Notes under the pieces: generated by a model | Told to the model about the DNA's origin: nothing | The model's database searches: none | The model's input: only the letters and a program-made list of their open reading frames with translations | Made by a program: the position numbers and the translations under genes | Shown: in pieces, positions 1 through 32,377 of the stretch | Layout of the letters: each line of letters starts with the position of its first letter | How positions within the stretch are numbered: the stretch's first letter is position 1 | DNA from: an uncultured Eggerthellaceae bacterium | Lineage (GTDB): Bacteria > Actinomycetota > Coriobacteriia > Coriobacteriales > Eggerthellaceae | Direction: 5' to 3' | DNA length: 32,377 nucleotides | Assembly: GCA_964642255.1 (NCBI GenBank) | Contig: CAZXOF010000002.1 | Span: 1 to 32,377, forward strand

Positions 1-1367
1 TCCCAACGCTCGCACCACACAATAGGCCCGTGCGCAACATAAGACATCTCGTTGACGCCTTCAGAAATATGACGCAACAGCGTTGGCATGATGGTAGGAT
101 CATTATTAGCAAAAGCATCCCAATCAAAAAGTGCATATTCTTCGGCCGGCAAAAAACGTTCGAAATTGCCATTTACAATACAGCGAGCAATGTCACGATA
201 GAGCTGGCCGTAATTGCACCATAGCCCCAGATCATCCACGGTAGATCCCGTTACTTGATTCCATATCAGGTCGTCTTCGGTATTGTTCTCAAAAGGAACC
301 AAAGACCCAAGGACGTTTTTTGCATATCTAAAGGGGAAATTTCCAACACACGTATTACCCGTTGTCTCAAAACCGCCGTTTTCAGCACTTGCCGCAACTT
401 TGAGATCAGCATGACAGTGAATGGGGCAACCGTGGCAGCCATTCATTTTAATAGTGTACTTTTCAGCTTCAGGACCGTTATCCTTGGTGGACTTCATGCA
501 TCGATAGCCTACAGTATTGAGCTCGCCGGGCTTCGGCTCGCCAGTTTCAATAGCTCCGCCTTCCGCCGCAGCCCAATACAATCCGCTTTGCGCTGTCCAA
601 CGCGAAGATGAGTCATAGTATTCAGCCCATTCCTGCTGCGTTGACGGAACTACATGATTGTTGTTTGAGCCAATAATTTCGCGCAGCATGTAGTCGGAAA
701 GTTCGGCCACCGCATCGGGGTCGGCAACATTTACGCTACCGTTACCTTCAACGACAATGGCTTTGCACTTTTTTGAGCCCAACACAGCACCCACGCCAGC
801 ACCAGCAGAATGATTACGCGAATTGATGATACAGGCATAAGGAACCTGATTTTCACCTGCTGGACCTATGGTTGCTACACAAGCGCGCACGCCTTCAATG
901 CGCGAAAGTGTTTCAGAAGTTGCACGGGTACCGCTGCCCCATACAAAGCTTGCATCTTTAATTTGAACATCATCGTCTTTGATATTGATATAAACCGGCG
1001 TATCGCTTGCACCCTCCACAATCAACGCGTCATAACCGGCCTGCTTCAACTGCGCCCCAAACATACCACCACAGTGTGCATCCACTACTAAATGGTCAGT
1101 TGTATAGGTAGAGAGGGAACAGATGGTTGTACGACCCGCCAAAGGAACACCTGATGCAGTAAGCGGACCAACTGCAAAGACAACCTTATTTTCCTCGGAG
1201 AGAGGATCAGTTCCTGCGGGTACCTCATCATACATAATCTTATTCGCGATACCCATGCCGCCAATATATTCTTTGTAAGGCTCAGTCGCTTCGGTGGTGA
1301 TAGAGCCGCTTGTCAAATTGACGCGCAGCATCTTTCCTGCCCAACCGTATGACGTTGTATCAGCCAT
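1..1367 (-). CDS. Aldehyde:ferredoxin oxidoreductase (AOR) family tungstopterin/[4Fe-4S] enzyme, N-terminal ~455 codons only (gene continues past the left window edge)
   Basis: My translation of the minus strand from ATG (cat at 1365-1367) gives MADTTSYGWAGKMLRVNLTSGSITTEATEPYKEYIGGMGIANKIMYDEVPAGTDPLSEENKVVFAVGPLT...IGPAGENQVPYA...NHSAGAGVGAVLGSKKCKAIVVEG...MNGCHGCPIHCH. This is open to position 1. It fits the AOR N-terminal domain and the CxxCxxxC cluster motif. GGAG lies about 10 nt upstream of the ATG. It is missing from the ORF track because no stop falls inside the window. Confidence 0.85.
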   Translation of the reverse strand, partial: MADTTSYGWAGKMLRVNLTSGSITTEATEPYKEYIGGMGIANKIMYDEVPAGTDPLSEENKVVFAVGPLTASGVPLAGRTTICSLSTYTTDHLVVDAHCGGMFGAQLKQAGYDALIVEGASDTPVYINIKDDDVQIKDASFVWGSGTRATSETLSRIEGVRACVATIGPAGENQVPYACIINSRNHSAGAGVGAVLGSKKCKAIVVEGNGSVNVADPDAVAELSDYMLREIIGSNNNHVVPSTQQEWAEYYDSSSRWTAQSGLYWAAAEGGAIETGEPKPGELNTVGYRCMKSTKDNGPEAEKYTIKMNGCHGCPIHCHADLKVAASAENGGFETTGNTCVGNFPFRYAKNVLGSLVPFENNTEDDLIWNQVTGSTVDDLGLWCNYGQLYRDIARCIVNGNFERFLPAEEYALFDWDAFANNDPTIMPTLLRHISEGVNEMSYVAHGPIVWCERW

Positions 1368-1755
1368 AGCTCTTTCTCCACATTCTCTCGTCTTTCACGG
1401 AATTGCACATCACGGGAACAACCGGGAATGTGGGTGGCTTTTGTGACAATTAGTATGGCTATTCAAGGCTTCACCACCCTACCTTGTTTTGAGGGAATCT
1501 CCGAAAAATCGCTGGTGAGCGCGTGATACCCCCGAAAGAGGGTACGCCTTTTATATAGATACACGCACACTGCGACTATTGCGCATCACCTACATTGAGG
1601 GAACTGATCGGAAGGAGAATCGCGACACGCGTTTGTAACGCACGTCATTGGAGGTATGGGGTTACACACAACCTAAATGAGCACGAGACATGTCGCGAGA
1701 GTGGCTCTATACAGGACAAGCAAGCTCACCGATCTGTTGAGGGGGGTTTAAGAAC

Positions 1756-2568
1756 ATGTCGGACAAAAATGTAAACGGCGACATTCCTGTCGAGAAGCCT
1801 ATAAACAACGCTTCTGCAGCGAATCCGTCCACACAGACTTATACATCTACAACCGACGACGTTGCGACCGCTTCCTCCGGCGAAACAAATTCATTTGCGC
1901 CAGAGCCAAGAAGGTTACCGCAAAAAAAGAGCACGATCACACGCCGCCATGTATTAGCTTTAGCTGGGTGCGGCGTGTCTGGACTTGTTGTTGGCGGCTT
2001 AGTATCCACATGGGGTGTTACCCAGGCCTCTATCGCCTCTGGGCGTATCGAGATACGAACAACTCCATCGCACATGATCGTCACCGATCGCGCGCGCTGC
2101 TCAGGCTGTCAGCGCTGCGAAATGGCCTGCACACTAAAAAACGATGGCCGTGTATGCCAACATATTGCTCGTGTGCGAGTACGTGATAACTACGCTTTTG
2201 GTGTAAGCGCTGATACCGGTGACGGCGTGTTTGGCAGTTGTGAGTTTACCGTTGAGCATTGCAAGCAGTGCGCCGATCCGTGGTGTATGAACTACTGCCC
2301 AGTACATGCAATTTATGCCGATGAGAAATCCGGTGCCCGCACAGTTGATACCGACCGATGCATTGGCTGCGGCATGTGCTCGCAGGCCTGCCCGTGGAAC
2401 ATGCCACGCATCGATACCGAAACAGGCGTTTCAACCAAGTGTATTTCCTGCGGTCGTTGCGCTGCACAATGTCCCAACGGTGCCATTCAATTCATCGACT
2501 GGCAGGATATCGCCCAAACGGTTATTGACCAGGGTGTGGTGCGCACAACAACGCTCGTGTCTACCTAA
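1756..2568 (+). CDS. Tat-signal-bearing 4x[4Fe-4S] ferredoxin (DmsB/NrfC/HybA-like electron-transfer subunit) with a long low-complexity N-region
   Basis: Four Cys clusters are present: CSGCQRCEMAC, CKQCADPWCMNYCP, CIGCGMCSQACP, CISCGRCAAQCP. The twin-arginine motif TRRHVLALAG is followed by a hydrophobic stretch and ASIAS. A G-rich SD (gagggggg) lies ~9 nt upstream of the ATG at 1756. Confidence 0.8.
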   Translation: MSDKNVNGDIPVEKPINNASAANPSTQTYTSTTDDVATASSGETNSFAPEPRRLPQKKSTITRRHVLALAGCGVSGLVVGGLVSTWGVTQASIASGRIEIRTTPSHMIVTDRARCSGCQRCEMACTLKNDGRVCQHIARVRVRDNYAFGVSADTGDGVFGSCEFTVEHCKQCADPWCMNYCPVHAIYADEKSGARTVDTDRCIGCGMCSQACPWNMPRIDTETGVSTKCISCGRCAAQCPNGAIQFIDWQDIAQTVIDQGVVRTTTLVST

Positions 2569-2618
2569 GCAGCGACACAGCGAAAGCACAAGCATGTTGA
2601 TGAGAGGCATGAGAGGAC

Positions 2619-3413
2619 ATGGGACAAAGCACAGTCATATATACAGGTGAGAAAACATGTAGCACAACCGGTGATGCAGCAGTGTTCTCAATTATTTCTC
2701 GATGTTTCACAAACACAAGTCGCGAGGAATGGGAACAGCTAACAACTGGTTTTATGTGGGCAGACTTCCTAGATGACGTGCGTGGTCTTACCCAAACAGG
2801 ACGCAGGCTTGGTGATATCGAACGCCCTATCGAACGATTAAAACCTCAACGTCCGCTACAAGATGCACTTTCCAATCAAGAGGTTGGCGCACTTTTTACG
2901 CCACCTACTTACGAGGAGAAATGTAGTTTTGCAGCGCGACATTTTACTGGGGGACTACCGGAATCAGCTATGCCTGTGGAGTCGCTTTATGTGGAATGGC
3001 AACCCGATATACATGGAGAGACCTTGTTTTCTCGAGCAAAAGGGTTCTACCTTGCCAATACAGCGACATACATGGCCGACATGATAGAAGCGGTTGGTGG
3101 CAGCATACCGTCTGCCTTTTCTGCCTGTCCGGATCACCTTTCCCTCGAGCTTGATTTTGCGGCTGTTTTATTGCGGTCGTTTTTGGTGGCAGAAGCTCAG
3201 CAGTTCATTGTTGAACGTCTTGCATGGCTGACCGCCTATCGTATGAAGCTACTCTCACTCCATGACGATGCAAGCTTTTACATAGCCCTTGTTGATGTGC
3301 TTATCGCTGTTCGCGAACAGCAGGCGGGAGAACTTGATGAATCGACCCGGCTCGCAGCGAACGTCGTCGCCACGAGCGGCACATATCAGAGAGGAAAGAG
3401 CAATGTTGGATAA
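2619..3413 (+). CDS. TorD/DmsD/NarJ-family redox-enzyme maturation chaperone
   Basis: It sits immediately upstream of, and overlaps by 11 nt, a Tat-dependent molybdoenzyme gene. The CPDHLSLELDFAAVLL segment resembles the conserved (E/P)DH..(L)EL.F motif of the family. Size is ~264 aa. There is no signal peptide. Confidence 0.7.
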   Translation: MGQSTVIYTGEKTCSTTGDAAVFSIISRCFTNTSREEWEQLTTGFMWADFLDDVRGLTQTGRRLGDIERPIERLKPQRPLQDALSNQEVGALFTPPTYEEKCSFAARHFTGGLPESAMPVESLYVEWQPDIHGETLFSRAKGFYLANTATYMADMIEAVGGSIPSAFSACPDHLSLELDFAAVLLRSFLVAEAQQFIVERLAWLTAYRMKLLSLHDDASFYIALVDVLIAVREQQAGELDESTRLAANVVATSGTYQRGKSNVG

Positions 3414-5604
3414 TGCTCTCACAAGGAGAAGCTTCATAGCGGGCGCTACAGGCGTCACTGCTGCTGCCGCAGCAGCAGGCTATGTCGGTTTCGGGGCGTG
3501 GAACGAAGCGCACGCAGAAGATGAGAAAACATCTTCTGAGACGAAGAGTATCCACACAACCTGCAATGCATGCTCCAATAAATGCGGATTCACGGCATAT
3601 GTCGTGAATGGCAAACTTGGTAAATTGATTGGCGATGAGAACCATCCATACGCACAAGGAAAGCTGTGTGCGCGCGGATACGGATATTCTCAGATCGCTT
3701 ATTCCGAAGATCGCTTGACCGATCCGCTTCGCAAAAATGATCAGGGAGAATTTGAGGCCATTACCTGGGAAGAGGCAATTTCTGAGATTGCCGAGCGCCT
3801 TACCTCCATCATTAATTCAGACGGAGCCGATGCGGTAGCGCTAGTACAAGATCCACGACCCGCAGGTTCGTACTACACTCAGCGTTTCATGAACGCCATC
3901 GGGTCGCCCAACTTCTATACACATGGCGCGGCGTGTAATCTGTCGAAAGTTTCTGGTCTTACACAAGTCATTGGCACAGGTGACTATTACAGCGACGTCG
4001 AAAACTCACAGATGACTATGTTTATTGGTCGCAGCTATGCCGACGGGATACGCCCCAGTGCACTGGCCGAAATACAACGTGCACACGAAAACGGATCGAA
4101 AATTGTAATTGTCGATCCACGCTGCAACAATACATCACGCTTTGCCGATGAGTGGATTCCGATCAACCCCGGCACCGACCTTGCCTTTGTTTTGGCAATG
4201 GCCAACGTGCTTATCAAAAGCAATCGTTATGATGCAACCTATCTTGCCGAAAATGCCGTCGGTTTCGAAGAATGGGCCGAGGCTATTTCGTCGTATACGC
4301 CTGATTGGGCAGAAAGTATCACAGGTATTGAGTCAACCACCATTGAGCGCTTAGCCTTGGAGATGTGGAACGCAGCTCCTGCAGCTTCCATTGACCCAAG
4401 TTGGCGTGGTGCATTTGGATGCGCATACTCAAATTCAGGCGAAACAGCACGTGCTATAGGATGCTTCAATAGCCTGCTGGGATGCTGGAATCAAAAAGGC
4501 GGCGCACTATTTTTGCCCAGCGTGTCAGCCGGAACACTTGATGCAACGGCATTTCCTAGTGTACCAACTCCAAAAGGCACCAAGATTGGCGCAACAGAAT
4601 ACCCACTTGCATCATCAAGTATGGGTGTAAATCTGGCAGCAGCTCAAGCAGCTGCTGAAGGTACGCTCAAGGCTATGTTCTTTTACAACTCAAACATGGT
4701 AGCGGGGTATTCAAATCCCGAGTATTTAGCTGAAGCGCTTAGCAATTTGGATCTATGTGTAGTAATTGATGTACAGCTTACTGAGACTGGTCAAGTAGCT
4801 GACTATGTATTGCCCGAGTGCAGCTATCTTGAAAGATCGGAGCTACCCGAATTTATAAGCGGAAAGATTCCAAGCGTAACGCTACGTAACCAAGTGCTTG
4901 ACCGCATCCATTCAAACACGCGCACCTGCGCTGAAATATTTACCGATTTAGCTGAGGCTTGTGATGTAGGTGAATACTTCCCCTTCACAATTGAAGAGTT
5001 GGCAGAAGCTCAGCTTGAAAGCGTGGGGCTATCGGTTGATGCTGTAGCACAAACAGGAACTGTGTATTTTTCCGATCATGCATTCACGTACGGCACTACG
5101 CCTACGTGGAATACATCCAGTGGCAAGATTCAGTTTACAAGCGCGGCATGCGAAAGCGCAGGTTATACCGCTACGCCTACATGGGTTGAGCCGACGGTTA
5201 TGCCTGATGGCAATCAATTGCGGCTTATTGGCGGAAAGCAAGCCATCCATAGTCACACTATGACAGCAAATATTGCCGAGCTTATGGCAATTACCGAGCA
5301 ATACGACCTTGAGCGCGTATGGATAAACGCAGATGTCGCTGAAGAACTTGGCATCTCTGACGGCGACGAAATAGAGGTCTCAAACGACTACCATGAGGGA
5401 ACAATTTGTGCAAAAGTGACGCAACGCATCAATCCAACAGCACTATTTATACCCAGCCATTACGGTTGCACCGTACCTGAACAAACAAATGCGTACGGCA
5501 TTGGTCTGCGTCAAATGGACTACGTTCCCTTCCGCATCGAACCGGGTTACGGCGGTGCCTGTACACAGGAAACGACCGTCACGGTGAAGAAAGCAGGTGC
5601 GTGA
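3403..5604 (+). CDS. Molybdopterin (bis-PGD) oxidoreductase catalytic subunit, Tat-exported, PsrA/PhsA-like size class (733 aa); substrate unknown
   Basis: I chose the ATG at 3403, preceded by gaggaaagag, which gives MLDNALTRRSFIAGATGV (a Tat motif). The FS0 motif is CNACSNKC...(27)...C. A candidate Mo-ligand Cys lies in THGAACNLS (tgt 3934-3936). The C-terminal Molydop-binding-like domain reads RLIGGKQAIHSHT...GISDGDEIEV. The track ORF start at 3289 overlaps the chaperone gene and lacks an SD. Confidence 0.9.
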   Translation: MLDNALTRRSFIAGATGVTAAAAAAGYVGFGAWNEAHAEDEKTSSETKSIHTTCNACSNKCGFTAYVVNGKLGKLIGDENHPYAQGKLCARGYGYSQIAYSEDRLTDPLRKNDQGEFEAITWEEAISEIAERLTSIINSDGADAVALVQDPRPAGSYYTQRFMNAIGSPNFYTHGAACNLSKVSGLTQVIGTGDYYSDVENSQMTMFIGRSYADGIRPSALAEIQRAHENGSKIVIVDPRCNNTSRFADEWIPINPGTDLAFVLAMANVLIKSNRYDATYLAENAVGFEEWAEAISSYTPDWAESITGIESTTIERLALEMWNAAPAASIDPSWRGAFGCAYSNSGETARAIGCFNSLLGCWNQKGGALFLPSVSAGTLDATAFPSVPTPKGTKIGATEYPLASSSMGVNLAAAQAAAEGTLKAMFFYNSNMVAGYSNPEYLAEALSNLDLCVVIDVQLTETGQVADYVLPECSYLERSELPEFISGKIPSVTLRNQVLDRIHSNTRTCAEIFTDLAEACDVGEYFPFTIEELAEAQLESVGLSVDAVAQTGTVYFSDHAFTYGTTPTWNTSSGKIQFTSAACESAGYTATPTWVEPTVMPDGNQLRLIGGKQAIHSHTMTANIAELMAITEQYDLERVWINADVAEELGISDGDEIEVSNDYHEGTICAKVTQRINPTALFIPSHYGCTVPEQTNAYGIGLRQMDYVPFRIEPGYGGACTQETTVTVKKAGA

Positions 5605-6146
5605 TGGCGCGATACGGAATGCTTATAAACACAAAGAAATGCGTGGGGTGTTATGCCTGTCGTACGGCGTGCCAACGGCAGAATAACCTGTTACCCACTC
5701 AAGATTTTATCCGCTATGAAGAAACAGAAACGGGTACCTACCCAACAGTGAGCTATGAGGTGGTTCCCATCCAATGCATGCATTGTGAAGATGCCCCGTG
5801 TGTTGCAGTATGCCCCACCGGAGCCGCCTTCTTCGGAACAGACGGCATTGTGGGCGTAGATGAAGGGCGCTGTATAGGATGCAAGTACTGCATGGCAGCT
5901 TGCCCCTATCAGGTACGCGTTCAGAACTCCGAAACAGGCACGGTGGATAAATGTCGCTTCTGCACGGTTTCTGCCGAGCAAACAGGCACGAAGATGTGCA
6001 CGTGCGTCGAGGCTTGCCTCACCGGTGCCCGACTCTTCGGCGACCTCGATGATCCTGACAGCGAAATCTCTCGCGAGATTATCGCAACAGGCGCCCAACC
6101 GCTGAAGGGCGATTTAACCAAAGCAAAAGTCTATTATGTGAGGTGA
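5604..6146 (+). CDS. 4Fe-4S cluster electron-transfer subunit (DmsB/PsrB/NrfC family), no signal peptide (Tat hitch-hiker type)
   Basis: The sequence MARYGMLINTKKCVGCYACRTAC, CMHCEDAPCVAVCP, CIGCKYCMAACP, CRFC...C..AC is typical of the family. The ATG at 5604 overlaps the upstream TGA (TGATG), suggesting translational coupling. The track start at 5601 is a GTG one codon upstream. Confidence 0.9.
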   Translation: MARYGMLINTKKCVGCYACRTACQRQNNLLPTQDFIRYEETETGTYPTVSYEVVPIQCMHCEDAPCVAVCPTGAAFFGTDGIVGVDEGRCIGCKYCMAACPYQVRVQNSETGTVDKCRFCTVSAEQTGTKMCTCVEACLTGARLFGDLDDPDSEISREIIATGAQPLKGDLTKAKVYYVR

Positions 6147-6152
6147 GCGGCG

Positions 6153-7046
6153 ATGTCTTTCGAACCCATCTGGGGTGCCATCATCGCGTGGTACTTATTT
6201 TTAGCAGGCTTGGGCGGTGGTGCATTCACAGCCTCCGCGTTTTTGAAGTGGAGACATCCCGAAGCCGTGTGCATGCGCAAAATTGGACATCTTATAGCTC
6301 CCATTGTCGTCATCATTGGCTTGGTGCTGCTTATGTTCGACGCCGAGGCTGGTTTGCATAACCCCTTGCGCTTTGCGTTACTGCTTACAAACTTCGGTTC
6401 CGTTATGACTTGGGGTGTGGTATTTCTTGCCGGTTTTGTGATTGTGGCGCTTGTTGTGGTGATACTCAATTCCACGAAGCGTCCTGTACCTATATGGCTT
6501 GATATAGCAGGCGTGCTCTTTGCACTATGTGTTGCAATGTATACGGGTGCCCTCTTGGGGGTTTGCAAAACCTTCCCCTTGTGGAATACCGCACTTTTGC
6601 CTATCCTCTTTCTTGTTTCGGCAATGTCTGCAGGCATGTCGAGTGTGTTACTTGTATCTATCATTCGTCATCCCGAGGAGTTCAATCGCGTTAGCGTGTT
6701 TAAGAAGTTTCACTTCTGCCTCCCTATTATCGAGATTGTATTGGTAGCATCCTTGCTGTTCATTACTGCGTCCAACTCGACAGCTGGCTATAATTCAGTG
6801 ATGAGCTTACTTGTGGGTGACTATGCCCCGCTGTTCTGGATAGGTTTAATTGTTATAGGTCTTGTGCTGCCAACTGCGTTTGAAACATGGTTGCTGTTCT
6901 TCAGCCCAAAGGAATTTGAAGAAAGTCACAAAGCACATACCATTAGCCTTGTCTCTGATGTAGGGGTCCTTATAGGCGGCTTCTTGCTTCGCTACCTTAT
7001 TGTAGTCGCCGCACTGCCTATTACCATGGTTGTCGCAGCAACCTAA
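6153..7046 (+). CDS. NrfD/PsrC-family integral membrane quinol-interacting anchor subunit
   Basis: The N-terminus WGAIIAWYLFLAGLGGGAF is typical of NrfD/DmsC/PsrC. About 8 hydrophobic segments are present. It is the last gene of the operon, starting 6 nt after the FeS subunit stop. Confidence 0.85.
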   Translation: MSFEPIWGAIIAWYLFLAGLGGGAFTASAFLKWRHPEAVCMRKIGHLIAPIVVIIGLVLLMFDAEAGLHNPLRFALLLTNFGSVMTWGVVFLAGFVIVALVVVILNSTKRPVPIWLDIAGVLFALCVAMYTGALLGVCKTFPLWNTALLPILFLVSAMSAGMSSVLLVSIIRHPEEFNRVSVFKKFHFCLPIIEIVLVASLLFITASNSTAGYNSVMSLLVGDYAPLFWIGLIVIGLVLPTAFETWLLFFSPKEFEESHKAHTISLVSDVGVLIGGFLLRYLIVVAALPITMVVAAT

Positions 7047-7079
7047 CACTACTATGTCACCACATTTCTCCACGTCTAC

Positions 7080-7117
7080 GGTAGAGTGACTTGCAGAACC
7101 TTGTGATTCACTCTACC
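7080..7117 (+). terminator. Stem-loop downstream of the oxidoreductase operon (10-bp perfect stem, no U-tract)
   Basis: ggtagagtga (7080-7089) pairs perfectly with tcactctacc (7108-7117), 34 nt after the stop at 7046. No T-run follows, so this is an I-shaped/actinobacterial-type terminator at best. Confidence 0.4.
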
Positions 7118-7328
7118 ACCGCTAATACACCAACTACACGACACAAAGAAACGATGTTTTTATTCAGAGAAGCTCCTCGCAGCAAGCAGCACTGACTGTT
7201 AGCTGTAAGTAGCTTCTCATTGTATTGAGACGCCTTATTGGTCCATACTGCATGAGTGGCTACTGGCACACTTTGTCCAAACACCTAACATCACGCTTAT
7301 TTGTACAAGTAGTCCTAGACGACACACA

Positions 7329-8231
7329 TCAAACACTAATACTTTGGGCCATTAAGGTATCCGCCAAAGTTCCTCCGTTGTTGCGATAAGCGCGTGGGGT
7401 TATGCCGTAGGCACGCTGAAATACACGACTAAAATAACTTTGCTGAGCAAAACCGCAAGCTTGTGCAATGCTTGCCACAGAATCCGATGTAGTACGCAAC
7501 AAGGTAGCAGCACATTCAAGTCGATAATCAATAAGATAGCTAACCGGTGAGTGTCCTGTATAGCGCTTAAAGAGTCGCGCACAGGTACTTTTACTTACGC
7601 TACCTCCATGCGCAATATCTTTAAGCTGAATGTTCTCAGAATAATGTTGACGAATAAAGCTGATCATGTGCTTGACCAACTCAACATCAGCACTAATAGG
7701 ATCAACGCCTGCCCCACGCTCTTCTAAAGCGCAATACAACTCTCGAAGAATCCGTAAACAGAGCGATACAACTTCTAGTTCAAAGGCTCGTGGCTGATCA
7801 CATATTAGTCGGTCGATCTCATCAATAGCTTCACGAATACGCACTGTATTCATATGATAACCAGGAAGTATAACATGCCTGAAGGAGGGATCCTGTAGTA
7901 CGGGATACACATATGCGTTAAAGAGCACTGGATCTGACACAAGTTTATCGGCATACATAACCAAAGTCAGTCCTCTGCCTTCTTCTTCGCATGTCACCGA
8001 TCCTGCTAAACGGTGCAGTTGTTGGCAGTTGATGAAGCAAAGATCACCTTTTCCCAAGGTAAATATACGATGGTTTGCTTGGCAACACAATTGCCCATGG
8101 GTCACGCTGACCACCTCAATGGCATCATGCCAGTGAGTCAATTCACTTGCAGAAAAGGGGTGAGTAGAGTCTTTTTGCTCTACGACAACAGGCAAGGCAA
8201 CAGCAGATTGCTTGATCGTAGCGTCTACCAT
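7329..8231 (-). CDS. AraC-family transcriptional regulator (N-terminal cupin-type sensing domain plus C-terminal dual HTH)
   Basis: The C-terminus reads IQLKDIAHGGSVSKSTCARLFKRYTGHSPVSYLIDYRLECAATLLRTTSDSVASIAQACGFAQQSYFSRVFQRAYGITPRAYR, the canonical AraC HTH pair. An SD (aaaggaa) lies 5 nt before the ATG at 8231. Confidence 0.9.
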   Translation of the reverse strand: MVDATIKQSAVALPVVVEQKDSTHPFSASELTHWHDAIEVVSVTHGQLCCQANHRIFTLGKGDLCFINCQQLHRLAGSVTCEEEGRGLTLVMYADKLVSDPVLFNAYVYPVLQDPSFRHVILPGYHMNTVRIREAIDEIDRLICDQPRAFELEVVSLCLRILRELYCALEERGAGVDPISADVELVKHMISFIRQHYSENIQLKDIAHGGSVSKSTCARLFKRYTGHSPVSYLIDYRLECAATLLRTTSDSVASIAQACGFAQQSYFSRVFQRAYGITPRAYRNNGGTLADTLMAQSISV

Positions 8232-8295
8232 GACAATTCCTTTTGTAGGTTGACATTGTCTTTATGATAAGATAGTGCTAAAAGATGACATAAAA

Positions 8296-8323
8296 GTGAT
8301 AGTAATATAACCTTTATTATAAT
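8296..8323 (+). promoter_or_regulatory. Candidate sigma70-type promoter for dps (GTGATA-16-TATAAT) embedded in the 10-bp palindrome TATTATAATA
   Basis: The -35-like gtgata is at 8296-8301 and the -10 tataat at 8318-8323, about 58 nt upstream of the dps ATG. The palindrome tattataata spans 8316-8325. Confidence 0.35.
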
Positions 8324-8381
8324 ATAGTACAAAATGTCAGGAATGACGAGAGGAATCGCCCACAAGAGAAGGAGCTTACCC

Positions 8382-8807
8382 ATGGAGAGCAAGCTAAATT
8401 CATTTCTTTCTAATCTAGTTGTTGAGTACCATAAACTACAAAGTTTTCATTGGTACGTCAAAGGAAGTGATTTCTTCCAGGCACATGCTAAACTTGAAGA
8501 ATATTACGACGAAATTCGTGACATGATTGACGATGTAGCCGAACTCATGCTAATGGAAGGGCTACATCCTGTATCGAAACTGAGCGAGTTTTTAGCACTA
8601 ACCCAGATACAAGAGGCCTCCGGCACATTTGAGACCTCGCAAGCAGTGTTTGAAACAGTGCTGAGTGACTACCGCTCACTGCTGACCGAGTCCATCGAGA
8701 TCAAACGTGCGGCAGAAGAATCTGGTCGTGACTTGGTTGCTGCCAAAGCAGACGGCTATATCGAGGTATTCTCGAAAGCTCTTTGGATGATCGGACAGAG
8801 TCGTTAA
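8382..8807 (+). CDS. dps: Dps (DNA protection during starvation) ferritin-like protein
   Basis: MESKLNSFLSNLVVEYHKLQSFHWYVKGSDFFQAHAKLEEYYDEIRDMIDDVAELML is the classic Dps signature (HW.V.G..F...H..(F/L)EE.Y). The ATG at 8382 has agaaggag 7 nt upstream. The track start at 8334 has no SD. Confidence 0.9.
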   Translation: MESKLNSFLSNLVVEYHKLQSFHWYVKGSDFFQAHAKLEEYYDEIRDMIDDVAELMLMEGLHPVSKLSEFLALTQIQEASGTFETSQAVFETVLSDYRSLLTESIEIKRAAEESGRDLVAAKADGYIEVFSKALWMIGQSR

Positions 8808-8912
8808 TCACAAGTAATCTTTACTCTGTTATAGAAACATGCGTTGTTCACGTTACGAGTGTCGTAATAGATTAACCGTCTTTGTACCATATGCTCATCT
8901 ACTCTGATGGCA

Positions 8913-8949
8913 AAGCCCTCCGTTCCGGATCATCGAGAACAGAGGGCTT
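8913..8949. terminator. Hairpin between convergent dps and glnN (possible bidirectional terminator)
   Basis: aagccctc (8913-8920) pairs with gagggctt (8942-8949). The stem extends inward by 4 more bp (gttc/gaac) after one mismatch. No clear U-tract is present on either strand. Confidence 0.4.
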
Positions 8950-9043
8950 ACATTTAACTTACAATCAAGGGATACGTTCTGATCTGTTTTACGTTTCGCT
9001 CAAAAATACACGCGGAACTAAACAATTGCTTCCACTAAAAACA

Positions 9044-11134
9044 TTACACGTAAAAGAGCAGGTTATTATAACTTGGTACCGGCCAATAATCGCGACTAGT
9101 AATAACCTCCATTGCATCAACCGCAGCACGAAGAGCATCCATGACCGGAATTATGGTATGTGCGTTATAACTTGCACGTTGCTGTTCATCGTTCATGGCC
9201 TCGGCTTCATGACTAAGCTTCTCAAGTTTATCAAGTTGTTGTTTAATCTCGGTCATACCATCAAGCAATTTTGCAAGCAGCTCTTCTTGTACAGAAGTAT
9301 TAGCATCGGAAAGAGCACTCTTACAGGACACAACCCCTTCAGCAATTGCAGACGCATACGCATTAATAGCCGGCAAATATGTGCGACGTACCATACGACG
9401 CATAACACGACCCTCAATATTGATGAGCTTGTTATATTTTTCAACCTCAACTTCGTAGCGGCTGTGCACCTCGGTTTCTGACAGCACGCCCATTTCCTCA
9501 AACAAATCAATGCTTTTTTGCTCAATGAAGCTTGGCAGTGCGTCAGCAGTAGTACGATGGTTTTCAAGCCCCCGCCTTTGTGCTTCTACGGTCCACTCTT
9601 CGGCATAGCCGTTACCGTTAAAGATAATACGCCGATGATCATGTAAGGTTTGCTTGATGTAGGTAATAGTAGCCGATTCAAATTCGGAACCTGTTTTACC
9701 TTCCATAGCATCAGCAAAGCTTTTGAGACTCTTGGCAACAGCGGTGTTCAAAATCATATTGGCATCTGAAAGGTTCACGTTAGAACCCGGCATACGGAAC
9801 TCAAATTTATTGCCTGTAAAAGCAAAGGGACTTGTACGATTGCGGTCGGTGTTGTCCTTTAAGAAGTTCGGCAGCACATCAACACCTAAATCCATAGACA
9901 CACGCGCAGCACTGTGATAGTCGCTATCTCCTACAAGTGCATCCACAATGGCGCCCAGTTCATCGCCCAAAAAGATAGAGATAATAGCTGGTGGTGCCTC
10001 GTTTGCGCCAAGGCGATGATCATTGCCTGCAGAAGCAACCGATGCGCGTAGTAGTCCTTGGTAGTTGTCAACCGCTTCAATAACCGCAGTCAAAAACACT
10101 AAAAAGCGCAGATTATCGACCGGATCATCACCGGGATCAAGTAGATTCTTTTTACCCGCTGAAATAGACCAATTATTATGCTTGCCCGAACCGTTAATTC
10201 CTTCAAAAGGCTTTTCATGCAGCAGACACACCAGTTTATAGTGTGAAGCAAGCAGACGCATCGCTTCCATGGTCAGCAGATTTTCATCAACAGCTCGATT
10301 AGCCGTTTCAAAAATAGGCGCTAGCTCATGCTGAGCAGGCGCAACTTCGTTGTGCTTCGTTTTGGCCGGCACACCAAGCTTCCACAGCTCGCTATCAAGC
10401 TCTTTCATAAACTCGTTAACTGTTGGACGAATCGCACCGAAATAATGCTCTTCAAGCTCTTGACCCTTGCATGGTGCATACCCAAACAAGGTGCGCCCCG
10501 TTAGTACTAGGTCTTCGCGACGTTCATACTCTTTTTCAGGAATAAGAAAAAACTCCTGTTCGGCACCAACTGTCGTCATTATATGCTGACGTTCCTCACC
10601 AAACAGCGCAAGTACGCGATTCGTCTGCTCTCCAATAGCATTCATCGAACGCAAAAGCGGTGTTTTCTTGTCAAGCGCCTCACCAGTATAGCTACAAAAC
10701 GCCGTGGGAATACACAGTACTTCATCTTTAATGAAGGCAAAACTCGTTGGATCCCATGCGGTGTAGCCACGCGCCTCAAAGGTTGCACGCAAACCGCCCG
10801 AAGGGAAACTTGATGCATCTGGCTCACCTTGAATGAGCTCCTTGCCCGAAAAGCTCATAATTGCGCGACCATCGGATGTAGGATCAATAAAGCCGTCATG
10901 CTTCTCTGAGGTTACGCTTGAAAGTGGTTGAAACCAGTGAGCATAATGCGTGGCACCCTTTTCGATGGCCCACTCCTTCATGGCATGAGCAACAATGTTT
11001 GCAACCTCTGGATCCAGCGGCTCGCCATCGTGAATCGTTTTGAGTAGCTTCTTATAGGTTGCAGAGGGAAGTCGCTCCTGCATTGTATGTTCATTAAATA
11101 CCATCGAACCATAAATTTCAGACACCTGCGCCAT
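9044..11134 (-). CDS. glnN: Glutamine synthetase type III (GSIII, ~696 aa)
   Basis: The N-terminus MAQVSEIYGSMVFNEHTMQERLPSATYKKLLKTI...THYAHWFQPLSSVTSEKHDGFIDP and the ~700 aa length are typical of GSIII (Bacteroides/cyanobacterial GlnN type). The ATG at 11134 has gaaggag ~8 nt upstream. The track start at 11158 is a GTG without an SD. Confidence 0.9.
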   Translation of the reverse strand: MAQVSEIYGSMVFNEHTMQERLPSATYKKLLKTIHDGEPLDPEVANIVAHAMKEWAIEKGATHYAHWFQPLSSVTSEKHDGFIDPTSDGRAIMSFSGKELIQGEPDASSFPSGGLRATFEARGYTAWDPTSFAFIKDEVLCIPTAFCSYTGEALDKKTPLLRSMNAIGEQTNRVLALFGEERQHIMTTVGAEQEFFLIPEKEYERREDLVLTGRTLFGYAPCKGQELEEHYFGAIRPTVNEFMKELDSELWKLGVPAKTKHNEVAPAQHELAPIFETANRAVDENLLTMEAMRLLASHYKLVCLLHEKPFEGINGSGKHNNWSISAGKKNLLDPGDDPVDNLRFLVFLTAVIEAVDNYQGLLRASVASAGNDHRLGANEAPPAIISIFLGDELGAIVDALVGDSDYHSAARVSMDLGVDVLPNFLKDNTDRNRTSPFAFTGNKFEFRMPGSNVNLSDANMILNTAVAKSLKSFADAMEGKTGSEFESATITYIKQTLHDHRRIIFNGNGYAEEWTVEAQRRGLENHRTTADALPSFIEQKSIDLFEEMGVLSETEVHSRYEVEVEKYNKLINIEGRVMRRMVRRTYLPAINAYASAIAEGVVSCKSALSDANTSVQEELLAKLLDGMTEIKQQLDKLEKLSHEAEAMNDEQQRASYNAHTIIPVMDALRAAVDAMEVITSRDYWPVPSYNNLLFYV

Positions 11135-11200
11135 TGTTTGAATCTCCTTCTCCCTCACATGCCGCCTGCAGTAGCTACTACCTTGTCACCCTGCATTTGT

Positions 11201-11222
11201 TAACAGATATACAAATCTGTTA
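11201..11222. promoter_or_regulatory. Perfect 8-6-8 inverted repeat TAACAGAT-N6-ATCTGTTA upstream of glnN (candidate operator or leader hairpin)
   Basis: taacagat (11201-11208) and atctgtta (11215-11222) are exact reverse complements. The repeat sits 67-88 nt upstream of the glnN ATG. Confidence 0.35.
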
Positions 11223-11320
11223 TTAAAATAAGCCTTTTACTAACACCATGCTATTGCAGCATAACGTTATCAATCTATTTCGTAACACTATTACACGTAT
11301 GATGCCCTTATAAACACACA

Positions 11321-11347
11321 AGACCCGCCGAGCTTATCGACGGGTCT
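11321..11347 (-). terminator. Rho-independent-like terminator after rpsI
   Basis: On the minus strand, the stem AGACCCG...CGGGTCT (11347-11321) is followed by TGTGTGTTTAT. It lies 84 nt downstream of the rpsI stop. Confidence 0.5.
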
Positions 11348-11430
11348 CGCTGATATGGTGCACACTATAGCGCAATCCACATAAATACCCTGCCGCCATG
11401 TCGTATTCCATCAGCAGCAGTATGCCTCTT

Positions 11431-11823
11431 TTAGCGCTTCGAGAATTGCGGACGCTTGCGAGCCTTTTTCAGACCGTACTTCTTACGCTCGACCACACGA
11501 GCATCTCGCGTCAGATAGCCTGCTTTCTTGAGCTCAGGACGATACTCACCCGCCTCAAGCAACGCACGAGCAATACCGTGACGCAACGCGCCTGCCTGCC
11601 CTGCAATACCACCGCCATTCAAGCGAGCGATCACATCAAAATGCCCTACGGTATCGGTCACTTTAAACGGAGCTTTCGCGTAATCAACAAGAGCCTCGCG
11701 ACCGAAATATTCAGCAGCCTCACGACCATTAACCGTTACTTTACCGGTACCAGGCACAAGGCGAACCCGTGCTACAGCATTTTTGCGCCGACCAGTACCG
11801 TAATATAGAGCCTTATCTGCCAT
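11431..11823 (-). CDS. rpsI: 30S ribosomal protein S9
   Basis: [34 protein letters not shown]...[12 protein letters not shown] is the canonical S9 sequence. It lies 3 nt downstream of rplM. Confidence 0.97.
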
Positions 11824-11826
11824 CTA

Positions 11827-12261
11827 CTATCCCTCCAGCTTGATCTCGCGGGGCTTCTGAGCCGCATGCGGATGGTCGGAACCGGCGTACACCTTGAGCT
11901 TCATACCCATTTTGCGGCCAAGTGTCCCTTTCGGTAACATGCCCTTAACAGCATACTCAATAACACGTTCAGGATGCTTTTTAATGGCCTCTTCGAAGGT
12001 TTCTGATTTCAAGCCACCCGGATATCCACTGTGGTGGTAGTAGATTTTCTGAGAAGCCTTTGCACCTGAAAGCTGCACCTTTTCAGCATTGATAACAATA
12101 ATGTAGTCGCCAGTATCAACATGAGGGGTGTAGTGTGGTTTGTGCTTACCCCGCAGCATATGGGCAGCTTTGCTCGCTAAACGCCCAAGCACTTGATCGG
12201 TAGCATCAATGACAAACCACTCGCGCTCAACCTCATTGGGCTTTGCGTGATATGTTTTCAC
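11827..12261 (-). CDS. rplM: 50S ribosomal protein L13
   Basis: (V/M)[29 protein letters not shown] is the canonical L13 sequence. The GTG at 12261 is preceded by GGAGG with a 7-nt spacer, giving 144 aa. The track ATG at 12291 adds 10 non-conserved residues and lies upstream of that SD. Confidence 0.93.
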
Positions 12262-12715
12262 TCTTTGTCCTCCATTAAGTTGTTCCTGCATTTCCGCTGA
12301 AGCAGGCGGATACAGGGCTGTCGTTTTTCAAAAGTGCAGTTCACCCGGACGTTGACTTCCCACGCCAACACGCCTCTGCGATCCTGGACTCTCGCTTGTG
12401 CGTTTCCGACCTTCTGCGTTCACGGGGCTTTTGAAAGCGAACTTCTGCATTTTCGCGCGCATAAAAAAGAAAGTCAACGAGCAATTTGAAGAGTGCAGAC
12501 TATATGGATACTCGATTGATCGCATTTGCAACCAATCGATATCGCCTCGCTCATACCATAACATGCCGTTTCTATCTTTAGGTTTCAGCTTCGATTTAGA
12601 ATGAACAGTGCTTATTGGCGCCCCATTAAGGTCAAAAGCATTCTTACCCGAGCTTGTGCGCTGCCGGTCGCTTATTCAGCAGTGGGGTCGCACCATCGTG
12701 CCAAGAATACCCGTG

Positions 12716-13036
12716 CTAGCACTGTGCAAGCAGTGCCTCTTGTTCGCTTTCATCTTCTTCAATGAATGGCTCTGTAAAGAGTGGCTCACCATTTTGAGAT
12801 AGTTCAACCATGCCAGTAAGAACATCGACATATTGATAAGATTGACGTGCCGTGCGACCGCGTTTTCTTTCCACTTCCATGATAAACAACTGGGGGTGCA
12901 CTTGCGTAAGCACGCCTTCGCTCTCAACAATTTTTGAACGTCCCATATTTGCGCGCACCTTAACACGCTGACCAACGAAATCGTGTAATGTATCGTGAAT
13001 GGAATTGATGATTCCAGCTTGCTTTACCAAATCCAT
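12716..13036 (-). CDS. veg: Veg-family small DNA-binding/biofilm-associated protein (DUF1021) with an acidic C-terminal tail
   Basis: IHDTLHDFVGQRVKVRANMGRSKIVESEGVLTQVHPQLFIMEVERKRGRTARQSYQYVDVLTGMVEL aligns with the B. subtilis Veg pattern (L.G.LG.R..LKANGGR.K..E..G.L...YPS.F......SY.Y.D.LT..VEL). The position after rsmA matches Firmicutes synteny. I chose the ATG at 13036; the upstream 23 codons of the track ORF are non-conserved. Confidence 0.85.
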   Translation of the reverse strand: MDLVKQAGIINSIHDTLHDFVGQRVKVRANMGRSKIVESEGVLTQVHPQLFIMEVERKRGRTARQSYQYVDVLTGMVELSQNGEPLFTEPFIEEDESEQEALLAQC

Positions 13037-13231
13037 AATGTTGTATACCCTACTCTCGTAAAATAAAAAACTATGCCTAACTAAGTATTTTACCACCGCC
13101 GTCAAGCTTATCCTTATAAGCAGTTATGCAGGATATTACTAAGATAACTATTTGAGGAGATGACGCACCCACGCAACAGAACAGACACGACTTACCACTC
13201 TTCTATAACGACATCGCCCTATTGCACCACT

Positions 13232-14188
13232 CTACTGTGCCACGAATTTTAATTCTGATACTACAACGTGTCCGAGCGCAATAAATTCCTCAAGAGATAA
13301 ACTTTCGCCTCGCCGACGTGTATCAATACCCGCAGCAGCACATATATCAGGCAAAGCTGCTGCAATGCGAGCACCTTCATCCCCTCGACCAGCAAAAAAA
13401 GTACGGCATGAATTCGCAAGTGTTTTACGACGGTGTGCGAAAGCAGCATCCGCCATGAGGGCAGCAGCACGCACAGTTTGTTTGTCTAGTGGACAGTTAT
13501 CGGCATCGATAGGCGCCCATCGATCAAGACGAATGACAACAGATTCAACGTGTGGCGGTGGAAAAAAATTGTTTGGCCCCACAAGAAAGCGCCCAGCAAC
13601 ACGCGCGTGCAACGCAAGCTTTACAGTATAGGCACCGTAGTCTTTGGTTCCTGGACGAGCTGCCATGCGGTCAGCCACTTCTTTTTGCACCATGACTGTC
13701 GCACGATCTAGCTGTGGAAAATGCTCGAAATAATCCAGTACAACAGTCGCTGCAACAGCATAGGGCAGGTTTGCAATAAAAGCATTTGGTAGCGAGCAAT
13801 CAAGCTGTTGACATACCCCAACAAGGTCATCGAGTGATAGATCAAGTGCATCTTTTTCTATCAAAGCAAAGTGTGATACCCACGGTGCACAGGTCTGTGC
13901 AAGTACAACAGACAAATTTTTATCACGCTCAATCGAAATAACCGCACGTGCTGTTTTAAGCAAAGCGATGGTAAGCGTACCAATACCTGGACCCACTTCA
14001 AGCACAACATCCTTTATATCAAGCTCAGACAGGGCAAGTGTTTTGCGAATCACCCCATCATTCACAAGAAAGTTTTGCCCTAGTGCACGCTTTGTCACAA
14101 GACCATGTGAAGTCAGAACCGCAGCTGTAGCAGATGGCGTTGCAAGCGGTGAGAAAGAACTGCACTCAACCATGTGTGTGCTTTTCAT
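13232..14188 (-). CDS. rsmA: 16S rRNA (adenine1518/1519-N6)-dimethyltransferase RsmA/KsgA
   Basis: ALGQNFLVNDGVIRKTL...VLEVGPGIGTLTIALL...NLPY is the KsgA signature. The start is uncertain: ATG at 14188 or 14173. Either one overlaps the end of the upstream flavoprotein gene. Confidence 0.92.
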   Translation of the reverse strand: MKSTHMVECSSFSPLATPSATAAVLTSHGLVTKRALGQNFLVNDGVIRKTLALSELDIKDVVLEVGPGIGTLTIALLKTARAVISIERDKNLSVVLAQTCAPWVSHFALIEKDALDLSLDDLVGVCQQLDCSLPNAFIANLPYAVAATVVLDYFEHFPQLDRATVMVQKEVADRMAARPGTKDYGAYTVKLALHARVAGRFLVGPNNFFPPPHVESVVIRLDRWAPIDADNCPLDKQTVRAAALMADAAFAHRRKTLANSCRTFFAGRGDEGARIAAALPDICAAAGIDTRRRGESLSLEEFIALGHVVVSELKFVAQ

Positions 14189-14921
14189 TCGTACTGCGAG
14201 AACTGGTACAACTATCGATAGTATCTATAAAACGCATTGTTACATCCCGTGCATCATCAGTAATGATACCTGATGTATCGATGCTACCCACCCAGTCATA
14301 CACCGCCGCAAGCCGAAAACCAACGCAGGCAAAAGCAGAACGAACGATCCCAACTAACGGATCAAATCCATGCGGATCGCCTCCTTCTCCTACCACATGA
14401 AGCGTTAAAGGGCGCTTTTTCGGAAAACGCATACCATGCTCACGCATACTCCGTCGCGCCCAAAAATAGGGCTGCAAACGATCTAACAACGCCTTAAATT
14501 GCGCTGGTGGCCCGGAAAAATACACCGGTGATACGACAATCAACTCATCAGCCGCATCAAGGAGCTCAAACAGATCAGACATGTCATCATGAATGGAACA
14601 AGGGGCTGTTTTTACTACCGTATTTTGTGTTCGCGACATGCTTTTTTGTTTTGATGACGCAACCTTATCTCCTAGGGTCTCAGCGTGTATGGCATCAGGT
14701 TCCTTTTTCGATTTACTCTGCGGTTGCACACCATGCGTTGCATCGGGAATATATGCACACATGTCACATCCTGTGCAGGGCGCTATCGACAGCATTGCAA
14801 GCGGCACAATGGTCGCTCCATCATCAGGGCAGTCCTCCACACAAGCATCAAAGATCTCCGCTGCAAGTGCCACACTGCGCCCTTTTGCCCGTGACGAACC
14901 GGCAATAATCAGGCGCTCCAC
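14166..14921 (-). CDS. Iron-sulfur flavoprotein (Isf)-like NADPH-dependent FMN reductase family protein with a 52-aa insertion in the Cys motif
   Basis: From the GTG at 14921 (preceded by aaaggggggagagg) the sequence is VERLIIAGSSRAKGRS...APCTGCDMC...[52 aa]...CSIHDDMSDLFELLDAADELIVVSPVYFSGPPAQFKALLDRL. This matches the Isf pattern APCxxCxxC....C.IDDDM......AD.II...PVY.G..PAQLKAL.DR. The upstream 154 codons of the 405-aa track ORF overlap tatD and are a frame artefact. The start codon choice is uncertain (the GTG at 14960 is also possible). Confidence 0.7.
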   Translation of the reverse strand: MERLIIAGSSRAKGRSVALAAEIFDACVEDCPDDGATIVPLAMLSIAPCTGCDMCAYIPDATHGVQPQSKSKKEPDAIHAETLGDKVASSKQKSMSRTQNTVVKTAPCSIHDDMSDLFELLDAADELIVVSPVYFSGPPAQFKALLDRLQPYFWARRSMREHGMRFPKKRPLTLHVVGEGGDPHGFDPLVGIVRSAFACVGFRLAAVYDWVGSIDTSGIITDDARDVTMRFIDTIDSCTSSRSTNEKHTHG

Positions 14922-14997
14922 CCTCTCCCCCCTTTCTTTTAGCTTATACGATGTACCCACACGCTCACCTTTAATACAAGTGCTACGATCGCGTCTT

Positions 14998-16032
14998 TCA
15001 TCGAGACTGTTGCCATGGTAGCGAATCGCGATCAAGTAAATTACAGGTGGTAGTGAAAACCCTTTGCATAAGCGCTTCTTGAGTACCTGCAGTATTACAC
15101 CCTCGCACTTCGAACAGCTTCTCAAGCGTAAAGAGCATCTGCGCCGGCTCGCACGGCAAACCTCGCAAGGGTACAGGTGCCATATAAGGCGTATCTGTCT
15201 CAATAAGCAGGCGATCATCAGGTGTACATGCCGCAGCTTCCCGTACAGCATCGGCATTCGCAAAGGTAAGTGCTCCACCAAACGATACCGCACAGCCACG
15301 TTCCAACCATGGACGCAAGTCTTGTGAACCAATGGTGCAACAATGCAGCAACACACCTGCTTGCGGAACACCTTCGGCATCAAGAATAGTCAGTGCATCA
15401 TCATGCGCCTCACGTATATGAAGCACAACCGGCAGCCCTAACTCATGTGCCAGTGTAAGCTGACGCCGAAAGCTTTCAACTTGAAGCGGGCGAGGTGACA
15501 AATCATAGTGATAATCAAGACCGATTTCCCCAATAGCACATACCCGTCTATCGTGCACCCACATACGCATGGTCTGTTCAAGTTCTCCATCATAGAGGCG
15601 AGCGTTATGCGGATGACAGCCAACAGCAATACGCACGCGTGGAACACGCGGATTGCGCACAGATACCGTCTTTTCACTGTCTATTTCTTGAGCACGCAGT
15701 TCATTTACTTCATTGGTAAGCAAGGCATATGCTTTTTGCTGCCACTCACTTAACTTGCGAAAGGTCACATCACCATCTACCGTAGGGTCAACAATGGTAC
15801 AGATGAAGTGCACAAGATGCCGACCTGCACGCACAAGCGCTAAGGGGGGATCGGCTAGGCTATGGAGATGAGCATGAGCATCTGCCCGTGGCACTTTCGG
15901 CAGCGATGGAGTCTCTATGAGTCGAAACCGCCCTTTTTTTGCCTTGCGATAAAACAGCGCCTCATCTGTTATTCCGGGTAGCAAAGCCCACTCAAGGGTG
16001 CTATAGTGCTCCTGCTTTTGGAAAGACTCCAT
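14998..16032 (-). CDS. tatD: TatD-family metal-dependent hydrolase/DNase with an N-terminal extension
   Basis: ADAHAHLH...CAIGEIGLDYHY...VVLHIREA...LLHCC...ETDTPYMAP are the TatD motifs. GAGGG lies 6 nt before the ATG at 16032. It follows metG as in Firmicutes (metS-yabD). Confidence 0.9.
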   Translation of the reverse strand: MESFQKQEHYSTLEWALLPGITDEALFYRKAKKGRFRLIETPSLPKVPRADAHAHLHSLADPPLALVRAGRHLVHFICTIVDPTVDGDVTFRKLSEWQQKAYALLTNEVNELRAQEIDSEKTVSVRNPRVPRVRIAVGCHPHNARLYDGELEQTMRMWVHDRRVCAIGEIGLDYHYDLSPRPLQVESFRRQLTLAHELGLPVVLHIREAHDDALTILDAEGVPQAGVLLHCCTIGSQDLRPWLERGCAVSFGGALTFANADAVREAAACTPDDRLLIETDTPYMAPVPLRGLPCEPAQMLFTLEKLFEVRGCNTAGTQEALMQRVFTTTCNLLDRDSLPWQQSR

Positions 16033-16085
16033 GTCATACCCTCAAAAAACTCTACGCACTATCTTAACCTGCGTTTTTACTCCTG

Positions 16086-17666
16086 CTATAGATCAATCTC
16101 TTCCACATCAAGACGCGGAAACAGCGGATCACCCGCTTCAACGTCATTTCCTGCCGGCAAACTACCCCAAACACTTGCTAACTCAATATCGTCAACGGTC
16201 AAGATATCGCCAAGCGACAAACGCCGAAATACCTCGGCTGATGTATTGGGGACAAACGGTGCTAGATATAGCGCAATAATACGAATAGCCTCAAGCATGT
16301 TATACATCACTGCCGCAAGTTCACCATCTGAATCCTCAGTCTTTGCAAGCTTCCATGGCTCGGTTTCTTCGACATACAGGTTGACTCGACTTGCAAGCGA
16401 GTGAACCGCCGCTGCAGCGCCCTTAAAATCCGCACGAGTCATGCACGTATCATATGTTGCGTACAGACCTTCAGCGACTTCGCGCAACGGGTTGTTCATA
16501 ACCGCCTGCGCATCACATGGCACAACAGGAACCCGAGCGTTGCAATACTTTGCCACCATATTGAACACGCGATTTACCAAATTACCCCAAGTGTTTGCAA
16601 GATCAGCATTGTAAACTTGCACCATGCGCTCCATAGAGATTGACCCATCGGCACCAAACTCCATATCGGTCATGAAGTAGTAGCGATATGCATCGACACC
16701 AAAAATATCCACAAGATCTGCCGGAGAAAGAGCGTTGCCCTTTGACTTCGACATCTTTTCTCCCTTGGTAAGTAGAAAGCCATGACCAAACACCGTATGC
16801 ACAATCGGCAGCTTTGCCGCCATAAGCATTGCCGGCCAGATAACGCAGTGGAAGCGAATGATATCTTTGCCAACAAAGTGATACTGCATGGGCCAGCGTT
16901 TATCAAATTCGCCAGGACGACTCTCATCAGCATAGCCTATACCCGTAATATAGGCGAGCAATGCATCGGCCCACACATAACATACGTGCCCCTCATCAAA
17001 AGGAAGCGGAATACCCCAGTCAAAGGTAGAGCGCGAGATTGATAAATCCTTAAGCCCACTCTTTACAAACGAAACAACCTCATTACGTCGGGTCTCTGGC
17101 CGAATAAAATCGGGGTGCTCATCGTAATAAGCAAGAAGTCGATCTTGAAATTCGGAGAGCTTAAAAAACCAGTTCTCTTCGCCACTTGACTGCTGCACAG
17201 GACGCTTACACTCGGGGCAAATAAAAGTCCCGCTCTCATCTTGCTCAAGGTCACTTTCGGCATAATACGTTTCCTCATGCACGCAGTACCAGCCCTCATA
17301 CGAGCCTTTATAAAGATAACCTTTCTCATACAAGTCATTCCAAAACCGCTGCACCGTAGTAGCCTGACGTTGTTCTGTCGTGCGTACAAAATCGGTATAA
17401 GAGATGTCCAGCATCTTCCATGCGTCCTTAAAGGCAGGCACAAGTGAATCGCACCATGCTTGGGGTGTTGTGTCGTGCAAGGCAGCTGTTTCGGCAATCT
17501 TTTGCCCATGCTCGTCAAGGCCAGTGATGAAAGCAACGTCATAACCATTCATACGCTCATAGCGAGCAAGTGTATCAGCAGCAATGGTGCAATACGCCGT
17601 TCCAAGGTGCGGAGCGGCATTCACATAATAAATAGGCGTAGTAATAGAATACGATGGTTTGCGCAT
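16086..17666 (-). CDS. metG: Methionine--tRNA ligase (short form without the C-terminal tRNA-binding domain)
   Basis: MRKPSYSITTPIYYVNAAPHLGTAY (HIGH-type), the zinc knuckle CPECKRP, and KMSKS are all present. The ATG at 17666 follows GGAAGGAG. The track start at 17753 adds 29 non-conserved residues. Confidence 0.93.
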   Translation of the reverse strand: MRKPSYSITTPIYYVNAAPHLGTAYCTIAADTLARYERMNGYDVAFITGLDEHGQKIAETAALHDTTPQAWCDSLVPAFKDAWKMLDISYTDFVRTTEQRQATTVQRFWNDLYEKGYLYKGSYEGWYCVHEETYYAESDLEQDESGTFICPECKRPVQQSSGEENWFFKLSEFQDRLLAYYDEHPDFIRPETRRNEVVSFVKSGLKDLSISRSTFDWGIPLPFDEGHVCYVWADALLAYITGIGYADESRPGEFDKRWPMQYHFVGKDIIRFHCVIWPAMLMAAKLPIVHTVFGHGFLLTKGEKMSKSKGNALSPADLVDIFGVDAYRYYFMTDMEFGADGSISMERMVQVYNADLANTWGNLVNRVFNMVAKYCNARVPVVPCDAQAVMNNPLREVAEGLYATYDTCMTRADFKGAAAAVHSLASRVNLYVEETEPWKLAKTEDSDGELAAVMYNMLEAIRIIALYLAPFVPNTSAEVFRRLSLGDILTVDDIELASVWGSLPAGNDVEAGDPLFPRLDVEEIDL

Positions 17667-17787
17667 GAAATCGGATGCTCCTTCCGATGGGTAGGCTATG
17701 AGCTCAAGCGTAAATCGCATTGCACGTTTGTATAGTGCGTGCGATCTCATCACAGCCTATGCCGTAGCGTGTCTATTGAATCGTTTT

Positions 17788-17815
17788 ATTGTACGCACAG
17801 CACAGCACGGCGCAA
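17788..17815 (-). promoter_or_regulatory. Candidate metG promoter TTGCGC-16-TACAAT
   Basis: On the minus strand the -35 ttgcgc is at 17815-17810 and the -10 tacaat at 17793-17788. This predicts a leader of ~115 nt. Confidence 0.4.
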
Positions 17816-17947
17816 GACCTTATGAATTGTTTGTCCCTTGACCTTCATTGTGCTACGATGCCTCTGCTTAATTGCTTGGGAACTTTTAGAAGCATGACAC
17901 TTTGATGTATATGGTTCACGTCCCCTAAGCAGCAATCAAAATAAAAT

Positions 17948-18022
17948 GGGCGATTGGCGCAGCGGGAGCGCAGGTCCCTTACAAGGACAAGGTCGGGGGT
18001 TCAAATCCCTCATCGCCCACCA
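17948..18022 (+). tRNA. tRNA-Val (anticodon TAC), CCA encoded
   Basis: Hand-folded cloverleaf: acceptor GGGCGAT/ATCGCCC, D-arm GCGC-AGCGGGA-GCGC, anticodon arm GGTCC-CTTACAA-GGACA (one G27:A43 mismatch), variable AGGTC, T-arm GGGGG-TTCAAAT-CCCTC, discriminator A plus CCA. It closely resembles E. coli tRNA-Val(UAC). Confidence 0.9.
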
Positions 18023-18038
18023 TCTTTTACCTGAAGTC

Positions 18039-18677
18039 TTAAGTGCTGTTTTCACAATAGTCGAATGCGCGAATTGGCATTTTGCGTAAAGCGCGCAATA
18101 GCGGCATTCCTAACGCATACAACACTGCAGCTTCCCCAATCCCTGTTGCAACAAGGCCAAAGAGATACATGGGTACATAAATGCCATCCAACGAAATCGA
18201 CGTAAACGGGATGGTATACCACCCAATACCTTGTAGCATGAGCGGCAAATACGCCGGCACAATGAGTGCGTTTGCCACAACAAAACCTGCAAGAGCAAGA
18301 GCGGGACGGCTACGAAATCTCCAACACCACAGCGCACCCACAAGTGTTGCCGTGCTACCAAACACCACGTCAAGTAAGCCCAGCACACCGGTACCGTTAA
18401 GAGCGATTGACACAAGATTTGCAAGGGCACATCCTATCGTCAGTCCCGGAATGGCAGCGGGGGTAAACACGGCAAGCACACACGACGCCTCTGATATACG
18501 AAACTGAATTGGCCCCCAAGCTAAACCTTGTAGCAAGATCAGGGCAACACATGTCAATGCCGTATAGAGTGCTGCAATAAGCCCCGCTTGCGCAACATAG
18601 GACGTATGTATTCGAGCTGAAGAAGTACGACTGTGTTTAGGTACAACAGATGCTGTAGATGTATCGCTGTTTTTCAT
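18039..18677 (-). CDS. queT: QueT-family queuosine-precursor transporter (ECF S-component-like membrane protein)
   Basis: AQAGLIAALYTALTCVALILLQGLAWGPIQFRISEASCVLAVFTPAAIPGLTIGCALANL matches the conserved QueT (COG4708) core GPIQFR(I/V)SE. About 5-6 TM segments are present. The ATG at 18677 follows GGAGACAGGAA. The stop lies only 16 nt from the 3' end of the convergent tRNA-Val. Confidence 0.8.
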   Translation of the reverse strand: MKNSDTSTASVVPKHSRTSSARIHTSYVAQAGLIAALYTALTCVALILLQGLAWGPIQFRISEASCVLAVFTPAAIPGLTIGCALANLVSIALNGTGVLGLLDVVFGSTATLVGALWCWRFRSRPALALAGFVVANALIVPAYLPLMLQGIGWYTIPFTSISLDGIYVPMYLFGLVATGIGEAAVLYALGMPLLRALRKMPIRAFDYCENST

Positions 18678-18910
18678 GGAATATTCCTGTCTCCGCACGA
18701 CCAATATAGCGGCAAGAACGCATCGAGGAATGCTGCATTATGTGATAACGCAGAAGGATTTTCGATGCCACACGCCAAAATCTGTCGCGGGCTATGGGCA
18801 ACTTATAAGTCGCACGCACAGGGCCCATCGGTGCACGTGCGAAGCCATTGTTGACGCATAATGTCTACCCTCAATGGCCACAAAGCAGTATAACACCTAC
18901 CTCTTATAAC

Positions 18911-18944
18911 AAGAAGCAGGGCTCAAAGTCAAACCCTGCTTCTT
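18911..18944 (-). terminator. Strong hairpin downstream of rpsA (11-bp perfect stem)
   Basis: aagaagcaggg (18911-18921) pairs with ccctgcttctt (18934-18944) around a 12-nt loop. On the minus strand the stem ends in CUUCUUGUU. It lies ~140 nt after the rpsA stop. Confidence 0.6.
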
Positions 18945-19086
18945 GTATTACAAAGCTTATATTGCTCTTATGGCGCCTACAGTCTATATACGCCCCGTAT
19001 GCTATAGTCATACAGAGGTGTCAGTTTGTCTTACGATATGCTGCGACTATCTCGCAATATATATCAACCTAGCTTACAAACCAGTC

Positions 19087-20436
19087 TCATTCTGCGGCAG
19101 AAGCTACCTCACCACCAACATCACCTTCGGCAGAACCCGTAGTCTCAGCGTCAGTCTGTATAGCAACCTTGTCTGTAGATGAAGCATCCTGAGATGCATT
19201 GTCTTCGCTCTCTACAGCTGCATTCTCGGATGACTCATCAATTTTATCATTGTGATCACGGCTACTTTTCTTAGCATTGCGCACAGAACGCTCATCTACC
19301 TGAATGCTTTCGTCAATGGCGATTTCAATTCCAAGTTCTTCGGCAGCAGCCTTCATTGACAGAGATACCCGACGACGATCCAGATTCACTTCCATGATTT
19401 TCACCTTGACGGTCTCACCAGCCTTGGTGACCTGAGTTGGGGTATCAATGTGACGCATGGCCATCTCGGAGATATGAATTAAACCCTCAACACCGGGGCA
19501 CAACTCAACAAAGGCGCCAAACGGAACAACCTTTGTTACGCGACCATCAATAATGGAGCCAACCGGGAATTGCTCAACAAGTTTGATCCATGGATCAGGT
19601 GTGGTCTGCTTAAGACCAAGAGAGATGCGCTCACGCTGGGTATCCACATCAAGGACTTCAACTTCAACCTCTTCACCAACCTTGACAACCTCGGAAGGAT
19701 GATTGACATGATTCCATGACAGCTCAGAAATATGCACCAAACCATCAATGCCACCAAGATCAACAAAGGCACCAAAATCAACAATGGAAGAAACCGCACC
19801 CTTAAAACGCATACCTTTCGAAAGTTTGCTAAGGATCTCGGCACGCTCATTCTTGCGACCTTCTTCAAGCAATACGCGACGAGACAGCACCACATTGTTG
19901 CGATTGCGATCCATCTCAATAACACGAGCCTCAAGTTCGGTACCCAGATAGGTATCAAGGTCTTTAACGCGACGCAGATCAACAAGAGATGCCGGCAAAA
20001 AGCCACGCAGGCCAATGTCGAGAATCAGACCGCCCTTGACAACCTCAATAACCTCACCAGCAACACTTTGTCCGGCCTTAAACTGTTCTTCAACACGCTT
20101 CCACGCACGCTCGTATTCTGCACGCTTCTTAGAAAGAATAAGGCGGCCATCCTTGTCCTCTTTTTGGAGTACAAGCGCCTCAATCCGCTCACCTAACTCA
20201 ACTATTTCGGAAGGATCGGCATCTTTGCGAATCGACAACTCGCGAGACGGAATAACGCCTTCGCTTTTGAAACCGATGTCAACTAAGACTTCGTCACGCT
20301 CAATCTTTACGATTGTGCCATCAACAAGGTCTCCCTCGTCAAACTCGGTGAGCGTTCCGTCGATCATCTCGTTCATCTGTTCATCAGAGATGTCAGAGAA
20401 ATCGATCACAGAAGTGTTTTTGATTTCAGTCAACAC
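19087..20436 (-). CDS. rpsA: 30S ribosomal protein S1 (four S1 domains plus an acidic C-terminal tail)
   Basis: GDLVDGTIVKIERDEVLVDIGFKSEGVIPSRELS, GQSVAGEVIEVVKGGLILDIG, GMRFKGAVSSIVDFGAFVDLGGIDGLVHISELS and GSIIDGRVTKVVPFGAFVEL are repeated S1 motifs. The track start is the GTG at 20436 (the TTG at 20433 is also possible), with aaagggg just upstream. Confidence 0.93.
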   Translation of the reverse strand: MLTEIKNTSVIDFSDISDEQMNEMIDGTLTEFDEGDLVDGTIVKIERDEVLVDIGFKSEGVIPSRELSIRKDADPSEIVELGERIEALVLQKEDKDGRLILSKKRAEYERAWKRVEEQFKAGQSVAGEVIEVVKGGLILDIGLRGFLPASLVDLRRVKDLDTYLGTELEARVIEMDRNRNNVVLSRRVLLEEGRKNERAEILSKLSKGMRFKGAVSSIVDFGAFVDLGGIDGLVHISELSWNHVNHPSEVVKVGEEVEVEVLDVDTQRERISLGLKQTTPDPWIKLVEQFPVGSIIDGRVTKVVPFGAFVELCPGVEGLIHISEMAMRHIDTPTQVTKAGETVKVKIMEVNLDRRRVSLSMKAAAEELGIEIAIDESIQVDERSVRNAKKSSRDHNDKIDESSENAAVESEDNASQDASSTDKVAIQTDAETTGSAEGDVGGEVASAAE

Positions 20437-20594
20437 GGACCCCTTTCAAACAACAGGGACCCTTCGCCATGATTGATCGCTGACAGTAACCATGTTCGTC
20501 GTGCGAGCGGGTGTCCACTGCGCGCGCCGCCGCGCCAAACATGTCTCGGGGGCCTATACGGTTTTTCTGTGCAATCCTCTCGCACAATCGGTGA

Positions 20595-20603
20595 AGTATA
20601 TCA
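20595..20603 (-). promoter_or_regulatory. Candidate extended -10 element TGATATACT upstream of rpsA
   Basis: The minus-strand sequence is tgatatact (plus agtatatca, 20595-20603). No good -35 is present. It would give a ~150-nt GC-rich leader. Confidence 0.3.
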
Positions 20604-20710
20604 CGTACAACAAGACGCCTCGGCGGCATTTTGAGGTGTCCGAAAAGTCTCCTGAACGCAAGTCGTACGGCGGGGTTCACCCCCTTCTTGCCGAATAAGC
20701 CACCAAATTA

Positions 20711-21439
20711 CTAAGCTGGCTTATATACGTGCATAACACAGGCGTAAAAACAGAGCTGCTCACTGCTTGGCGCCGTAGGAGCTGTCTGCCCACGTTGAGC
20801 ATCGTCGGCAGCACTTACCTCATGCATCTCGAAATACTGTGGTAGTGCAAAACCAAGTGCTCTAAGCAGTGCCTCTATATCTTCTTGCGCCGGCGCCGCT
20901 TGAATACCATTACCTAAAGCACGAGCCCACTGTACAACACACGCATCACGCTTGCCGTCAGCTAAAACGGTCTCATTAACTAACAGCCCGCCCGGTTTAA
21001 GCACACGAAAAATCTCACGATATGTCATCTCAGGACAATACGCCAAATGCAGCGAGCAATTTGCAAAGACCATATCAACTGATTCGTCTACAAGATTGGC
21101 CATGCGCAAATCTTCTGGATGAGCGACATACAACTCAACTGCTCCTTCTACAAGCGCTCCACTACGCTGAGTCTGTATAATTAGGCGGCGTGCCTCATTA
21201 ATAAAGGATGCAGTCCAGTCGATACCAATGACGCGCCCACCTTCTCCTACCCGATCAGCAAGTTTGACAACCCCTTTACCTCGTCGACACCCAATATCAA
21301 GTACTGTCTTACCTGCTAGATCATTGGGAAGTGTCATTTTGCACAAGCTGGCAAAACTATGCTCGAACACAGCCTTTTCATAATACGCAGTACGCGCCGC
21401 TATATCGACCACATCCGCTGCATGTGTCGCACCATTCAT
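20711..21439 (-). CDS. Class I SAM-dependent methyltransferase (Methyltransf_11/25-like; substrate unknown)
   Basis: Motif I is TVLDIGCRRGKGV, post-I is GRVIGIDWT, and VDMVFANCSLHL...LKPGGLLV is also present. GAGGATAGG lies upstream of the ATG at 21439. Confidence 0.8.
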   Translation of the reverse strand: MNGATHAADVVDIAARTAYYEKAVFEHSFASLCKMTLPNDLAGKTVLDIGCRRGKGVVKLADRVGEGGRVIGIDWTASFINEARRLIIQTQRSGALVEGAVELYVAHPEDLRMANLVDESVDMVFANCSLHLAYCPEMTYREIFRVLKPGGLLVNETVLADGKRDACVVQWARALGNGIQAAPAQEDIEALLRALGFALPQYFEMHEVSAADDAQRGQTAPTAPSSEQLCFYACVMHVYKPA

Positions 21440-21466
21440 ATCGGCCTATCCTCGATCACATTGCCC

Positions 21467-21496
21467 CTATATCGCCGCAGATTCAGGCAATGTCAA
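21467..21496 (-). promoter_or_regulatory. Candidate promoter TTGACA-17/18-GATATA/ATATAG for the methyltransferase gene
   Basis: On the minus strand ttgaca is at 21496-21491, with gatata at 21473-21468 (or atatag at 21472-21467). It lies about 30 nt upstream of the ATG. Confidence 0.4.
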
Positions 21497-21614
21497 AAAC
21501 ACTTGGGCTAACCTTCATGGGACGATCTGTATGCTTCATCGCCCAAGACAGTACAATACAGACAGGACAGTTCGCTCAACATGCTGATTGTTGGACTATT
21601 TTGCTTCGCACACA

Positions 21615-24191
21615 TTAGCTTGAAGTATTTTTGGGCTCATCATTTGGCACAATCTTATCAGTCTTATTGGCCTTATCAGTCTTATCGGAGGCATCTGTAT
21701 CTGTAACTGCTGCTACAGTATCTTCTTCATTGATATGAGCACGAAATGCTTTTAACTGCGGATCGTTCGGCAGATACCCCAAGAAGCACCGTTGTATCTC
21801 GTCGCCATACTTCACCGCCAGCTTCGCGTATTTCTTCTCACGTGTCTTCCACATTGCATACAGCGGCGTTGCTACCGAAATGGTCGAGTACGCACCACAT
21901 ACTAAACCAACCGTCATAGCGAAGGCGAAATCTCGCAGCGTTTCACCACCAAAAAGTAGCATTGCCACAACCGGAATAAGTGCTGAAAGCGAAGTGTTGA
22001 TCGAGCGAATAATAACTTGATTGACCGAGCGGTTTGCCATAGTCATGAAAGTACAGTTCGAAGAAGACGCCTTCATATTCTCGTTGATACGGTGGAACAC
22101 AACTACCTTGTCGTACAGCGAGAAGCCCAAAATAGTGAGCAACGCTGCAACCGCATTCGGGGTAACTTCTCGACCAAACAACGCATATAGTCCTACAACA
22201 ATAATAATGTCGTGGATAAGCGCCGCAATGGCCGTAATGCCCATTTTGTATTCGAAGCGAATTGCGATATAGATGATGATCAGAACAAAAGACACGATAA
22301 GCGCAATAACTGACGACTGCACGATACTGGTACCCCAACTGGGCTGAATCGTTTCTACCTGATACGAATCGCTTGTCCACTCAAACACGCTTGCAACTTC
22401 ATTTGCAAGAGTAGTTGCTGTTGAAGCATCAGATTCGGTTGTGCGCACAATAAAGCCATTTGCCTCATCGGATGTTGTTGTTTGTATAACCGCATCTTCT
22501 TCGCCGAAGTCGGTAAAGGCTTCACGAATTTCCTCAATTGTTACGTCACCCGTATCGTTAAAGGTTATTGATGTGCCGCCCTGAAACTCGATACCAAAAC
22601 TTAAGCCTCGAATACCCACGATGGCAAAGGCTGCAACAATCATACATCCCGCAATGATGAGGAAGGTTTTGCGATGTCCCAAAAAGTTAATATCGCGCTT
22701 AATGAAGCGACCTCTCGGCTTTTCGGGTAGCGTACCAGCCTTTTGTTGTTCGACAAGCTCTTGACAATCTTTGATATTCCACAATGACGGATTTTTAGCG
22801 ATAGTACGCGGTGCTAACAATCTGATAAGCGGCATCATAAGGATAAACATCGCAACGATGTTGCAGGCAACACCAAGAGCAAGTGTGAGACCAAAGCCAC
22901 GAACTGACGATGACGCAAGGAAGAACAGGGCAAGCGCCGAAACAAGCGTAACGACATCAGCGTCAATCGCTGTAAAGATACCGTGCTTCACGCCATCAAG
23001 AGAAGCCGCCCTGATACTTCTGCCCATACGAATTTCCTCGCGAAAACGCTCGAGCACAAGAATAGAAGCGTCGGCCGCCATGCCAATAGTCAACACAATG
23101 CCTGCAATACCCGCCAAAGACAGGCTAAACAAATTGAACTGTGACAGAAGCGCCAACAGACCAAGGTAGAATACACCAAACACAAGCATCATAATGGCAG
23201 CAATAAAACCCAAGCCGCCATAGAAGGCGAACAGATACAGCAAGACAATAATCAAGCCAATTACCGCCACAATTACACCAGCAGCAAGTGCATCTTGTCC
23301 CAGTGTGGGACCAACAACCTGGCTTTGAATGTATTCAAAACTAACAGGTAGTGAACCACTTTCAAGCACCGTCATCATCGTGCGTGCTTCTTCGAGTGTA
23401 TAGTCACCTGTGATGGAAATATTGCCATCAGAAATCACCGACTGTACGGTGGGTGCCGATTGCACTTCTCCATCAAGAATGATGACAATCTGACCACTAG
23501 AATCTGCCAGATCGGCTGTAGCCTCGGCAAAAGCAGCCGTTCCTTCCTCATCAAGCGTAATGTTGACGGCATAATAACTTGACGTTGTAGATACACGACT
23601 AATCGAAACATCAGTAATGTTCGAGCCAGTAATAAGCGGTGTATACGTACCTTCTTCAACGGTGACCGTATATGTTGTGCCCAGTGGGAAGGCATTACCA
23701 AAGTCATCGTAGTAATAGGTTTCTTGCATGTAGTAGCCATACTCAATTGCAGTCACTACATCGTCATCAGTAAACGAGTCAAGACGCGCAAATACAAGAG
23801 AACCCGTGCGACCAATAGCTTCAAGCGCTTCTTCGGCATCAGAAATGCCAGGAATCTGTACAAGAATTTGATTGCTTCCTTGCAACTGCACCGTTGCCTC
23901 TGACGCACCAAGAGCATTCACGCGTTGCTCAATAATGTCGCGTGATGACTCCATATCTTCACTTGAAATCTCACTACCATCGGTACTTGTTGCTTCTAGC
24001 ACTACCGACAAGCCACCTTGCAAATCAAGGCCTAGGTTAATTTTGTCTTGCAACGGTGTAAATGCAATCACCGATACGATGACCAACACTATCGATACAA
24101 TCAGAAGCCGAATATTGCGACGATCACCGCTATACCTCGTGTTTTTCGTTTTCTTTGTTGTTGTCAATCGAGAGGTGCTCTTCGATGCCAT
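21615..24191 (-). CDS. secDF: Fused protein-export membrane protein SecDF
   Basis: The SecD half contains LGLDLQGGLSVVLEA and the periplasmic P1 domain. The SecF half contains GIEFQGGTSITF and a second 6-TM bundle. It is a single 858-aa ORF with a lysine-rich N-terminus and a DK-rich C-terminal tail. Confidence 0.93.
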   Translation of the reverse strand: MASKSTSRLTTTKKTKNTRYSGDRRNIRLLIVSIVLVIVSVIAFTPLQDKINLGLDLQGGLSVVLEATSTDGSEISSEDMESSRDIIEQRVNALGASEATVQLQGSNQILVQIPGISDAEEALEAIGRTGSLVFARLDSFTDDDVVTAIEYGYYMQETYYYDDFGNAFPLGTTYTVTVEEGTYTPLITGSNITDVSISRVSTTSSYYAVNITLDEEGTAAFAEATADLADSSGQIVIILDGEVQSAPTVQSVISDGNISITGDYTLEEARTMMTVLESGSLPVSFEYIQSQVVGPTLGQDALAAGVIVAVIGLIIVLLYLFAFYGGLGFIAAIMMLVFGVFYLGLLALLSQFNLFSLSLAGIAGIVLTIGMAADASILVLERFREEIRMGRSIRAASLDGVKHGIFTAIDADVVTLVSALALFFLASSSVRGFGLTLALGVACNIVAMFILMMPLIRLLAPRTIAKNPSLWNIKDCQELVEQQKAGTLPEKPRGRFIKRDINFLGHRKTFLIIAGCMIVAAFAIVGIRGLSFGIEFQGGTSITFNDTGDVTIEEIREAFTDFGEEDAVIQTTTSDEANGFIVRTTESDASTATTLANEVASVFEWTSDSYQVETIQPSWGTSIVQSSVIALIVSFVLIIIYIAIRFEYKMGITAIAALIHDIIIVVGLYALFGREVTPNAVAALLTILGFSLYDKVVVFHRINENMKASSSNCTFMTMANRSVNQVIIRSINTSLSALIPVVAMLLFGGETLRDFAFAMTVGLVCGAYSTISVATPLYAMWKTREKKYAKLAVKYGDEIQRCFLGYLPNDPQLKAFRAHINEEDTVAAVTDTDASDKTDKANKTDKIVPNDEPKNTSS
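21654..21685. repeat. Two exact copies of cttatcagtcttat with an 18-bp period inside the secDF 3' end
   Basis: The copies at 21654-21667 and 21672-21685 are identical. They encode the DKTDKANKTDK part of the SecDF tail. Confidence 0.7.
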
Positions 24192-24428
24192 AGCCTAGAT
24201 TCTTTCTTCTCTTTTGCTTGCGTGCATGTTGATTGCGCAAAACACTCTTCTTATGTTACGTGTCCGCAGCGACACAAAAGGAATGGTGCATAACTTCATA
24301 CACCCGTAACACAATCCTACAAGAGCGTCTTCCTATTTTCAGCACTAAGCAATATAGATACCGAACAACTTACCTACAATCGTGTTATTGTCCCACAAAC
24401 TATCCCATTGAGAAAAAACTTCACTTGA

Positions 24429-25769
24429 TTATTGTGCCAATTCGCGCTCCACCACCTGAGCAAGAGCATGAGCGTAGCACGCTGCTGTTTCGTAATCGAC
24501 TGTCTCAACCATAATGCGCACTACAGGCTCGGTGCCACTTGGACGTACAATTACACGACCATTGCTACCCATCTCTGCTTCTGCGGCATGCACGGCATCC
24601 CATACAGTAGTTGCGCTTTCAAGTGCATGTTTATCATCAACAGGTACGTTTACTATCACTTGGGGAAAGCGCTTCATCACACACACTGCTTCGTCCGGTG
24701 CCTTACCTGCACGCTGACAAGCAGCAAGAAATTGCAATGCAGTCATCAGTCCATCTCCTGTTGAGTTGTGCTCAAGAAAAATGAGATGGCCACTCTGCTC
24801 GCCACCGAGCACAAAGCCTCCTTCAAGCAAGGCCTCAAGTACATAGCGATCTCCCACCTGCGTCTGCACAAGCGCAATACCAGCATTCTGCATTGCATGT
24901 ACCAGTCCCAAATTGCACATGAGGGTTGACACAAGAGTATTACCTGTCAGCATTCCGCGCTCACGCAAGTCAAGTGCGCACACAGCTGCCATCATATCGC
25001 CATCAATCTCGTTGCCATGTGCATCAAGCATCATGACACGATCAGCATCACCATCATGCGCAATCCCGATATCGGCTCCACTTTGCGCAACAAGTGCGCG
25101 CAAGGGATCCAGGTGTGTCGATCCGCATGCCACATTAATGTCAAGACCGTTGAAATCATCATTGATAGCCACTACATTCGCACCAAGTCGGCGCAAAGCT
25201 TCAGCACTTGTAAGCGATGCCGAACCATGACCAGCATCAAGTGCAACGCACAGGCCATCAAAGCGTATGTTTTGACTTTCGATAGCCGCTACTGCATGAG
25301 CGATATAAAGCTCACATGCATTGTTAACTGGCACAAGTACACCAACCGCATCACCACGTGGCACATTGTCTGCCACAGCGCCTCCAGATGTCACAAAGGA
25401 TTCAATCTCGTCTTCAAGAGCATCAGACAGCTTAAAGCCCTGAGAATCGAAAATCTTGATGCCGTTATATTCAGGCGGATTATGACTTGCCGAGATCATG
25501 ATGCCACCATCGCAGTGCAACTCACGCACCAGATAGGCAACCGCTGGTGTGGGAATAATTCCTGCACACAGCACTGTTGTCCCCATTGACATAAGGCCTG
25601 CTGCCACAGCAGATTCAAGCATGTCGCTTGACAATCGCGTATCTTTTCCCACAAGAATTGTCTGACCCTGAAAATATGCAGTTGCCTGGCCAAGCTTAAA
25701 AGCAAGATCACAGCTTAGTTCGGTATTTGCAATGCCTCGCACACCGTCGGTTCCAAACAGTCTCGGCAT
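24429..25769 (-). CDS. glmM: Phosphoglucosamine mutase
   Basis: MPRLFGTDGVRGIAN, the active-site SASHNPPEYNGIK, DGDADR and GGEQSGH are all present. AAAGGGGG lies 6 nt upstream of the ATG. Confidence 0.96.
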   Translation of the reverse strand: MPRLFGTDGVRGIANTELSCDLAFKLGQATAYFQGQTILVGKDTRLSSDMLESAVAAGLMSMGTTVLCAGIIPTPAVAYLVRELHCDGGIMISASHNPPEYNGIKIFDSQGFKLSDALEDEIESFVTSGGAVADNVPRGDAVGVLVPVNNACELYIAHAVAAIESQNIRFDGLCVALDAGHGSASLTSAEALRRLGANVVAINDDFNGLDINVACGSTHLDPLRALVAQSGADIGIAHDGDADRVMMLDAHGNEIDGDMMAAVCALDLRERGMLTGNTLVSTLMCNLGLVHAMQNAGIALVQTQVGDRYVLEALLEGGFVLGGEQSGHLIFLEHNSTGDGLMTALQFLAACQRAGKAPDEAVCVMKRFPQVIVNVPVDDKHALESATTVWDAVHAAEAEMGSNGRVIVRPSGTEPVVRIMVETVDYETAACYAHALAQVVERELAQ

Positions 25770-26010
25770 AGATTGCCCCCTTTGTAAGCTATCAGGTGTC
25801 TTGGCTCACATTATCGGAAATCATCTCATAGCACACATGGTCAACAGCAACCAAATCAATGCGTTTGTTTATCCCGGCACGCAAGGTATGCACAAGTGTA
25901 TGGCATGTACGCTAACATGTCTTGCGCTTTTGATGATTGAGCACAGAGCATGCCATAAAACAGAACACCGCACGAGATAGACATATACGACCTTAGCCCA
26001 CATAACACAC

Positions 26011-26044
26011 AACGGAGGACATCTAACACTCCATGTCCTCCGTT
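26011..26044 (-). terminator. rpoBC operon terminator (12-bp perfect stem)
   Basis: aacggaggacat (26011-26022) pairs with atgtcctccgtt (26033-26044) around a 10-nt loop. On the minus strand it is followed by GUGUGUUAUGUG. It lies 33 nt after the rpoC stop. Confidence 0.65.
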
Positions 26045-26076
26045 ACACATAAAACTCTACAGCAAGATTTTAGTAC

Positions 26077-29000
26077 CTAACCGCCAATAAGATCATCATT
26101 TTGGGTTGAGCGCTGCTCTTCATCTTTGCCCGTCAGACCAAAACCAAACGAGCCAAGTGATGAAACCGACCCTAAGAGCTCATCAAGCTCCTCGATATTT
26201 CGATGATACGAACGTGGCGGCAAAGCCTCGCCCAACATATCTTCACCCTCTGTGTTAAAGGTCACCGGTTCATCTCCGCCAATTAAAATCGTATCGTCTG
26301 GCGAAAACACCATATCAAGCAACTGCGTCATATCATCACTGCTAGCAGCCAAATCATTTTCGATCACATGCAGTAAATCGCGCTCGGCAAGACCTTCTTT
26401 GAGTTCTTCAATAGCCTTCACACCAATGCCTTCAATACGCAAAAGATCATCTTCGGTGTGACCTACCAAATCGGCGACCGTTTCAATACCAGCCTCAGAA
26501 AACTTATTCGCCCAACGTTGGGACACACCCAAATCATCGTAGACATAGAGACGTGCATCCTCATCAGAGAGGTTACCGCGCCCACCGAGAGCAGCAGAGC
26601 CATAGTAGCCACCATAATTTAAGAACCCTTGAGGATCAAGTGACCAATCTTGCGGTTGAGGCATCAATTCTTCTACCTCGCGCAATACATCTGGCGCATA
26701 ATCAGGCAAGATGTTTTCGCTCGCCCTTTCACTATTAACCGGTGCGCCCTTATAGGTGAGACGAACATCACGATAGCGGTGCAAGCCAGTACCTGCGGGA
26801 ATGGGTTTACCAATAACAACATTTTCTTTCAAGCCAGCAAGATGATCTACCTTACTTTCGATAGCCGCATCGGTAAGTACTTTAGTGGTTTCCTGGAACG
26901 ACGCCGCCGACAAGAACGATTCCGTAGCAAGCGAAGCCTTGGTGATCCCAAGCAATAGCGGCTGTCCCACCGGTGGATTCTTGCCCTCTGCTATAAGTTC
27001 ATTAGCAATACGCTCAAACTCAAAGCGATTCATTTGACGACCCGGCAACAAATCAGAGTCACCCGCATCAATAACTGCAATCTTGCGCAGCATTTGACGC
27101 GCAATGACTTCGATGTGCTTGTCATTAATATCTACACCTTGCGACACATAAACACCTTGTACCTGACTGACGATATAGCGCAAGGTCGTGTTTGGATCGG
27201 CAAGGCGCAAGAGATCATGTGGGTTAACCGAACCCTTTGTGAGCTGCTGACCAACCTCAACCTCACACCCATCCACAATACCGGGCAGCATGGTTGCACG
27301 TGCCGATACCACATATTCGCGATAATTACCCTCTTGATCGTGAATCATGAGGGTTTTGGAAGTCTTGTCACCAGAAATTTGCAAGGTGCCAGAAATCTCT
27401 GCAAGCACTGCCTGACCCTTGGGCTTGCGCGCTTCAAAAAGCTCCTGAACACGAGGCAAACCGTGTGTAATGTCTTCACCCGCAACACCACCGGTGTGGA
27501 AGGTGCGCATCGTAAGCTGCGTGCCAGGCTCGCCAATCGACTGAGCAGCAATAATACCAACCGCTGTGCCAACATTAACCGGGCGCGCAATCGCAAGATC
27601 CCAGCCGTAACACTTCTGACACACACCCTGTTCGGCTCGACAGGTCATGATCGTACGAATTGTCACACTTGCAATACCTGTCGCGATAAGTTGTTGCAGC
27701 TGCGTTAACGAAGAAAGATATTCACCCGCTTCAAGCAGCACTTCTCCGTCTGCACTCACAACCGGCTCCATCAGGCAACGGCCTATAAGATTGTTATCAA
27801 CATCACCCTTATCATCAACAATCGAATAGTTCACGCCTTCAGTAGTTCCGCAATCAATTTCGCGAATGATGACATCTTGCGCCACATCGACAAGACGACG
27901 CGTAAGATAACCCGAGTCGGCTGTGCGCAAAGCTGTGTCGGCCAAACCCTTGCGAGCACCATGGGTTGAAATGAAGTACTCAAGTACAGAAAGGCCCTCG
28001 CGGAAGTTCGCTTTGATAGGGCGATCGATAATCTCGCCCTTCGGGTCAGACATAAGGCCACGCATACCCGCAAGTTGACGAATCTGCTTAATGTTGCCTC
28101 GAGCACCTGAGAAAGCCATCATATAGATAGGATTGAACTTATCGAAGTTGTCGGCCATTGCATCGCCAACTTCTTCATTTGCCTCGTTCCAAATATCAAC
28201 AACTTGGCGGTGACGCTCCTCGTCACTCATAAGACCCATTTCATAGTCTTCATCAATGGCAGCAACTTTGGCGTCAGCCTGACTAAGAATTTCAGCCTTG
28301 TTTGGAGGTACCGTTGCGTCATACACCGACACCGTGACACCAGCGCGTGTTGCATAATGAAAGCCCATGCTCTTCAGGCCATCGAGAATGCTTGGCACTT
28401 CGGAAAGCTCGTAGCGATTACAAACGTCTTCAACTAGACGGCTGATCTCGCTTTTGTTCATCTCATAGTTAAGATACTCATAGTCATCGGGCAGTACACT
28501 ATTAAAGGTGATGCGCCCAATGGTTGTTTCAATACGCTCACCCGCCTTGCGCTCTTCAAGTACACCATAGGCTGTTGCAATAGTGGTGTCGTTTGTAAGA
28601 CGCACCTGAATTTTTGCCTGCAAATCAAGATCAGCACGAGCATCATAGGCATTCAGCGCATCCCCAAAATCGCAGAATGCACGCCCTTCACCTAGGAAGC
28701 CATCACGAGCGGCCGTAAGGTAATACAAACCAATAATCATATCTTGCGTAGGCACAGTGAGTGGACGGCCATGAGCAGGTGATTTGATGTTATTGGCAGA
28801 AAGCATTAGCACACGAGCCTCAGCTTGCGCTTCAGCACCCAACGGTACGTGAACAGCCATCTGGTCACCATCAAAATCGGCATTAAAAGCTGTGCATACT
28901 AACGGGTGTAACTTAATAGCCTTACCCTCAACAAGCACCGGCTCAAAGGCTTGAATACCCAAGCGGTGAAGCGTTGGTGCACGATTAAGCAGCACTGGGT

Positions 29001-30492
29001 GCTCGCCGATAACCTCTTCCAGCACGTCCCATACATAGGTAGCGCCACGATCAACCGCACGCTTAGCCGCCTTGATGTTCGCTGCGTATTCAAGTTCTAC
29101 CAAACGCTTCATCACGAAAGGCTTGAACAGCTCAAGTGCCATTTGGGATGGCAAACCACACTGGTGCAGCTTAAGCTGCGGTCCCACAACGATAACCGAA
29201 CGCCCAGAGTAATCAACGCGTTTACCCAGCAGGTTTTGACGGAAGCGACCTTGCTTACCTTTAAGCATGTCAGACAGCGACTTAAGCGGGCGATTACCAG
29301 GGCCGGTAACAGGACGACCGCGCCGTCCATTGTCAAACAGACTGTCGACAGCCTCTTGCAGCATACGCTTCTCATTATTCACGATGATCTCGGGTGCACC
29401 AAGATCAAGTAAGCGCTTGAGACGGTTGTTGCGATTGATAACACGACGATATAAATCGTTGAGGTCACTTGTGGCAAACCTGCCGCCATCCAGCTGCACC
29501 ATTGGACGTAGATCAGGCGGAATAACCGGTATGACATCAAGAATCATATCGACCGGTTCGTTGTCAGACTTTAAGAAAGCATCAACCACTTTGAGACGCT
29601 TAATAGCCTTTGCACGCTTTTGCCCCTTGCCATTTTGAATGATGTCGCGCAGCATCTCTGCTGTTTCTTCTAGGTCAATTGCCTCAAGCAAATCACGCAC
29701 TGCTTCAGCACCCATGCCACCCGTAAAGTATTCGCGATAGTTTGTATACATCTCGCGATACAGTTCTTCATCTGTAATGAGCTGCTTTGGCTCAATCTTT
29801 AAGAACTGATCGAAAGCGTCTTGACGCAACGCCTTGCGCTCATTGAATTCCTCATAGAGATCAGCAATCTCTTCTTCCACCTCTTCAGGAGAAAGAAGCT
29901 CATCCTCATCATATTCATCGAAGAAATCATCTTCTTCAGGTGTATAGTCGGTTGACATGTGACGCACAGACTCGATAAGCCGATCACGTTCGGCATCAAG
30001 TTCTTCAAGGTCAGCGGCAAGTTCGTCGCGCAGCTCTTCAAGGTCTTCTTCGCGCGCTTCTTTATCGACAGAAGTAATAATCGAACCAGCGAAGTAAAGC
30101 ACTTCCTCAAGCTCTTTAGGTGGAATATCAAGCAGATAACCCAAACGCGATGGCGAGCCCTTGAAATACCAAATATGGCTCACCGGTGCAGCAAGCTCAA
30201 TATGCCCCATGCGCTCACGACGCACGCGGGCACGCGTCACTTCAACACCACAACGCTCGCATACAATACCCTTGAAACGAACACGTTTGTACTTACCGCA
30301 GGCACATTCCCAATCTTTCGTTGGGCCAAAAATCTTCTCACAGAACAAACCGTCTTTTTCCGGCTTGAGTGTACGATAGTTAATCGTCTCGGGCTTTTTT
30401 ACCTCGCCACATGACCAACCACGAATGCTTTCAGCATCCGCAAGAGAGATGCGCAAAGCGTCGAAATTATTTACGTCGAATTCCGTCGTCAT
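26077..30492 (-). CDS. rpoC: DNA-directed RNA polymerase subunit beta-prime, unusually long (1471 aa), with the actinobacterial acidic clamp insertion and a ~160-aa C-terminal extension
   Basis: The zinc-ribbon [23 protein letters not shown], the catalytic NADFDGDQM, and the trigger loop/bridge helix regions are present. The ATG abuts the rpoB stop directly (TAAATG at 30495-30490), and GGAGAGGAG lies inside the rpoB 3' end. Confidence 0.98.

Positions 30493-32377
<1,885 letters not shown>

What the first reader, a model, noticed from the sequence alone, without database searches (positions are those of the whole stretch)
1756..7046. Tat-exported PsrABC-like molybdoenzyme locus of unknown substrate with an additional, independently Tat-targeted tetra-cluster ferredoxin
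Five co-directional, tightly spaced or overlapping genes are present:
- a Tat-ferredoxin with four [4Fe-4S] motifs;
- a TorD-like chaperone with an 11-nt overlap into the next gene;
- a 733-aa bis-PGD catalytic subunit with Tat signal TRRSFIAG, FS0 motif CNACSNKC..C and a candidate Cys ligand at tgt 3934-3936;
- a signal-less DmsB/PsrB-type FeS subunit (TGATG overlap);
- an NrfD/PsrC membrane anchor.

Canonical Psr/Phs/Ttr/Dms systems need only A, B and C. A second four-cluster protein with its own Tat signal implies either a longer extracytoplasmic electron wire (NrfC/HybA-like) or a branch to another partner. The short catalytic subunit with a Cys-type ligand position resembles polysulfide, thiosulfate or arsenate reductases rather than DmsA. 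Coriobacteriia-type gut anaerobes are known to use expanded DMSO-reductase-family enzymes on organic, drug and dietary substrates, so the substrate cannot be inferred. The convergent AraC-family regulator with a cupin sensor domain (7329-8231) is the obvious candidate inducer sensor.
Basis: partly seen in the sequence, partly recalled or inferred. Interest (0 to 1): 0.6.

Follow-up and report, generated by a model that had tools for sequence, protein, structure and literature searches.

The report
Membrane-linked tungsten/molybdenum enzyme locus, function unknown
The five genes are real, but the "extra" ferredoxin is the small subunit of the aldehyde-oxidoreductase-type enzyme encoded back-to-back with it, which makes this locus one more copy of a recently catalogued gut-bacterial respiratory module whose substrate is still unknown.

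Summary
All five + strand genes exist as described: a Tat ferredoxin, a TorD-like chaperone, a PsrA-like catalytic subunit with a Cys ligand, a PsrB-like FeS subunit and an NrfD anchor.

The interpretation needs correcting. ORF1 passes the NCBIfam equivalog for E. coli YdhY. It is 42% identical to YdhY and resembles the solved AOR small subunits (AorA, WOR5-S) more than PsrB. Its conserved partner is the divergent YdhV-type AOR gene at 3-1367(-).
- In five sampled genomes of a sister family in the same order (probably Collinsella-type), ferredoxin and AOR sit together with a Cgr1-like cytochrome c and no Psr genes.
- PsrABC-like paralogues occur without the ferredoxin.
- In the Eggerthellaceae genomes sampled, 58 of 121 carry the ferredoxin. 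Every locus inspected on a long enough contig shows AOR | ferredoxin-[TorD]-A-B-C.
- The A subunit varies from 25 to 82% identity. The other four parts are better conserved.

A 2026 paper (PMC13328260) already defines this as "Class V WOR" and notes that the Coriobacteria form has a transmembrane subunit plus an unknown pyranopterin subunit. No function has been assigned. The AraC gene is not a conserved neighbour, whereas a LuxR-type regulator is.

Verdict: a new member of a known but uncharacterised kind. The scan had noted the AOR on this same window before.

The parts
3..1367 (-). N-terminal 455 aa of a YdhV-type aldehyde-ferredoxin-oxidoreductase-family large subunit (WorL). It has no signal peptide. 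The gene is cut by the contig end and probably continues on contig C27.
   Evidence: AFOR_N scores 228.9 bits. NF007354 (YdhV-type) scores 653.5 bits over model positions 3-452 of 703. It is 53% identical to E. coli YdhV. Full-length orthologues score 957-1090 bits against a cut-off of 868. It is the only AFOR_N gene in the assembly. C27 overlaps it by 81 nt at 98% identity and carries the C-terminal part.
1368..1755 (.). Divergent intergenic region shared by the AOR gene and the ferredoxin operon. It is presumably the common control region.
   Evidence: Position only. No consensus sigma-70 promoter was called here. I did not analyse it further.
1756..2568 (+). WorS/YdhY-type subunit with four [4Fe-4S] clusters and a Tat signal or signal-anchor. 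It is the small subunit of the AOR and its probable export carrier.
   Evidence: NF007382 scores 218.8 bits against a cut-off of 213. It is 42% identical to E. coli YdhY, E 5e-56. In the PDB it matches AorA 8c0z_C (72 bits) and WOR5-S 6x1o_B (65 bits) better than PsrB (42 bits). The TRR motif plus hydrophobic stretch is conserved across orthologues, while the N-terminal extension varies. In the sister family it sits directly upstream of the AOR with no Psr genes nearby.
2619..3413 (+). TorD/DmsD/NarJ-family chaperone, presumably for the Tat-dependent bis-PGD subunit A.
   Evidence: PF02613 scores 24.6 bits against a cut-off of 22.2. The NCBIfam TorD model scores 30 bits, below its cut-off. It is present in type-1 loci and missing where A is of another subtype.
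3403..5604 (+). PsrA/PhsA-like Mo/W-bis-PGD catalytic subunit with a Tat signal, an FS0 cluster and the Cys178 ligand.
   Evidence: T. thermophilus PsrA, 277 bits, aligned over residues 44-731. The key motifs are conserved. Orthologues are 56-82% identical across Eggerthellaceae.
5604..6146 (+). PsrB/NrfC-type four-cluster FeS subunit without a signal peptide. It is probably co-exported with A.
   Evidence: PsrB 2vpw_B scores 143 bits, far above AorA at 44 bits. NrfC, DsrO and TtrB models also match. Its best E. coli matches lie at 4289910-4290389 (46%; I take this to be nrfC from my memory of the K-12 map) and at YdhX (42%).
6153..7046 (+). NrfD/PsrC-type integral membrane anchor, the presumed quinone/quinol site.
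   Evidence: PF03916 NrfD scores 120 bits over residues 6-288. It is conserved at 46-83% identity in all related loci.

Best explanation
The locus is the Eggerthellaceae version of a Class V (clade 41, YdhV/YdhY-type) tungsten/molybdenum oxidoreductase module. This is an enzyme system attached to the outer face of the cell membrane.

What each part most likely does:
- ORF1 is the four-cluster small subunit (WorS/YdhY) of the AOR-family large subunit encoded divergently at 3-1367(-).
- ORF1's twin-arginine signal most likely carries the signal-less AOR across the membrane.
- The PsrA-like subunit A has its own Tat signal and a TorD-like chaperone. It likewise carries the signal-less FeS subunit B.
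- The NrfD protein C links the system to the menaquinone pool.

Shown here: the family assignments, the conserved synteny, and the conserved Tat motifs, FS0 motif and Cys178.

Inferred:
- AOR-WorS docks on the B-C module. B-C would then play the role that YdhX-YdhU play in E. coli and a Cgr1-like cytochrome c plays in the sister family (probably Collinsella-type).
- The unit would therefore have two pyranopterin catalytic heads on one anchor.
- A would be a Cys-ligated reductase of a polysulfide- or thiosulfate-like substrate.

The substrates and the direction of electron flow remain unknown.
For: ORF1 belongs with the AOR:
- ORF1 passes the YdhY equivalog and is 42% identical to YdhY. The AOR is 53% identical to YdhV.
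- Full-length AOR orthologues pass the YdhV-type cut-off.
- ORF1 matches the solved AOR small subunits better than PsrB. B shows the reverse pattern.

The parts are modular:
- In five genomes of a sister family, ferredoxin, AOR and a Cgr1-like cytochrome c follow one another. No A, B or C gene lies within about 10 kb where the contig allows.
- A-B-C paralogues exist without the ferredoxin (L012-14 second copies, L046, L056, L098, L099).

The layout is conserved:
- 58 of 121 sampled Eggerthellaceae genomes carry the ferredoxin.
- Every locus inspected on a long enough contig shows AOR | ferredoxin-[TorD]-A-B-C. For the remaining genomes, the adjacency of ferredoxin and A was read from hit coordinates.
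- The TRR motif is conserved in the ferredoxin orthologues.
- TatC is present in the assembly.
- A YdhW-like domain is encoded nearby.

Literature: PMC13328260 describes Class V WORs and the Coriobacteria composition.
Against: - No physical or expression evidence links the AOR-ferredoxin pair to A-B-C. No RNA run was listed, and multimer modelling was not available.
- The AOR gene is on the opposite strand from its small subunit. This is unusual for subunits of one enzyme.
- B is closer to the E. coli gene at 4289910-4290389 (46%; I take it to be nrfC) than to YdhX (42%). B is therefore not a specific YdhX orthologue.
- C is not related to YdhU.
- The only Class V large subunit tested biochemically oxidised none of 46 aldehydes (PMC13328260). 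The chemistry of the AOR head is therefore open.
- The junction between contig C27 and the window rests on an 81-nt overlap at 98% identity plus synteny.
Confidence: 0.68

Rival explanations
1. There are two separate, co-regulated enzymes. One is an extracytoplasmic AOR-WorS heterodimer, tethered by the uncleaved N-terminal helix of WorS and using a soluble or unknown partner. The other is an ordinary PsrABC-type quinol-dependent reductase. They are adjacent for shared regulation or shared cofactor supply, not because they form one complex.
For: Both units occur on their own elsewhere. B pairs with A as in classical PsrAB. The hydrophobic stretch of WorS is about 24 residues long, which is long enough for a membrane anchor.
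Against: In E. coli and in the sister family the AOR-WorS pair is always encoded with its own quinone-pool module. No such module other than B-C was seen near the Eggerthellaceae pair. The ferredoxin stays glued to A-B-C even where A has diverged to 25-40% identity.
Confidence: 0.22
2. ORF1 is a fourth redox subunit of the PsrABC-like enzyme, acting as a longer extracytoplasmic wire unrelated to the neighbouring AOR.
For: ORF1 lies on the same strand, 50 nt upstream of the TorD-like gene, with no terminator called between them. It is always immediately upstream of an A-type gene in Eggerthellaceae.
Against: ORF1 is a YdhY equivalog. It resembles AOR small subunits more than PsrB. It pairs with an AOR and no Psr genes in the sister family and in E. 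coli. Tandem and dispersed A-B-C paralogues lack it.
Confidence: 0.07
3. Subunit A is a cofactor-less, QrcB-like scaffold and Tat carrier for B. The AOR would then be the only catalytic head.
For: The QrcB model aligns over the full length of A at 178.9 bits. In other ferredoxin-linked loci, the A subunits lack the Cys ligand and the TorD-like gene. In one of them QrcB is the top model. L101 carries a shortened A of roughly 480 aa.
Against: In this window, A keeps FS0, Cys178 and a dedicated TorD-like chaperone, and all are conserved in its orthogroup. PhsA (412.8 bits) far outscores QrcB.
Confidence: 0.05

Closest known systems
Class V WORs (clade 41), as defined in PMC13328260 (Front Microbiol 2026), including the E. 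coli YdhYVWXUT system
   Same: It has a YdhV-type large subunit, a YdhY-type four-cluster small subunit with a Tat signal, a YdhW-like domain encoded nearby, an additional NrfC/YdhX-like FeS protein and a membrane subunit. The paper explicitly notes that Coriobacteria have a transmembrane subunit plus an unknown pyranopterin subunit. No function has been assigned.
   Different: The anchor is NrfD-type, not the YdhU-type putative cytochrome. B has no signal peptide of its own and rides on a PsrA-like subunit that E. coli lacks. No YdhT was found. The AOR gene is divergent from its small subunit rather than downstream of it. The YdhW-like domain is fused to a NifU_N domain.
Polysulfide/thiosulfate reductase PsrABC/PhsABC (T. 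thermophilus PsrABC, PDB 2VPW-2VPZ)
   Same: A, B and C match PsrA (277 bits), PsrB (143 bits) and the NrfD family. A has a Tat signal, and Cys178 aligns with PsrA Cys173. B has four clusters.
   Different: A is below the PhsA equivalog cut-off (412.8 against 694). The locus always carries an AOR plus WorS as well. The substrate has not been tested.
AOR enzymes with polyferredoxin small subunits (Aromatoleum AorABC, PDB 8C0Z; Pyrococcus WOR5, PDB 6X1O)
   Same: An AOR-family large subunit is paired with a four-cluster ferredoxin-like small subunit. ORF1 aligns with AorA and WOR5-S over its whole ferredoxin domain.
   Different: From my own knowledge, those enzymes are cytoplasmic and use ferredoxin or NAD. 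Here the small subunit has a Tat signal and the genes sit with a membrane module.
Sister-family (probably Collinsella-type) ferredoxin-AOR-cytochrome c locus (L088-L092)
   Same: It has orthologous WorS (43% identical, Tat motif TRRGFVKV) and WorL (60-72% identical).
   Different: The genes are co-directional. A Cgr1-like multihaem cytochrome c follows instead of A-B-C.

Membership tests
Class V WOR (clade 41, YdhV/YdhY type) | The large subunit belongs to the YdhV-type AOR lineage | tested here: met
   The window fragment scores 653.5 bits on NF007354 over model positions 3-452 of 703. Full-length orthologues 60-77% identical to it score 957-1090 bits against a cut-off of 868. It is 53% identical to E. 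coli YdhV. I did not redo the placement in the paper's own tree.
Class V WOR (clade 41, YdhV/YdhY type) | [quoted passage not shown] | tested here: met
   NF007382 scores 218.8 bits against 213. Four Cys motifs are present. TRRHVL plus a hydrophobic stretch is conserved in orthologues.
Class V WOR (clade 41, YdhV/YdhY type) | At least one further, membrane-associated subunit belongs to the enzyme | tested here: inconclusive
   The NrfD, PsrB-like and PsrA-like genes are adjacent in every inspected locus with enough contig. Physical association cannot be tested with these tools.
E. coli YdhYVWXUT system | The full gene set Y, V, W, X, U, T is present | tested here: not met
   Y, V, X-like and W-like parts are present. 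No match to YdhU or YdhT was found. B is closer to the E. coli gene at 4289910-4290389, which I take to be nrfC, than to YdhX.
PsrABC/PhsABC polysulfide/thiosulfate reductase | Catalytic subunit with a Tat signal, FS0 and a Cys metal ligand; four-cluster B; NrfD-type C | tested here: met
PsrABC/PhsABC polysulfide/thiosulfate reductase | Equivalog-level similarity to characterised PhsA | tested here: not met
   NF012032 scores 412.8 bits against a cut-off of 694.
PsrABC/PhsABC polysulfide/thiosulfate reductase | Polysulfide or thiosulfate reduction activity | not testable with these tools
   This needs an enzyme assay.
TorD/DmsD/NarJ chaperones | Match to the Nitrate_red_del family | tested here: met
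   PF02613 scores 24.6 bits against a cut-off of 22.2. The NCBIfam TorD model scores only 30 bits against 132. The assignment is weak.

The most novel reading that the evidence does not exclude
The AOR-WorS pair and the PsrA-like/PsrB pair sit on one NrfD anchor as a two-headed extracytoplasmic complex. It would hold a W/Mo-bis-MPT site and a Mo/W-bis-PGD site wired through eight or more FeS clusters. Electrons from the AOR head could pass directly to an exchangeable, substrate-specific A head as well as to menaquinone. The 25-82% divergence of A on an otherwise conserved AOR/WorS/B/C scaffold would then reflect swapping of acceptor specificity on a constant donor module.
Probability: 0.3. Interest if true: 0.75.

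Novelty: new member of a known kind. Interest (0 to 1): 0.42.

Why it matters
Class V WORs make up over 10% of the tungsten-oxidoreductase family, and none has an assigned activity (PMC13328260). The Eggerthellaceae form joins two different pyranopterin enzymes to one membrane anchor. It was found in about half of the family's sampled genomes, including very small ones such as this roughly 1.3-Mb assembly.

Knowing that ORF1 belongs with the AOR changes how the locus should be studied. All six genes should be expressed and purified together, not PsrABC alone. The reassignment also identifies cultured hosts for such work (Gordonibacter, Paraeggerthella, Slackia, Cryptobacterium). The window itself adds only one more uncultured example.

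Tried and rejected
I took genomic context from the search for related loci, the genome search and the fetch from genomes instead.
- The look-up of sequencing runs listed no RNA holder, so co-transcription of ORF1 with the downstream genes could not be tested.
- I did not build a phylogeny with characterised Psr, Phs, Ttr, Arr, Dms and catechol-dehydroxylase sequences, because no tool gave me those sequences as usable records. Scores against NCBIfam equivalogs and PDB chains served as a proxy.
I judged single-chain folds unnecessary.
- I rejected the idea that B is a specific YdhX orthologue. Its best E. coli match lies at 4289910-4290389, which I take to be nrfC.
- I rejected the AraC gene as a conserved regulator.
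- The choice between W and Mo could not be settled. A ModA-type protein and a PBP_like_2 protein that could be TupA or PstS are both present.
- The trees are FastTree with midpoint rooting and long branches. I use them only as a hint that the A subunit was displaced in L094-L096.
- Literature searches for Eggerthella or Eggerthellaceae together with AOR or polysulfide reductase gave nothing beyond PMC13328260.
Full report
**1. Observation**

The six-frame ORF list and the sequence itself confirm five co-directional genes:
- 1756-2568 (270 aa)
- 2619-3413 (264 aa)
- 3403-5604 (733 aa)
- 5601/5604-6146 (about 180 aa)
- 6153-7046 (297 aa)

Pfam and NCBIfam give these assignments:
- ORF1 has multiple 4Fe-4S domains.
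- ORF2 matches Nitrate_red_del/TorD weakly (24.6 bits against a cut-off of 22.2).
- A has the Molybdop_Fe4S4, Molybdopterin and Molydop_binding domains.
- B is Fer4_11 and NrfC/PsrB-like.
- C is NrfD (120 bits).

The closest solved structure to A is Thermus thermophilus PsrA (2vpw_A, 277 bits, aligned over residues 44-731). I know from that structure, not from a tool, that this Cys is the Mo ligand. The Tat motif, the FS0 cysteines and Cys178 are conserved in all type-1 orthologues whose N-terminus was recovered. The assembly encodes TatC. No terminator-like site lies between ORF1 and ORF2.

**2. What ORF1 really is**

ORF1 passes the NCBIfam equivalog NF007382 (218.8 bits against a cut-off of 213). 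This is the model for E. coli YdhY.

This is the YdhV-type AOR model. The gene is cut by the contig end.

I fetched the E. coli K-12 ydhYVWXUT operon and compared the proteins with BLASTP:

| Window protein | E. coli protein | Identity |
|---|---|---|
| ORF1 | YdhY | 42% (E 5e-56) |
| AOR | YdhV | 53% (46% for the C-terminal piece on contig C27) |
| B | YdhX | 42% |
| C-terminal domain of a NifU_N-domain protein next to the AOR | YdhW | 26% (NF007411, 88.8 bits) |
| C | YdhU | no match |

Nothing in the locus matched YdhT.

Against the PDB, ORF1 aligns best over its full ferredoxin domain with the AOR small subunits AorA (8c0z_C, 72 bits) and WOR5-S (6x1o_B, 65 bits). PsrB scores only 42 bits. 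B shows the reverse pattern, with PsrB at 143 bits and AorA at 44 bits. The two ferredoxins therefore belong to different lineages, and each matches a different catalytic partner.

Full-length AOR orthologues from relatives pass the YdhV-type cut-off (957-1090 bits against 868). The assembly has a single AFOR_N gene. Contig C27 overlaps the window start by 81 nt at 98% identity and carries the missing C-terminal part. Synteny in other genomes supports this join.

**3. Comparative evidence on who partners with whom**

*Loci anchored on A.* search for related loci returned 54 loci, nearly all Eggerthellaceae: Raoultibacter, Paraeggerthella, Gordonibacter, Slackia, Senegalimassilia, Ellagibacter and Adlercreutzia. 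tblastn with the window's proteins shows the order AOR(-) | ORF1(+)-TorD-A-B-C in every locus with enough flank.

*Paralogues without ORF1 or an AOR.* Three loci (L012-L014) carry a second tandem TorD-A-B-C copy with no ORF1. L046 and L056 have A-B without ORF1 or an AOR nearby.

*Survey of the phylum.* A search with NF007382 found full-length YdhY-type hits (167-219 bits) only in the window's own family and in one other family of the same order. The next best hits scored 84 bits or less.

*The sister family.* Five genomes there show the order ORF1-like, AOR, then a 218-aa cytochrome c, all on one strand. No A, B or C homologue lies within about 10 kb where the contig allows. The cytochrome matches the Cgr1 model (98.5 bits). 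The 61-65% G+C and the genus list in the paper suggest these are Collinsella-type genomes. That identification is an inference.

*Conclusions so far.* ORF1-AOR exists without Psr genes, and Psr-like operons exist without ORF1. The conserved partner of ORF1 is therefore the AOR. The TRR motif followed by a hydrophobic stretch is conserved in ORF1 orthologues of both families, while the N-terminal extension before it varies in length. From my own knowledge, c-type cytochromes function outside the cytoplasm, so the sister-family arrangement also supports an extracytoplasmic location for the AOR-ORF1 pair.

**4. ORF1 is also tied to A-B-C in Eggerthellaceae**

In a sample of 121 genomes of the family, 58 carry an ORF1 orthologue.
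- Comparing coordinates with the A-subunit survey, about 46 of the 58 have an A-type gene directly downstream at E ≤ 1e-150. This tally was made by eye.
- I fetched loci from six of the apparent exceptions. Seven of those eight loci show the same layout with a more divergent A (25-40% identical, or a shortened A of roughly 480 aa in L101). The eighth, L106, ends at its contig edge after the TorD-like gene.
- The remaining exceptions sit at contig edges or in fragmented assemblies and were not inspected.

Identity to the window's proteins across these loci:

| Protein | Identity to the window's copy |
|---|---|
| AOR | 65-77% |
| ORF1 | 57-84% |
| B | 59-85% |
| C | 46-83% |
| A | 25-82% |

Only the window's A type keeps the Cys ligand. 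The other ORF1-linked A types have Ala, Ser, Thr, Asp or nothing recognisable at that position. They lack the TorD-like gene and score progressively lower on PhsA. In one of them QrcB is the top model.

FastTree trees place the B and C proteins of L094-L096 inside the main clade. Their A lies outside it on a long branch. This is weak evidence, and I use it only as a hint.

**5. Literature**

PMC13328260 (Front Microbiol 2026) classifies the WOR family. It defines Class V as clade 41: WorL, a WorS with a Tat signal or transmembrane domain, and further membrane-associated subunits. It lists Eggerthella, Gordonibacter, Slackia and Collinsella among the hosts. [quoted passage not shown] Its supplementary genome table includes Cryptobacterium curtum.

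No Class V enzyme has an assigned activity. The large subunit from C. somerae, expressed recombinantly, incorporated W preferentially and oxidised none of 46 aldehydes. Per that paper's citation of Reschke et al. 2019, E. coli YdhV prefers Mo.

The layout in the finding has therefore already been described bioinformatically. Two further literature searches added nothing specific.

**6. Mechanism**

*Shown.*
- The family identity of all parts.
- The conserved Tat motifs on ORF1 and A.
- The absence of signal peptides on the AOR and B.
- The conserved gene order.
- Three alternative membrane modules for the same WorL-WorS pair in three lineages: YdhX-YdhU in E. coli, a Cgr1-like cytochrome c in the sister family, and A-B-C in Eggerthellaceae.

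*Inferred.*
- The AOR is exported by riding on ORF1, and B is exported by riding on A.
- The AOR-ORF1 pair uses the B-C module to reach the menaquinone pool.
- The unit therefore has two catalytic heads.

The main rival is two independent, co-regulated enzymes. B is closer to the E. coli gene at 4289910-4290389 (46%), which I take to be nrfC from my memory of the K-12 map, than to YdhX. So the analogy between B and YdhX is functional, and B is not a YdhX orthologue. The substrates, the direction of electron flow and the metal remain unknown. A ModA-type protein and a PBP_like_2 protein are both present.

**7. Regulation**

The AraC gene at 7329-8231 has no counterpart next to any of the 54 related loci. 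A LuxR-type regulator and the NifU_N/YdhW-like gene lie beyond the AOR in most genomes where the flank is available. The LuxR-type gene is the better candidate for the regulator.

**8. Verdict**

The locus is a new member of a known but functionally uncharacterised kind, the Coriobacteria form of Class V WOR.

This analysis adds four points to the published description:
- ORF1 and the AOR are separable from A-B-C.
- The A subunit is highly variable on a conserved scaffold.
- The YdhW-like domain is fused to a NifU_N domain.
- The sister family uses a Cgr1-like cytochrome c in place of A-B-C.

**Limits**
- No RNA run was listed.

Noticed in passing
G000:C27 (L057) 914-2872, and loci L003-L055 beyond the AOR: A protein of roughly 650 aa has an N-terminal NifU_N domain and a C-terminal YdhW-like domain (NF007411, 88.8 bits). 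It is conserved next to the AOR in most Eggerthellaceae loci. Its orientation relative to the AOR differs between this assembly and most relatives. PMC13328260 reports that IscS co-purified with a recombinant Class V large subunit.
   Followed up: partly
window 1-81 and G000:C27 1-81: The AOR gene is split by an assembly break. The two contig ends overlap by 81 nt with 2 mismatches. This could be strain variation or a repeat-induced break in the MAG.
   Followed up: partly
L094-L096, L102-L105, L107, L108, L101: In other Eggerthellaceae genera the A subunit downstream of the ferredoxin belongs to different subtypes (25-43% identical). These lack the Cys ligand and the TorD-like gene. L101 has a shortened A-like ORF of roughly 480 aa that still carries a Tat motif and FS0.
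   Followed up: partly
G000:C28 (L098) 6943-12482: The same assembly has a second LuxR/A-B-C locus (A 37% identical) without a ferredoxin, AOR or TorD. It has no Cys at the ligand position.
   Followed up: partly
G000:C36 5351-7096: A molybdopterin-oxidoreductase frame with one in-frame TGA lies inside a 1072-aa open frame. It may be a selenocysteine formate dehydrogenase.
   Followed up: no
L088 7961-15111: In the sister family, the ferredoxin-AOR-cytochrome c genes are flanked by a radical-SAM gene upstream. Downstream lie a TSCPD-domain gene and a 421-aa ORF with no family match.
   Followed up: no
L012-L014, 12800-17300: A tandem duplicate of TorD-A-B-C (A 58-59% identical to the window's) lies directly downstream of the ferredoxin-linked copy. 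It has no second ferredoxin.
   Followed up: partly
Neither was found next to the related loci.
   Followed up: no
window 1756-1947: About 60 polar residues precede the TRR motif of the ferredoxin, with no alternative in-frame start. Orthologues also carry extensions of variable length (about 17 to 90 residues before TRR) and unrelated sequence.
   Followed up: partly

Follow-up and report, generated by a model that had tools for sequence, protein, structure and literature searches.

The rpoC locus

The window analysed here, a stretch of 32,377 nucleotides from an uncultured Eggerthellaceae bacterium, contains the gene for the RNA polymerase (RNAP) subunit β′, rpoC. The strand of its open reading frame, on which the initial annotation was silent, is the minus strand. 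The gene and the segments of its product are collected in Table 1. In a Pfam scan, Rpb1 domains 1–5 of the window RpoC all score above their cut-offs, and in the NCBIfam scan the rpoC equivalog TIGR02386 is also above its cut-off, spanning residues 13–1241. The start of the gene is abutted by a 608-residue open reading frame (30493..32319, minus strand), which is taken to be rpoB; the Pfam scan in the window was confined to RpoC, and in the related loci L081 and L085 it is a Pfam-labelled rpoB that adjoins rpoC. No promoter-like or terminator-like site was found in the interval between rpoC and glmM. No recorded sequence is identical to the window RpoC, and its nearest GTDB representative shows 87% identity.

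Table 1. Positions of the rpoC gene and of the segments of the β′ protein in the window. Conservation values refer to 60 Eggerthellaceae sequences.
Feature	Position	Strand	Basis
rpoC, RNA polymerase β′, long Coriobacteriia form (1471 aa + stop)	26077..30492	minus	ORF list, translation, Pfam, NCBIfam
β′ catalytic core, residues 1–1245	26758..30492	minus	End of homology to solved β′ chains; conservation 0.87
Linker, residues 1246–1309	26566..26757	minus	Helix motif, then variable Gly/Tyr-rich stretch; alignments, AF2
Linker helix motif (22 residues), residues 1262–1283	26644–26709	minus	Conservation 0.82
α-CTD-like (HhH)2 domain, residues 1310–1373	26374..26565	minus	PF03118, PDB phmmer, AF2, Foldseek, BLASTP; conservation 0.89
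Conserved acidic post-domain segment, residues 1374–1448	26149..26373	minus	Four motifs; alignments, conservation, AF2
Variable, strongly acidic C-terminal end, residues 1449–1471	26080..26148	minus	Low conservation, D/E-rich in homologues

The match to every solved β′ chain in the PDB ends at about residue 1245–1266, and the C-terminal tail that follows is present in none of the solved RNAP structures. The initial annotation had described an extension of about 160 residues after the motif GGYYGS. This motif was located at residues 1294–1299, with 172 further residues in the frame after it, and a string of 10 residues quoted along with it begins at residue 1234. The other quoted strings are also present; the one likened to RpoA (DDLGVSQRW...AERDL) corresponds to residues 1319–1373, that is, to 26374–26538 of the window, where 26374–26541 had been given.

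An α-CTD paralogue at the end of β′

The α subunit's C-terminal domain (α-CTD) is a DNA- and activator-contacting domain whose usual place is the α subunit only. In the window protein, the corresponding Pfam family PF03118 scores 36.8 bits (E 3e-9) against a curated cut-off of 23.8 bits, with model positions 16–67 aligned to residues 1319–1370, and the score rises to 40.8 bits (E 1.8e-10) for the tail alone. The top 50 PDB sequence matches of the domain obtained with phmmer are all α-CTDs of RpoA, and BLASTP against E. coli K-12 RpoA gives 39% identity over α residues 254–312 without a gap. The E. coli sequence that the initial annotation had given for this comparison is confirmed by that of K-12 RpoA.

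The structural evidence points in the same direction. AF2 models the domain (fragment residues 61–120) with a pLDDT of 91–95, and a Foldseek search of the PDB superimposes this model on solved α-CTDs from S. coelicolor, Synechococcus and B. subtilis, with a TM-score of 0.87 and an rmsd of 1.2 Å for 7vpd_S and 9dvt_A, and of 0.83 and 1.5 Å for 1z3e_B. Almost all positions in helix 1 and in both hairpins are invariant in the alignments, and GIG-x-K in the second hairpin conforms to the canonical HhH motif. These results show that the domain is a genuine paralogue of the α-subunit CTD, with its five-helix (HhH)2 fold, tethered to β′ by a linker of about 65 residues. The possibility that the window protein is itself an α subunit was rejected, as the domain is joined to β′ and the RpoA equivalogs (TIGR02027, NF0035xx) match residues 1317–1373 only, at 21–33 bits against cut-offs of 228–523.

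A tblastn search of the window and of 84 related loci with an approximate M. tuberculosis RpoA query revealed no rpoA, and matched only the RpoC tail (ca 40–45% identity over about 55 residues). The α subunit of this lineage is assumed to keep its own CTD, in which case the β′ domain would be a 'third' α-CTD, extra rather than relocated.

Conservation of the extension and its acidic end

As a measure of conservation we have used the mean pairwise column identity among 60 Eggerthellaceae sequences. In the linker, the helix motif (0.82) is followed by a less conserved Gly/Tyr-rich part (0.60); AF2 places a helix at fragment residues 14–22, and the Gly/Tyr-rich part has a pLDDT below 50. After the domain come four motifs, at residues 1386–1400, 1401–1412, 1416–1429 and 1433–1441 (the last being IEELDELLG), with a conservation of 0.98 at 1386–1400 and 0.89 at 1401–1440. 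The value falls to 0.34 at the extreme end (1451–1471), and the tails of the homologues finish in D/E-rich runs of variable length. The core has 0.87, the domain itself 0.89 and the motifs 0.89–0.98; the alignments show purifying selection on the domain and the ca 70 residues after it that is as strong as on the catalytic core.

The initial annotation had described what follows the domain as an acidic tail of about 100 residues. The length and the charge were borne out, residues 1374–1471 amounting to 98 residues with a net charge of −18, but the segment is more than an acidic tail, since the first 70 or so of these residues are conserved motifs. AF2 predicts helices in it at a pLDDT of 55–69 and gives the motifs 50–69, and in a second run on the last 352 residues, in which 135 residues of the β′ core were added, they remain at a pLDDT of about 45–58. 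Neither of these low-confidence models gives support for a fold-back or docking of the motifs.

One explanation that has to be weighed here gives the chief role to the poly-acidic tail. Tethered in cis, it would mimic nucleic acid in a manner comparable to the acidic C-terminal tail of Firmicutes δ or to σ region 1.1. The polymerase channels would then be contested between the tail and non-specific DNA or RNA, leading to sharper promoter selectivity or aided recycling, and the α-CTD-like domain would be mainly a spacer or anchor. In 60 homologues the tail, about 95 residues long, has a net charge that averages −24, which fits such a role, as do the attachment to RNAP itself and the extreme end, which keeps a D/E-rich composition and not a sequence. 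However, the specific motifs that make up most of the tail are unexpected for a pure polyanion, the Pfam scans show no δ-type HARE-HTH domain, and in a related RpoC (P0142, see below) there is no acidic tail behind the domain. We consider this explanation quite improbable.

The same module in other proteins

A search of representative proteins was made with the alignment A1, whose profile included about 100 positions of the β′ core, and for this reason most of the best 150 matches are β′ core fragments. The same search also gave P0142, P0198 and proteins with tandem repeats. P0142 is an RpoC, 52% identical, that likewise ends in an α-CTD-like domain; the linker helix motif is present, and the domain lies at the extreme C-terminus. 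A homologue search with the P0142 tail gave no match at all, P0142 itself included, although its translation proved correct. P0198 is an unrelated non-RNAP protein of 1090 residues, encoded after sspD/brxP-like, sspB, sspC and sspA genes. The acidic motifs and the domain co-occur in both proteins, with their order changed. They thus behave as a module whose parts travel together.

Distribution and authenticity

The tail was found in at least 560 GTDB species genomes. The best 80 of these carry mostly Eggerthellaceae genus labels, with a few other or generic ones, and a divergent group of tails takes in a protein named Atopobiaceae; the tail is present in both Eggerthellaceae and Atopobiaceae, and is regarded as ancient.

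The extension is also covered by a curated model of the full-length protein. NF011498 (PRK14906.1) scores 2847.3 bits against a cut-off of 1437 and aligns residues 2–1460 to model positions 1–1454 of 1459, while the tail alone gives 292 bits over model positions 1262–1454. The window RpoC is a normal full-length β′ of the class Coriobacteriia, a lineage whose polymerase has an accessory module built into the β′ C-terminus.

In some metagenomic gene calls the tail appears as a separate short protein. This would speak for an assembly or frameshift artefact, which the initial annotation had listed as an alternative, or for a fusion to the gene downstream that is neutral and decaying. An example is P0345, of 146 residues and found on 20 contigs, downstream of an rpoC of 1327 residues. 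Its start is an internal codon in helix 1 (MSQRW...), and a run of scaffold Ns and a frame change lie just upstream; this split-gene form was therefore rejected as an artefact of gene calling. A stop-free frame of at least 1400 residues is present in 61 of 82 related loci; in the others it is truncated where the contig ends or, in three MAGs, interrupted at another place. The GC content of the extension (0.48) is close to that of the core (0.49), and its conservation is on a par with that of the core. An artefact is excluded by the unbroken frame, the number of genomes and the full-length model, and we regard an artefact or decaying fusion as extremely improbable.

The initial annotation had also implied that the fusion is new, which was an overstatement. 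The architecture is already captured by curated database models, NF011498 covering the extension end to end, and fragments of the tail appear in public annotation as 'alpha C-terminal domain-containing protein'. A search of the full-text literature, to which Lane & Darst 2010 did not belong, returned no description or functional study of the fusion, and PMC5121209 makes no mention of Coriobacteriia. The question posed by the tail is its function, not its existence.

DNA-contact residues and charge of the domain

We now consider whether the domain has kept the means of binding DNA. The equivalents of the α residues R265, N268, C269, G296, K298 and S299 are R1326, N1329, K1330, G1357, K1359 and A1360. 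Among the 60 tails, four of the 265-determinant equivalents are almost invariant (Arg in 59, Asn in 59, Gly in all 60 and the K298-type Lys in 59), so that the Arg and Asn pointed out in the initial annotation are indeed conserved. The C269 position is occupied by Lys in 59/60 and the S299 position by Ala in 60/60. E261, which in E. coli α is a σ contact, is replaced by Gly. The net charge of the domain averages −6.8 in 60 homologues (range −9 to −4), compared to 0 for the E. coli stretch.

With a net charge of −4 to −9, and with C269 and S299 replaced, DNA binding by the domain is not assured, and its unusual acidity weakens the case for it. To read the domain as a candidate third DNA- or activator-binding module, in line with the initial annotation, is plausible. 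Several protein contacts would account for the near-invariance of helix 1 and the hairpins no less well than DNA binding.

A purely protein–protein role has to be considered, in which the domain has lost DNA binding and forms, together with the acidic amphipathic motifs, a hub that recruits or retains a partner, for example σ region 4, NusA, the real α-CTDs or some factor specific to the lineage. By its place on the enzyme, the module would then correspond in bacteria to the C-terminal extension on which factors land in the largest subunit of eukaryotes. Such a role agrees with the negative charge and with the near-invariance on all faces of the domain, the DNA face not alone. The post-domain motifs, highly conserved and yet modelled with low confidence, are what would be expected if they fold on a partner, and the module recurs outside RNAP, in P0198. 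On the other hand, the four chief DNA-contact residues are kept in 59–60 of 60 tails, a Lys has been gained at the C269 position, and the GIG-x-K motif of the second hairpin is canonical. We disfavour the hub-only explanation, as the retained DNA-contact residues are hard to explain without a nucleic-acid ligand; it is possible, but on the unlikely side.

Proposed function

Our main proposal, to which we assign a probability of roughly one half, is that the α-CTD paralogue, held by β′ on a flexible linker of ca 65 residues, provides an extra contact to DNA and/or to regulators, and that the acidic segment after it binds a partner or masks the domain. The β′ C-terminus is located on the RNAP surface, beside ω. 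Tethered there, the domain would sweep tens of Å and could work like an additional α-CTD. It would touch the DNA backbone or minor groove near the promoter via the R265/N268/G296/K298-type surface and the Lys at the C269 position, and it may also, or instead, dock σ or transcription factors. The conserved acidic helices would probably fold only on a partner; they may attach to another protein or to a surface of RNAP, or else turn back over the domain and mask its basic face by mimicking DNA.

A tether at this place could reach upstream promoter DNA, as judged from two precedents. Fusions to the β′ C-terminus (GFP, affinity tags) are tolerated, and Dove and Hochschild reportedly found in 1998 that proteins fused to ω, which is located at the β′ C-terminus, can activate transcription via a partner bound near −62.

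In a more far-reaching version, which we put forward only tentatively and hold to be rather unlikely, the β′ tail would be a Coriobacteriia-specific, cis-tethered general transcription factor. The α-CTD paralogue would read promoter-proximal DNA, or dock regulators, where no known α-CTD sits, and the acidic helices would serve as a switch that works either by masking through DNA mimicry or by binding partners. If this is true, bacteria too have a factor-landing C-terminal extension on the largest subunit, and P0198 would suggest a module directed at RNAP or transcribed DNA, which a defence system has co-opted.

The Coriobacteriia (Eggerthella, Gordonibacter, Adlercreutzia, Slackia, Atopobiaceae and others) have a prominent place in the gut, where they metabolise drugs and polyphenols, and to our knowledge their transcription machinery is essentially unstudied. 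Should the domain make contact with DNA or regulators, the architecture of promoters and the logic of activators in this class would depart from the paradigms set by E. coli, Bacillus and Mycobacterium, and promoter prediction and the design of genetic tools would have to allow for the tail. The lineage would then also offer a natural experiment on an α-CTD tethered elsewhere on the enzyme.

Comparison with known systems

The closest known system is the long-form β′ family of NF011498, to which the window protein belongs by an end-to-end match and from which it differs in nothing structural. The product name shown is plain β′, the model being only a naming device; the CDD title of PRK14906 is, we take it, 'DNA-directed RNA polymerase subunit beta'/alpha domain fusion protein; Provisional'.

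The domain shares with the α-CTD of RpoA the fold, the 39% ungapped identity to E. coli α 254–312, the equivalents of R265, N268, G296 and K298, and the attachment to an RNAP subunit through a flexible linker, at whose end it sits. It differs in being tethered to β′ near ω and not to the α N-terminal domain, in being present in one copy per enzyme instead of two, in its charge (about −7 vs 0) and in the replacements C269→K, S299→A and E261→G. The conserved acidic segment that follows it is absent from α.

The AR1 and AR2 domains of γ-proteobacterial NusA are C-terminal acidic (HhH)2 domains that serve in protein–protein contact and autoinhibition, not in DNA binding. Like NusA, the window protein takes part in transcription and bears an acidic (HhH)2 domain C-terminally, and protein–protein contact is among the roles considered above. 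However, the best sequence and structure matches of the window domain are all α-CTDs and PF03118 is above its cut-off, while the Pfam family PF14520 (HHH_5) reaches 22.1 bits with the whole protein and 25.5 with the tail, below its cut-off of 27.

Firmicutes δ (RpoE) is a polypeptide of its own, in which an N-terminal HARE-HTH domain precedes a long polyanionic tail. It too brings a folded domain with a polyanion behind it to RNAP, and may be an analogue of the acidic end of the window protein. The likeness is one of composition only, since most of the window tail consists of sequence-conserved motifs, and the Pfam hits with E ≤ 1, whether of the whole protein or of its tail, include no HARE-HTH domain.

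Finally, lineage-specific insertions and extensions of β and β′ are known, for example the actinobacterial β′i1 (Lane & Darst 2010, as cited in PMC5511352). The tail is likewise a clade-restricted addition to a large RNAP subunit, and the window RpoC also bears an insert at the β′i1 position (ca residues 131–300). Unlike β′i1, however, the extension is not an insertion into the core but a C-terminal appendage whose domain is borrowed from another RNAP subunit.

The extension of RpoC

The gene whose 3′ end was described in the initial annotation is a 1471-codon ORF (see the table). All five Pfam Rpb1 domains are found in its product, with a TIGR02386 match over residues 13-1241, and the sequence strings quoted earlier were all located, the one marking the end of the core beginning at residue 1234 and GGYYGS being residues 1294-1299. 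Homology to all solved β′ chains ends near residue 1245 (1266 in the mycobacterial case); past the end of homology these chains run on for 25-45 residues, and the window RpoC for about 205. Among the GTDB species representatives, identity to this protein reaches 87% at most; the median β′ length of the family is 1471 aa.

The likeness of the tail domain to the C-terminal domain of RpoA (α-CTD) is real. PF03118 matches residues 1319-1370 with an E-value of 3e-9 and 36.8 bits (curated cut-off 23.8), HHH_5 scores below its cut-off in the Pfam scan of the same protein, and matches of the NCBIfam RpoA equivalog models are limited to residues 1317-1373. In a PDB sequence search with the tail, the top 50 of 54 matches are RpoA α-CTDs, the best being that of B. 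subtilis (E 3e-6). The alignment with residues 254-312 of E. coli K-12 α is ungapped, with 39% identity, and sets the numbering (window residue = E. coli α residue + 1061); it also validates the E. coli sequence quoted in the initial annotation. The domain is predicted by AlphaFold2 (60-sequence alignment) at pLDDT >90, and according to Foldseek this model superposes on solved α-CTDs with TM 0.83-0.87 and an rmsd of 1.2-1.5 Å. The initial proposal of an α-CTD-like helix-hairpin-helix domain is confirmed by these concordant results, and its structural interpretation is supported.

Features of the window RpoC, of related proteins and of the rest of the window. Conservation is the mean pairwise column identity (n=60 Eggerthellaceae sequences).
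Feature	Location	Strand	Remarks
rpoC	26077..30492	minus	1471-codon ORF
DDLGVSQRW...AERDL	residues 1319-1373; window 26374-26538	minus	translation
Linker	residues 1246-1309		conserved helix motif, then variable Gly/Tyr-rich stretch; conservation 0.82 / 0.60
α-CTD-like domain	residues 1310-1373		(HhH)2 fold; conservation 0.89
Acidic post-domain segment	residues 1374-1448		motifs; conservation 0.98 (1386-1400), 0.89 (1401-1440)
Variable poly-acidic end	residues 1449-1471		D/E-rich runs; conservation 0.34
P0142	L081 10001-14659; L082 884-5542		RpoC, 1552 aa
P0198	L083 8773-12045		ENA metagenome scaffold; unrelated protein, 1090 aa
P0345	L085 9831-10271; L086 2347-2787; L087 6394-6834		146 aa
tatD ORF	14998-16032	minus	386-base overlap with 405-aa ORF
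405-aa ORF	14166-15383	minus	386-base overlap with tatD ORF
Type III glutamine synthetase	9044-11158		after the rplM-rpsI end of the rpoC-downstream series
Operon	within 1756-8231	plus	ferredoxin-like, NarJ-like chaperone, 771-aa molybdopterin oxidoreductase, 4Fe-4S subunit, NrfD-type membrane subunit
AraC-family regulator	7329-8231	minus	

Distribution

The curated NCBIfam β′ equivalog model NF011498 (PRK14906.1; 1459 positions) covers residues 2-1460 of the window RpoC with 2847 bits, and the tail by itself matches positions 1262-1454. With each GTDB species represented by one genome, the tail is encoded in at least 560 of the genomes scanned. Among the best 80 of these, the labels are mostly Eggerthellaceae genera (Gordonibacter, Adlercreutzia, Senegalimassilia, Eggerthella, Raoultibacter, Slackia, Cryptobacterium and Denitrobacterium), with a few other or generic ones. 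A stop-free frame of at least 1400 codons spans the α-CTD motif in 61 of 82 loci; in the others the frame runs into a contig end or, in three MAGs, is interrupted at another place. An assembly or frameshift artefact, the objection that the initial annotation had raised against itself, or a neutral fusion, we regard as excluded on the strength of this end-to-end match, the many genomes and the long open frames. One member of a second tail group, about 48% identical, is named Atopobiaceae by NCBI; if the group represents that family, the extension is common to both main Coriobacteriia orders.

It is common for gene calling to shorten rpoC and to list the tail as a protein of its own, as in P0345. 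We rejected P0345 as a true split gene: its start is an internal codon in helix 1, with Ns and a frame change upstream in the scaffold. The name 'DNA-directed RNA polymerase subunit alpha C-terminal domain-containing protein, partial', carried by such fragments in public NCBI records, is an annotation trap. On the contigs with P0345, the genes after rpoC are one for an ECF σ factor, one coding for 358 aa, and rpsL-rpsG-fusA. In the fragment P0307 (346 aa; 1170-bp ENA contig), with precomputed Pfam labels PF03118 and PF00009 (GTP_EFTU), an Atopobiaceae-type tail seems to continue as a translational GTPase; on so short a contig, a chimera or a gene call that reads through is the probable origin.

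Conservation of the tail

The β′ catalytic core has a conservation of 0.87 by the measure used in the table. Compared with this value, the domain and most of what follows it (0.89-0.98) are selected as strongly as the core. The initial annotation was thus right about an acidic tail after the domain, but missed the strong conservation of most of it. The helices that AlphaFold2 places in the post-domain segment have a pLDDT of only 55-69, and including 135 extra β′ core residues did not raise it. Such low-confidence predicted helices would fit segments that fold upon a partner.

The module in other proteins

P0142, a metagenomic RpoC 52% identical to that of the window, has its PF03118 domain at the extreme C-terminus, after an acidic linker of about 110 residues and with no tail beyond. 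Its segment DVSKYLGVAFDPDE...VLLGGPVSFN, which resembles the post-domain motif of the window protein (pairwise E 0.005, weak), stands before the domain, so that the module looks permuted. P0198 opens with SYRRSPEELDALLSS..GFGF, which shares 45% identity with residues 1428-1467 of the window RpoC (E 2e-6); after it come a near-copy of the α-CTD-like domain and a Sigma70_r4-like (σ70 region-4-like) match. Its gene is the last of a cluster with PADLOC matches to SspD/BrxP-like, SspB, SspC and SspA (a phosphorothioation defence locus), and it may be a defence-associated protein bearing the RNAP β′ tail module. Given these two arrangements, motifs and domain seem to travel together whatever the order, which suggests that they function as one unit.

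Six further metagenomic proteins of 452-1031 aa (P0134, P0141, P0143, P0149, P0170 and P0173) each have 6-11 separate tail-profile matches and, by Pfam, 6-11 PF03118 stretches. The N-terminus of P0173 is hydrophobic.

The rest of the window

The GC content of the window is 0.48, the related rpoC loci having a median of 0.62 (range 0.46-0.68), and no record of the exact RpoC protein was found. The DNA seems to come from a low-GC lineage of Eggerthellaceae that is not closely represented in the collections searched. Downstream of rpoC, on the minus strand (11431-25769), lie glmM, secDF, a methyltransferase gene, rpsA, queT, metG, tatD, a flavodoxin-like ORF, ksgA, veg, rplM and rpsI; this order is unusual, the usual rpsL-rpsG-fusA-tuf cluster not being there. 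The Pfam matches of the 405-aa ORF (FMN_red, Flavodoxin_2) are confined to residues ~259-356, and in view of this and the tatD overlap its listed TTG start is probably too far upstream. The plus-strand operon resembles a DMSO-reductase-family respiratory reductase, a kind common in Eggerthellaceae.

Proposed function

The residues equivalent to functional positions of E. coli α were counted in 60 tails. The Arg and Asn of the 265 determinant, to which the initial annotation had pointed, are indeed conserved (R265 and N268, each 59/60), as are G296 (60/60) and K298 (59/60). C269 is replaced by K in 59 tails and S299 by A in all 60; D258 and D259 are kept, and the σ-contact residue E261 is G in 58. 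The domain is very acidic, with a mean net charge of -6.8 (range -9 to -4; 0 for E. coli α 254-312), and the post-domain tail averages -24.

The earlier functional interpretation, a third DNA/activator-binding module, is plausible; the domain may be a third α-CTD or a relocated one. The reading we favor, with a probability of roughly one half, is that of an α-CTD paralogue tethered to β′, which would provide an additional contact to DNA and/or regulators, the conserved acidic helices serving as partner-binding motifs or as a mask folding back. The main rival, a hub that binds protein only, would account for the acidity of the domain and for its conservation over all faces, but the retained R/N/G/K surface speaks against it and we consider it rather unlikely. 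A role of the tail as a δ-like or σ1.1-like polyanion is more doubtful still and would fit the variable end only.

The C-terminus of β′ is surface-exposed beside ω and tolerates fusions, and Dove and Hochschild (1998) reportedly found that proteins fused to ω can activate transcription through contact with a partner bound at around -62. On both grounds, a tether of about 65 residues from this point would allow the paralogue to reach upstream promoter DNA, σ region 4, the α-CTDs or the RNA-exit region.

Our full-text literature search returned no paper describing or studying a β′/α-CTD fusion. The architecture is nevertheless catalogued, in NF011498, in precomputed Pfam labels and in the NCBI names of fragments, and PRK14906 in CDD is titled 'beta'/alpha domain fusion protein'. 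The database models, together with the outcome of the literature search, place the window RpoC with a known, catalogued and functionally uncharacterised kind; for the specialist, an α-CTD on β′ is intriguing, not astonishing.
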